From assembly GCA_964234715.1 (NCBI GenBank), contig OZ174276.1: a stretch of DNA of 64,000 bases, one strand, 5' to 3'. Origin of the DNA: Podarcis melisellensis (lineage: Eukaryota). The notes under the pieces are model-generated. The model searched no databases and was not told where the DNA came from. It worked only from the letters and a program-made list of their open reading frames with translations. Each line of letters opens with the position of its first letter. Position 1 is the first letter of the stretch. This document shows, piece after piece, positions 1 through 64,000 of the stretch. A program made the position numbers and the translations under genes.

Positions 1-227
1 AGAAGGCATGGGTAGGGTTAGTGTCTGAAATGGTGATCACCTGAGAACCCTGTGTTGACTGCCTTGAGTTCTTTCATGGATGGAAGGAAGGATATGAATG
101 TAATAAGTTAATAATAATAAAATTAATTTATTTTTAGGTTGTATATCTCCCAGCTCTCCCTTGTCTTAAACTTTATCCATTTTTCCCAAACATAAATTTT
201 GAAATATGACTGTTGTCTTTTTTTTAG

Positions 228-288
228 GGACTGTATGAAAGGAGATGAAACAGAGAACAAGAAAATTGGTTGCACTGTTAACCTTATG
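228..288 (+). CDS. DOCK3: DOCK3 exon ([20 protein letters not shown])
   Basis: tttttag|G GAC TGT ... CTT ATG|gtgag. Confidence 0.93.
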
Positions 289-3200
289 GTGAGTTTTATT
301 TTGCTTTTGTTGTTCATTCTAAAATAATTCTTTTTTCAGGTTTCAAAGTAGCAATGCAGAAAATTGCTGAATTATCCAGCAGAGAATTACTGAAGAACAA
401 CTACCTGCCTTTATTTCAAAAAATAAATAAGATTGCTTCAGTGTAATGTTCAGGTGGTTGTGTGAAACTACTGGCATAGACTAGTCAATATGTACTTTGC
501 ATGTGATGCCTTCTTGAGAAAGTGAATGTCACATTTGACTTTAAATGATTTTGAGCCAGTAGTAGTCACAAGATTATTTCTTACTTATCAATTGCTGGTG
601 CTTCTTTGATTCCCGCCAGAGAAATGTGATTAGAGATTTTTGGATCTCGAACCACAAAACAGATTTTCTCTGGAATGTTTTGGTTTACATTCAGAAAATG
701 TTGCCATGCTCTCTCAGTGCATGTGCTTGAATCACTTGTTCATAGTCATGGAATTAGTGCTTCTGAAAATCAAATGCCTAGGCGAAAAGTAACTCGCATG
801 TGCTAGGACTAGGGTTGCCAATGTGGTACCCTCCAGATGTTGGTGGACTACAACTTCTGTCATTCCTAGCTAGCGTAACCAATGATGAGGGGTGATGGGA
901 GTTGCAATATCTGGAGGGCATCATGTTGGCTACATCTGCCTAGGATTTCCTTCTGTGACCCTGCCTCTATGCTGCCAGAGAGCAGGCTGGTCATAGATTA
1001 GAGGCCCATATAAGGTGCATGCAACAAAAATACCTTATGATCCTTGATGGATGTGTAACAAAAGTGTAATTAGATAAATAGCATTTACTGGCTTATTAGG
1101 AATTTGTTGATCCTTGCAAATCTCTTGCCCACTCACTCCCCAGCTCAAGTATATAATATGAGTCCCAGTGTAACACCCTTAATGGCCTAGCTTAGAATAT
1201 ATGGTAAAAACCTGAACTAAGATTAGCATTTAATCCCCTGAAAATTGTAAATCTTAAGAGTACTTTTTCAGTGAAACTTCAGTTCAGATATAACACTACA
1301 CCATGATTTAGCATTATGAGAACAAGTCACAGCAGACCTTGGGCTTGCACGTGCTCTCTTTCTGTTGGAGGTTACCAACCATAACCGCTTCCCAAAGTGT
1401 CTAGCAGAGTTTTCCTGGCTGCAGTCGACAAGAACTATAGTCACACTCGAATGCACAGTCAGTAATTACTTTATGCAAGCATTTGGTTATACAAGCATTT
1501 TATTTTACTACTATCTACAAACTATTTACTGTCCTTCTTCCTCTCTTTGGCACAGTATACTTCCAGTCTAGTAATAAACTGTCCTGATACTGCAAACTCA
1601 TAGTATCAGCAGCACACTTTACCATACATCCAAACTCACTGTAAGCATGCGTACTAACAGCGTATGTGTGCTCTCCTTGTGCCTCAAATTGCAAACTCAA
1701 CTTCCTCCCTTTAATTGAATCTTCAGCTGAAACCAATTAAGTTTGGAGTGCCACTCCCACACATTGAAGAAACTTCTGCAATGCTTTATAAAGTTTCCAG
1801 GAACTATTAATCTGTTTCGTGAAGAATTTATTCCTAACACTTCCTGTGCAGCAGAAGGACACTGAAAACAACTGAAAACATCCACTTTTAGTTTTGAATG
1901 ATTAGCAATTTTTCATCACATCTGAACTAGGTAAACTGGTTAATTTTAGCAGTAGTTAGTTTGAACAAACCAGGATCATGCCTTGATTTCCAATCTTGAT
2001 TTGTACAGTTACAATAAATCACAGTGTATCAAGTTCAAACTTAACTTTGGATTATTCAAAACTAAAAGTGGGAAGGTATTGGTGTTCTCCCCTAAATTCA
2101 TGAAAGTAGATTATATGGTGGGCGGACTGGCACATAAGCTCAGCGCTCACCAAGCTAAAACATGGTATAGCACTATGTAGCCAGAGTGATAACTGCTTAA
2201 GTCTCTAAAGATATACTAAACAATGAAAGTGGTTTTCTGAATTTTTTTATTTCCATTAGAACTTTTATAAATCTGAAATTAATAAGGAAGAAATGTATAT
2301 TCGCTACATCCACAAGTTGTGTGATATGCACTTGCAGGCTGAAAACTACACAGGTAAGTATGGAAGGAAGCTTTCTTCAAATATTCTCTATTGTCATCTT
2401 CAAATGTGTATTTTAAATCCTTTGTGGTTTAATTGCACTTAGAAAAGAAGTTAAGTAATATTTTAAATTGCAAATATTTAAATCAAGCCTTGGTCACATG
2501 GCATATGCATATAATAACATGCTACTGTTACTTGAACAACATCACAGTGATCAGTATTAACTTTTCTTACTATAGCAGATCCTGTATGAGTGAGCAAGGG
2601 AGTTAAAATCAAAAGCATGTGTATCATGTTTTCAAAGGGTGCTTTGATGACTTTGGAAAATGCCACAGTTCTGAATTTCTGTAAGCACTTTTGAACTGAT
2701 TGTCCTTTTCATTCATTTAAATCACCGTCGTATCTACATAAAAATATGTAGCACAGAAGCAATATGTTCAACAATGAGACCATTTGTACGGATCCTGCTA
2801 ATTTACTACTATATTTAGTTTCTTAAATAATTGAGAATTGTGAAGATTTCATAACTTTAATCAAGATAAATAAATGATAACAATATGAAAAAGCAATAGA
2901 TAAATAAGGCAAGACGTGATTTATATTAGTTCAAGACTTACGTGTTAATTTGGGAGTTAATTACTTTCGTGACAATGAGTTCATTGATTCGCATTTCTTA
3001 GAGTCAAGCTCTCTGATGTGCTGAGGATTAGAATTTTTTACTGAACTTGTTTTCTTGCAGTGGTCATGATCACGTGCATAATATTGTGTTTGAACTGAAA
3101 TGCATTTGAATATTTTTGTTCACTGTTTATTCCTTTGCTATTTCGACAGAGGCTGCCTTTACATTGCTCTTATACTGTGAGCTGCTTCAGTGGGAAGAGA

Positions 3201-4312
3201 GGCCTCTTCGGGAGTTCCTGCACTACCCTTCTCAGACAGAGTGGCAGCGTAAAGAAAACCTTTGCCGAAAAATTATCCACTATTTTAATAAAGGGAAGGT
3301 ATGCAAAAAATAATGCTAATTTTTCTGTAGCTTCATTGTTATTTTTGGATAGAAGTATGGATAGAAGTAGATGGTATAGAAAATGCCTGACTCCCCCCCC
3401 CCCTTTTGTGTGTGTGTCTATATTCAATCCTTGGGGTCACAAACTATTAAAGTTTTCAACTCTTGAGTTGTAAGTCTTATCTGTCTGAAAATCCAACTTG
3501 GCCTGAGTTTTTCGCTTTCCTGTTTCAGAGCTGGGAATTCGGAATCCCATTGTGCAGAGAGCTTGCTATTCAATATGAAAGCTTATATGATTATCAAAGC
3601 CTCAGCTGGATTCGGGTAGGTGGAAATTATATTGATTTGTAGTTAATAATTTAACAGTAAGCAAGATTGCACTCTAATGTTCAGGTGATTTAAATGAAAA
3701 GTACTTGCACACAGCATCTTTCCTATGAAAAAACAGGGTCCTCTATAGATTTATATTCCTAGTATACGTGACTAATAATTTTGGTGTTTCACAGGATCAT
3801 AGTTTACTTCTTAATGTGTTTTGAAAATCTTTGATGGACAGCACCAAATGATACCAAAGTGTTTTCAGACGGTTATTCCTGTTGTAACAGTAATTGCACT
3901 TCCAGTATGTTTTTTTAAAATTTCTATTCACAGAAAATGGAAGCTACCTATTATGATAATATAATGGAACAGCAACGGTTGGAGCCTGAATTTTTCAGAG
4001 TTGGCTTTTATGGAAGGAAATTTCCCTTCTTCCTTCGGGTAAACCCATTCAACATTTGCATTAATGTATGAATTATACGTGCAATTTACAAATAAAGGAG
4101 TTTTGTGTACAATTGATTTTTATTTATTTGTTGACAAGTAGGAAATATCTGCTAGGTTTTTGTTCAGGTTAGTTTCAAAGCAGATTGCTGTTTACTTCAA
4201 TGCAGCGGTAAAGAACAGGTTTTCACAGTGAAAGTGTTGGGGGAGGGGGAGCACTTGCACACAGAGCTTTATCCTGTGAACTGCCCTGAGACCTACGGGT
4301 ATAGGGCAGTAT

Positions 4313-4366
<54 letters not shown>

Positions 4367-7300
4367 TCATTATTATTATTGTGGACCTATGCCTAGAAAG
4401 CAGCACAAAAGGAAGTCTGAATTAGTCTTTAGTTGACCTCCCTGAACTGTATATAAGATTTTATTGTTGATGCTGTTATGTTGCTTAACATTATTATACA
4501 TAACTTAACCTGACATGAGTGATGATTAGGGCCAGGCTTGAAATCCTTTAAATAAATCAATAGCATTTAAACATTTTTTTGTGGATCACTCAATGCTTTG
4601 GTTTACCATATCGTCACACAAGAGTATTATTTTCAATTAATTTTCTGTTACCTACAATGAAAAGAAAGCTAAGATGACATAGTAGGGATTTACTGGCTTC
4701 CACACTTCTTTCTTTCCTTTGTAGAACAAAGAGTATGTTTGCCGAGGCCATGACTATGAGAGATTGGAGGCCTTCCAACAAAGAATGCTCAGTGAATTCC
4801 CACAAGCCATTGCAATGCAGCATCCAAACCACCCAGATGACAGCATCTTGCAATGTGATGCCCAGTGTATCCTTTATCAATGTTTATGATGTTAATAAAG
4901 CAGCTACAAATAGACATCAGAATGTTGATCTTGTTCACCGTTTCCCTTTTAGATGTTGAGGAAAATTAAGCACAGAAGTGTTTCTTTTCATTATCATTGA
5001 ATGAAAATCAAATCAAAATCAAAATCAACTAATTGTTAGTTGAGTTGTGCGAGCACTAGATTACAGAGGAGCATTCCTGTGAAATGAGGGACACCCATAA
5101 AGCTGGACTGCTACCTTTGTCAACTTTCCCCTAGTTCATGATGAATTTTTTTTTAAAAAAAAATTAAGGTTGTCACATGCATTACCCTATCTTCATTCAG
5201 GTACACAAAGCAACAACAAGTTCTTCTTGATGAGGAATAGTTTTAGAACTAAAACAGCGTAGATGTATGCTCTGTGATATTACTGTAGTATTAAAAGCAA
5301 ATTAGAGATGAGGTAAGGAGTTCAGAGCATAACATGAACATTCACAGTTCCAGTTAAGAAACCGGCTGCCAGATTAGTGTCATAGTAAGAGGGACCCAAA
5401 CTGAAATTGTTTAATTGCAAGATAGTTAATGTCTTTAAATAATTTTAAAAAGCAATACCTCATTTTGATTTTCCAGCCTTTTGCAGCCCCATGTTCCTTA
5501 ATGGAGCCACTAATTCCTCTGCTTTGAAGCACCAAGGCATGGAAAGAAAATGGATCTTGAATTTAATATAATATTGGCCTAGATAAGTTGGTAATGCTAC
5601 ATTAACAGCAATCACATGTTACAGATTTACATAACTGCTAAAATGATGTGATTCAAATAGCTAGATAAATGAGTGAAACTTTATTCCTTAAAGCCATAGG
5701 AGACCACAATATAAATACAAGAAACAAACAGTAATTTTGACATATTCAACAGCTGCTTGAATTTCCATCATAGAAAGTTGCTGGCAATTGGGCCTTCCCA
5801 ATAAGGTATAGGCATCGCTTTAAAATATATTTTAAAGGATATGCAACAAGAGTCTGTAATTTGTATCTGCTGCTAGTGTCATAAATGAGACTTACCTGGA
5901 TGCTCTTGTTTGGTGCCTATGTGTTTGCTTGGTTTTTTCTTTGACTGGACTGTGTTGCAGATTTGCAGATCTATGCAGTGACTCCCATTCCAGATAATAT
6001 TGATGTGCTGCAAATGGACCGTGTCCCTGATCGCATAAAGAGCTTTTATAGAGTTAACAACATCAGGAAGTTCCGATATGACAGACCTTTCCATAAAGGC
6101 CCAAAAGACAAGGAAAATGAATTTAAGGTTGAATTCTCTGTAATATGGCAGCATTGTCTTTATATGAAGCACTTGCTAAATCGAAATGAGTCCTGTGTCA
6201 AAAAGAATATTAGGAAAAAACTTTGAAAGTTGATAAAACCAAATAATTCAATCCTATGCATTTCTTATTGGAAATAAACCTTGCTGAACTACATGGAGTA
6301 GATATGCATGAAATTGTGCTTTAAATGATTCAAAATGTACTAAAGTATATTCATGAGTATACTTCTGTGTTCTGCAGAAGAAACGTAATCCATGTCGTGT
6401 TCTGCAGCCTGTGTACTGTTCTTCCCTGCACAACAGAATTCTAACTTTTCTTGGGAGCAACCTAAATAGGAGCTTTTGAAGTGGCTAATAAAAATAGGCC
6501 CAGGAGCAGCTGCTTGAAACGCTAAAAAATGAAAGGTTTCATACTGTTGTTTAAAAAAAAAAGTAGCATTGGAATGTAATGGTTTTTTATGTTTTCCTCC
6601 AGTATATTAAACTGCTTAAACCATGGACTTTATCGAGTCCAGTATGTTAAGAATATTGTATGCTTAGGAATCACTTTTTCCCTCAGTTGTTTCTTCCTTC
6701 ATCCTCCCTTCTTGTGAGTGACCAAACAAATGTGGAAGTCTTCCATTAACTATCATTTCCCAATTTTGGTTGAACCACCTGATATTAATTTTAGAAAATT
6801 AAGCCACAACATCAAGTTAGTTTAATATCCTGAAACCATTAACCGTGGTTTTCTGGTTTCCAGAAAAAACAGAAACTATACTTAATGGAAGACTGCCTGG
6901 TTTGTTTGCCAACTTGCAGAAACGGTGGAGTGAAAAAGTTGCATAGGCGACCAAAATGTTCATTTATTCCCCAGTTTGTTGAGCTGAGGTAGGATTGTCT
7001 GAATGTGGCCAATGGATTTTGCATTTTCTATATATTGTTATGTTTCTTGCTTTGCAGAGTTTATGGATTGAACGCACAACTCTAACCCTGACTCACAGTT
7101 TACCTGGCATCTCTCGGTGGTTTGAAGTGGAGAGAAGAGAACTGGTAACATGTATTATACTTAAGGAGTGAATGGCTAGCTAAAATGAAAAGAATGAGCA
7201 ACTTTCTGCCTATTGGCATCTCTATGGGTTAAACATGTATGTTATATATCTTACTGCTACAATAAGAATAGCAGTACCAAGCGTTCAAAGAGGGCCTGTC

Positions 7301-10263
7301 AGCTGTTCACAGTCAGTATGTTAGATATTGTAGTGGCTAGACAACTGGTTTAAACACCCATGCTGCAAATCAGTGACATATGTCAGATGGATGTGTAATG
7401 GACTTTGAAGTGGTTAATATGGGGAGGGGAGGATGACCTTAACTGCTCAGTTTGCAGTCCACCTTTGGTTCTGCTCTCCACGCAACACACAAGAGACTTG
7501 GCTGCCTTCTCAACGTAGCTCTCTACTGCTCTCATACATGAGACGATACTAGCTTCTAGAGAGCTGTGTGGCACACTAAGCCCTAAGGCCTGTACCAAGA
7601 GAAGGACCCTTCCCAGGGCTCCACCAAGAAAGAGAAACTAAAACATGCAGGCTCTTAACAAAACGTTACAGTACAGGAATGTTGATGGTATTGAAGTGGA
7701 CTCTGGTGTCTTGCAGGTTGAAGTCAGCCCTTTGGAAAATGCCATTCAAGTAGTGGAGAACAAAAACCAGGAGCTAAGGACGCTGATAAGCCAGTACCAA
7801 CACAAACAGATGCATGGGAATATCAATCTGCTCAGTATGTGCCTGAATGGAGTAATTGATGCTGCTGTGAATGGTGGCATAGCACGCTATCAGGAGGTAA
7901 ATGGAGGTTGACTCTGTTTTGTTTTGTTGTTAGCAGCTCTTCGCAGTACCATTTTTTTTCAGTTGCATTGAATTTTAAAATATGAAAGAGCATAAGAAAT
8001 TGTGTCCAATTTTCTTTACAAGATGGAATTTTATTAAAATTGTGCCTAACTGTTGGTCTACATTCTGATCTAGACAGCCACAAACATTTTATGTTGGGGG
8101 GGGGTGAACATTCTGCATAAGCAAGTGGTCATAATGTAAAATACTGAAAATACTGAATTTTAGGAAGCTAATATAGTGAGTGATACCTTAGAAAGCCTTG
8201 AAATTCATTCCCTTATTAATGCTGAACATTTGTTCTAAATATATATATATATAAGAATTATCTTTGTCTTCACTAAATTTCAACAGAAGCATAGGCTTAA
8301 AGGGACTTCTGCTCTGCAGTTTGGTTGGCAGATACTGGTTAAAAATGCATGTTGCTAAAACTACATTTATAAAATATGTTGACCTACATTTCTGGGTCAT
8401 CTGCGCCATGCAGACCCAAGAAACACACTTCACCTTTTATATTATTAATTTCTGATGTTTCTCATTTCCCACAGCTGCTGAAGATAAACAAATAACAGAA
8501 AGTATAAAAAATTCAAGACATGGTCTAAGAGTGATGCAGTGATTATATTAGGTCAGGTTTATTTTAAGGTCCTGGAAAGGTCTTCCCAGCACTACTCAAC
8601 AGCAATTACTTTGTATAAGAAGGGATTGTTTTTGCTGTTTGTCTTCACTGTTGAGTTCTGAACCCATGCTCCTAAGGAGGATTGCACCAACAGCATAACA
8701 ACTACTTTTTTGTTTTCTGTTATGCTAATATAAGAAGAGAAGACAAAGTATGAAACAGGGTAGAAAAGGGAAGGAGGAGAGCAAGGGGGGGAGAGAACAG
8801 AGAAAATAGGAAGGCAACCGTACATGGTGAAATATTTTAAATGGGTCCCGTGTTGCAGGTAGAAGTGAATCCAAAGTCTGAAAATGAATTGACTAGGCCA
8901 TTAAAATGGTGCTGTGACTGCATGTATATTCTATAATACTAGAGGAGATTAAGTAAATGGTGTTTCTCTGTTTCTTAGTGGTAGAGCACCCTATGTTTCT
9001 ATTAGGGTCTTTTCTTTCTTGTGGTTAGTAAGAAACTTTTTATTGAATTTCTAAGTGGGGAAAAAATGTCTTCTTTCCCCAGGCTTTCTTCGATAGAGAT
9101 TATATTACTACTCACCCAGGAGATGCAGAAAAAATCACGCAGCTGAAAGAGCTGATGCATGAACAGGTATCCCCAGACTTTTAAAGATGAAGGAATATTA
9201 TTGTAATAACATTTTATTTCCTCAACAATATATCCAGTAACAAAGATTCCATAGGCTTAGGCTACAATGCTTACACTACTTAATTTGGGAATAAACCTCA
9301 CTGAATTCAATAGGACATCTCAGTAGACATGACTACTATTGTACTCTAATTCAGTCTTTAAGATGAAGAAGTTTACATTGTGCTCAATGTAAATTTTTCT
9401 TCTAAGACTTTTTTCCAGGACTTAACATTTCACTGACCTAAAATGAAAAGAGAAACCTAAGTTAGTCTACAGGTAGATTCTGAATACATCCGTTTCCATG
9501 TAAAAATATTTAAAAGTGAAAATTCTGGTGATTTCAGTCATTTTTCCCTCCTTCACTCCATTAAAGTATTTTATCCAAACTAGGGGAAATGTTAAAAAAT
9601 TTCATGATCAGTGTCTTGTCTACATTGCTCCCACAATCTTAATTTATGTAAAAGCTTAACATGGTAGTGGCCTTTTGTAATTATTTTCACTGGCGGAACA
9701 CTAGTTCCAAAGCGGTCGGTGTGATGATTAGAACTGGATGCCTACCCTAGGTGTTAATTCAAGGAAAATAAATCAGTCTGTCTTGGTGAAAGTGTTGTGG
9801 CTCAGTGGAAGAGCACTTGATTTACATGTGTGGTGTAACACGGGTTGAATCCCAATCATCTCCGTTTAAGAGAGTCTGAGAAGAGCACACCCACCTAGTC
9901 TGATACCCTGGGGGTATAATCACTTTCCCCCCCTTTCCTGTAATTATTTCTTCTCTGTGTAAGTTAAGCTTTACTACAGAGGAGCTTTACTACAGAACAG
10001 AAACCGGATTTAACAATGTTTTTAAAAAGAAACTGGAACAAGCAGGAAGAGGATCAGATTTCCTCTTAGCTTAGCGTTTCCTGCTTTTAGCAGTAGGCAG
10101 AGACAACTTCCATGTGGATGTATCCTGACTCGCAAATAGAAACACCCTTTAGGTGAGTGCCAATGGTACCCTCTAGCTAGCAGTCAGATACTTGGGGAAA
10201 TTTTTAACTCATTATCGCTCACCAGAGCCTAAGTTAGCTCTCATGTATGCTTGTACACAAAGT

Positions 10264-10322
<59 letters not shown>

Positions 10323-13300
10323 CACTAGTTACAGTGTATGTGAAAATCACACAGCACTGAAAGTGCCTGGATCCTTGTGGTCTACAAAATTGGTCTGGCA
10401 AAGTTTGGACACCTTACCCTGTTTGAGAAAAGACTCCATAGTGCTAAATGGTGTTATGTGAAATGTTATGATTAATTCTATACTGCCTTTTGGCTAAAAA
10501 AAAAAAGGCCCCCATGGTGGATCACAAAGGATAATAAAAAGATAATTAAAGGGAAAGGGGGGGATCCAACTAAGAAAAATGTAAAACAAAATTGTAAGTA
10601 TTGATGAAGCTGTTCTCCTGATTTTGAAAAACTTCATTGATATCTGCCAGTTCTCTATTAGTCTAGCTTAGGGTTGCCATATTTCAAAAAGTGAAAATCT
10701 GGACACAAAAGTTGTTGAGATCTTGATTTTTTGCATGATCTCAACAACAACAAAATTTGAGCTATTTTAAAGGGAATTTGCCAAAATCTACCCTTCCAAC
10801 ACTGTTTCTGACAGCCGAATCCCAGCTATGTCAAGGGAATTCTGGATGTATGGCAACTCTAGTCTAGCCACAACTGCCATCACTTCAAATTCACATTCTT
10901 GCTATTACAACATTTGCAGGAAGAGATGGCCAGGAATCATATGAGTGGTTGTTAGGCAATCAACTACATGCTCTCTAATGTTTCGTGCTATAATCTGAAA
11001 AAAAGATTTAGTGAGCATGAATGATTTAGCTAAACTAAGCTACAAGTATTTAGAGACAGTTACCCTTCAGTGAATGAGTGGTATATAGAACATTATTTTG
11101 AAGTCTTTCTTAGGCTGCATGTATAGGCTTTGATTTTATTTTTAATAGGTACATATATTAGGAGTGGGTCTTGCAGTACATGAGAAGTTTGTACATCCAG
11201 AGATGCGCCCTCTTCATAAGAAACTAATTGACCAGTTCCAGATGATGCGATCCAGTTTGTACCATGTAAGTAGATAAACACTTTTCTTTCTTTCTTTCTT
11301 TCTCTTTTTTCACAGTTCACAGCAGTATTTTGAATTCTTCCATTATGGCATAGACATGTGAACTGGAAAATGCTGAATGAGTACAAAATGAATTCTTCAG
11401 CAAAAATAAATTAGATATCCAGAAAAATATGAGGAAATGAACATCTGGATTTTTCATTTGTCTAGGCATTGCTCACATCATTTGAATCACATATGATCTT
11501 TTAAAATGGGTACAAAAAAACTACACATTGCTTGAAATGCTATGATTAGGGATCTTTTAATCTGAGGATGCAATTTGAAAATAAAGCCTCAAGGAAAATT
11601 TGCTGGAAGAAGGTTATTTTAAATTGGAAATTGCCACAAGGGGAAAGGATAAAAGCCCCTCTTCCCCCGTACTAGTTTTTCATCTTCAAATTGCAATTTG
11701 AATTGCAATCTCAGCAACTGTATTTTGGGGTTTTTTACTCCCTTAAAAGAATAACAGCAGAGTACATAATGTATAGTTCTGCCTTCAGTCGCTTGCTTAA
11801 AATAGGATATAAATAAATGTGTGCTTTTAAGCGTTACTCAAGGGCAGAGTACACAGTGAAAGGAGAAGTAAATAATGTAGTGTTAGAAATCCATTTTGTA
11901 TAAAAGCCTGCATCAAAGCTAGACATGTGTACTTCACATCTTTCTGATTTGGGAACCATTACTATCCATCTGTATATTGATGGTTCATTATTGATGATGA
12001 CAAAAGTATTAGCTATAACGATACATAGAAAAAGTCTCATAGATTGCATTTGCTGAGATATGAGTGAGGCTTATGGCATACAACTCCTTTCCTCCTCCCT
12101 TTGCACAAGCCAGCAACAGATCAGAAAAATCTTCAGTTAGCTATCATTTCCCATTTCATCCAGAGTGGAACCAACCAGGATATTAAGCCATGGGCTACAC
12201 TTGCACATTATGCTAAATCGTTGCTTAGTAGTACTATGTGTGTGAGCAGGAAGGAACCTGAGTGAAGACTCAGAATTGTATGCTCCCCTCTCCTCTTGTG
12301 TGGCCAGGAGAGGAACTTTGCTAATTTTACAGAATGTCAGCTTTCACAGAACTGTGGTTTAAAACAAATTTCTGGCCAGCTTCTAAGCAAGCGTACTTCA
12401 TACCATGGATTATGAAGCTGCTTTGTAACTAATCAGAGCTTGTTTTAAACCACAGTCTCTGGTTCATACATACCGTATTTTTCCGTCTATAAGACACCCC
12501 CATGTATAAGGACACCCCCCCCTATTTTGGGAGACTCAATTTTAAGAAAATGAGGGGAGATGGCCCAAAGTTGTTGAGCTTCTCCCCCACGCAGCTGCGT
12601 GCAGGAAACACTCACTAGATCATTTCCCGCTCACTGCTGCATTGGGGAAAGTTGAGCTCCCGCCAACCAGCTGGCTGGCAGGCGCGCCGCTTCTCCCCCC
12701 CCCCCGCCCCCGCCCCCCATTGCCACTATCCATGTGTATTGTTTGTCAGGACTGGTCATTGTCCTCTTCAGATCACCACACAAACGCTTCTTGTTCTTTT
12801 ATAACTTTTTATTGCTTATTAACAAAACAATCTTATAAACGGTTCTTAAATATCATTCCTCAGAGTCACTTCTTTCAGATACCTTCTGAGCTCTGCTTCT
12901 CCGTGACCAGCCACCCTCAAAATGGCGAAGGCGCCCTTCCCTTCGCTTTCCCGCTCTTTTTTCTAACCTCCTGGCTAGAGCTGGCCTATATCTCCCCTCC
13001 TCTAAATCTGAGCTAGAACTTAACCCTTGGCTTTCCTCTGAACAGCCAGTCCCTCCCTGTTGTTCCTCTTGCTCTCTTCTATTAGATTCACTGCTCTCCT
13101 TCCCCCCCTTGGGGAATGCTTTCTCCCTCTGAGAAACTGGAAACTCTTCCCTGACATTGGTTGACCCCAGTTTTTTGACACAGTTTTTGAGTCAAAAAAC
13201 CTCGTCTGATACACGGGAAAATACGGTAATGCCAAGCCAGAATTCTGTGATATTGAAAGCAGATGCTAGTTGTACAGGGACAGACAACAAGAAGGGTAAC

Positions 13301-16300
13301 AGGTAGCATTCTAGCTCATGTAGAATAGCACTAGCTATGGTGGGGGGGACCATAAGGCACAATCCTATTAGCTTATTATTAAGGCAACATATGACCATCC
13401 GAATGTACTTTACAGGAGTTGCCTGCTTTGGATAAACTGAGTCCAGCCTGCTCAGGAACGAGCACACCACGCAGCAATATGCTTGTATCACATAGTCCAA
13501 TGAGTCCAGAGAGTATCAAGCTGGTACATCGCCACAGGTATTTATCTACCTAAGAAAGGTCTTTCTATACTAAGGTTACCAGATTTTTTTCAATGAATCC
13601 GGGGACACTTTTCAACTTCAATGAATTTTGTATGGAGACTGATTTGTATATCCGGGGAGAGTCCCTGGGAAACGGGGACGTCTGATAACCTTATTCTATA
13701 CCAGTCTTTTCAACTGATGTCTAAAGCAAAGTAGCTCATGTAGCTACTGTGTATAGATTCTGGGAGGTGCTTTGGGTCTACTCAAAGTTATAGGAATAAA
13801 TAAAACCCACTTTTATATTAACTTATCCGGGCAACGAATCATTTGTGAAAGGGTATCATTCTGTGTTGGTCTTTAATATGCTTTAGCAGCTAATATGTAA
13901 AGGACTTGAAACAACTTCAAAATTCAGGGGATGCCTACCTAAGAGAAACATGGAAGCATGAAAACAAGCTAAAATCCACACAGTTGAAATTGTGTGGTGG
14001 AAATGATTTTAGTTCTTCAAGCAATTTTAATTTCTAAACCTTAAGTATTGTGATGGAAATGATTTTATGAGGATGGTTATAAAAGGCTCCATTCTTTGTT
14101 GCTTCAGCTGTTAAAATTTGCTAACCTTTCTACTGCTTCTTTGCCACCAATTTTTCATTTAATAAAAGCTTGCAATATTCAGTATTAGCTGATACAGAAA
14201 CTGCTAATGGCAGTAGTGTTATCTGAAACAGTATTTTTAAAACCATCAAAATTTGGTAGCGGACTTGTTTTACAGTTTTATCAGTTGCCTCTTCATCCTG
14301 CCCAAAGCAAGGGGTCCTGGAAATGTTGCTCTAGCCATGGAATTCATAGTAAGATACTGTTATGGCATCATTTTGTATCAAATGTATTTTTAATGCAGAT
14401 ACAAAACTATGCATTGAAAAACATACAATATAAATAATTTCATGGGTCGTGAAATAGTGGTTGATGAACACTTGACTATCCCTCAAAATGCAGATGATTT
14501 CCCCAAATATTTACAAATCCAAAACAGCAGAATTTGTGTGGGTCAGAGAGCTCACTAGTTCCATGTGCATCTTAAATTGATGCAACTATGAAAAAGTATG
14601 GCAATTGGACATTAAATTATACATTAGTGCTTACTGAGTTTGTATACATTTATTGTCTTCTTTATTTATTTTAGGTGATTGTCATTTTTCTTCTATGCTG
14701 TTGAAAGCTATTTCGAACAAATGGTAGAAAAGCAGGATATAAATATTTTACAGAAATAAATATTTGAATAGATAGAAGAGACACAGGAACAGCCACTTAG
14801 GTCAACGTGAATTTACAATTTGACTTCTGGCACCAAAAAAATAAGTGGTTTCTCTGATATGTTCTAACATTTTTTGACAAATTGCTAACTTGCTCTGCAG
14901 CTTGGCAAAATGTGAAAGTCCTTGTTTAATATAGTGATGGGCCTTATCTAACTGAAAATGTACAGACGCAGAAAGGCTTGTCTGTGCATGTTACTTCAAT
15001 ATGTTTTGAGGTACCTAAACAGTAGCTTCCAGTGAACAAGATGCATTTTTTAAATAAATATTTCTGATTAAAACAAAATATTATTTTATCTTACTGTTCT
15101 CTGTTCTCCGTAGCCCATTGAATATGCTGGGCACAGTCCGACACTCGTCATCTTCTCTTTCTTCCCATACATCAAGTGAAACAGGGAATCTGGTTATTCT
15201 AACAGACAGTTCTGTCGGAGAAACAGCAGAGGATATGTACCACATGCAGGTACGACTGTAACTCATCAGGAATATGCAGTGTTAAAGATGATTTTAGGAT
15301 GCATTTAAGCAGGGCTGTCTTAAGCATATGCGGCGCTGGGGTGCAAAGACCCCCCTGGTGCCCTCCCCCCCTGGTTGCCCAGTCCCAGGCACACAGCAGG
15401 GCAGAGCCAGCCAGCTGCCTCAGCGTCTCACTGGCTCAGTCGCCCCCGAACTCGCAATGCAGAGCTGGGCGGGCTCTTCCCCAGACTCAACTCTCAGGCC
15501 CTGGAATCTCAGCCTGGTGCCCCTGAGAGCCTGGCGCCCAGATGCCCCACACCCCTAGCTCCTATGGGTAAAAAGGCCCTGCATTTAAGATCTCGGTCAG
15601 TACTAAGATCTACTCAGTACTTGTAGACATTGCTAGAATATAGTGCCTTACAGACTGAGGAAATCAAATCTTACCTCTGTCATGAACTCACTTGCTGGCT
15701 TTAGGCAAGTCACCCTCTCTCAGCCTTCCTCCCACATCTACAACATGAGAATAATAACAACACTCATTTCCTTACAAGGTTGGTATAAAGATTACATGAA
15801 AATAATATGAAACACTTGACACACTCAGAAATACTTAAAAATGCTAGGTATTTTATTATTGAATTATATTTAAGTTTACTTAGACAATTTGTAATGTTAG
15901 CTGGGTGAAAACCCCATTGCGTGGACAGGCGGAGTCCCCAGATCCCGAGTGGTCCCCCCCGTCATGTGGAATAACGACTCTAGACAACATGCTATGGGAT
16001 TAAATTGGCCACAACTTTATTAAATTTCAAATGTGGGTAGACCTTGGCTCAGGCATTGGGCGTTCTCCCTCCCTAGTCCCCAGCCGGGGACCTAGGGAGC
16101 ATCAGGGTTATCCAGTGTGTGTGGGGGGGATGGGCCGGCTCTGGAGAACATATGTTCAAGCAGAGATAGCCGCCCCCGTTACGCCGCCGCAGGGGAGCCA
16201 AGCTCTGGCTCTGGAGCCAGGTGAGGATTACCAATTAAGATCCACCCTCTATTGTGTGGGCAGGTAATCCCTCCCCTATCTGGCCTGGTTTCCCTGGCAA

Positions 16301-17525
16301 TGCTTCCCCCAGGTGGGATTGGACAACTCACTGGGGTAGGCGGGGACCTCCAGGTATCCCACCTGAGGGAAGGCAAAGCCTATGCTGATGGGGCCACTCC
16401 AGATCCAGGGCTGCACGCGTCCACGCAAAGGGCGCCCCCCGTTTTAAGTGGGGAGCGGTCATTGTACTAGTGAGAGCACTTGCACTGGCTTCCACAGGGT
16501 GGGACGTGTTGGTTGAATCCTGCCCTAAGAATCTAATCACTAATATCTGTTTTTTCTTTCCTAGGCCAGTCCTTCCACCTCAAGCCTGAGCTCTACCCAT
16601 TCTGCACCATCCCAGATGATTAACTCTGCACCTCCTAGCGCACGGGGTAAGAATGAGCCACGGTTCTACAAATTGCTATGATGTTTGCCCTTTAAAATTC
16701 TGGATTGTTCATTGAATTGCTTCCTTGCTTAAAATAAGTGATAGCTTCATTATTGCAACAATGAATTATTCAAGACTGCCTTCTACAATGTCCCAATTAA
16801 GTGTGTCATCTTTTCAGAACAGTTTGGTATACTTTCTCTCTGGTATAAAATTTATTTTAAGACAATTTAACTGTGTGTTTCCAATGGGCTCCCCAATCAT
16901 TGAGCCCATTCACTTAAATCCATTCTGCTGCTTGTATGAGTTGTTTCAATTCTAAAGCAAACAGTCTGAGAAACAGCACTGAAAACAGCAACCACATGAG
17001 GACAAAGGTAAATACCAGGCAGGTCTCAAAGGAAAAGAAATCAGGATGAAGGAACATAGAGTGTAGAATCTTACTTGGAACAAGGTGTACAAAATTTGCC
17101 TTCTTTGCCTGAGTTACAAATGAAGAAAGGGAGAGAGAAAATATCTGAAATAGCTTTCACTCCCTAGTATTTCCTTTCCCTAAAAGACACTATGCAAAGT
17201 TGGTTGTTTCTTCTCTTCACAAGTCACAACCCCCAGCTGTGGCCTCTCTAGAACTGGGTGTCAAATTATTGCTTAGAGACTCTCAAACCAAATTGCACTG
17301 CTGTTTGTGTATGCTGCAGAACAACAGAACTTCCCTATCCACTTATTTTTGGTGAACCCATTTCTGTAGAGCTCAGATATCCTTGGCAGAAGTGATACAA
17401 TGGAAGAACCAATATCTCAGTAGTAGAACACATTCTTTTTTGTGCGAAAGGTTGTTTTTAACACTTGACTGGAAGCCGCCCAGAGTGGCTGGGGAAGCTC
17501 AGCCAGATGGGCAGGGTATAAATAA

Positions 17526-17575
<50 letters not shown>

Positions 17576-20500
17576 TCTCTGGTAGGGAGAGGGGAGAAGG
17601 GGACTCAGTGTGGAACACATGTTTTACATGCTGAAGGTGCAAGAATAAATCCATGACTTCTCCAATTAAAAATTATTCTCAAGATGTAGGGCTGGAAAAT
17701 ATTGTCTGCCAGAGGCCCTGGAAAGTTACTGTCAATCAGAATAGACTACACTGGGCTAGATAGATGGGTGATATGACTCAGCATACTGCAGCTTTATATA
17801 CAGCAGGAAAGATGACGTGGAGACAGCTGGGGAGCTTCATATGTTCAGTGAAGTCTTTTTCATTATTGTATCTGTTGCACTCAGCTGAAGAGCATAGTAC
17901 TGTATATGAGTACAAATATTTTTATAATTACCAAAGTTGGTGGGAAAGCAGTTGTGATCAAAGCTGAATAAAGAAGGTAAAGGTGGTGACCATTGTCAGG
18001 AAAATGGTTATGTGATTGTACTGCTTTAGGGTCAACTGTGTCTGCTAATTGTATCTCTATGAAGTATGCACTTTGGGGAGGAAAAATATGGTATGGTGGT
18101 CCTTGCATCATTTCACAGAACTCATAGTATCTGTGATACTGTGGATATCCAGCTTTCTGAGCTGCCATTTGACTTCCCAACAGCATTTCCTGCATCTAGA
18201 ATCTCTACCAGTGCTTAGAGACAAATGAGGTGATGTATGTTAAAGGACGACCAATTAATAAGTAATACATCATTTCCTGTTAGCAAATATATATTTGAAC
18301 AAGCACTGTCATAACTACATGTGATTTCTGGTTTTGACTGTTTCTGATCATTTTGGAAAACTTCATTTATTCTTGGACAGATTTCTTAAACTCATTGAAT
18401 TAATTTTCTTAAATTAATGGAGAAGTTGTTTGGAATTTCATGAATCGCACACTAGAAAAAGAAAGCCCCAAATCTTCTTGATACTTCACAGTATGTGAAT
18501 TATTAATTTAATTGTTGTGAAACTTCCAATGGGGATGAAATTGTTTTTGCAGAAAATAAGCCTGGTGGTATTGAAAATAACATGGGATTTATTTATTTGC
18601 GTACATTTCCCCCCCCCCCCTTTGATAAGTTTTATTCTATGGAAATGAGAGATTGACAAGCATTGGCGCTAAAGCAAGCTGCAGTGCAAAATTCACATGC
18701 CTAGCTCTGCCAATATGCTTCAATCCTTTTTTATGTTTATTTATATTCTTTCTAATTTAGTGCTGATGAAAGGTGCTGGATTGACAACACTGGAGGCTGA
18801 AGCCCTCTATTTATCCACAGAACAGATACAGCACGGGCGGCAGCAGTGCAGGCTTCCCCACACTGCCCCCACCAATGTGCCTCATCTCTGTCCTGGAGGA
18901 ACCACCTCTAGAGGTGAGAGGATAGATTGGTCTCCATGACCCATACAGTCCTTGGCCTTTCTGTTCAGATTGCCAACAGAGTTACCAGCTTGTAGTGGCA
19001 GACTTAGACACCCTTCAGCCAGGAAGTGCACCAAGTTCATCAGTGTGTTTCACTGCAGCTATTTGGCAGTGATAGGTTCCACACTGATGTGAGGAGTTGT
19101 ACTGGAACCTCGATTTACTGAATGATGACTAACTTGCACTCTTCAGGGTTCAAAGCTTGTCTTAGAAATGAGAAAAGAGTTGCCCAAACTTTAGCAGCTT
19201 TGATTTCAGTCAATAGTCTGATTTCCAGCTAAACCTCCTATATTCTTATTCATGAGCTGAGATCTAACTGAACTGAGATGCAGCTATAATTTGAATATCT
19301 AGATAAGCCTCCCATTCATATGGCTCTGGTTTTTGTTTTGTTTTTATAGATAAACTATTGGATAATATAGCAAAGCTTGTTTTGTTCACAGTGAACAGTA
19401 CAACTCAAATATAACTAACACAAAAAGTAAATATAATCAGCTGAAATGTCTCGCAGCTTGCCTCTGAAAAACGTACACATGTATTTTCATTTTGAAATGA
19501 TAAACATTTGTAGGAATATGCTGCCTTCTTAACTTGGTACAGTAGTATGTCATAAAGCACCTTTTGAGAGGTTAGTAGACACATTACGGGGCTCTGCTCC
19601 ATGAATGAGCTGACTTATCTTCATTGTTAAGGCCAATTTAAATATTATTTTAAGCATTGTAGATATGAGAATCACTTACACACTTCTGCAGGCCGTCCTC
19701 CAATACTGCCACTTCTCAATTGTTGATATAAATATATCATACATGGTCAGATTCATATGCTTAAGATTTTATTTCCAAACACTGTCTTTTTGGATAAGAG
19801 CATTAGGGTAAACATTACACAGTGTATCATTGGCTGTAATATAGTGCAAGCTGTATTTGTGAAAGCTTCCACCTTTTCATTACATAGCTATAAACACACA
19901 AATTAGCTGCAAACGTTGGACTTGTTCATAGATAAAAGCAGAGCACAATGTCCACTTCTGGATGCTAGCTGTTAACAGGCTTAGGGCCAGTTTACCCTTC
20001 AAGGAGCTGTGTTCGCTGCANNNNNNNNNNNNNNNNNNNNNNNNNNNNNNNNNNNNNNNNNNNNNNNNNNNNNNNNNNNNNNNNNNNNNNNNNNNNNNNN
20101 NNNNNNNNNNNNNNNNNNNNNNNNNNNNNNNNNNNNNNNNNNNNNNNNNNNNNNNNNNNNNNNNNNNNNNNNNNNNNNNNNNNNNNNNNNNNNNNNNNNN
20201 NNNNNNNNNNNNNNNNNNNNAGTGTGCATTGGATTACAACTTTAGAATTTATAGTAATTCACAATACTTTTATGAGATACCACAAGATTGGTATCTTTAA
20301 GCAGAGGCTTGACAACCATATGTCAGGAGTGCTCTGATGGTGTTTTCCTGCTTGGCAGGGGGTTGGACTCGATGGCCCTTGTGGTCTCTTCCAACTCTAT
20401 GATTCTATGATTGGTTCTTTAATTTGTGGACAGACCAACATACTACCCCACTCAAAGTTAGTATTTATATGGCACTTTTTCATAGTAGTTAAAGTAATTC

Positions 20501-23500
20501 ATATATAATATTATGGCAGTAATTCTTATATCACTCTGTAAAGTGGGTGTGAGGATCCTGTGGCCCTCTAGATATTGCTGGAAGCCATGCAAGTTGTAGT
20601 TCAACAGTATATGGGGAGCCAAAGGTTCCCTACTCCTGCTGTAAAGTAAACCATCATTTCCCCTACATTGCATGACAGGGCAGTGGGAATTTAGACTGAG
20701 ATAGTGGATTGTCACAGCATCACATGACAAGGGCATTGGCCCATCCCATTGGCTCCAGCATCCCACAATGCAAATAGGCAGCTCTAAAAAATTCAGTCTT
20801 TGTTGTAATTTATACTGCATTTCTTTCCTCAAGATCCCTGTGATGAGACTTGCCAGTTCTCCATACGCTTTGTTTTCCCTTCTGAAAAATTAGTTCAGGT
20901 TGAGAGTAATATGTTCTGATGGAAATTATTACCAAAGAACATCATAGGCATCCCCGGTACAACGTGGTTTTACAAACAGTGACACTGAAGTACAATTTTG
21001 AGTGGTAATCCCGCAACAGATCTTGCTCTTGTGAAAGGTTTCGTGTTATTCTCCTGCAAGACTTTTGAGAAGAACTGTGATTGCACAGCTGCATCACTCA
21101 AAGCCTTCTCTTAATAAATGAAAACACAGTGGATTGTATCCAGTGCTGTCCTTACATTTACAGAAAGCTGTTTGATCCAGTGGGAATTTCCAAGAACGTA
21201 AAGGAGGGAGGGGATTTTTTTCTTATTTCCTCTTCCACTCCCAGTGCTCCCTTCCAGTCTGCTCTAGGTGCTTAGGGTACACACTTGAACAGTGCAGGAC
21301 ATGATATGGGGGCTGCAAGGGAAAGGGGACATTTAGGGGAATTACCTCCCTCCCCATTCTATGCATGGAAGTCTTTGAGGGATCAAATCACCTTTTGTGA
21401 ATAGAAGGACCACTGGATGGACAACTCACAGTCAGTCTAGTATCCTTTTTAGCACATCTGTGGTTAGGGAGGAGTAGACTCACTGTTCCTCAGTAGAGAG
21501 ACCATATACTTCCAGTTATTAAGTTTTGAGGGACAAATAAGGGAAGGTTCTTGTTCTCGTGTCCTCCTTTTGGACTTTTTAGGGAATCTGATTGCCCACT
21601 GGTGCAGGGAAATGGTGGGTTTTCGGCGTTTGAGTATCAAGGTACCACTTTACTTCAAAGGCAGAGCACACCATTCCAAATGTGGGACTGCTGCTCTTTT
21701 GCTGCATGTTTGCTGTAAGCATGTCATCTGAAATACACACTTCGGATGTGCACATGTATGCATTGTGTAAAGAAGCACTAGACTAATGGGCTTTCAGCAG
21801 GTCAGTTGCATATTTTGAAGTTGTCCATAAGCACCTGAATGAAACAACAAACACAGCCACCACCATGATACCCTACCTGCAGATAGACATATTAATAAAC
21901 AAACAAAAAAGAGTGGGTGTATGACTTTTTGTCTACCAAGATACTATTCCGACAAGCTTGGCTGAACAGGTAGAATTTCCAAAGATCCGACAGTTACAAA
22001 TAAGTAACGTGCATTTTACACGATTTTCTTTAACTTTTAAAAGGAGCTTTTGACAAATACTGCCCTCTGTTGATGACTTGAAGTCACATAATTAATAGAA
22101 AAGCTTTCAGGAAACAACTGTTGTCAACCATGTTAGATGAGCAGCAAAGGTATTGTTTTCATGTGTTTTTCCAAATTGATGGTACTCAACAGCTTCCTGT
22201 GTATTTCTAGGATAAATTGAGGAATATATTTTAAAAGGGGGAAATCAGCAATGTGCTTTGTGCCATAATACATATACTGGTGCTCCTAAAAGATCTGTAT
22301 TTTATATTTTGTGATGCAGAAGTAGGACTATCGTGATATGTATGTGAGCAAAAGAGACAGTATAAAACATTAATGCTTACCTAAATGAACATTGTGAATG
22401 ATAGGATGGTCAGATTATTTGTGTTCTGTGTTTGTGGTGAAAACACTTAATCATACAGTGGAGTTTGAATTTATTTGAGCTTAATAACTTGAGGGAAACT
22501 CTAGAAAGTGTGAAAGTTTCTCCTGAACTGCTAACTATATTGTTTCTTCCTTTTGTGCTAAATCTCAGTCTATGACCTGCATGCCATGCTTCCGTTCATG
22601 TGAAATCTGTACCAACTTGAAATAACCCTTGTGTTTAATATTATTTGTGTGTGGTCAGATATTATTTGTGTGGTCATAGAAAGTTTGCAGAGGGGACCAT
22701 GTGCATCAGATTCTGCACATTAATGCATCCAGTAGGGGAGATAGTTTCCATTGTTATCATTACCTTAGGCAGCTGTGCATTTCAACCAGTACCATAATGA
22801 GTAGGATTTCCCCCATCAAAGATCATAATGCACTGATACACTATGCAGTGCCCAAACAAACATTCATCAAAATGGCAATATATGTCAATAGGAATCAAAA
22901 CCCTTATGGGATAGAGATATATTGAGAAGCTCTGTGTTCTCATATTCTCATACTAAGCATAACTGCTTGTTAATTACACAGTTTGTGGAAGCACACTTCT
23001 TATGTTCTTACACCAGCAGTGTAAGAATGGATCTACCAAAGGCCGTTTTATTTTGGTAACATGGGGCTTTCAGAATGCATTCATTGACCTGCTAAGCGGT
23101 ATGCTACAGACCCAGCAGCTTGTCTGTGTTGCTGTTTTTGTTATGCACTGAACACTAGAGCAGTGATTCCTGTGTGCCAGTTAAGCTCATTTCCATTGTA
23201 CGCTAAAATGTTATGTTTCATAGTTGTGACTCATCTTAGGAAGACTAGGGGACTGGGCCAAAGAGCATCTCTGTTGTGTTTTGTCATGTGTACGTGATTG
23301 TTCTCACTTGTTTACAGGCTCTCCCTCTCTACCAGATAAGTATCGTCATAATCGGGAGCTGATGATGTTATTACCGATGCACCGAGACCGACCTAGCAGT
23401 GCCATGTACCCTGCAGCTATCATGGAAAATGGACAGGTAACGATTTCAGTATTGCCGTTTTTTCTGTGCCAGGACATGAAATTAGCAAACAGATCCATTT

Positions 23501-26500
23501 TCTGGACAGGAAAGGACAAATGTTTTGGAAATGGAAACTAACGGAAAGGAGGAACTTGCAGGTTACCTTACTTGGCAGGATAACTGTCCCCAGTCAGCTA
23601 GCCCACCTTTCCTGTCTGTCTTCCCTTCAGAAAAAGAGAGCGGGGGGAAAGAAAGGGGTTCTGAATCCCATAGCTAGGATTCATGTGGGTGAGGTGAGTC
23701 AGGAAGGGAGATGGCTTTAGTGATTCCTGGCCAAAGGAGTAGCAGAGTAGCCAGCTGGTGGACATTTCAAACAGCAGGCCTCAGCACACAGGGCTGGCAA
23801 GGCTGGGATTACCCTAGTCATAATGCACTAAAAATCCCAGGCAAAACTTATTGACAATAACTGAGGGCAGACAGGCCATGCCTTTGACCAGCACCTCTAT
23901 CATTGTACCTGTCAGCTTCCTGAGCAAATTCAATAAAAGAAATTGCAGCTTCTGCACCCTGAGCATGTGCTCCTCTCAGGGAGATCTGTAGAGCAGTCAC
24001 TTTGGGGGGGTTGGAGGGTGTTCCTGCTCATTCCAGTCCAGTCTCAGTCTTGGGAGGTCCTTCCAGCAGAGGAATCAAGTTATACCCCAACCCCTGTCTC
24101 TTACAGGTGGAGGGGGCTTAACTGGAAAGTTCTCCAATGCCCTCCTTACTCTCCCTAGAGCATGATATTTATGGTAAAAAAATTATTCTGCCTTCATTCA
24201 AATTATTATTATATAGTCATAATAACATAGGCACAGAGATTGCCGTTATAACATAAAACAAATGTAAACAATCAGATATCTTGTGAATCTTATTGGAGAT
24301 ATCAAACAGCATAGTTACAAACTGTTGTTTAAGAAGTGCAAGTATTTGTTGCCTTTCTTCTCTCTTAGCACCCAAACTTCCAGCGAGCCTTGCTCCAGCA
24401 AGTGATTGGACCGTGCAAACCCTGCAGCGATCCTAACCTTTCTGTTGCTGAAAAAGGTATTCCGTGCCCTATTTTATATTATTTACTTATGACACTTATT
24501 TCAGGCATTGCTTTTTGCTGCTTTGCTGGATCCACAATCTACAGCTAGCGCTGAATGCTGTAGCATGGTTGCTGACATGAGCAAGACTCTACTCAGAGAT
24601 CTGCATTAGTGGGTGAAGTTCAAGGTGCTAGTATTGGCCTATAAAGCCCTAATCACTTGGAAGCCAGTTTTATTTACAGGATCTCCTTACTTCATATGTA
24701 CCCACTTGACCTCTCTTGACCCACTTGCAGAACTTGTAAGAAATTGCTTTTTTAGCACAGCAGGACCTAAACTTTTGCACTCCCTGCCAATTTACATCAG
24801 GTTGATTGGTGGCTTAGCTGTGTTCTTTCTGATGCCTGCTTAAAACTTTTTTGTTAAGCTAAACCTATCCAGATGTACATATATTGAATAAATTGTTTTC
24901 AACCCTTTTTTTTTTTTAGTTTGCTGCTGGTTTAAATTCTATGACCCGCCCTGAGACCTCCGGGTATAGGGCGGTATATAAATTCAGTAAATCAAATAAA
25001 TAAATAAATAAATTATTTTTAAAATGTTTTAATTACTTGTTTTTAACTACTTTGCTGATAATTTTAATATTTCTTGTCAGCCCTTAGAGGTTTTGTTGCA
25101 GTCAAGCAGTATATAATTTTTTGTTAAATACTATTAATTAATTAATGTTATTGTCTCATTTTATGTTCATTCAAAGTGTTCTTATCACTATAATCTCTTA
25201 AAACCATGTGTATTTAGAACAAGCAGTTAATCACACAGCAACTACCCAATCCATATATACTCCTAGCAGAATATATACATTTGTGAGTCATGTTTCAAAT
25301 ATGACAATCTCCTTCCTGCATAGAGATTAGCTACATAAAGGGAAAATTTCAGTTATGAAGCAGCACTTTGGAAAGGTCAGTAATCCATAGGCCAGGGGTG
25401 GCCGGCTCTCAAGAGACGGCAATCTACTTTCAGAATTAAAAACTGGCAGTGATCTGAGTCAGCTCTAAATTGTTGAACTTTTTTTAGGGAGGAGAAAGGC
25501 CCCATTTTTAGTGGTTAAAAAACAGCTTTTTTGGAGGGAAAGGTTCCATTTTTGTGAGGGTTAAGGGCAAGGGACAAAGGGGTAAAGTCACTCACAAAAA
25601 GATCGCTATGGATGAAAACAGCAGCACAGAGAAAGCTCTGTCTTCCCTTCCAGAGATCAAACAATGAAGGGCAGTGCGGCGGGGCAGAGCAGGAGTCAGT
25701 TTTAGGGACACTAAGGAAAGGGAGCCAGAGATCGACCGCGATCTACCGAAACCTCACAAGGATCTACCAATAGATCACAATCGACTTGGACATCCCTGCC
25801 ATAGGCTATTGGAAGGGGAGTTGGTGTATATATCAACTGCACAACATATACAGCTGAAGATGCTTGGAATGCTCTCCCTAACCGGCTGAAAGCACATGTT
25901 TGGGTAAACCTGGAGACCTGTCACTTTCCCTTTTTAACACTGATTTTTCTTGACAGTAGAGTGACATTGAACACCTTAAAGCAAAATCTTTTCAATTATA
26001 GCCTCTCTGCTGATGAATCTAATCACTGAAGACAAACTCTGCAGCCGATGGTTTGGCCACCACAGGACAGCAGGGACTTTCAAAGATAGTTTAAGCATGA
26101 GCTAAGCCTTTATTTGGGATAAACCATCCAATATCAGAATTGCACATTAGGTTTTCCAAGCATTTTAGTCTAAAATACGATAGACACAGCAGGGAGGAGG
26201 GTATCGAATTTGCCATCAGTTAAGATATTCCATGTTTTGTTTCTGGTTTTCATGTGTATACTATACAGGTGGTGACCTTCAGATAGATAGTGATCAGTTT
26301 AGAGCAGTTTCAAAGCATGCATACAACTTGCTCATCCAGTGGCAGCAGCAGGAAGTCTGTACGTATAGGCTGAGTGAAAATGATGCCTGACTCAAAAACT
26401 GTGGATTTAGGTTCTCAGTGAGAACAGAATAAGAAGGTTTGTTAAACAAATAGTGAATGGTAGCTTCATAACAAGGTGAATGCTGGGATGGGAAACATAA

Positions 26501-29500
26501 TTAATTCATTGTGGGGGTTATAGGCCCCACATAAACTATAATCCACAGCATTCTCCTCTACAACCAAGGCTGATGTATACTTTTTGCCAAGTCTTGTGTC
26601 AGAACTCCCCTGTGGGTGAGATTCTGTTTGATGTTTGTCAGTAAGATCAATGTTAAGGAAAGGTCTGGGCAAAGTCTTGGTGATTGTTTTCATTGCTATA
26701 GTTTTTTTTTAAGCCTCTTATTTTCTGTTGGACTGCTACCATGAATTTTATAAGTGTGTTAACTTTATCAGGAAAATGCAACTCTTTTCTACTTGTTTTG
26801 TCTCATTAATGTATAAGGAATTTTGTTTTGTTTTTTGTTTTAAAAAAAGGTTTGGGACCAGAGGAAAACAAACTTACCTCATCTTGGTCATCGCGGCACA
26901 GTAACAGGCTCTGTTCTGCATACTGAAATGTCTGTTCCTTGTTCTTTGTTACTGCTTCCTTCATCCTGCTTTTTTTTTAAAAAAAATCTGTAGTCTAAAA
27001 TATATCTTCTTGGTCTCCTAATAAGGCTAATCTATCTAAACTGCTTTCCCATTTCCAGTGAAAGGTCAGCAGAGTAAGTTGATTGCTCCACCTAGTGGTT
27101 ACAAGGCAGACAGCAACCTTTTGGGAGATAGGACTCCCAGCAAGAATCCAGTTCTGCTCCTGCCATTGGTCGCTACTGCTCTCGCTGATCTTTCAGGTTT
27201 TCTCTCTGAATTTCTTCTGTGACAGAAAAGGAAAAAATTAGGAGTTAATAATAGTCCTCTTTCCCTGTGGCCATGTTCCCCTTTGTTTCCCTACACTCCC
27301 CTGAAGGAGTTGTGGTGATTGCTCCTTTAAAGAAGGCTGCTAAGGCAGAATGGGGGAATTCCCCAAAATATAAAAAGCTGTACCTATTGTGAATACATTT
27401 TACACCTTGGAAACTGAATTCACTGACTCCCTTAAAACCCCTAGCATGTATTGTCCTATTTCTCTCTTAGTTTCTGAAAATCTACTTCCCAGAGGTGGGG
27501 ATTCACAATTAAAGGACACCACTGAATGCAGATTGAACTATGCAATCCATAAAACACATGAAGCCCCCACCCTGCCCATTAGAGCAGCACGAACAGCCTC
27601 TGTTTTTATCTAAACATCTGTAAGATAAGCTCTTAGATGAGCTCTTAGACCCATCAAACCAGGATACAAGTTGCACATGTCAAACCCTACTAAAAATCCA
27701 TTGCTCAGCTGCCTTCATAGCAGATGCTACTATGGATACCTCTCAATGTGCTTCTTGAGCCCTTGTAGCAGATGTGGTCACCAGATGCACTTAATGCTCA
27801 AACACTGGGATGTAGACACTCTTATGTCAGCCTCTCCATCGCGTCATATGCAGGAGGCAAGCTTCTCAGGGAGGATGCCCTAAAGGACATCTTAGTCTAG
27901 ATGACAAGTGGAAGGTATTGCTAGCATACAAGACGGACAACAAGCGGCAGAATAGGCACCGTTCTCCACATTTCTACAATCAGTCCTTTTAGAACTACTG
28001 ACGAGTTCCTGGTCAGTTAAAAAAAAAAAGCCGTATCTCCCCAACTTATCACCTAATACATTTTGGAGAACTCTTGTACACCACCAAAAGCCTCATCTCC
28101 TTAGCCCTGGAAAGATTTCAGAAAGCAAATCTGCAGTACAGCCTTAGCCAGTGTGGTGTAGTGCTTAAGAGCGGTAGTCTCGTAATCTGGGGAACCGGGT
28201 TCGCGTCTCCGCTCCTCCACATGCAGCTGCTGGGTGACCTTGGGCTAGTCACACTTCTCTGAAGTCTCTCAGCCCCACTCACCTCACAGAGTGTTTGTTG
28301 TGGGGGAGGAAGGGAAAGGAGAATGTTAGCCGCTTTGAGACTCCTTAAAAGGAGTGAAAGGCGGGATATCAAATCCAAACTCCTCTTCTTCTCTTCTTAG
28401 CCCTCATTCACGCCAATATAATGGTGGTGGCACATGTCCTTGGCCTCTGCGTCTCAGCAACTCCTTGGGTGAAGCACCATGCTTGGCCCCTCCAGTGGGC
28501 CCTACTGCCATTTCCGAAAAACATTGCCCTCAGCAGGCGCCTTCACATCAGGCTGTCACCCCAGCTCCATCACAGCCTGCAATGGTGAACTGACCTAGTC
28601 ATCTTGAGGAGGGACTCCCCATTCCAGGACTCCCAGCAAATGATAATACCTTCAGATGCCAGACTCATCTGTTGGGGCACATTGCAGGGATCTCTCAGTC
28701 CAGGGCCAGTGGTCTGCAGCAGAATCCTCCATGAGCATCAACTGGCTGGAGCTTTGAGCCACCCACGTAGCCCTTCTGCACCTTGCACAACATCTCTCTC
28801 TCTGGAACATGTATGTACATCTGGACAAACAATACCAAAGCCAAATGAAACATCAACAGGCAAGGTTCAGCTTGATCCCCGAATCTGCAGCAAGAAACAA
28901 CCCTCCTCCTGGACTAGGCAGGGATCAAGATTCAATCAGTCACAACTACTGAACACATATACGGACTTAAGAACACTCGGACAAACCAGGCAGAGTGGAG
29001 CCTGAAGCCCCACTTGTTTTCCAACTACTCCAGCAAAGCTTCAGCCAATGCAAAATCAATCTCTCTATATCTAATAGGGATTGCCAACTTCCACAATTCT
29101 TCACCAGGTTTCACACCCCATCAGGCCTGGAGCACTCTGCTCTCCCCCTGGCCACAGGGTCAACTCTATGCTTTCCCTCCAACTCCCATACTCCCATGGG
29201 TCCTCAGGAAAATCAGGGAAGAAAAGGCAAGAGTGCCCCTCATCACTCGGTTCTGGCCACATTGTCCTTGGTTTCCGCAGGTACTGAGCCTAGCACTCTC
29301 CTCTCTGTGGCGACTCCCCCAACTACTGGACATGCTAGTTCAAGGTCTGATCCTTCACCCAGATCCTGCCTGGTTGCATCTGACTGCATGGTTTCTGACC
29401 AGAGATGGCTGACAGATGGATCTCACTCCAGACATCATAGATATTCTGCTGTACTGCGGAAAGTCTTTGACTCTACATATCTACCAATTCACCTGGAAAT

Positions 29501-32500
29501 CTTTCCTCCTGAGGTGCTCTACTGAAGGGTGTAAAGTCAATAACCCTGGTATCTACCATCTTAGAATTCCTTCAAGATGACCAGAGAAAAGGCCTGAAGC
29601 CCAGTGTGCTAAAACAACAGGCAGCGGTGGTCTCCTCCATTCTCTCAAGGCTGCACTCCCCTTCCTTCTCCTCTCACCCACTCCTGAAACACTTTCCCCA
29701 GGGAGCATCTCTTAAATGCCCTCTGACTTTCCATAGATTCGCCTCCAGGGAGCTTCACAGGGTTCTCTCTGTGCTTCAACACCCTCTTTTTTTTAACCTC
29801 TCAGCAAGGTGGCTCCTTTCTTTGAAAATGGTCTTCCTCATCACAATCACCTCAGCCTGCAGAGTCTCCAAGTTGAATGCTCTTTCTGTTGCCAAACACC
29901 TCTGTGTCTTCCATAGAAGCAGAGTAGTGCTAAGGACTGAGACCCCCAAGTGTCTCCTGCAGATTCCATCTCCGGAAGGAGATGGTGCTTCTCTCCTTCT
30001 GTCCATCCCTACTCCATCCTCTGGAAAAGGCCTGACATTCCCTGGACATCTGCAGAACCCTGAAGATTTACACTGGTGGAACTAAAGCCCATAGGCTAAC
30101 TGAAACCCTGTTTGTATCCTTCCACCCACCCTCAGCAGGCAGGAAGATGTCCTCTTCTACCCTTTCTAGGTGGATCAGGGCATGTATAGCGCTGGCCTAA
30201 GAGGTGCAGTGGTCTTCAGCACCCCATGGCTCACTCCACAAAAGCCACAGCAGCCAGGGCTATGTTTTCCTCTCCTGCTTTTCTACAGGAGACCTGCAGG
30301 GCAGCTACTTGGGCAGCACCCAGGACCTTCAAGCACTGCCACCTGGATGCCTACGCACCCTCAGACGCAGCTTTGGGCAGAAGGGCTCTGCAACAGGTCC
30401 TCCCGCTATGAAGCTGCACTCTCTCCTTAGAAAGATTAGCTGCTGTGTGTCCTGCTGACCCTTTCACTGGAAATGGGGGAAAGTACAGTTGTACCTACCT
30501 GAAAGGTAGCTTTCCATTTCTTGATGAAAGGCCAGCAGACCCTGCCCTAGTTGGTTTGGCTGCAGGATTCTTGTCATTAGCACAGTCACATTGTCATTAG
30601 GAGGTAGCATGTTTTTTTCTTCTTTCTATTCTTACACTCCTGGCTGTCGAGCTTGGCGAGTCTGCATGCTGGGAGTCCTACCTCCCAAAATGTTGCTGTT
30701 TGCCTTGTGACCACTAGGTGGAGCCATCGCCCCACTCTGCTGACCTTTCACTAGGAAATGGAAAAACTACACTTCAGGTAGGTACAACTCGTATTTTCTC
30801 GTGATCAAGAAGTGCACAGTTCTCTTACCACTCGCTGCCTTCAGAGCAGGACATAACCTAACAGCTTGGGGCCAGTCCCAAAACTCACTTGATTCAGTGA
30901 GTTTTAAAAGTCAGCCTTCAGTCCCATCAAATATTGCAGCATTACCCAAATTCAATCTGTTTCCATCCTTCAGCTGTTCCAGCAGCACCAAGCAGCTGGA
31001 GTCTGGACAGCGGAACCAGAGAGGCCTTGCCATTCCTGTCTACTCATGTTGGGAGCATCCTGGCCCCACCAGTACCTCCCCGAAGCCTGCCCCATGGTAA
31101 GGAAATGGCCAGTAGGTCTGCAGAAGAAATCCTGCACAAATGCCCAGTTAAACCATGTGAAAGCAAACAATGCCACCTGTTTGCCTTCTGAAAAATGAAG
31201 AAGGAGTAAAAGGAAGAGAAGGCTACACCAACTCTCTTGGCTGATGATTTCATAAATCTTTAAAAAACCAAAAAAAAGCAGTACTCTAAATGTGCTTTGA
31301 GACTGGAATTGGGCTTAAGAGTGATGTACACTAGCCCAGTGTCTTGCTAAAAGCTGTACAGTACAATTACATGCATGTTTACTCAGAAGTGAAGTAAGTC
31401 ACATTGAGTTCAATGGGACTTACTACAATTGCAGCCTAGGTTTAACAAATAAAACATTGAGCTCCAGTTATTGAAGATAAATTAAGGTTTCAGATATTTA
31501 ATGCTAAAGAGCCTGTTGTCTTGCCACGGGAGCCTTGATATGATAACTGTGTGTGTTACACTGTGTTGCTGCCTTCATTTGCTGTTTGTTGTTGTGTACA
31601 TTGAGTTACAATTTACCATGTAAAATAATTGGTTTCTAGGAAACTGACACTGCACTATCAGGACATATCTGTCTAACTAGCATCACAGGACATTTAAGAG
31701 TTGGAAATGCTATTTCTGACTTACTGCTCGCAGATAACTTTTTCCATTTATCTCATTTAAGGTCACTACTCGCTGCATTTTGATGCCTTCCATCACCATC
31801 TTAATGATGCCCCCCCAGCACTGCCTGCACGGACGCTACGTAAGGTAAAACTATATCTCAAATTGCAGAACCACCCTCTGATTCAGCCAGCATACTGAGA
31901 GCAATTCTGTAATCCACCTCTTTGTTTATTTATACTGATTTACTCTACTGTACGCCCTGTGATATTACCGGGAGATTTATCACCTTGCTAAACTTGATGA
32001 GGTGGGAAAGGGTGTTTCTCCTGCTTGCTTATTTAAAACAGTTAAAAGATCCTCAAGCTGTTATAGCAGTGTGTGGTAAGCCCGCATTTCCTGAGAGTTA
32101 GGGTACTCTGAAAGCAGCAAGGGGAGCCTTTTCAAAGCACTTTCCCTGATTGACTTTCAAAATGCTCTTCCTATTTAAGCATGGGTCTCATTTGAAAGCG
32201 TAGATCCATCCAGAGCCACCCTTTCCAAGCACTCTTCTGTACCTGCTCAAACAGGGAGAACAGAGTGCTTTGAAACCACATCTGTGCCAGCAGGAATTGC
32301 ACTTTCAAAGCACTCTTCTTGCTGCTTTGAGAATGGTCCATCCCCAAAGAAATATGGTCTTAATTCACACAGCTATGAGTACTCAAAAGGGTTTGTTTTT
32401 TTTAAGTTAAAGAAGCATTGGGAGGCCTCAGCTACTGCTTGAAAACTCTGAGGAAATTTTGCTCATCCACCCCATTTTCAGGGATTTCAGGAAACTGGCA

Positions 32501-34216
32501 GAATGTGCAGGTTGGTCTATGGTTGAGGGCAGTTAAAGTGTCTGGAGGTAAGGGTGGGGAAATGAAAACAGAAGGAATTGGCCTCCTTAATTCCCCAACA
32601 GCTATTGTATTCCGGAGGAAAGCTTCTGATTGGCAGGATGTGCTCTTTGAAGTTGTCCTCCCACACTGTTCACCTTACATCCGGCAGCTATATACAGTAA
32701 CAGAACAGCAACCAGCCTCAATCCTGAGCCCTTTAGTACTATAGCACAGCACAGGTTTTAGAAGGGCAGAAGTGAGAAGAAAAGTAGCCTCTTGCAAACC
32801 CCAGTACTAAAAGTTAAAAGTGGACATGGAGCGGCACGTGGTACCTGTAAAATCTGTTGCTATGTACATGCATTAATACTCAAAATATTCATCCTGCTCT
32901 TACTATGTGAAATAGTAATGATAGAGAGCTCAGCTGCACAATATGGATAGGGGTTGAAAATCTGTTCTAAATTGCATTGTTGCTGCAAATTAAAATTAAC
33001 TTTGGAAGTATATGTTTAGTAAGTGCTTTGATTTTGGAATATCTGAGTATACCAGGGTAGCAGACAATACTATGTAGGGGAGTATTTTATTTATTTTGTT
33101 TATTTTATATGCCAGCCTTCATCCGAGGATCGCAGGGCAATTTACAATATAAAAATACATAACTATAGGCTGTATTGGATACAGTGACTGATGCAAAGAA
33201 CAGGACTTCTATGTATTGATGGCAATTGTGTAGAAGAGGAAATTTTGATAGCTGCACCATCTTAAATACCCTACACTTTCTATAATTAAAGGCAGATGAA
33301 TCTTGCCCTCCTTCCTATCTGATCACTTTATTGTTGTAAATATCAAGAAGGCAAGAGTTAGCCACCACACAATTGCGATTATTTTGGTTCAGTTTAATTT
33401 CCCTGTACCTCAGGGTATTATTACACTGCGGGTGTTTCCATTTGGAAAGCTAGAGAAGGCAGAGTATACATATTTCCTAGCCATCAACTCTTCCCTTTTC
33501 TTGCGAGGAATCCTATTCGGAATAAGGGAATTTCCCTTTAAAAAAAGGAAACGACAGCTATGATATTTGTTTATATTTGAACACAAAATCTATAAAACAG
33601 TAATTAATGTTCTGTGATCGGTGTGGGACGAATTAACCACGGAAGTGCAGAAATATTTCTTTGTATGTTTTGACATACGTATGAATGCTCTGTGTCGTTT
33701 TTTAAACAGTCACCACTTCATCCGATTCCTGCATCACCCACAAGCCCCCAGTCTGGCCTGGATGGAAGCAACTCTACCCTCTCAGGCAGCGCAAGCAGTG
33801 GCGTCTCCTCGTTAAGTGAAAGTAACTTTGGGCATTCATCCGAGCCCCCGCCTCGAACAGACACTATGGATTCTGTCCCTAGCCAGGCGTGGAATACTGA
33901 TGAAGACTTAGAGACACCCTACCTTCCCGTCAGGTATAGTCTCTCAGAGCCTGATGTCCTGGAAACACTCAAATCCCAGCCGTGCCGAAGCCACTCTGCC
34001 CCATCGGGAGTCATTCCTCAGGACGCTGTGGACCCTCCAGCTCTACCCCCTAAACCATATCACTCCCGCCTTCCAAACATGGAAAACGAGGAGGGGATGA
34101 TCTTGGAAGAGGATGAAAAACACCGGGTGCTACATCGCAAAATTTCCCAGCCAACTAGCGGTGTGAAAGAGGAGCAAGCCAGAGTAGCGTGGGAGCATGG
34201 CATCAGTGAGCAGTAG
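228..34216 (+). CDS. DOCK3: Dedicator of cytokinesis 3 (Rac GEF), 3' part, multi-exon; 5' exons lie upstream of the window
   Basis: 20 GT-AG exons join in consistent phase into [36 protein letters not shown]...GVIDAAVNGGIARYQE...AWEHGISEQ*, matching the recalled human DOCK3 C-terminal half; synteny with MANF/RBM15B/DCAF1. Confidence 0.97.
810..938. mobile_element. Palindromic ~130-bp hAT-like MITE family copy
   Basis: CCCTCCAGATGTTG..GGACTACAACT core with inverted ATCTGGAGGG; related copies at ~20550, 40285, 47820, 48710, 56348, 57590, 58506. Confidence 0.75.
2260..2353 (+). CDS. DOCK3: DOCK3 exon ([31 protein letters not shown]), start of DHR-2
   Basis: cattag|AAC ... ACA G|gtaag. Confidence 0.95.
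3150..3298 (+). CDS. DOCK3: DOCK3 exon (EAAFTLLLYCELL...IIHYFNKGK)
   Basis: gacag|AG GCT ... GGG AAG|gtatg. Confidence 0.95.
3529..3615 (+). CDS. DOCK3: DOCK3 exon (SWEFGIPLCRELAIQYESLYDYQSLSWIR)
   Basis: tttcag|AGC ... CGG|gtagg; 87 nt. Confidence 0.95.
3934..4038 (+). CDS. DOCK3: DOCK3 exon (KMEATYYDNIMEQQRLEPEFFRVGFYGRKFPFFLR)
   Basis: cacag|AAA ... CGG|gtaaa; 105 nt. Confidence 0.95.
4275..4366 (+). repeat. L2-type 3' stem-loop with (AAT)n microsatellite tail
   Basis: ACTGCCCT-loop-AGGGCAGT then ~17 AAT units; similar tail at 24942-25012 (+) and ~33085-33150 (-). Confidence 0.75.
4725..4866 (+). CDS. DOCK3: DOCK3 exon (NKEYVCRGHDYERLEAF...ILQCDAQ), followed by U12-type donor
   Basis: tgtag|AAC ... 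CAG T|gtatccttt. Confidence 0.94.
4867..5960 (+). other. U12-type (minor spliceosome) GT-AG intron
   Basis: 5' site GTATCCTTT is the U12 consensus; TTCTTTGAC branch-like motif at ~5937-5945, about 15 nt before AG, with no polypyrimidine tract between. Confidence 0.88.
5961..6127 (+). CDS. DOCK3: DOCK3 exon (YLQIYAVTPIPD...GPKDKENEFK)
   Basis: ttgcag|AT TTG ... TTT AAG|gttga. Confidence 0.95.
7058..7144 (+). CDS. DOCK3: DOCK3 exon (SLWIERTTLTLTHSLPGISRWFEVERREL)
   Basis: ttgcag|AGT ... CTG|gtaac. Confidence 0.95.
7717..7896 (+). CDS. DOCK3: DOCK3 exon (VEVSPLENAI...GVIDAAVNGGIARYQE), DHR-2 nucleotide-sensor Val loop
   Basis: ttgcag|GTT ... GAG|gtaaa; 180 nt. Confidence 0.96.
9083..9166 (+). 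CDS. DOCK3: DOCK3 exon (AFFDRDYITTHPGDAEKITQLKELMHEQ)
   Basis: ccccag|GCT ... CAG|gtatc. Confidence 0.94.
10263..10321. repeat. (TTTC)n microsatellite
   Basis: Direct tandem repeat. Confidence 0.95.
10669..10861. mobile_element. hAT MITE
   Basis: TIRs TAGGGTTGCCATA / TATGGCAACTCTA; 8-bp TSD GTCTAGCT/GTCTAGCC. Confidence 0.85.
11149..11265 (+). CDS. DOCK3: DOCK3 exon (VHILGVGLAVHEKFVHPEMRPLHKKLIDQFQMMRSSLYH)
   Basis: aatag|GTA ... CAT|gtaag. Confidence 0.95.
12473..13226. mobile_element. Non-autonomous Tc1/mariner-pogo DNA transposon
   Basis: TIRs CCGTATTTTTCCGT.TATAAGAC / GTCTGATACACGGGAAAATACGG, with TA on both sides. Confidence 0.85.
13416..13537 (+). CDS. DOCK3: DOCK3 exon (ELPALDKLSPACSGTSTPR...IKLVHRH)
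   Basis: ttacag|GAG ... CAC AG|gtatt. Confidence 0.93.
13571..13693. mobile_element. hAT MITE
   Basis: TIRs TAAGGTTACCAGA / TCTGATAACCTTA; perfect 8-bp TSD TTCTATAC. Confidence 0.9.
15114..15249 (+). CDS. DOCK3: DOCK3 exon (PLNMLGTVRHSSSSLSSH...EDMYHMQ)
   Basis: ccgtag|C CCA ... CAG|gtacg. Confidence 0.93.
15310..15581. mobile_element. hAT MITE (GC-rich)
   Basis: CAGGGC...GCCCTG ends; perfect 8-bp TSD CATTTAAG. Confidence 0.88.
15630..15860 (+). mobile_element. Old MIR-like CORE-SINE
   Basis: TTAGGCAAGTCAC..CTCTCAGCCT..CATCTACAACATGAGAATAATAA core and AT-rich tail. Confidence 0.6.
15895..16530 (-). mobile_element. Probable solo LTR / LTR-like insertion
   Basis: Abrupt GC-rich block in an AT-rich intron, begins TGTTAG and ends CTAAGA, minus-strand AATAAA at ~16016-16021; no clear TSD. 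Confidence 0.45.
16565..16646 (+). CDS. DOCK3: DOCK3 exon (ASPSTSSLSSTHSAPSQMINSAPPSAR)
   Basis: ttcctag|GCC ... CGG G|gtaag. Confidence 0.93.
17466..17573 (+). repeat. LINE/SINE 3' stem-loop with (TTA)n microsatellite
   Basis: GCCCAGAGTGGCTGGGG..CAGCCAGATGGGC then (TTA)n. Confidence 0.7.
17590..17785 (+). mobile_element. Degenerate tRNA-derived SINE with CR1-like tail (Squam2-like)
   Basis: CTCAGTGTGGAACACATG head and CTGGGCTAGATAGA tail; related pieces at ~9795-9912 (+) and 46725-47340 (-, split by a DNA-transposon insertion). Confidence 0.5.
18761..18913 (+). CDS. DOCK3: Putative DOCK3 cassette exon, 51 codons (VLMKGAGLTTLEAEAL...CPGGTTSR)
   Basis: Long pyrimidine tract + tttag acceptor, AG|gtgag donor, 153 nt, phase 1-1, open in the DOCK3 frame. 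Confidence 0.65.
20021..20220. other. Assembly gap (200 N)
   Basis: Run of N. Confidence 1.
20296..20412 (+). mobile_element. 5'-truncated CR1 LINE 3' end
   Basis: GGGGTTGGACTCGATGGCC...TTCCAACTCTATGATTCTATGATT octamer tail. Confidence 0.85.
23318..23436 (+). CDS. DOCK3: DOCK3 exon (GSPSLPDKYRHNRE...AIMENGQ)
   Basis: ttacag|GC TCT ... CAG|gtaac. Confidence 0.94.
24369..24456 (+). CDS. DOCK3: DOCK3 exon (HPNFQRALLQQVIGPCKPCSDPNLSVAEK)
   Basis: tcttag|CAC ... AAA G|gtatt. Confidence 0.94.
24520..24860 (+). mobile_element. L2 LINE ORF2 3' remnant
   Basis: Degenerate LQL..NA.A.LLT...DLH..FKVLVLAYKAL motif. Confidence 0.65.
25393..25798. mobile_element. hAT non-autonomous element
   Basis: CAGGGGTGGCC...GGACATCCCTG ends; perfect 8-bp TSD CCATAGGC. 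Confidence 0.88.
27045..30796 (+). mobile_element. Degenerate DIRS1-like tyrosine-recombinase retrotransposon
   Basis: Left ITR 27045-~27142 inverted to right ITR ~30667-30796; ICR 30452-30538 complementary to both termini; TTT ends, no TSD; remnants of RNase H (~28810-28870), methyltransferase-like (LYAFPP) and YR (LKMVFLITITSACRVS; AHSTK..CRAATW). Confidence 0.92.
28146..28398 (+). mobile_element. tRNA-derived SINE (Squam3-like) nested in the DIRS element
   Basis: Box A TGGTGTAGTGC, box B GGTTCGCGTCTC, L2-like 3' stem-loop, (CTT)n tail. Confidence 0.85.
30974..31096 (+). CDS. DOCK3: DOCK3 cassette exon (AVPAAPSSWSLDSG...APPVPPRSLPH)
   Basis: cttcag|CT GTT ... CAT G|gtaag; 123 nt, phase 1-1; PSSWSLDSG and PPVPPR also occur in the paralogue DOCK4. 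Confidence 0.88.
31762..31844 (+). CDS. DOCK3: DOCK3 exon (GHYSLHFDAFHHHLNDAPPALPARTLRK)
   Basis: tttaag|GT CAC ... AAG|gtaaa. Confidence 0.94.
32065..32375. mobile_element. Old palindromic MITE
   Basis: ~85-bp imperfect inverted arms (AAAGCAGCAAG / CTTGCTGCTTT etc.). Confidence 0.55.
33710..34216 (+). CDS. DOCK3: DOCK3 last coding exon (SPLHPIPASPTSP...PPALPPKP...AWEHGISEQ*)
   Basis: aaacag|TCA CCA; TAG at 34214-34216. Confidence 0.96.
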   Translation, partial: SPLHPIPASPTSPQSGLDGSNSTLSGSASSGVSSLSESNFGHSSEPPPRTDTMDSVPSQAWNTDEDLETPYLPVRYSLSEPDVLETLKSQPCRSHSAPSGVIPQDAVDPPALPPKPYHSRLPNMENEEGMILEEDEKHRVLHRKISQPTSGVKEEQARVAWEHGISEQ

Positions 34217-37200
34217 GCAGAAGGATGAGAGAAGACGGTTTGCATGATCATTCCAGGTCTGTGAAACCAGAAGACAGATGTACCATAGGAGGCTTCAGAG
34301 AAGAGAAAAGTGAACTGCTTTATTCTCTGCTGCTGAGAGTTAATGACTGGAGCCAGAGATTGGGCCAGCATGTGCAGTTGCTGCTTTCCTTTTTATTTAA
34401 TTTTATACTTTTAAGATTTTTAGTGTTTGGGGTTTTGTCTATTTTTTTGCAGTGGGTGCTTCATTCCTTCTACAGTTTATCAGACAGCAGGAAGTGATAT
34501 TAGCTATAGACACTTGCAGAAACTGAAAAGCATTAGGATTTTGAGGGGAGGGGGGATGTGGCATGGAATTTTTACAAGCTTTCCTTCCAGTTTTGAGATG
34601 CGCACAAGTTTTGAAGCAGTTGCACTAGGAATGTGTTTATTTGCTGTAGTAAGTGAATGCTAATTTTGAATTCAGGGATTCCGCGAAGCCAGAAGGTACA
34701 GAGTTTTAAAGGCACTGAAGAAACGAGATCTTCCAGGCTTGAGGCATATAAACTTATTTTGCAATGGTCTCCTTGCATTGCCTCAGGTGTGCTGAAGCAA
34801 TCTAACCAGTGCTGACTGGCTGCCATTTCTATTTTAAGGCATCATTTCACACAAACTCTTCTTGGCTTGGCATAGACTTTTTGATTTCCTGCTTTTTCCA
34901 TTGTTATTCATCTGTATTTATTGATGCTACAGTATGAGGGAAACGCCTAACCATGGGACTTATAGCCCAGTCCTGGCCTCCCCATGCCTCTGGTTTTTGG
35001 CATTAGCATTTTAATTCCAGTCCAGGAAGTTGAGGAGGAGTATCTTATGTCAGAAGCTAAGCTAGAATAAAAGGAAGGCTTGAGCACACGCCTGACAGTT
35101 GCTTTAAGGCTGACGATCTTGCATAGTCCAAACTACTCTCTGTTGTTGTACCATCCTCCTCACCCCAGAAAACAAAGCCTCTCCTTGTTGCATTGCTATT
35201 GGACAAGATCACTTCCAGTTACTTGTTCCAGTGTCATAGAAATACAGTGGTCTTCAGAAAATGTCCACTAAGTAAAAATTGTAGAAGCGGGTGGAGGGGG
35301 GGGGATATTTTTATCCTTTTTAATAAAAAGTTTCTGAAATGTTTACAAAGGAGACGACTAAGGGTGTGCTATGGTGTGTAAAATCATGATTGACTGTTAG
35401 GGAACCTAAGGAATGGGGCGTTGCTTATATTTATATTCAAGAACCAGTGCAGCCAATTAACATGCCATAGTTGAACATTTTAACCAAAGGAACTGTGGGG
35501 CAAGCTGCCATGAACTATATGAGTTAGAAATGTAGCTAAGTTTGGGAAAGGTGCTAGAAAATATGGGATGAAAAGGAATATTAACACATATTAAGCAATA
35601 TGGCAAGGATTTGCATATTCAAATGAATAATGCAAGATAACAATACTTGAAAGTTGTTAGGGTTTTAGTCAGCATTTTTTAAATCCATGTCATCCCAACA
35701 CCTTAATAATGACAAAGTTATATTTAATCAAGATCCAGTTTTGCTGCCCTTCCCACTGGTGGCTAAAAAAAAAATATGAATCTGTTTATTTTTACAATTT
35801 TTGTAGTGATACCCAGAAGCACATTATGAAATGTTTTATACTAAATGAGAAATCAGCACAGAAAATGTAAAGGATTGACTCAATTTCCAAAACAGCCAAT
35901 GACAGAAACATACAGAAGTTCAAATTCCTGGTTTCACTCTTCAAACAGTCACTATATATATTATAAAGAAACAAAAATATATATATACCGTATGTACCTT
36001 GTATGACTGAAATGGCTTTTTTCTGAGGTAAGCTGCTAATGTATTTTCCCCCAAGCTCTGTCCAATGTAAACACACAGTAGTTCCGTCCTTATATTTTAA
36101 CGAAACACCATGGCATTAAAAACTTGCCTAGTTTTATTTTTGAGTTTGCACTAGATAGAAAATACATTTGTATTGCCTCTTTTCTTTGATCCTCAACCAT
36201 CGTTTCCCTCTCTTAAGTCAAAGTGGCTTTGCAGTGCCATCAGAAAGAAGTATCCCCTGTCAGGCACAATTTAAATGCAGGTCCTATACTTCCAGTTAAG
36301 ATTAGAATGTCAAACATAAATGTTACCCACTTAGAGCTCCAGGAAGTTTTTTTTTTAAAGACATAACATCTTTTTTAGAGACTAGCAGTACAAACCTATG
36401 GATTTTCTCCTTATAGGTTGCTTAGAGGATTGCAACCTACAGTATAGCTAGGGTGTTTGCTGTTGGTACCTGAAAGCAGGTTGTTGTTGTTTTTACAAGT
36501 AAGGTAGTGAATTGGCAGGTGTAAGCAAATATCAGCTACTTTCATAACACTCAACCTTCAGATTCCATTGAGGGAAGCAAATTTAGATGTAGTAACTGAA
36601 GCTTTCCAATTTCTACATAATCTTTGGTGTGCTTTGGTGGCTTTCTAAAAGGAAGTTCTCTATGTGTGTACATGGATGCAATTTTAAAATGAGTTTCCAC
36701 TGTATTGCAGTTGGCGAGAACTTAGCATCCGATAAATCAGGATGCATTTCCAGTTGCTGAATTGGGTATCCTATGCTGCATTGCTAAAATTACTTACTAG
36801 ATATTCAGGCCACCAGCGCAAGCCCCATTGAGAGGGGGGGATATGTGCTGACATGGCTTTGAAAGCCAACCTATAAAAAGCAACATAATAATTTAGTTGG
36901 ACACAGACAGCAAAATGGAAACATATCTTTGGACAACAAAGTAGCACATACAATCATAGTACTTTGGAATAGGTATAAACTGCTCCATAGTGTTCTCGTC
37001 CTTTGCCTGAAGTAGAAGGAAGGTTTAAAGACATGGGTGGTTGAAAAATAGGAAGAAGTAATTCCTGTTTGTAATAGGAAATATAATTGGATTTTGTTGC
37101 CATAGCAAAGGTATAGGGATTCTTTCCCTCACAAACATCCCCACACTCATTTTCCCCCCTTTGTAAAAGGGGACTAAATCATATCTTTCCTAAGGAAGAA

Positions 37201-37700
37201 CGAGTGAGCAGGAAATTTAGGGAGGTGATATCATGTTGCTTAATTTGTTTCCCCATCATGTTTCATGTAAATATCCCACGAATGCTGTGTATTTGTACAG
37301 GAAATTGAGCAAAAAATGTATAGATTGTGATGTCTGACTGGTACTCTGCCCTGTAAATGTATTTTTAACCTATGGCAATCTGTTGTTGTTTAAAACAACG
37401 GCAACCACAATCCCTCCCCCAACCAGTTCTCTTTTTGTGTATTCATGTTCGGAAAACCTATCATAACTGTAAGGAAAAGCAAACCTTAAAAGGAAAACAA
37501 AATATTTGTACCAGAGTCCTAAAGATATTTCATTGTATATATTGTGATAGCATGTTTCTGGAACCAACAAATAAGTGATGTGAATTTTAGGTGTAAATAT
37601 CTGTTTTGTTTTGGATTTTTTCCCCATCCCTTCCCCATTCACTCAACTGCTGTGATGATGAATTAAAAATTAATACTTGATATTAAAAAGCACTGAGCAG
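34217..37700 (+). other. DOCK3: DOCK3 3' UTR (end approximate)
   Basis: Repeat-poor AU-rich sequence after the stop; three TGTAHATA motifs near its end; ATTAAA at 37662 and 37682. Confidence 0.6.
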
Positions 37701-38789
37701 ATGCTCCAAGGTACCCATGAGATATTTATTCAGATGCCACAATGTATCTTACATATAAAAGCTGGTACTCAGTAAACTCTCATGATGTTGATCTCCTACA
37801 GATTTCCTGTTCAGGTGCTGTCAATTGAAATTACACACCAATAAGTTTAGGGGTGGGAAACTATTGAAAAATCAGGAAAATGGGAAGAATGCTGCAATCT
37901 ACTTAATAGGGAAATTGATATGATCATCTGTTATTAACTAACCGTGTTTTACCCAGCAGTATTATCCCTTACTAAAAATACTTTCCCCAAGATTTGTGGG
38001 TACCATTTTCACTTTTTTTTTAAAAAAAAAAGCATTGTAACCAGTAAATCCCTAGATGATGAAACCTTGTTGCTAGAAGAAAAGGGGATACTTGCTTCTT
38101 GCTAGAAAAGGTTTTCATCTTGCTTTATGGGACCCAAAGAGGTAGAATAATCTCACACCTAGTGAACTGAAGGCCCTGCAGAATACTCATGGATTCTCTG
38201 ACTGGCTTTCTCTAATGTTTTAGCACTCTGTGACAGCCAATTACCACCGTGTGTCCAAGTTCATTGAAATAGCTTGGCCATGCCCCCCCCCCCACCTTGT
38301 TGCCAATCACAAGCTGCATTGGTTTTGCCTTTAGACTCCTCTTCTATCAAAACAGAAACATGCCGTACATCTGAGCAGTAACCACACCAGGAAGCAGCTT
38401 CTGGAGCTGGATTTAGAGTGTTGGCAGCAATTTTCCTACTCACGGAAAAACAGTGTAAGGCCCAGAATAGGGAATGCCCCATCACACATAACGAGAATTA
38501 TTGCAGATAAATTCAGAAGCAGAAAACCATGTGCAACACATGGAAAACAGGCATGCCTAATACCTTTTGAGTCAGACTGAATGGATGAAAGATAGGAATG
38601 GAACAAAAACAGCAGCTCAACCCATCACTTAGCAAATATATGAGGATTTGGATTTCTTCCTGGGCTCAGGTCTTTTTGTTAAGCTTTAGCTAGCTGATGA
38701 GTATAGTGAGGGTGCAATGTTGAATGTAGGAGACCCTGCTACACATCTGCTAACAGGGTGGTCTTAGGGAAGTTGAACACTCTCTACCT

Positions 38790-38952
38790 ACGAACCTAAG
38801 ACCCTGCTGGGTCAGGGCAAAGACCCATCTAGTCCAGCATCCTGCCCTCACAGTGGCCAACCACATGCCCATGGGAAGCCCACAAGTTGGACCTGAGTGC
38901 AGCAGCGCTCTCTCCACTTGTAATTCCCAGTGACTGGTATTTAGAAGCAGAC
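38790..38952 (-). mobile_element. CR1-type LINE 3' fragment
   Basis: CCATCTAGTCCAGCATCCTG..CACAGTGGCCAACC, typical reverse-strand CR1 3' UTR. Confidence 0.65.
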
Positions 38953-41900
38953 CATCTCCACCAAAACCTATTCAGGGGGATTGTGAGGTCCTTTCCAGAT
39001 ACAGATAGATGCGCACACCATCAAACATCTTTCCTCTACTCAGCACATTTCCCAGCACTCAGAACAATGATTATTTTGTTGCTGAGATAGTATTGTCTCT
39101 TCCCCCTACCTCCACCTGATATAATAGTGAGTGCTATGTAGAATGTGGTTATGCAAGTATAAGTACCTATTGCAGTGTCTGTGACATCACTGGCAACAAG
39201 CAGCACAGCTCCTTTGTACGCCATTTTGTAACCTTTAATTTTGTTCCCCAATCTTGTCTTGAGGCTGAGCATTCTCCCATTCAAACATGTATGCACTCTT
39301 TAAGCCCTTTAACAGCAACTTAAAATACTTGCTTAATTTTTTTTCTTGTTTTTTTTTGTCAACATACTGATTCTGAGTATATTGTTGTATTAATATATTA
39401 CTACTGATGTGAATATTGTCTATTTTAATGCTGTTGAATGTATAGTTTATTTGATCATATATAATTGTAATTCTGTTAAAATATGAACAATTAATAAAAA
39501 GATAAAATATAACGAAAGGGCCAAACATGAGCAGGGATCCACCTTCCATCATCTCCCCACCACACACAGTATTGCCATGTCATTTCACAACCATTTTTCA
39601 TTCTGTTCAATTGCTCTTCTTCCCAAGGAGTTCTTGGAGGCTGTGTGCTCTTCCACTCCAGTGCAGGACACACTTTTCCCATTAAAGAAATAGTACTTTG
39701 GCCACCCCATATATGTGTTTCTTTCATAACGAAATCTGGGGTGAGGGTTGTTTTCTAACAAGACCCAAATACTATTTAGAATACTTACAATAAAGATAAC
39801 TTATTACAGTTAACAGAAATAATTGATCCATCAGTCAGCTTCTCTATGGAGGGGGGGGGGAGGAAGGGGAGAGGGTTACATGCACAGATCAGCCACAGTA
39901 TAGACCTTTGATTGCTTCCTGTGTGCAAAAAGGATAAATCTAAATATCTACCATCTGTGCATATAGGCACCCAGACCAACTAAGACAGGATGTGCACCAT
40001 TAAGTGCATTTCCTATTAACCTGCACTGTATGAAGATGCATATTCTCTGGGCATTACAAGTTATACACATCTTGTTTGCCTGACTACATCTTCAAAGCGA
40101 TGGAGTTTGAACCATGTAAACACAAGCTCTATAGTATCTGCCTTGATCTATGTGATATTTCAACCTGAGTTCACTGATGGTCGATTAGACTTGGAGGCAA
40201 GCCTCAAGTTTGAAAGTTACTATTCTAGTCTGTCAGAGCAGCGTCCCACAGAATGAAGGTAAGCTTTTTATCCACTAGACAAACTACTGGCCATCCAGAT
40301 ATCGTTGAACTATAACTCCTATCAGTCCTTAGTCTTGACTTTTTCTTTTTGTGCTTGTGTGGGAGTTGGGAATCCTAGGAACTTCTGGAGCACCACAGGT
40401 TAGCCTTAAAGGCAGGTGAAGTAAGCTGAAAATATGTCCTTTAGCAAAAATAAAGTGAGGCAGTGCTTAGCTAAGTTAAGAAAATGAATGCAAGGTACCG
40501 TAAGTGGTCCATTCTTAACATTAAAAGGATTTGGCTGAGATATTTAGGTTAGAACTGCAGTCTTGGGAGCCAACTCATTTAGCAACAAGGAAGTGAGACA
40601 ATTGCCTGCTATTGAATAGCCCATATAAATAGTACAAATTGTTAAGATTCAGTGGAATTGTGCTCCTTTTGTCTTTCAAAGGTGTAGGAACCTTCAGTCA
40701 CTCAATTTCTATCTAGTACCTTGCAACATCTCCAGGATCTCATCCTAACTTCAGCATTTCTATGGACCATATCAAGCAGAAATCTATTGGGCATAAGAAT
40801 GGCTAGAATGTGGAGGACTTTATAGGGTTGAAATAAAAGGGTGAGGTAGGCTTGGTTAAAGACGTAGAAGAACAAGAGGCTGCCTCCGAAACCAAGTACT
40901 GTTTTTGGTGGATGCTGTCCGAAGGAACTCTTGGCTATGGGGAAAACATGCAGTGAGTGATAAAGGAGGGTGTCTCTCCCTACTTCTCATTCCGCTTTTC
41001 CTTCTTTGTGGGGAAAGAGAGAGGCATCTCTACATTTTCATTCTGTTGCATAGAGAAGAGACTTTCGTCAGCACATGTGAATGACTTGAGTGTGTCTATA
41101 TACATATGGATATATATTTTTTTCCAAAATGTATCTAGTAAAATAATGTTTAAATATGGGTTGCAGAAATTAGATACTCTGTAATTAATCTAAGATGTAA
41201 TGGATTTTACAGTTTAAGGAACCAATTGTTGGTTTTAAATAAGTTCTGTGCTAAAAATAAATAAATACTCTTGATTACGGTTGGTGTGCATTTTCATCAC
41301 TCTTAACAAAGATATCCCTATAGATGATCAGCTGATAGGCTGTTTAATATTCAGCATCTTCATCACATACCAGAACTCTGTGCCAGGAGAGGCTTAACTC
41401 TCATGCCATGACCAAATTCAGCAATAACCACTCCAGGCAAGGAAAAAACAAGGCAATTCTCCTCAAGTACACAAGACGGAGCTGCATTCTATTCCTATTT
41501 TTTTCCCCCAACTTCTACATTAAAGTTGGGCTGTGCAAGTTCCTCCAGGGTGAGCAAAAAGTTGGTTTCAACAGCTGGTGAGAAAAAAGGAAACCTACAC
41601 ATAGCAAATATGGGAAATAGTGCTAATTATTCATGTGTATACATACCAATGCAAAAGCAAACTTTGTTTATTCCATAATCTCATTTTGCTGCAATTACCT
41701 GTCAGCATAGTGATGCATTCTACTTTCATGGACATTAAGTGTAGCACAGATAAATACTGTGGGGAGAGAATAGAGCTGGTGACTTTCCTTTGATAATTCT
41801 GAATCGTAATCCAGCTAAAAGGAGTGCGGGTATGTTGCAAAGAAATACCTGTGTAATGTAAAATGTGTGTTGCACACTTTATTTAAAAGGTCCCACACTG

Positions 41901-42716
41901 CACTAAGGATTTTTATGTCTCCACCATGTGAGGCTTATAATTTGTATATTAAAACATTTCCCTTTCTAGCGTTTGGCTCCAATCTCCAGCTCCAAATGAG
42001 TGTCTCTCAAATACGCTTGTAAATTGCCTTTGGCAAGCAAATATGCATTCCTATTTGCCCCTGAAAATGACTGCTCTGCAGGCCTTGCATCTTCCAGATT
42101 ACTGGGAGTGCCCTCTTGCCCAACACACACGTAGTCTAGAAGTGGCACAGCTGCCACGCACGTGGGGCATCTCCCATTTCAGACCAATGTTTATTGCTGC
42201 TGTTTCTACAGTCGCTACTATAAACTTCTTCTCGCTATGGCAGGCCGATTTTGAAACCCTGAGCTCACGGTTTGTATGACCCTTGTGCATCCTTTGGATT
42301 AATGGCAGCCCACTTAAAGGGGGCCTTATCCTTTACCCGCGAGGCCCGGAGCTGCCACTGGTCTCCCGCAGATGGGCTCCGGTCCCACTTGCGCCCCTAT
42401 TGCTGCAATGCCACCTTCTCCTAACCAAGAGGCTGCTCGTTCGCAAAGAAGAAGAACTGGCTCCTAACAAACGCCAGCTTCCGGTTCGGGGATGGTTCCT
42501 TCCACACGTGCACTTGCCCCTCAGCGCTTCAAGGGCCGTGGGAAGCACAGCCCGAGGCAGGCCGGCAGTGGTGACGGCGCGAAATCGTGCCCGAAACAAA
42601 TATGGCGATCTCCGCCTCCTTACGCCTTTGCCGTAAACTGCTAGGGCTCCGCCGCTGGGCACGCTTCGCGCTCAAAGTGCGCGACGACTCCCTCGTTTCA
42701 TTCGGAGGCGACTTGT

Positions 42717-42735
42717 CCAATCGGCGGCCGCCAAC
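42717..42735 (+). promoter_or_regulatory. ER-stress response element (ERSE-like, CCAAT-N9-CCAAC)
   Basis: CCAATCGGCGGCCGCCAAC vs ERSE consensus CCAAT-N9-CCACG; MANF is an established UPR target. Confidence 0.7.
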
Positions 42736-42953
42736 TCTACTGTCCCGAAAGCCCGCCTGGCCAACCGGGAAAGGGAGCGTGGAGACTTGCAACGGAGTGC
42801 TCCAATGGCAGCCTCGTACGTAGCAGGAAGAGGGGCAGGGCAGCCAATCGGGTTTCGGGTGGGCGGCGAGCGCGTCGTCAAGGTGCCGGCTGTGGAGGGG
42901 CTTTTTCCCAGTACGAGCCGAGCGAGCGGCCGAGGCGGGCGGTGAGAGGGAGG

Positions 42954-43041
42954 ATGCGGGCAGCCAACGGGCTCTGGGCGGCGCTGGCCTTGATCCTGCT
43001 CCGTGGGGAGAGCCACGCTCTGCGGGAGGGAGACTGCGAAG
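42954..43041 (+). CDS. MANF: MANF exon 1
   Basis: aggATGC ... TGC GAA G|gtgag. Confidence 0.94.
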
Positions 43042-46000
43042 GTGAGTCGCCGTCCCCGCGCGGATGGTCTGGGCAGCGGAGGGCGGAAGGGGCCCCCGGG
43101 GCTTCGCAGAGGGAAGGAGGGAGCGCGCTGCTGGGGTGGCCAGGTGGCAACGGCGCCTCCCCTTCACGAACACGGCCTCCCCTTGGCTTGGAAACCGGAG
43201 GCGAGTCTTGCCTCAGCCGCTGCTTCCACGCTTCTTTCCCCGGCCCGGTGCCGCTTTCCTCTCAACGGGAGGGACGCTGGACCCCCACATCGCAAGGCTG
43301 CCATGGGGAGGGAGATGCCCTTGCCAGCCAGCGAGTCTGTTTGGACCAAGAAGGCTATGATCAGTGCGAGTGGCTGCGGGAGCTTTGGAGAAGAAGGGAG
43401 AGGGGGTTCAAGTGTCCTGCCTGCCTGCTCTGTCGCTGTGAAAACCATTGAGAAGATGCAGCTGCCCAAGGGGTTTCCCCAGAAGCTGCTTATATAAGGA
43501 GTAGGGATAGACCCACATGTCTGGGTGTAGCTTTGAGGTCACCATTACTGCAGTGGGGGCTCATGGTAGTTGTCAGGGTCCTGCTTCCATAACGAAGAAG
43601 TGGGGTTGATCCGTTGTTGCTGCTAGGGAAGGAAGGTTAAAAGGATTGTTCCAGGTTTTGGGCTGTATGCTCCTGCCCCTGAGTTGGGAGCGTCCAGGGA
43701 AGCCCCCCTCAACTTCCTGCTGCTGGGAACTGTACACTTGACACTAGTGTGTGGGTGGGGGCCTTTTCTGCTGTGGCACCCTAGCTCAGGAATGTCTTTC
43801 CTTCTGAAATTCCTTTGCTCCCACAGACTACTGGCATGCAGGCACTAGGTGGAAATCAGACTGCCTGCTCAGACTCTGGGGCATTTGTGCTTTTTATGTT
43901 TGATATTAATGTGTTCCCTTTACCCCCCTTTGGATAGGTGTTTTAAACAGGTTATGCTTTATTGTGACCTGCCCAGGAGTCCTAAGATGTGGGTTATAAG
44001 TTGTCTAAACAATCTCTTACCTCATTCCTTTCTGTAATCGTGACCTTCAGATTGATACTAAGTAGGATATATGCTGTGAATTATATCTACAGTGTGATAT
44101 AGTCTCTATAATTGTAATGGCATGTATGGGTCCTCCCTTGTATGACTTAGTAAATGGTTACACCCACAGGCTGAAGGTCTCCTCTACAGTACTTATGTTC
44201 CTGGTTACACACTAATGCAGAAGACTCTGTTCCAGGATTTCTAATTGTTCAACCCTTAACTGAATGAGCAGCAGCTTGAGGAGCTGCTTTTATTTATGTA
44301 TATTTGTTTCATGACTTGACTGAAGCCAAAGTTTGTTTCTGGAACGGACCAGTTTTCAATACAAAGTTTCATCCTTGAAACACAAGGAATAATAGTGTTT
44401 TTAATAATGTGCAGAGTGCTGCTAATTCATGGTTGATAACACACAACCATTCTGGTTGTATTATTTTCCATAGAATTTCTGCATTTCAGAAACCATGCAC
44501 ATCTCAGCTTAGTCTTTTGATCTTAACAAAGAGAATATGGCTCAGCCAAGGTAAAAACATCTTATAAGGCAGAGGTGATGCCCCAGTGCAGGTGCCTGAT
44601 ACCGTCCACCTCCCCACCCCCCAAATTCTCCATTAATTTTGGCAGTGGCAGCAAAAAAAGGTATCACATTGGGGTGGCTAGATCTAGCATCCCACTGAGA
44701 ATGCAAATTGCTCCTACCCCAGTCATTGGATTAAATATTTGATAACCAGAGAAGTGATGACACTCCTCCCCCCGCTCAGCTGGTCTTCATGAATCAACTG
44801 GGGAGACAGGTTGTGTGCAAAACTGTGGCCACATCCAACAATGCCCAAAGATTAATGTGAAAAAGGGTAGCCACCCCTGTTGTAGCTAAGAACGGATTTG
44901 GACTGCCATGTTGTATGAAACATGCCCCTTCACAAGATAGTCTGCTGTCACAAATATGCCCAGTAGTTCATCTTCTACACTAGTGTGTTGGCTTTCGATC
45001 TGCCATGCTTAATTCATTTTGTGTAAGCTAAAAAGAAGAGAGGAGAATTTCGGGGAAGAAGTTCAATTCAGCATTATATCTCCTTCACTTTACAGTGTGT
45101 GTTTCATTCTTGGGAAGATTCTACCAGAGCCTAAAGGAGAAGAATGTTGAGTTCACACCAAACAGTATTGAAAAAGAACTTTTAAAATCCTGTAAAGAAG
45201 CAAAAGGCAAAGAGAACCGTCTGGTAAGTATTTGTAACTGGGTTATGTATTTAAAACATTTTTACCTCATTATTCACCTGAAAAGGCAGTTTGTGCAACT
45301 AATTAAAACGAGAGTCCCTCTGCACAGGCTTAGGTTTTGTTTTTTTAAATGCCAGGTGACAGTTGAAGGAGGGAATGTCCATTGCAGCTGGTCAAGTTCT
45401 GGTCGTAATTGGAATAAAAAACATAACTTAAGACAAAGAGGAAATAGTGGATGCACCTGTCTGTTTGTATCTATTTCCAACAATTTATAAATGGGTTCAC
45501 ACTGTAGTTTCTAAGCGGCCTGCAATAATGATACAGAAGAGATACAATCAGTTCAAATTAGGCATTAAAAACTTGCTTAATGTGCTGGCTGAAATAAAAA
45601 GGGCTTCACTAAGCACTGAAGGTTTAGTGGGGAAGAGGCCTATCTGATCTCAGCCAGGAGGTTGTTCCATAGAGTTGGGCCCTCAATACTAAATGCACAG
45701 CTTCTTATAAGACACCTGTATTGCGCTGACAAAGTATTGCGCTCAAGCAAGCACCACTGAGATTGTTATGAGAAATTCTTATTTAATAAATTTAGAAAAG
45801 TGTGTTGCAGTCATCCAACTTAGATGTAAGTGGGGCATATGTAACAAGGCGTAGACCTGTTTTTTGTTTTGTTTTAAAGAGTGCAGCTGCCACACAAGCC
45901 TGTGCAGAAGTCCTCTAACAGTAGTCACCACCTGGGCATCTGAGAGCAATGCTCTTTCCAAGAGGCCTTCCAAACATGGACCTGGTTTTTCCAAGAGCTG

Positions 46001-49000
46001 ATAGCCCTGGGGAAAATACATTCTATGCCTAGTCTCTGAAAACATTTTTATTTAACCAACAGCTCTTTTGTCTTGTCAATTTTAATTTTAAACGTCAACC
46101 TTGGTGTGTATGCCAATATCCAGACCAAGGTGAGCACTTTGTTAGCGTAAGCACTTCTGCTTGCCTGATGGCACAATCTCCCCTCTTCCTCCATTGGACC
46201 CCAATGTATTGTTCTGGGGATTCTCCTGATACACACACACAGCCAATTGGAAGGAAAGGCTGGGGAAGACATATTGCACTAGCAAAAGTCTGTGTGGGTT
46301 TCCAGTAGCAGGACTGGTTAGTTTGAATCCGGCCCCTTCACTAGATTCATACATTCTTTGCTCATTTCAAATGCCAAGTCAGGACCTAACTGATTTCCAT
46401 TAGGTCCACTTTGAACATAACTTTTATGGTGAGTCGGTAGCTCATTAAATCAACCCACAACAAAGTAGAAAGTGGGTTGCACTGGAAACGAGCATACACA
46501 CGAGGCAAAGGCAGGACTGTGCAATTAACTGCAAGTAGTCTCAAGCCATGGAGTGTAATATGTCTGCTTGATGTCTTTGTTATAACCAATGCTTGGGACT
46601 AGCTACAACTCAAGACAGTGTGAGGTACATCCTCCCCATTTATCTCCCCAGACAGATAAATGTGGTTGTGGTACAGCAAGATGTGCTCTTTCTCCAGTTA
46701 GTACCAAGCTGCAATGAGGGGAGGAAGAATATAGGAAGCTGCCTTATACCAAGTCAAATGATTGATCTATCTAGCTCAGTATTGTTTACAGCAGCAGTAG
46801 GGAACGTCTACCCTGTGAGCCTAATTAGGGCTAGCAGGGGCCCTAATTTGGCCCCTGAGGTTCTCCCCCCCAAATAAAAACCATGGCCACTTGCCTCACA
46901 TATGTTATCATATGTGTCATCTGTGAGGCATGTAAAGATAGTAGCTGCAAAGGAACATTTGGAAGGTTAAAGTACACCTGATTGATCCTTGTTGACCACT
47001 GCCATGGGGGATTGGCTGCACTAGGAAGTTCCCAACAGGAATTCCCTAATGCAGTCTCCTTCAAAAAGGAGCTCTTGGCACTAATAACCAATTGGTGCTG
47101 ACAGCCATAAAAGGGATTCGGCAAACCCCCTTGCTGGCATCAGGTGGATGGCCCAGCTGTCCAAGTTGACCTTTGGAGAGGAAGGGACCCAGCCACTAGG
47201 CATCTCCACTCCCAAGTCTACATTGACTGGTAGTGGCAGTTCAGGGTTTTACACAAGGAGCATTTCCAGCCCTACCTGGAGACACCAAAGATTGAAACTG
47301 AGATCATCTGTGTACAGAGCAGATGATCACCCTCCCCATAGAGCAGGGGTGGGGAAGCATTTGGCCCTGGTGGGCTAGATCTTTATCTTCTCCAGCCCCA
47401 TGGGCCAATTTTTATAGGTGGGCAGGACCATCCACCTGCGAATCATGCAGCATCGTTATCATGTTGGGTGATTGGAACCTGTCAAAGTTCACCTGCAAAT
47501 GTAGGGGGAAATAGTTAAAAGGGCTTGGTCAGTCCCATGCTCAGTGATTCTAAAGTGGCAGACAATGAAGTGGGGTAGCAGAAGCAGAGATGGGCTGGGT
47601 TAGAATGGTTCTGTTTCTCTCTTGGGGTTCTGAGGCCAAATAAACTTCTTGTGTGAATTGTAAGGACAGGAGACCTAGTTGTGTCTATGATGCCTGCTCT
47701 CACAAATATATCCTTTTTAGATTAAAAAATAGTCTGGAAAAATCAGGTGGCCCATAATCAAATAAGTCATGTTGATCCACATGCCGCCTCTAAGACAAAG
47801 TTAAATCTCTCCAAGTCAAGATTGGGGAGCCTGTGGACCTCCAGATGTTGTTGTACTACAACTCCCATCTGGCACCAACCACTATGGCAATTGGTCACAA
47901 ATGATGGAAGTTGTAGTCCAGCAACATTTGTAGGACCACATGTTCCCATTCCAGATCTAGGTGGTAGAAAGGCTCTGAATGGTGTGATTGATCATGCATA
48001 TTTCCTGTAAAAAAGAGCAGCAACTCCTTGGAGCACTAAAAGTTCCTGATTAAGCTAACAGCCAGCACTTTCCTGTGTGAGACAAATTCTTCTGAAAAGG
48101 TTCAACCAAGAAGAAATTATCTTAAAATCATTGCCTGACCTCTCATTTTCTATTCATTCCCTTCTAGTGCTATTACATTGGAGCAACCAGTGATGCAGCC
48201 ACTAAAATAACTAATGAGGTGTCAAAACCCCTAAGTAATCACATCCCTGTTGACAAGGTTTGCGAGAAACTGAAGAAGAAAGATAGTCAGATCTGTGACT
48301 TGAAATATGGTGAGTATAAGCAGATTACCAGTGATCGTTACTTTGGTCCTTGATATCTTCCTTATGTAGAGAGAGCAAGAGTGCTAAAGTTACTGGCTGC
48401 GTTGTGGTAGAGAGGAAATGACTTGTGCTGTCATCTTGAGTTAGCCTGGCAGTATGATCCATTGGAGAAAGTGCAACTTACTTCCAAGTAAAAGACAAGA
48501 TCTTACGCATATCAGTTAGATAAAACTTTTTCTCCATTCCCCCTGCCCCCAATCATACAAAGATAAGGAAAATGGTCATAGAATGAATTCAGTACCAGAG
48601 AACTGCTTTAAAACAGTGAAGACCCAACATGGTTCCTAGGAAAATACAATACAAATATAGCTGTGAACTATGGGCTGGTTATGAGAAGAACATGGAGGTC
48701 ATAGAGCAGGAATGGAGGATCTGTAGCCCTCCAAATGTTGGACAACAACTTCTGTCATTCCTGACCATTAGCCATATTTGAACTGGTAAGAGTCCAACAA
48801 CATCTGGAAGGCCACAGATTTTCGCCTTGCTATGGAGGATCATCATCTAATTTATCTAGCTATTGGATTTTTCATAGACAGTAGTTTTATGGTGAGGATG
48901 CTGAACTGTGACAATGGACTGATCAGATTTCAGACAAAAGGTTGAGCTAAGTTCCATGTAACAGACAAATTATGGTTTATTTGTCGGCTCCCACCAACAG

Positions 49001-49757
49001 ACGTGTTTTCATTTCATTTTAGCAAGCCACAGTTGCTAATATATTCCAGCCAGGGAAAGTATGCTTTGGCTGTTGTGTCCAGTTGGGGCTGTTCGGTTGT
49101 TGCCTAGGGATGTCAAAAATGAAGGGCAGCACACTCTTGCTTCTGACATCAGTCACTGAGCCAAGGGCCACTAGGCCACTTCCCTTGCCTCCAGGAAGAA
49201 GTTCAATCCAAAATACCTCAGTGATTGCTTGACCTCTTATTTTCCAGCTCCCATCACTGAGTTCATCTGCAATAGTTCTCAGGATACAGCCTGTTAACTG
49301 CATTCTGTTCCTGACTCCTACTATACATTCCAGTGTCTTATCTTCCCCAAGTATAGATATTATCTGTGAAAACTTGTGCTCTTAATGAAAGTAGTCTCTA
49401 GGAGGTGCTATGACTTGTACTATTTCAGCTATGTGATAGCCATCTTTTGTGTCTAAGGCTGCATTCCTATGATACTTGAACTGGGAACAAGTCCTCCTGA
49501 AATTTCTGAATTGTCAGTTAAAGTTGTGGACTAACAATGCTTCATACAGTAATATGCCCTTCTCTTTATCAGATAAACAGATTGACTTGAGCACTGTGGA
49601 CCTGAAGAAACTGAGAGTCAAAGAACTGAAGAAGATTCTAGATGACTGGGGTGAAACATGCAAAGGCTGTGCAGAAAAGTCAGATTACATTCGGAAAATC
49701 AATGAACTGATGCCTCAGTATGCACCAAAAGCAGCCAGTTCACGGACAGACCTCTGA
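42954..49757 (+). CDS. MANF: Mesencephalic astrocyte-derived neurotrophic factor, 4 exons, 180 aa
   Basis: Signal peptide [22 protein letters not shown], saposin-like Cys pattern, CKGC motif, C-terminal RTDL ER-retention signal; exons 88+128+142+185 nt. Confidence 0.97.
45096..45223 (+). CDS. MANF: MANF exon 2 ([14 protein letters not shown]...AKGKENRL)
   Basis: ttacag|TG TGT ... CTG|gtaag. Confidence 0.96.
47820..47952. mobile_element. Palindromic hAT-like MITE family copy (MANF intron 2)
   Basis: CCTCCAGATGTTGTTGTACTACAACTCCCATC...GATGGAAGTTGTAGTCCAGCAACAT. Confidence 0.75.
48168..48309 (+). CDS. MANF: MANF exon 3 ([14 protein letters not shown]...SQICDLKY)
   Basis: ttctag|TGC ... TAT G|gtgag; missed by the ORF track. 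Confidence 0.96.
49573..49757 (+). CDS. MANF: MANF exon 4 ([21 protein letters not shown]...CKGC...RTDL*)
   Basis: tatcag|AT AAA; TGA at 49755-49757. Confidence 0.96.
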
Positions 49758-49983
49758 CCACCATAGTGGCCTCTAGATCATTAGCAAATCAAACACAAAC
49801 TATGTTAATCTTTCTTTTTTCTTTTCTGGAAAGCTGTTTTTGTAACTTATTTAACTGGGTTTCAAGTGTCAAAGTGAAGCGGTTCTTGCAATGCTGGTTC
49901 AACTGCCTCGTCGTGTCTCAAGTTTTTATTTCTTTTGTCTCCAGTTTATGTTTAAGACATCGACTTATGTATGGGATTTTTGA

Positions 49984-49989
49984 AATAAA
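49984..49989 (+). terminator. MANF polyadenylation signal
   Basis: AATAAA 226 nt after the stop, followed by GU-rich sequence. Confidence 0.65.
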
Positions 49990-51949
49990 AGTTAAGAAAG
50001 CCAGTCTTGTCAGTTGCATTAGTAGGATTTGTGTGAGTTTTATGCAAGTCTGGCTGATGCCAACACAGATCCTTACTTCGTACTTGGTGCTTTGAGATTT
50101 AGGACTCATCTACACTTCCATTTGCTCTGCCGCTTTCCCCTGGGGAAACCTGCTTTTTACCAATGAATCGGAACAAACAGCAATCAGGTTTTCCACAGAT
50201 TGCATTTGTTCTGATTCAGCAGGTTTTTCCAGTGAAAGCTGTGGGGGAAACAAGTAATTGCTTGGACCTGTGCTTTCTAAGCACAGGACAAGCAGAAAAC
50301 TTCTTGGACCCATGCTTTTAGGAATGGGATGAGTGAGAATGGGTGAGCCCTAATAATGGCCATGTTTTGATAAAATGCTTATCTATGGGCTAGCGTGGCT
50401 TCTGAGATACCTGCTCTCCTGACTAATGCCTTGTAAAATCTCTGCATTTTGCTACTTCACATCCAGGTGAACATGTGTGCTATATTTGGTCTTTGGATTA
50501 TTGCATGGTCTTGAAAGTATTTGAGAGCTAGTTGGTGCGACCGGAAGTTGTTAAACAGTACTTTGCTTTCAGAAATTTAAGCCCCTGATCCTGTACAGCT
50601 GTACAATCAGTCTGAGTGCTGTTTTTCTACAGCTCTGAGGTAAACTGGCACCATCTATGCAAGATAACTTCCTTGTATTCTGATTCTGTATTTACAGTTG
50701 TCAATACTGAATACAGTTCTGACCAGCTACATCTATGTAAAGCAGATGAATCTGGAATACGTAGCTTCTGTATATCCATGAAATAATAATAATAAAAAAA
50801 ATGGGTAGGGGTTGATTTTGGGTTCTCTCATGCTCCTGGAAAGCTTTTTGGCAACTTCAGTTCATAAGTAAAAGAAGCAGTTAATATATAGTAATGTAAT
50901 AAAAGAGTGTGTTGTACCAGGTCATTTATGGAGACACCTTTAAATGACCACCCACACAAAATGAAGCTGTGAGCTAAACCCTTCCTATACGGGTGGCTGC
51001 TACCAAAATCTCAATTCTCACCAAAGGTTGACTAAAAATCATAGAGAAAAATATATTGCTCTTGAGAAAACCTACGTGTTTTAAACAACATGAATTTTAG
51101 GGCAGTTACTGTTGACAAATTACCCACCTGCATAACCTCCCCCACCCCGCAGAAAAGACTGTTTTTGAAAAGTACAGCATATATTTAAACTTCTGTTACA
51201 GCACAATCTCATGCACATTTACTGTTTTATGTGCTACACGTCTGGTCTCTGCTAGGACAAAAATAACTGGACAGCATGGTTCTGAATGGGCCTGCAGTAT
51301 TTTAGTATATATTTTTAATCAAGGTAATACAAAATGAAAGGATTTTGACTTTTTTAAGCTTATCCTTGGCTATATCCAGTGTTTGAAACTCCCATTGTTC
51401 TAGGTGCATTTTGCGACAATGAATTTCATTAGTGTGAGCAGCTTTTGAGCTCTCGGTGCAATACTGCGCCTAAGATTTCAGATTAGAACTGCAGAGCGGA
51501 AGGAAAGGATGACCTTTCTCTGCCTCCCCACTTCCAGCTACTCTGAAGACTGGAGAAGAAACCCTTTAAAGAATATTAAGGGGGTGGGCAGGAGGACTAG
51601 ACCATGTGAAAAATGAACATATTTTAGCTGCAGTTCATTTATCTTCAGCTTTGTATTCTTGTTATTTAAAAACTGCCTAGGTTTAAGGTGCCATTTAGCT
51701 TCTGGTTCTCATATCTCAGTTTCTAACACTATGTCTGAATAGATGAAAAAGACACCGTGGCTCCTTTACGTAACTAACAAGCTTTATCCTGTGGCAAAAC
51801 AGCCAGCATCTTTTCTACTTTCTGCATACGGAACATGGATATTAACTACCGTTGCAGCAATATAAAAATTTCCTTGTTTTTGCAGCTTCTGCCAGCACAT
51901 TTTATTATAACGGCACGTAATGCACGTGCTATTTGTAAATGCACTTTTG

Positions 51950-53350
51950 CCCTTAAAGCTCAGAGACCAGTTGTTTGCACGTGTGCGCGATTGCCGGTTG
52001 CTCCCTTCTTCGGTCTAACAGCCGCTCGTCGGAGGCGGCGCGCTTTGACCGAGAGAGGGAAAGTGGCATCCGCTTTACTTCTACTTAAAGAAAAGGGAGA
52101 GGAGCAAAGGAGGGGGGAAAGCGCTGTCCTTCCTGCTCTCACTTGCTATGCACTTTCTACTCCTCCCTCAGGCTGAGCGGCAGGTAGGTGCCGTGGAGGC
52201 GGGAAAGGCGGCCGGGAACACGGAGGGGCTTTGCTCCTCGCCTCCCCGTCCTCTGGCGGGCGCGAGCAGGAGGGGCTTTCGGGCGGCGGCCGCGGCGTCC
52301 AGCCGGAGCCATTACGGACGCGGCCCGTCGCTCGGCTGGCTCGGGGCGGGGTCGCGGGCTGATGACGTCGTCGGCGCGCACGGCGCGGCAACTGGGCAGA
52401 GCCGCCTTCGCTCGTTCCCTTTTGTCCAAGATGGCAGCTGCCGCCAGAGGCGCCTCCTGAATCGCGGGCCCCGGAGCCATGAAGCGGGCGAGCGAGCGGG
52501 ATTCCAGCCCGGCGGGGTCCGGGGGGACGCGGGGCGCCTCCTCGGCCAAGAGGCCCCGCGAGCGGGAGCGCGAGAGCAGCGGCGCCAGCGGCGGGAGCAG
52601 CAGCCGGCGGGGCCCGCACCGGAGCTCGGGCGCCTCCTCCTCGTCGTCGTCCGCCTCCGCCTCCGCCTCGTCGCGCAGCGGCCGGGACAAGTCGGCGGCG
52701 GGAAGCTCCAGCTCGCGCAGCCACCGCGGGGAAGAGCGGCCCGGAGGCGACTCCAACCACCGCGGCGCCGCCTCGTCCAGCGCCAGGAGCAGCAGCAGCA
52801 GCAGCAGCCAAGCCGCCTCCGCCGCGGCGCCGCCGCCCCCGTCCTCGTCCTCGTCGTCTTCTTCGCGGGCGCTGGGGGCCGCCAAGGCCAAAGTGCCTCT
52901 GGCCGCCGTGGTCGCCCCATCTTTGCTGCTGGGCGGGCCTTCGGCGGTGGCCGCGCCGTCGCTGCTTTTGGCGCCGGGGCTCGGACTGACGGCCGGGGTG
53001 GGGCTGGCCGGGGATCCCCCCGGCTCCAGCGAGTACAAGACCCTGCTGGTGAGCGGCCTGGGCCCGGCCCTCCCGGACCAGCTTCTGGAGGACGGTCTGT
53101 TCCGCCAGTTCCAGAGGTTCGCTAGCGGCGGCGCCAGTGACATTAGCGTCAAGCTCTCCCATACCCCCGAGCTCGGCCGCGTTGCCTATGTCAACTTCAG
53201 GCACCCGGCCGACGCCCGAGATGCTCGAAGGCATGCCAGAGCCCGGCAGCTTCTCCTCTACGATCGCCCCCTCAAGGTGGAGCCTGTGTACCTGCGAGGG
53301 GGCAGACGAAGCCGCACGCCCCCACCTACCCCGTCCCCTGAACCCATGGC
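51950..53350. promoter_or_regulatory. CpG island / RBM15B promoter
   Basis: Very high GC/CpG; E-box CACGTG ~51978, GC box, CRE-like TGACGTCG ~52363, YY1-like CAAGATGGC 52427-52435. Confidence 0.85.
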
Positions 53351-55250
53351 TTTCCTGCCCCCAATCCATGGTGTCTATCCTTATAAACAGAGATCCCTTT
53401 CTCCTGTTGCCACCCCTTTGCTGAGAGAGCCCAGACCACGACATGCTGCCGCTGCAGCCTTTGCCTTGGAAGCTGTTGCCTTGGGTCTCTCTCGGGAGCG
53501 GGAGAGAGTGCTGGATTACTATGGACTGTACGACGAGCGCGGCCGTCCCTATGGATATCCCATAGTGGCTGAAGAGGATCTTATGCCGGAGGATGATCAA
53601 AGAGCGACTCGTAATCTCTTTATTGGCAACCTGGACCACAGCGTCTCTGAGGTAGAACTGAGGCGTGCCTTTGAAAAATACGGCATCATTGAGGAAGTGG
53701 TGATCAAGCGCCCTGCAAGGGGCCAAGGTGGAGCTTATGCCTTTCTAAAGTTCCAGAACCTGGACATGGCACATCGAGCCAAGGTTGCCATGTCTGGCCG
53801 GGTTGTTGGCAGGAACCCTATCAAAATTGGCTATGGGAAAGCCAACCCCACAACCCGACTTTGGGTGGGTGGTCTTGGTCCAAGTACTTCCCTAGCAGCC
53901 CTTGCTAGGGAATTTGATCGCTTTGGAAGCATTAGGACTATTGACTATGTGAAAGGGGACAGTTTTGCCTACATTCAATATGAAAGTTTAGACGCTGCCC
54001 AGGCTGCCTGTGCACAAATGAGGGGCTTCCCTTTGGGTGGGCCAGACAGGAGACTTCGAGTGGATTTTGCCAAAGCGGAGGAGGCACGCTACCCTCAGCA
54101 GTATCAACCTGCACCACTGCCTGTACCCTATGAATTGCTACCTGAAGGCTACAGCAGGCACAGGAGTCTAGAGCAAGACTTAAGGGTGAGAGACAGGACT
54201 CCTCCTCATCTCCTCTACTCAGACCGGGAAAGGGGCTTTTTAGAGGCTGATTGGACCAGCCCTGTCAAAAATGCAGAGCGCAGAAATAATTTGGAGACCT
54301 ACAGTCAGTCGGCACGCAGCCGAAGTGGAGAACGTTGGGGCAGCGATAGTGACCGAAGCGTGCTCAAACCATGGGAGGAAAGGCGTAAACGCCGTAGCCT
54401 TTCCAGTGACCGAGGGAGAACTGCCCATTCACCCTATGAGGACAGAGGCAGGACAAAACCTGGTGGGCCAGCTTTAGATCGCAGTCCAGAGAGGGCTCGG
54501 AAGGAGAACCACACCACAGAGTCTGCCACGGAGAAAGAGCAGAATAACTCCCTGCAGAACAACAGGCATGCATCAGAGGAGAAGCCTCACCGTGAAACAT
54601 CTGATCCTCAGCCTAAGAAAAGGGACAGCGAACGCAATCATCGAACTGCTGAGGCTGAATCAAAGACTCATGAAGAGTCCAAATCTGAAGCAAAGAAATT
54701 AAAAAGCTTATCAGATTATGCCCACACGCTGCAGCTTGCCTGGAATGGGCTACTTGTCCTGAAAAACAGCTGCTTCCCTACATCTATGCACATCCTTGAA
54801 GGCGACTTGGGGGTTATCAATGGGCTTCTGAAAGACCACTTGTCTGGTGGAAAGCTCACGCAGCTCAAGATTGCCCAGAGACTTCGGCTTGACCAGCCCA
54901 AGCTGGATGAAGTAACTCGACGTATCAAGCAAGGAAGCCCTAATGGCTATGCTGTGCTGCTGGCTACCCAGACTGCTCAAGGAGCAAGCACTGAAGGGGC
55001 CGTCCCTGTGGTAGAGCCTGGCTTGCAAAGACGGCTTCTCAGGAATCTGGTCTCTTACTTGAAACAAAAACAGGCTGCTGGGGTGATCAGCCTTCCTGTG
55101 GGAGGGGCGAAGGGTAAAGACAGCACAGGCATGCTTTATGCTTTCCCTCCTTGTGAATTCTCTCAGCAGTACCTCCAGTCCGCACTAAGAACATTGGGAA
55201 AGTTAGAAGAAGAGCATATGGTGATAGTGATAGTCAAAGACACTGCCTAG
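52479..55250 (+). CDS. RBM15B: RNA-binding motif protein 15B (Spen family: 3 RRMs + SPOC), single exon, 923 aa
   Basis: Kozak gccATGA; RRMs (EYKTLLVSGL, RNLFIGNL, RLWVGGL); SPOC domain (WNGLLVLKNS...LRNLVSYLKQKQAAGVISL...HMVIVIVKDTA*); synteny. Confidence 0.97.
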   Translation: MKRASERDSSPAGSGGTRGASSAKRPRERERESSGASGGSSSRRGPHRSSGASSSSSSASASASSRSGRDKSAAGSSSSRSHRGEERPGGDSNHRGAASSSARSSSSSSSQAASAAAPPPPSSSSSSSSRALGAAKAKVPLAAVVAPSLLLGGPSAVAAPSLLLAPGLGLTAGVGLAGDPPGSSEYKTLLVSGLGPALPDQLLEDGLFRQFQRFASGGASDISVKLSHTPELGRVAYVNFRHPADARDARRHARARQLLLYDRPLKVEPVYLRGGRRSRTPPPTPSPEPMAFLPPIHGVYPYKQRSLSPVATPLLREPRPRHAAAAAFALEAVALGLSRERERVLDYYGLYDERGRPYGYPIVAEEDLMPEDDQRATRNLFIGNLDHSVSEVELRRAFEKYGIIEEVVIKRPARGQGGAYAFLKFQNLDMAHRAKVAMSGRVVGRNPIKIGYGKANPTTRLWVGGLGPSTSLAALAREFDRFGSIRTIDYVKGDSFAYIQYESLDAAQAACAQMRGFPLGGPDRRLRVDFAKAEEARYPQQYQPAPLPVPYELLPEGYSRHRSLEQDLRVRDRTPPHLLYSDRERGFLEADWTSPVKNAERRNNLETYSQSARSRSGERWGSDSDRSVLKPWEERRKRRSLSSDRGRTAHSPYEDRGRTKPGGPALDRSPERARKENHTTESATEKEQNNSLQNNRHASEEKPHRETSDPQPKKRDSERNHRTAEAESKTHEESKSEAKKLKSLSDYAHTLQLAWNGLLVLKNSCFPTSMHILEGDLGVINGLLKDHLSGGKLTQLKIAQRLRLDQPKLDEVTRRIKQGSPNGYAVLLATQTAQGASTEGAVPVVEPGLQRRLLRNLVSYLKQKQAAGVISLPVGGAKGKDSTGMLYAFPPCEFSQQYLQSALRTLGKLEEEHMVIVIVKDTA

Positions 55251-56347
55251 TATTTACTCTCTGTCTCCTCTCTTTCCTCCCTCTTTGCTGATTCCATATT
55301 TCTTTGTATCTCACACAGCCTGGTTGCTTTTAAGGCCAATTTTTTTGAGCGAGGCTCCAAAAGTCCTCCAAAAAAATCTACAATTTAATTAGTTTCTAAT
55401 TTTAATACCATTTTAATCCCATTTTGTTTTAATATGTGACACTGTCTGCTGTGTTCTTATTTTTTAAATGTATGGAAAGTTGTCAGTAAAGCCTTGTTCA
55501 CTGATGGATTTTTAACTTTGTGCAGTGTCCTGGTTTCTGTAGTCTGCCAATGGCTGGTTCCAATAGATAAAGCAAATAACGTACTTCAGACAGTTCTTCC
55601 TTTTACTGCTGTTCAACACTATTATACCAGTTTTGTGCTATTTTGATTTCTTTGATAGTTGAAGTCTGCTTGCTTCTTCTCTCTGTGTTTAGGTAGTTAA
55701 TGCCAGAATATTTTTTAAAAGGTGGAAAAGGTAATGGTATCCATTATTGGACCAACCTTTTCTTGGTGGATGAGAGCTTTTGAGACGATTGTAGCCAAAG
55801 AACAGCTCTGTGAAGCTAAAAAGTTTTAGTAGTCCTCAACTCTTGGTGCAATAAAACATAGGCTGCACCATGGGTGCACCCCCCCAACTCCTCTGTTAAC
55901 TGTGTTTCCTGTTGGATTGATTATATTGTAGAATCAAAGCTACTCTTAGATTTTCTGTTCAGTACTAACTATTGGCTACTCAGGAAGACAAATAACCAGG
56001 CAGTTGAGTAGGATCTGATAACAAAATCTAAATGATTATGTTCCATCAGCTCCAGTGGCAAAAATAAATGATAAAAACTTGACCAAGTTGCCTGCTTATA
56101 GCGTGTGTCCTATATTGCAGTTATATACAGTTCTGCTTGTTATATACAGTAGGTTAGGCAGGTGGATGCACTGCTTTTTAGGACAAGGTGGGCAAATTCT
56201 GTCCGACCTATTATTTGAGCACTCATCTTCTGGCATTGCTCTGGGATTAATTAGCACAGAGAATGAGGAGGTCCTCCTTCTATGAGGTCCACCTCCCTAG
56301 ATAGCATTTCTTTTGGTCATAACCATTTTGGTACAGAAAATGGCACT

Positions 56348-56468
56348 CAGGGATGGAGAAACTGTGGCCCTCCAGATGTTGTTGAACAGCAGCTCCCCTC
56401 ATTCTTAACCACTGACCGTGGTGGCTGGGGCTGATGGGCGTTGGAGAGCCACCAGTTCCCCAGCCCTG
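56348..56468. mobile_element. Palindromic hAT-like MITE family copy
   Basis: CAGGGATGG...CCAGCCCTG termini, same core sequence. Confidence 0.75.
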
Positions 56469-58505
56469 ACATACCTGGTGATGTGTAGCAAATACACAAA
56501 CACTTTCTCACACGAGCAGATCATTGCAATTAGCAGTGTGTCCACACACATGCAGCAGGCCAGAGCTGTCACAGGGGATGTACATAGGAAAGCTGCTTTA
56601 TGTGAAGTGATCCTCGGGTAAAAAGGAGAAAGCATGAACTGTAAGAGGTAGTCTAAGGAGGCGTGTGTGTATGCTGCGGTAAGAGTTTACGCCACATTCT
56701 GCACCAGGGTATGCCCACTTGTGTCTAAAATATGCAATTAATAAATAGATGTATGCACACTCACTTAGCTTGCATAATTCTCTTTCCGAGAGCTTGCTTT
56801 TCAAGGAATGTGGAATGTTTTGAAATAATGGATAGGGAGGATGCTAGAAAGGTTTGAAGACAAGTAAGCTTGATAAGGTTACATTGTAGCATCCCATATA
56901 GTGTAGTATCCCATTCTGGATTGACATGAAGTGTACGGGGTGCTGATCCTCTTAACTGCTATGACCCTACACAGCCCCATCCGTGGTTGCAACGCTGTTC
57001 AGACCAAGGTCATAAATACTGAGACTTCGCCATTCTCTGCTTCTCTATCCTCCAACTAGTACCAGTTCTCTTGTGCAGTGAAATTATGGAAGCAGAGACA
57101 ACACTAATGATTAGCAAATAATTATTTCTAAGCCAGCCATGTGGTGTTTAAAACATATTTTAAGGTGTGTATTAAAGCGTCCAAGAGAGGTAAATTGTCA
57201 ATGAATACAATTTTTAAATTTTGCCTCTGAAAGGTTACCTGCAAGAAATACCAGCTTGTGATTTAGAGGTTGGTCTTGTATGAACTCCCACCTTATCTCA
57301 TTTGTTAGTGTTAGTTCTTTATTCTTTTTAACCACATCGTGAGTTGTTAAAATACAATTTTCCAGTAGTCTCACTAACCAAGTGACTAACATGATTAGAG
57401 CCCTCTTTTGCACAGCAAACGATGCTAGTAAATGTTGTTCAGTGGTAGCCTCCTGACCACTCTACTGTAAAAAGGGAACACCTGGGTATATTGAGCAGGA
57501 TAAGTCCCATTTATGTATGTAATTTTTGTCTACTATTGGTTAAAAATCACAAGGGGTCCAGAAAACAGTTCTGAACAGCTCTAAGATAGATGTAGGTGAA
57601 CCTCTGGCTCTCGAGATGTTGCTGGACCACAACTCGCCAGCCCCAGCCAGCCTGGCTAATGGCCAGTCATCCTTCAGCAACTTTCGGAAGGCCAAACGTT
57701 CTCCATATCCGCTCCAAAACATTTAAATAGATGGATTTTGTTTGTGCGCTTCTAAATCTCTTCAAAAAAGTAGTCAACATGTGATACAGTAATATCAAGG
57801 AGATATATGCGCAAAAACGTCAACTTTTTCTAGATTCTGAAGAATATTCACTTCACAAATGCTATTTGCAAAAGTTATCTTTGTAATATATTTTTGTTTC
57901 TAAACATTTTAACCAGGTGGTAGGAAGAAACAGAAAAAGATGGGACCATTGTTCTGATACAAGCAAATGGAAGTCTAAATGCAGACTCGCTAGTCACATG
58001 AAACATAAGCATAGCCAAAGGAGAGTAGTGGTGAGGGTATGATTCCACTGCAGTTTTATCAAGCACTGACCTAAGACCATTGCGAACATTACTTCATCCT
58101 TTACCACCACCTATGTGGTCTAAATTTTATTTCTAAGGCCCGCAATGCAGTAAGTCAATCTGCTCAGTTATAAATGGAGTGGAGCCACAGGAAGAAAGGA
58201 TAGAAGGTAGTTTAATCCATTTCCATGACTGGGTTGCATGCAGGGGTTTCTAATAAATGCAACCATCCCAGTGACTATTTTACTCCAATTGCTGGGAGAG
58301 GGTGAGTAGCAAACCCAAGACCGGTCCAGCAGATGCTTTGCATCCTGCAGTGCTCCTCATTACAAATAGGTTCGTGACAGGCAATACCAGCAATTAGTGG
58401 CCTTTAAATTCCCTTGTAGCATCCAACCTCTGGGCTTAAAGGTGCACTTCACCAAAATAAAGTTGCCTATATATCTGCCACTAGTATTGTAGTTATTTGT
58501 TTAAA

Positions 58506-58651
58506 CCGGGTTTGGGGAACTTTTGGCCTTCCAGCAGCTGCTGCTGCTGAGATATAACTCCCATCACCCCTGCACATTGGGTCAAGCTTGCTGAGACTGT
58601 TGGGATTTGTAGTTCAGTAACATCTGGATGCCCAAAGGTTCCCCACACCTG
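58506..58651. mobile_element. Palindromic hAT-like MITE family copy
   Basis: GGGGAACTTTTGG...CCAAAGGTTCCCC inverted ends. Confidence 0.7.
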
Positions 58652-59029
58652 AGTTAGCGAGACAAGCAACTCAACTTCATATGAAAATAGGTATTCCCTT
58701 TCCCTTCCCAGGAATGCAATCCATCATTGCATGATAATATAGGAATCAGAACCCAGAAGAACTGTGTGGGATACCTCTCACATGATTTCACTGAACATGA
58801 TCCTCCTGGGATAAACGTATGGACCATTGTTCTTAAAAATCTTTGGGGATAGTACTGATAGCATCACTCTCTTGAATGTCCAGATACATTCGTGCATGTG
58901 AAGTCACACTTCTTATATGAATAACCCTGCCTTGGTCATGCATTCAGGTGCAAAGTAGCACTGAAGGCAGATTGAGGAACCAGCAAAGGCAACGAACGTA
59001 TACTACAGCAGCTCAGAGCTACAAACAGA

Positions 59030-59932
59030 CAGGACTTGGATTTTATTTATTTTTTTAATAAATACAATTTACATTAAAGAAAAAAAAGGCCTTCGATTTG
59101 TAGTTTTCACACAAGGGCAAAAGGGAAAGGGGAAAAAAATAAAAATTTAAAATTCCAAACACAAAAATATGTAGGAAGGGGGTGAGGCTAGGAGCTTGTA
59201 AACTAGAGTCCTTCATCTCCAGCAATGGCAGATTCTGAGCAAGACAGAACGGGATCTCTAGTCTTCTGCCATGGCTACTATAGCAGGAACTCGCAGGGCT
59301 TTTGTCAGGAGTCATCAGACAAAAAAAACAAAAACCCGAACATTTCACAGCAGGTAGCAACACATCCATTAAAAAATTATGTTCAAAATAAAAATCACCT
59401 ACAGCTTTTACAATCCATGATTCAATCCCACCCTGCCTGCCACACTTTTCAGTAAAAATGCCCTTTTTAAACTTATTTATCCCCCAGAAACTCGTCATAG
59501 TGACTAAACATTAGAAGATTACAAATCCATACCCTCTTTATAATACCTGCCTGTTTTGTTTTTTATCCTTTTTTTTTGTTTCATATAAAACTATTTCTGT
59601 TCTTTAGGAAAGAACTTTATACAAAGAAAATATATTGTGAAATATCTTCGGAACTCCCCGTGGAGAGGAGAGTCATGTCTCAGCCTCAAAACCAAAAATA
59701 AAAAGGCAGAGAAAAATAAAGGTCAAGCCCCTGGCTCTCTTGGTAGGAAGGTTCCAGATGTGTCAGGAGCCTGCATCTGTCCACTGCAAGATCAGAAGGG
59801 CTAGAGTTCTTTAGATGGGTCTCCCAAGAATTAGGATATGAGCGGCTGCTCAGTATCACCTCCTGGATTTGGCCTCCTGGCTTCCGAGAACGGAGCTTTC
59901 CTGCTGCCAACATCCTGTGGGGTGGCCACTCC
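59030..59932 (-). other. DCAF1: DCAF1 3' UTR
   Basis: U-rich on the minus strand; minus-strand AATAAA at 59042-59047 and 59046-59051. Confidence 0.7.
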
Positions 59933-59991
59933 TCACTCATTCAGAGATAAGATTATGTCATCTTCCAAATCCAAATTATCTGAGCTGTCAG
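59933..59991 (-). CDS. DCAF1: DCAF1/VPRBP last coding exon (DSSDNLDLEDDIILSLNE*)
   Basis: Minus strand cctttccag|CT GAC AGC ... AAT GAG TGA matches the recalled DCAF1 C-terminus DIILSLNE; synteny; upstream exons lie beyond the window. Confidence 0.9.
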
Positions 59992-60677
59992 CTGGAAAGG
60001 GGACAAATGGGTTATTTGAGCAATGCAAAGTCTGATATGTCAAAAAGACACCAAAGCAGGGTAACTTGTTCCAAGTCAAATACGAAAGACCATGCACAGG
60101 CACCCTTTAGAGTGGTATGCCATCTAGAAACCATAAACAATGTGCAAAACAGGACTGTTTCACCACAAGCCAAGGCACAGCTCCTCATTATAAAGAGAAT
60201 ACTTACCACCAGAGTGAGATGCCTTCAGGAATTACTGAAAACACTCTAGAGAATCAGTATGTAGCTCCAAAATCCTCTGTAGTGGGAGTAAAAGATGCAA
60301 CGGGCACTAAAACAAGGTGAGTTTCCAGAGACACAGCATGGGTACAATATATTGTTCCTAAGCTGAAGCGTATACTATTTAGGGAGAAAGGCAAGGACAG
60401 GATTTAACTGACCAACGCAACCAGAGGAGAATGACTACCAAGGAGAGTCAATTTAGACAAGCAGTTGCCACCTTACAATCAGCTGTCCTTCACATCCACA
60501 AACACAGCTGAAGTAACTGCTTATTTCTATTATATCTTAAAAAGAAACGTTTTGGACTGTTTTTAAATACAATGGAAGTTTTAAAGACTTTCCAAAGAAG
60601 GGAGAGTTCCAGGTAGGTAGCCGTGTTGGTCTGCCGTAGTCGAAACAAAATAAAAAAATCCTTCCAGTAGCACCTTA

Positions 60678-61030
60678 AAGGTAAAGGTAAAGGGACCCCT
60701 GACTATTAGGTCCAGTCGTTGCTGACTCTGGGGTTGCGGCGCTCATCACGCTCTATAGGCCGAGGGAGCCGGCGTACAGCTTCCGGTCATGTGGCCAGCG
60801 TGACTAAGCCGCTTCTGGCGAACCAGAGCAGCGCACGGAAATGCCGTTTACCTTCCCACCGGAGTGGTACCTATTTATCTACTTGCACTGGTGTGCTTTG
60901 AAACTGCTAGGTTAGCAGGAGCTGGGACAGAGCAACGGGAGCTCACCCCGTCGCAGGGATTCGAACCGCCGACCTTCTGATCGGCAAGTCCTAGGCTGTG
61001 TGGTTTAACCCACAGCGCCACCCACGTCCC
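60678..61030 (-). mobile_element. Sauria SINE (Squam1), full length
   Basis: Minus strand starts GGGACG..GTGGCGCTGTGG, box B GGTTCGAATCC, (ACCTTT)n tail, perfect 10-bp TSD TAGCACCTTA (60668-60677 / 61031-61040). Confidence 0.93.
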
Positions 61031-61063
61031 TAGCACCTTAGAGACCAACTAATTTTGTTATTG

Positions 61064-61101
61064 GTATGAGCTTTCGTGTGCATGCACACCTCTTCAGATA
61101 C
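61064..61101 (-). ncRNA. Minimal type I hammerhead ribozyme (Penelope-type)
   Basis: Minus RNA: GUAU-CUGAAGA-G-GUGUG-CAUG-CACAC-GAAA-GC-UC^AUAC; all core nucleotides present, 4-bp stem I, palindromic stem II, AGCU palindrome in place of stem III. Confidence 0.8.
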
Positions 61102-64000
61102 ACTGAAACAGAAGTCACCAGACCCTTCTATATAGTGAGAGGGTGGGGAGGGTCAACAGGTTTACCACACCTATCAGCCAATCACCCATTCCCACCACCC
61201 TTCTGAGTAATACCCCTTCCCACCCTCTCAACGTAGTTGGTCTCTAAGGTGCTACTGGAAGGAATTTTTTTATTTTGCTTCAAACAAGGGAGACAAATGA
61301 ATGAGCTGTTTTGTACAACCCTGCTGCTGTGCACCCCCTTTTTTGCACAAACAGAAGGAGGGCAGAATCAGCACAAGTGGCCCAGCTCAAAACAGAAGCG
61401 AGTACCTCTTTTCTTGAGCGACTTTCCTCACCCAGCATATAGTAAGTATAAGGTAAACCAGCCACAAGGGAAGCTGCTGTTGGGATACAGTAAAGTCTAC
61501 AAGAGGGCAACTGGGTGACGTGAATTATGTGCAATATTTCTGTCTCCAAAATAGTACTTGCTTCTTGGTAAGTTGATTGGTACCACACCACAGCTCAAGG
61601 GACAGGGGGAAAAACACTCAGTGATCATTCAGGTGGCCTTTTCCCCTAACTCTTGTATAAAATCTGTCTAGGATATGGAAGAGTTGTCTTCATCAGCAGG
61701 ATCCACCTAAACAACTCTGAAGAAACGCAAGCACATTCACAAGCAATTCCTAACCCCTAGTTTTCCTAACGGAGTCCTTGATGAGATCTTCAAGGACACA
61801 CTTTCTTGAAATCAACAAAAACCACCTCCTGCCAGAATACCAGCAGAAAAAAGACCGGGCAGGTCTTTTTCAGGGTATGTGGAGTGGATATTGGCCGACG
61901 GTGCTCTTCAGAGGGAACTCTGCAAAGGTATATTTGAAAGTAGCAGTTCAGGAATCTGATACAATAATGAAGTGTGCACCATTGTCTACATGAGATGATG
62001 CCCCTGGGATTTGAGCATCGGTGAAAAGAAGAGTCTTTTTGCAAGGCAGATAGAAAGGCACTAACTCTGAGAAGGAGGTACCAATAAAGCACACATGGGA
62101 ACACACAAACACACACACCAGATTTACACAGCTTTTTTTTTTTAAAGGAAAAGCCTCGTTTTAATGTCATGGTTGGAATGGCTGTGGAGGGGGTCCACCT
62201 GAGCTTCTCTTTCATCTCTATTCCTTTGAATGTAAGCGTTTAACTCCTTTGTGGACCATTAATCCCTAGTTCCATCCCATGTGGGTTTATTGGACTCCTT
62301 TTCCTCTCTCTACTAGTTTTTCCATGTAACAGTTATAGCTCTAAGTAATCATTTTTAAATCAGAGTCTAAATCTCCTTTACATTCTTACCTAGACGAAAG
62401 CCCCACTAAATTCAACTAGATTTTTTTCCTGAGTACACATTGATAAGATTGCACTGTAAATGTGTTTGCAGCTTACATGATCTGCACTTTCAAGATCCAA
62501 TCACAAACGTTTAGAATCCAGGATTTTCCTCCATCTGAATAATTATTGTTATTTTTCTCTCTGTCATACTCTCTCCCTCTCTTCCATTCCACCCAACTAA
62601 TCAAACCCACACATAAACAGTTATTGATAGGGCATGTGTGAAATGGACTTAAAACCAGCTCACAGCTAATGCTGCATAAAAGTCATCAAAACGAGGACTA
62701 GAAACAGCAAACAGTTTAGCTGGCTAGTGTGCCCCCATAAAAGACAACCAGGCTGCAAACCAATCCCAAGGAAAAAGATGATGTCTGACCTGTGAATACA
62801 TCTTCATTTGAGTGTGATAATAGATGAATAGGAGCACTTAAATTCCTTTAAACGTTCAGCAACCAAGTGGCATCTGCATGAAGTGAGCATTCTAGCGTGT
62901 GTCATCTGCTTACTACGCAGAATACATACTTATCCTCCCGAAGTGTAAATATGCCAATCTATTCCTGCATGCTATCAATGCTTGCCCTCTGCTTCCACAC
63001 ACTCCTCCCAAAATGCCCCACCAGTGCCACATTTCCCCACCATCACCACCCCTTCTTGCAAGTGCATCCTCCACCACCACCTCCCATGTTTTTCGTGATG
63101 CTTCACACTAAAAAGTCCCCAGAAGAGCAATGTCAGCCAAATACTTATTTTGCACGACAGATGCTAGACAGAAGCAACTGGGAGGACCTGTGATATGGAA
63201 CAAGCAGATCCACAGAACCGCATGTTCTGCCTGAGAACAGAGACAACAGGAAGGTGGAGCTGTTTATTTGTGTTTGCATATTGTGAGACTTTGGAAGGAA
63301 GCTGCCTAGATGTGAGAAGAGGCAGGGAAACCATGCAATGAAACTATTAAAAAACAAATACTTTCAGTAATGCTCCCTTTCTGGCATCACTAGCTTCTGC
63401 TGGAATGCACAGGCTATTTTTTCAGCTGCAATCCAGAACCCTCTAATGGGCTTATTTCCCCCAGTAATGTACAACAATTGCACAGCATCTTTTTAGATAC
63501 AATCCATCTTTTAATTAGAGCTCTGCAACATGTCCTGGTGGGATATGAACAAAATACCTACCACCATTAAGAACATAGAGGACTGACAAATAAACAAGAA
63601 AATCGCTGGAGACCTGACAGGGTGCTTGCCCCCAGGTTCATGTGCCTGATTGCAGAGAAGCAGGGCGGCACTACAACAAAACAAGAGAAGAGCACACATG
63701 AGTCTGCTAGCAAAAGCATTTTAGCTCAGGATGAACGGAAACGGGACCAGACTGGGACAGAGGGTTGTCTTCTCAAACACTCCCAGCAACACGTCACCTT
63801 CCAGGCATCCGATGTCCTGCCTCTGCTGAAATTAACAGCAAAGGTTCCAGCGATTTCACTGAAGGGAAGCCTCTCTCTCCCCCCACCCATAGCTTCCCCC
63901 ACCAAGACTACCTTAAATTCCCAAGATTACACACACAAGCACACCAGTTGTGAAATTTAAGAATTTTGCTCCAACATAAATGATTAACTTTCTTGTGACG

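Follow-up and report, generated by a model that had tools for sequence, protein, structure and literature searches.

The window, the whole stretch of 64,000 nucleotides of Podarcis melisellensis DNA that was analysed, contains a block of 3.75 kb at 27045-30796 (a ~250-nt SINE included) that raises the question of which class of mobile element it represents and whether anything functional is left of it. The block lies in sense orientation (+) in a 6.5-kb intron of DOCK3, 58% of which it marks as derived from a transposon. A previous sequence-only reading had placed it in this gene, and the location is borne out by exons on both sides (24372-24467 and 30973-31098, + strand) that are 84-96% identical to a DOCK3-like protein, the second of them beginning 176 nt after the element. 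No further DIRS fragments were found in the 64-kb window, which holds this one copy only. With a probability of about 0.93, the block represents a DIRS1-like tyrosine-recombinase retrotransposon, in the form of a single copy that is old, fixed and no longer functional. It is an ordinary genomic fossil of a type already described in lizards, and it might conceivably belong to a family absent from repeat libraries. In Anolis, 775 sequences of DIRS1-like elements in 42 families have been reported (PMC3266345), and these elements are lacking in alligator, birds and mammals (PMC4350176), in agreement with the distribution that the sequence-only reading had given for squamates, mammals and birds.

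Terminal repeats and the circle junction

The inverted terminal repeats (ITRs) were recovered as a pair by repeat search (98 nt, 87%), by blastn (99 columns, 88.9%, E 3.4e-30) and by global alignment (88 matches, 10 mismatches and 1 gap). The outer 28 nt of the left ITR (27045-27072) have a second partner in the left half of an internal complementary region (ICR). Within the ICR, 30452-30477 forms the complement of the left start of the element (27048-27072; blastn, 96%, E 4e-4) and 30479-30539 that of the right end (30736-30798; blastn, 84%, E 3e-11). The right half covers both the right terminus and the extension that follows it. This right extension (rE) pairs only with the right half of the ICR (30481-30513), and not with the left ITR. 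Both halves of the ICR overlap on an AAA at 30481-30483, which is complementary to the terminal TTT and constitutes the circular junction. When the right end and the left start are artificially joined, the reverse complement of the ICR aligns end to end across the joint, with a local score of 54 against 7.2 +/- 1.2 (maximum 14) in 1000 shuffles, and none of the other interior stretches scores high against the joined ends.

TTT is found at both termini, and one extra T follows 30793 in other species. There is no target-site duplication (TSD), the left flank (AAACTGC) being unrelated to the right one (TCTCGTG). The repeat search found no terminal direct repeats either, the direct repeat D1 corresponding to an ICR half and the right ITR. 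All the elements of the DIRS1-type ITR-ICR architecture that had been proposed for this locus are therefore in place: a left ITR that is inverted at the right side, a right extension ending in GTATTT, and an internal segment that copies the circle junction and whose halves meet at a shared TTT. The complementarity between ITRs and ICR is likewise present in the alignments.

Table 1. Features of the DIRS1-like copy, in window coordinates
Feature	Position	Strand	Remarks
Left ITR	27045-27142	+	Starts with TTT (27045-27047); repeat search, blastn, global alignment
Gag-like ORF1 (LAP2alpha-like) remnants	27392-27897	+	Three frames: 27392-27607, 27657-27791, 27799-27897
No detectable homology; RT deletion site	27898-28022	+	Relatives have ~300 residues here, including the RVT_1 core
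RT C-terminal scrap, ~33 residues	28023-28121	+	Last ~12 RVT_1 residues and ~20 more
Nested SINE, CTT-rich tail	28144-28403	+	SINE at ~28147-28396; direct repeat CTTAGCC at 28144-28150 and 28397-28403
RT connection and RNase H remnants	28418-29037	+	Three frames: 28418-28678, 28674-28784, 28798-29037
Methyltransferase-like (weakly Dam-like) remnant	29014-29420	+	Block conserved with relatives
Tyrosine-recombinase remnant	29413-30405	+	Four frame segments: 29413-29562, 29549-29938, 29946-30224, 30229-30405
ICR	30452-30539	+	Halves 30452-30483 and 30481-30539
Right ITR	30667-30765	+	Pairs with 27045-27142
rE, 31 nt	30766-30796	+	Ends in GTATTT; TTT at 30794-30796

As regards the role of these repeats, an active element would be transcribed, and its own reverse transcriptase (RT) and RNase H (RH) would convert the transcript into cDNA. 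The ICR would act as a bridge or template through which both cDNA termini are restored and joined, and the tyrosine recombinase (YR) would recombine the 3-nt junction TTT with a target TTT, so that TTT would be left at both ends and no TSD would be generated. These steps of replication and integration are proposed on the basis of published models and of experiments in Dictyostelium, where the ICR proved to be essential to the retrotransposition of DIRS-1 (PMC7192593).

Coding remnants and their protein relatives

Pfam searches with 20 stop-to-stop pieces of the element gave no relevant family, and returned a single match to DUF6303 under the cut-off (E 0.01). As Pfam directly recognises no domain in these pieces, all domain calls are second-hand and come from protein relatives. 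A HMMER library search with the recombinase piece 29513-30082 recovered 424 relatives (best E 9.6e-29), the best ones being from squamates and Xenopus; a word-index search of proteins that used the YR piece gave 178 candidates, none of them significant, an outcome probably due to the length filter and to the decay of the copy. The relatives harbor a LAP2alpha-like gag, RVT_1, RT_RNaseH, a weak Dam, Phage_integrase and Phage_int_SAM. Among 50 long relatives, Phage_integrase was found in 15, RVT_1 and Phage_int_SAM_1 in 12 each, RT_RNaseH in 8, LAP2alpha in 5 and Dam in 2. No DIRS1 reference protein known by name occurs among them, all being 'uncharacterized' or chimeric gene models. Several RefSeq 'isoforms' of host genes in Rhineura cluster with the DIRS gag and YR relatives, a caution that DIRS-derived frames get into host gene models.

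When these relatives were aligned by tblastn, the remnants were found to be collinear with them, all on the + strand: gag comes first, followed by the RT C-terminal scrap, the RNase H, the methyltransferase-like (MT-like) domain and the tyrosine recombinase. The gag remnants are supported by P0002 (summed E 1e-20), P0021 and P0024, whose aligned parts fall within their Pfam PF11560 LAP2alpha matches; LAP2alpha itself has been derived from a DIRS1-like gag (PMC4495291). The RT connection and RNase H remnants align to residues 599-814 of P0021 (summed E 2.6e-20), a Hemicordylus protein that carries LAP2alpha, RVT_1, RT_RNaseH and a C-terminal part homologous to the YR piece of the window. Its RT_RNaseH domain comprises residues 675-746, which are aligned to ~28640-28852. 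The MT-like region is covered by alignments of residues 119-275 of P0130 to 28798-29244 and of residues 378-542 of P0027 to 28984-29526. Its weak Dam matches in the relatives, at residues 191-271 of P0130 (E 0.024) and in P0030 (E 0.011), do not reach the Pfam cut-off; PF05869 is carried by 11% of the members of the Atlas cluster of rank 7 (score 0.89). The tyrosine recombinase gave summed E values of 7e-57 for P0001 and 1.7e-51 for P0021. It contains in-frame stops at ~30033 and ~30198. The element has no DDE integrase.

The RT, one of the genes that define the group, is almost entirely missing. None of 150 relatives matches 27900-28400 at E 1e-3, and residues 196-598 of P0021 are left without a tblastn match in the window. 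A tblastn search for the RT core in 27850-28450 found only the C-terminal scrap, which in a 600-nt search space aligns to residues 253-284 of P0056 (E 2.8e-4) and 340-372 of P0009 (E 3e-3), proteins in which the match to RVT_1 extends as far as residues 266 and 354, respectively. A collinear alignment of the 'YLDD' region at 27971-28099 was rejected as noise (E 1.4). As the ~300 residues of the relatives, with their RVT_1 core, belong at 27898-28022, this stretch marks an internal deletion of ~0.8-0.9 kb. The absence of the RT core is read as a deletion inside a DIRS1-like member, and not as evidence against its membership.

The claim that most of the RT was deleted, with remnants of RNase H, methyltransferase-like and tyrosine-recombinase domains following in the DIRS1 order, is therefore upheld, with the methyltransferase label depending on sub-cut-off Dam matches. 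The description of the element as structurally complete holds for its cis-acting repeats, but not for its coding part, which is deleted and decayed. The gag remnants and the nested SINE had not been noted in that earlier reading.

Decay, age and alternative readings

The copy is dead. Its RT core is lost, pol and YR have accumulated no fewer than five frameshifts as well as several stops, recombinase positions that are conserved in the relatives have changed (the arginine of HxxR to Lys, the tyrosine to Cys) and a SINE is inserted in pol, so that it is incapable of autonomous movement. Homology to pol is collinear across the SINE. In three runs, the SINE stretch alone reaches a summed word depth in the millions, and the ends of other SINE copies fall at 28146/28148 and 28392/28398. 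ARAGORN and Rfam found nothing in 26500-31300, and the SINE head was not recognised as a tRNA.

The same insertion is found in contigs under other species labels, with 2-4% difference and at least five labels in total. Its left boundary is bridged by contigs in organisms B and D, while those of F reach 30 letters into the element (the threshold being 31); the right boundary is bridged in B, D, F and G. That several species labels share the insertion at such differences indicates that it is old and fixed. The ITR arms show a K2P distance of 0.11-0.14. There is no RNA on record for the element. In X15, a run marked 'RNA?', thin contigs (depth 2.6-5) cover the flanking intron and the element alike, which is no evidence of element-driven transcription.

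It could be argued that the RT was already missing at insertion, and that the copy is a non-autonomous derivative mobilised in trans by the proteins of intact elements, which, if true, would make it a vertebrate case of parasitism within the DIRS order. The retention of ITRs, ICR and rE, alongside a clean loss of ~0.8-0.9 kb of RT, would fit with that. However, no other copy sharing this breakpoint was seen, and the depth of 27898-28022 is single-copy at >=90% likeness, a threshold under which copies this old would fall. The other genes are equally decayed and a deletion after insertion fits as well, and this derivative is regarded as unlikely. Host co-option, for instance through insulator-like motifs borne by the ITRs or through a splicing effect on the DOCK3 exon downstream, is highly improbable: the copy has been kept under at least five species labels and ends close to an exon, but between species it diverges to about the same extent as its flanks (in X5, ~2.1% at 28419-31299 and 2.6% at 26500-27358), which looks neutral, and no RNA is on record for it.

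As for its classification, the Ngaro, PAT-like and VIPER retroelements share RT, RH and YR with the DIRS1-like ones, Ngaro and PAT-like elements also lack a TSD, and the protein relatives are not labelled by family. The MT domain is missing from Ngaro and present in PAT-like elements. These three groups end in split direct repeats, whereas here the termini are inverted and accompanied by an ICR; the putative MT-like remnant and the LAP2alpha-like gag also argue against these groups, to which the copy has very little chance of belonging. LTR elements of the Ty3/Gypsy type have direct LTRs, a DDE integrase and a TSD of 4-6 bp, all of which are absent from the element. The RH of DIRS elements does resemble that of Ty3/Gypsy (PMC3266345), and an LTR/Gypsy element, a Crypton or a chance palindrome could in principle be misread as DIRS, with a probability that is practically negligible. 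A palindrome arising by chance is excluded by the E values of 3e-30 and 3e-11 and by the shuffle control, and a Crypton, which is a DNA transposon, by the presence of gag, RT scrap and RH remnants.

The decayed DIRS1-like copy has little importance beyond annotation, although it offers a clean textbook example of ITRs, ICR and rE in a reptile genome and, as an insertion shared between species, might be of use as a marker in their phylogeny.

Comparison with known DIRS1-like elements

The relatives XP_053138354.1 of Hemicordylus capensis (P0021) and XP_061443118.1 of Rhineura floridana (P0001) are collinear with the window copy, with 31-59% identity per segment (22% in the weakest). Together with KAE8576050.1 of Xenopus tropicalis (P0130), they carry LAP2alpha, RVT_1, RT_RNaseH, a weak Dam and Phage_integrase. 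These squamate and Xenopus relatives are open frames or gene models, some of them fused to host genes, whereas the window copy has neither an intact frame nor an RT core.

AcDIRS1 and AcDIRS2 of Anolis carolinensis (Piednoel et al. 2011, PMC3266345) likewise have ITRs and a two-part ICR near the 3' end, and no TSD. They and the window copy have an extension on the right only, of 26-28 nt in AcDIRS1/2 (28 in AcDIRS2) and 31 nt here, and ICR halves of 39-40 and 58-60 nt, compared with ~32 and ~59 nt here. AcDIRS2 also shares the starting TTT and the AAA junction. The repeat dimensions are thus close. In contrast, the Anolis elements measure 5.9-6.0 kb, with ITRs of ~162-166 nt and genes for gag, RT/RH/MT and YR, while the window copy measures 3.75 kb, with ITRs of 98 nt, no RT core and all its ORFs broken. 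DIRS-1 of Dictyostelium discoideum, the founding member (Malicki et al. 2020, PMC7192593), follows the same ITR/ICR logic and integrates by means of a tyrosine recombinase, but it belongs to a very distant host, has overlapping ORFs and ITRs of up to 316 nt (DIRS1-2), and is active in RNAi mutants, whereas the copy in DOCK3 is dead.

Repeat architecture and genomic setting

The element at 27045-30796 had been described in the sequence-only reading as a structurally complete DIRS1-type retrotransposon with an inverted terminal repeat (ITR)-internal complementary region (ICR) architecture, and both its coordinates and the description of its repeats are correct, since the repeat scan, blastn, the joint test and the termini all agree. 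The inverted arms found by the repeat scan of the region were recovered by blastn as the same pair (99 columns, 88.9%, E 3.4e-30). Three more inverted pairs in the scan set the ICR, and they collapse to two blastn matches: 30452-30477 is complementary to the left start (96%), and 30479-30539 to the right end at 30736-30798 (84%, E 3e-11). The right-terminal 61 nt of the element were fused to its opening nucleotides, with TTT entered a single time, and 30452-30539, reverse-complemented, covered the entire joint with a local score of 54, against 7.2 +/- 1.2 and a maximum of 14 in 1000 shuffles, and the only high-scoring interior windows were the ICR itself. TTT is present at both ends of the element, AAA (30481-30483) is the overlap of the ICR halves, and the ends carry no target-site duplication (TSD), as the flanks have no further sequence in common. 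A 127-nt spacer separates the ICR from the right ITR. The longest perfectly conserved block of both arms (27087-27101 and 30708-30722) contains CCACCTAGTGG, whose reverse complement presumably fits the CTCF core pattern.

The placement in a DOCK3 intron was borne out. An ORF piece at 33710-34213 matches a 'dedicator of cytokinesis protein 3-like' protein (93% identity, E 2e-97), and mapping of this 291-aa protein yielded five 3'-terminal exons at 81-96% identity. Two of these (24372-24467 and 30973-31098) flank the element, which therefore lies inside the 6.5-kb intron 24468-30972; it makes up 58% of this intron, has the same orientation as the gene and stops 176 nt short of the next exon. GC-rich islands occur at 42-44 kb and 52-54 kb, and the gene order, with the MANF-like exon and the RBM15B-like ORF downstream, fits the human DOCK3-MANF-RBM15B-DCAF1 neighbourhood. 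Positions 20021-20220 are 200 consecutive N, either an assembly gap or masked sequence.

Features of the element and its surroundings (window positions)
Feature	Position	Strand	Remarks
ITR arms	27045-27142 / 30667-30764		inverted, 98 nt, 87%; repeat scan
Gag remnants	27392-27897	+	three frames
No homology	27898-28022	+	spans about 300 residues in relatives, RVT_1 core among them
RT C-terminal scrap	28023-28121	+	tblastn within 600 nt, E 2.8e-4 and 3e-3
Nested SINE	about 28147-28396	+	CTTAGCC at either end
RT connection and RNase H	28418-29037	+	three frames
Methyltransferase-like block	about 29014-29420	+	resembles Dam weakly
Tyrosine recombinase	29413-30405	+	four frame segments, two in-frame stops
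ICR pair 1	30460-30477 vs 27048-27065		inverted, perfect; repeat scan
ICR pair 2	30487-30513 vs 30763-30789		inverted; repeat scan
ICR pair 3	30511-30539 vs 30736-30764		inverted; repeat scan
Right extension	30766-30796		31 nt, follows right ITR
DOCK3 exon	23362-23436	+	DOCK3-like protein mapping
DOCK3 exon	24372-24467	+	DOCK3-like protein mapping
DOCK3 exon	30973-31098	+	DOCK3-like protein mapping
DOCK3 exon	31761-31856	+	DOCK3-like protein mapping
DOCK3 exon, last	33710-34213	+	ends in stop codon; DOCK3-like protein mapping
ARMET_N exon, MANF-like	45095-45230	+	E 3.8e-9
Intronless 923-aa ORF, RBM15B-like	52479-55250	+	RRM_1 and SPOC domains

Coding remnants and protein relatives

Because neither Pfam, queried with 20 stop-to-stop pieces (lone match DUF6303 in one piece, below cut-off, E 0.01), nor a word-index protein search identified the frames of the element, an exhaustive HMMER search was used. 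Its query, the 190-residue piece 29513-30082, has 424 relatives at E <=1e-3 and 59 at <=1e-10, the best at E 9.6e-29 and 52% identity. Those named are predicted proteins of squamates (Rhineura floridana, Hemicordylus capensis, Thamnophis, Erythrolamprus, Crotalus and Ophiophagus) and, outside them, of Xenopus tropicalis. The 50 long relatives carry Phage_integrase (15), RVT_1 (12), Phage_int_SAM_1 (12), RT_RNaseH (8), LAP2alpha (5) and Dam (2). XP_053138354.1 of H. capensis (1282 aa) has LAP2alpha at 35-232, RVT_1 at 404-567 and RT_RNaseH at 675-746, with residues 990-1117 homologous to the recombinase piece, and KAE8576050.1 of X. tropicalis has RT_RNaseH at 68-160, weak Dam at 191-271 and Phage_integrase at 470-646.

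Mapping of these relatives recovered the RNase H and recombinase remnants that had been proposed and a putative methyltransferase-like one, with most of the RT deleted. 'Structurally complete' thus holds for the repeats and fails for the rest: relative to XP_053138354.1, shortening is limited to the RT region and amounts to roughly 0.8-0.9 kb. In the recombinase the conserved A-R-R-x-S-E-L box still has its arginine, whereas the HxxR arginine is replaced by Lys and the conserved tyrosine position by Cys, beside a one-residue gap; about 45 nt separate the end of its frame from the ICR.

Some models called host-gene isoforms bear or cluster with DIRS-type parts (relatives P0002, P0003, P0199, P0202 and P0056), with RefSeq examples in R. 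floridana (SMURF2 X1, OSBPL9 X4, SGTB X1 and TPC2) and a GenBank example in Crotalus (KAK9403183.1, 'USP7-like'); P0002 joins C2 and LAP2alpha domains to a recombinase-like tail. The likely explanation is chimeric annotation or exonisation of transposon fragments.

Nested SINE, age and fixation

Over 28110-28431 only, summed word depth in the four runs with other species labels climbs from tens, reaching millions in three of them and about 40,000 in the thinnest, and other copies have loose ends at 28146/28148 and 28392/28398, which together point to an extremely abundant SINE. The stretch 28144-28403 has a CTT-rich tail and CTTAGCC on either side, and, since pol homology is collinear across it, the SINE was inserted into the DIRS copy. 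No second SINE copy was found within the 64-kb window at blastn E 1e-3.

Sequencing-run contigs of other species labels (organisms B, D, F and G) bridge the right boundary of the element, and those of B and D the left one, where the F contig enters the element by 30 letters, one below the 31-letter bridging bar; bridging contigs differ from the window by 2-4%. The insertion is therefore older than the split of the organisms carrying it, and fixed. The nested SINE apparently predates this split as well; left contigs enter it by about 20 nt and right contigs of D and F by about 26 nt, below the same bar, and the right-hand contig of B begins outside it. Depth outside the SINE equals that of the flanks in these runs, and their assemblies contain no copies at least 90% alike to the element, SINE excluded. 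Divergence of the ITR arms (K2P 0.11 overall, 0.14 in the inner part) gives an age of some tens of millions of years at an assumed, not computed, rate of about 1e-9 substitutions per site per year, an estimate uncertain by a factor of two or more. Small indels relative to related species lie at 30793, 30408, 29122 and 28677, including one more T in the terminal T-run following 30793 (4/4 other runs) and an 8-nt insertion after 30408 (two other runs).

Comparison with known DIRS1-like elements

DIRS1-like elements are characterized by ITRs, a right extension, NTT at both ends and two ICRs that share a 3-bp circular junction, which recombines with an identical genomic triplet, so that integration occurs without TSD (PMC3266345). 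In experiments, DIRS-1 could not retrotranspose without its ICR, and its cDNA intermediates were mostly linear and single-stranded (PMC7192593). Every structural footprint of the published cycle is present in the window and, together with the gag, RNase H, putative methyltransferase-like and recombinase remnants, supports the DIRS1-type interpretation; the element itself would have replicated and integrated as these descriptions propose. Anolis carolinensis harbors 775 DIRS1-like sequences, grouped into 42 families (PMC3266345), and the Anolis element AcDIRS2, with a TTT start, an AAA junction, a 28-nt right extension and ICRs of 39-60 nt (PMC3266345), is very close in its dimensions. The element therefore adds one member, a decayed one, to a kind already known from this lineage.

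Follow-up and report, generated by a model that had tools for sequence, protein, structure and literature searches.

The 38-base motif that we analysed on the minus strand of the 64-kb window (the whole stretch of DNA under study) was best explained as the hammerhead ribozyme of the pseudo-LTR (pLTR)/ORF junction of a Penelope-like retroelement (PLE), or of a non-autonomous element that depends on a PLE for its mobility. It lies within a fold-back insert in the last intron of DCAF1, where it is most likely inert, and we assign this reading as a whole a probability of roughly 80%. The attribution of the motif to PLEs was well supported by its architecture. As the initial annotation had proposed, all parts of a minimal type-I hammerhead of the PLE kind are present, and the four published sequence hallmarks of that class were found together with a short helix I. 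The coordinates of all features of the locus are listed in Table 1.

The sequence of the motif was read directly from the minus strand. From 61101 to 61064, it comprised GUAU, CUGAAGA, G, GUGUG, CAUG, CACAC, GAAA, GC, UC and AUAC; these were the same letters as those given in the initial annotation, and the core was complete and intact. The catalytic boxes CUGANGA, GAAA and UH were all present in type-I order, and the successive elements were the 5' strand of helix I, C3 to A9, an extra G, helix II, G12 A13 A14, A15.1 G15.2 C16.2 U16.1, C17 and the 3' strand of helix I. Helix I contained 4 bp (GUAU/AUAC), and the core CUGAAGA was followed by one unpaired G between A9 and 10.1. Helix II contained 5 bp (GUGUG/CACAC) with a CAUG loop and was closed by the G10.1-C11.1 pair. 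Together with this self-complementary loop, helix II formed a 14-nt palindrome (GUGUGCAUGCACAC, which is identical to its own reverse complement). A helix III hairpin was absent; its place was taken by A15.1-G-C-U16.1, which is the palindrome AGCU, with G15.2-C16.2 palindromic as well. Both palindromes, described previously from the letters, were evident in the sequence, and the cut that had been predicted between 61068 and 61067 agreed with the coordinates, as C17 is base 61068 and the predicted scissile bond follows it. Minimal hammerheads of this type were defined in the pLTRs of PLEs by Cervera & de la Pena 2014 (PMC4209133), whose hallmarks are the catalytic boxes, a single nucleotide separating A9 from 10.1, the G10.1-C11.1 pair and a palindromic 15.2/16.2 without loop 3. 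According to the same study, helix I is short (4-5 bp), loop 1 is poorly defined and helix II is longer than usual (6-8 bp).

We evaluated the significance of the motif with a strict structural descriptor. It demanded the boxes CUGANGA, GAAA and UH between the two strands of helix I (≥4 bp), with at most one extra nucleotide after CUGANGA, a G10.1...C11.1 hairpin (≥4 bp) before GAAA and a palindromic 15.2/16.2 before UH. When both strands of the 64-kb window were searched, the descriptor matched only the motif at 61064-61101, and it matched nowhere in 300 windows simulated from this sequence with a first-order Markov model. The bare conserved boxes were not significant, with 11 matches of a relaxed pattern in the window vs 8.6 expected. 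The initial annotation had suggested a motif search as a check, and its outcome was divided: the structural descriptor recovered the motif as a single match, and the Rfam hammerhead models, including Hammerhead_1 (RF00163), gave no match at the gathering threshold, nor at E ≤10 on 601 nt or 86 nt around the motif. Consequently, the motif cannot be assigned to the Rfam hammerhead families. This non-detection was expected because the motif has no helix III hairpin. The weak miRNA-like Rfam matches near the motif merely reflected the 17-bp hairpin of the pLTR-like sequence. If unrelated intronic DNA had come to resemble the hammerhead consensus by chance, the chance frequency of the boxes and the silence of the Rfam hammerhead models would both be accounted for, but the full descriptor was found in 0 of the 300 simulated windows, the motif showed the hallmarks of the published PLE class unprompted, and it stood where such a motif would be expected within a structured fold-back repeat that has a tail. 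We therefore regard a chance match as hardly credible.

Table 1. Features of the hammerhead locus and of the adjacent DCAF1 exon (positions of the 64-kb window).
Feature	Position	Strand	Evidence
Minimal type-I hammerhead motif	61064..61101	-	Sequence; single descriptor match, 0/300 simulated windows; one copy in window
Body of right-hand 5'-truncated copy: pLTR-like sequence ending in hammerhead	61052..61233	-	Sequence; fold z = -6.9
First part of right-hand 3' tail	61031..61051	-	Perfect 21-bp inverted match to 61234-61254
tRNA-derived SINE, later insertion in tail	60678..61030	-	Flanked by TAAGGTGCTA at 61040-61031 and 60677-60668
Rest of right-hand 3' tail after SINE	60626..60667	-	Similarity to left arm stops in AC-rich strand
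Left arm, inverted, more strongly 5'-truncated, 3' tail only	61234..61297	+	~86% identity to right-hand tail
Coding part of last DCAF1 exon	59936..59991	-	Acceptor AG 59993-59992, stop codon 59935-59933; match to DCAF1/VPRBP C-terminus

The motif is located on the sense strand of the last DCAF1 intron. This placement, already made in the initial annotation, was borne out by a C-terminal DCAF1 match and an acceptor site. The end of an ORF at 59991-59936 (-) matched residues 1489-1507 of the 1507 residues of DCAF1/VPRBP, i.e., the last 19 residues, and the exon was preceded by a polypyrimidine tract and the AG at 59993-59992. The computed distance from the cut site to this final acceptor was 1,076 nt upstream, in agreement with the previous estimate of ~1.07 kb. 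No acidic DCAF1-like exon was found in 61300-64000; therefore, the last DCAF1 intron probably runs beyond the window. To the left of DCAF1, we found a MANF-like exon (ARMET_N) at 45095-45490 (+) and an RBM15B-like intact, intronless ORF of 923 aa with RRM and SPOC domains at 52479-55250 (+). These neighbours are the set expected from the human 3p21 gene order, which we take to be DOCK3-MANF-RBM15B-DCAF1. Elsewhere in the window, the region 18781-18960 (+) showed a strong match to Rfam uc_338 (TUC338) over the full model length (141.7 bits, E = 2.5e-35). This region had no obvious coding frame and is an element of the ultraconserved type that lies upstream of MANF/RBM15B; human uc.338 lies in PCBP2, and the match in the window may mark a paralogous conserved element. 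Two ORFs at 28995-29525 and 29606-30085 (+) had no Pfam match at E ≤0.001, and a run of 200 N (an assembly gap or masked stretch) was present at 20021-20220.

Self-comparison revealed that 61234-61297 (+) is an inverted copy of the minus-strand sequence downstream of the ribozyme, which runs from 61051 to 61031 and is continued at 60667-60626. The interruption in the right-hand tail corresponded to a tRNA-derived SINE with a clean 10-bp target-site duplication, one copy of which (TAAGGTGCTA, 61040-61031) forms the last 10 nt of the first tail part. The CpG observed/expected ratio of the SINE was 0.81, which indicates that it is young and points to a SINE family that is, or was until recently, active in the genome. 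If the SINE is disregarded, the locus consists of two 5'-truncated copies that form a fold-back, arranged head to head and joined at their truncated 5' ends. In the right-hand copy (-), the ribozyme is retained together with ~180 nt of upstream sequence and ~80-100 nt of tail, and the left-hand copy (+) contains 64 nt of tail only, with no hammerhead and with all of its CpGs lost.

The similarity between the two arms stopped within the AC-rich strand CAGACCAAC, which is paired with GUUGGUCUC of the tail in a predicted stem; both arms terminate in this strand, and the cut site lies ~80 nt from the end of the arm similarity. The true end of the right-hand tail may lie up to ~25 nt past 60626. 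The whole unit folded far better than shuffled sequences (z = -6.9), and its pLTR-like body carries a 17/16-nt hairpin with arms at 61229-61213 and 61152-61137. The flanks of the fold-back were 52-62% A+T, and no convincing target-site duplication was found in them. The hammerhead unit was present as a single copy within the 64-kb window, with no direct repeat, and its status as a repeat is suggested by its architecture together with the literature.

This arrangement would be expected of an insertion primed on both target strands. We infer that the PLE enzyme would have cut both target strands and primed reverse transcription on each, with reverse transcription starting inside the AC-rich stem-loop downstream of the ribozyme. 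Two 5'-truncated 3' ends would thereby have been joined head to head in the DCAF1 intron, and the tRNA-derived SINE would have been inserted into the tail afterwards. The hammerhead would be intact as part of a copy that has not yet decayed and not through use by DCAF1. Because the two arms differ by ~14% and CpG loss was observed in the left arm only, they may derive from two separate insertions rather than from one double-primed event.

The AUG in loop II (61083, -) opened a frame of 76 codons when the SINE was skipped, and the other two frames closed early; the 76-codon frame probably enters the flanking intron after ~35 codons. In the pLTR-like body, at 61126-61233 (-), we also observed GGGTGGG (GT-rich) boxes, an inverted CCAAT box (ATTGG, 61182-61178) and TATATA at 61134-61129, 33 nt upstream of the hammerhead. 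Published pLTRs carry promoters, and the layout of these boxes fits a putative RNA polymerase II promoter aimed at the last DCAF1 exon.

A Pfam search of the window ORFs of at least 130 aa revealed no PLE RT or GIY-YIG ORF. This result does not exclude a PLE origin because most motifs of this class, which has been found in reptiles, are single dispersed copies from truncated PLEs (PMC4209133). The source was probably a PLE family other than the Poseidon_Ac element (PAc) of Anolis carolinensis, since no likeness to Poseidon_Ac was seen by eye, or a non-autonomous derivative of such a family; the sequence family in the DCAF1 intron was not traced in the literature examined on PLE hammerheads. 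Instead of a 5'-truncated autonomous PLE, the unit could be one monomer of a non-autonomous element with a hammerhead, namely either an animal non-LTR retrozyme or a pLTR derivative resembling a SINE. Such an origin would account for the lack of a PLE ORF nearby, and it would agree with the consensus lengths of reptile retrozymes, which average 176 bp, with the common occurrence of dispersed monomers and with the derivation of retrozymes from pLTRs. However, the locus has a single hammerhead and no tandem repeat, and the frame opened by the loop-II AUG, along with a tail that ends in an AC-rich stem, is in keeping with the beginning of a PLE ORF like that of PAc. We consider this origin unlikely. 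The autonomous and non-autonomous readings differ solely in the source element and not in the identity of the motif. A retrozyme array was rejected as a description of the locus, as there was a single motif and no head-to-tail repeat of the unit.

The initial annotation had also raised an influence of the ribozyme on DCAF1 processing, and here our results diverged from it: this influence was unsupported in view of the lack of a partner motif in the window, a weak helix III, a disfavoured active fold and the precedent of PAc. No second hammerhead was found on either strand in the portion of the gene that lies in the window, and the inverted arm of the fold-back does not extend as far as the ribozyme. 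Helix III of a minimal hammerhead can form only with a second copy, and the lack of such a partner in cis therefore argues against cleavage; a lone motif of this kind would probably require the PLE protein as well. The computed intermolecular helix III contained 4 bp, with an energy of about -3.9 kcal/mol. When the motif was folded in silico together with 10 to 100 nt of flanking sequence, the active structure lay 3.8-6.4 kcal/mol above the minimum. The predicted probability of helix I in the native context was ≤1%, as the CUGAAG box is taken up in pairing by an upstream UUUCAG and GGUGUG by CAUACC. The predicted cofold minimum was a domain-swapped dimer formed through the 14-nt helix II palindrome (-30.6 kcal/mol). 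We rejected this structure as a productive ribozyme dimer, as its two AGCU segments were at opposite ends of one long helix.

We weighed these results against the proposal that nascent DCAF1 pre-mRNA is cut by the sense-strand hammerhead, which might dimerise in trans with other PLE transcripts or be aided by a PLE protein and would thereby modulate 3'-end processing or the DCAF1 level. The intact core, its sense orientation and its position 1,076 nt upstream of the acceptor are compatible with cleavage, and two palindromes, AGCU and the 14-nt one of helix II, would allow pairing in trans, but the trans helix III would be limited to 4 bp, no cis partner was present in the window, and the active fold was 4-6 kcal/mol above the minimum, with the core sequestered by the upstream UUUCAG. 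The PAc hammerhead is otherwise silent and requires added PLE protein for cleavage in vitro, which would favour an aided reaction; however, no RNA-seq reads start or end at the cut site of this Anolis element in vivo (PMC11167929). Moreover, PLE hammerheads are only weakly active even as dimers (PMC4209133), and retrozyme copies are depleted from introns. Since a cut upstream of the last exon destroys the mRNA precursor, selection would act against any copy with strong activity. Taken together, cleavage of DCAF1 pre-mRNA appeared very unlikely, and we infer that the hammerhead is most likely inert in this transcript.

A conditional activity appeared highly improbable. The hammerhead might be switched on where PLE protein or abundant PLE transcripts are present and cut DCAF1 pre-mRNA there, or the solo pLTR, with its CCAAT and TATA boxes 33-80 nt upstream, might act as a promoter within the intron and drive transcription into the last exon. 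If the hammerhead did cut in PLE-expressing cells, retrotransposon activity would be coupled to the level of DCAF1, a CUL4 substrate receptor.

The PLE-derived, most likely inert hammerhead of the DCAF1 intron is an ordinary member of a known ribozyme class. It represents one more dispersed copy of a class that is massively abundant in non-mammalian, non-avian animal genomes, including those of squamates, and its intronic location is commonplace for such elements. The locus would provide a clean worked example of a PLE end inserting as an inverted pair halted in the AC-rich stem. In addition, an intact sense-strand hammerhead core is tolerated here in an intron of an essential gene, which fits the low intrinsic activity reported for such motifs.

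Upon comparison with the minimal hammerheads of PLEs (PMC4209133), we found the DCAF1-intron motif to be similar in all four sequence hallmarks and in its helix I of 4 bp, although there were differences. Helix II contained 5 bp with a CAUG loop in the DCAF1 intron and was thus shorter than in the examples published, the Schistosoma families having 7-8 bp, and the motif had no RT/GIY-YIG ORF beside it.

The PAc protein of Poseidon_Ac cuts and extends both target strands. [quoted passage not shown] An AT-rich target is a further trait of PAc-type insertion. In the deposited Poseidon_Ac sequence, we found CUGAGGA, an extra U, G...C, GAAA, CG and UC at the pLTR/ORF junction, which is the same layout as that of the DCAF1-intron hammerhead. 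Both also have an ORF start within the ribozyme, and the tail of the DCAF1-intron copy ends, as in PAc, in an AC-rich stem-loop, ~55-90 nt past the cut site; extension on two strands would account for the inverted copies. In contrast, no sequence similarity was evident by eye in the ribozyme or the tail, and the AUG of the DCAF1-intron copy is in loop II, 16 nt before the cut, whereas that of PAc is 26 nt before it. In addition, no RT/EN ORF was attached to the DCAF1-intron copy.

Animal non-LTR retrozymes (NAR 2020, PMC7229834; bioRxiv 10.64898/2026.07.22.740005) likewise carry type-I hammerheads that act as dimers and are derived from pLTRs, and many of them occur as dispersed monomers, a large share of which are intronic. 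In Xenopus, 44% of retrozyme copies are intronic, yet they are somewhat depleted vs intergenic DNA (PMC7229834; bioRxiv 10.64898/2026.07.22.740005). Unlike the tandem arrays that give circular RNAs, the DCAF1 intron has one unit in a fold-back.

The amniote intronic hammerheads of de la Pena & Garcia-Robles (2010; Rfam Hammerhead_HH9 and HH10) reportedly have full, stable helices with tertiary loop contacts and are said to be conserved at orthologous positions. The DCAF1-intron motif differs from them in being minimal, transposon-borne and unmatched by any Rfam model. It nevertheless shares with them the status of a sense-strand intronic hammerhead in a protein-coding gene and raises the same question of pre-mRNA processing.
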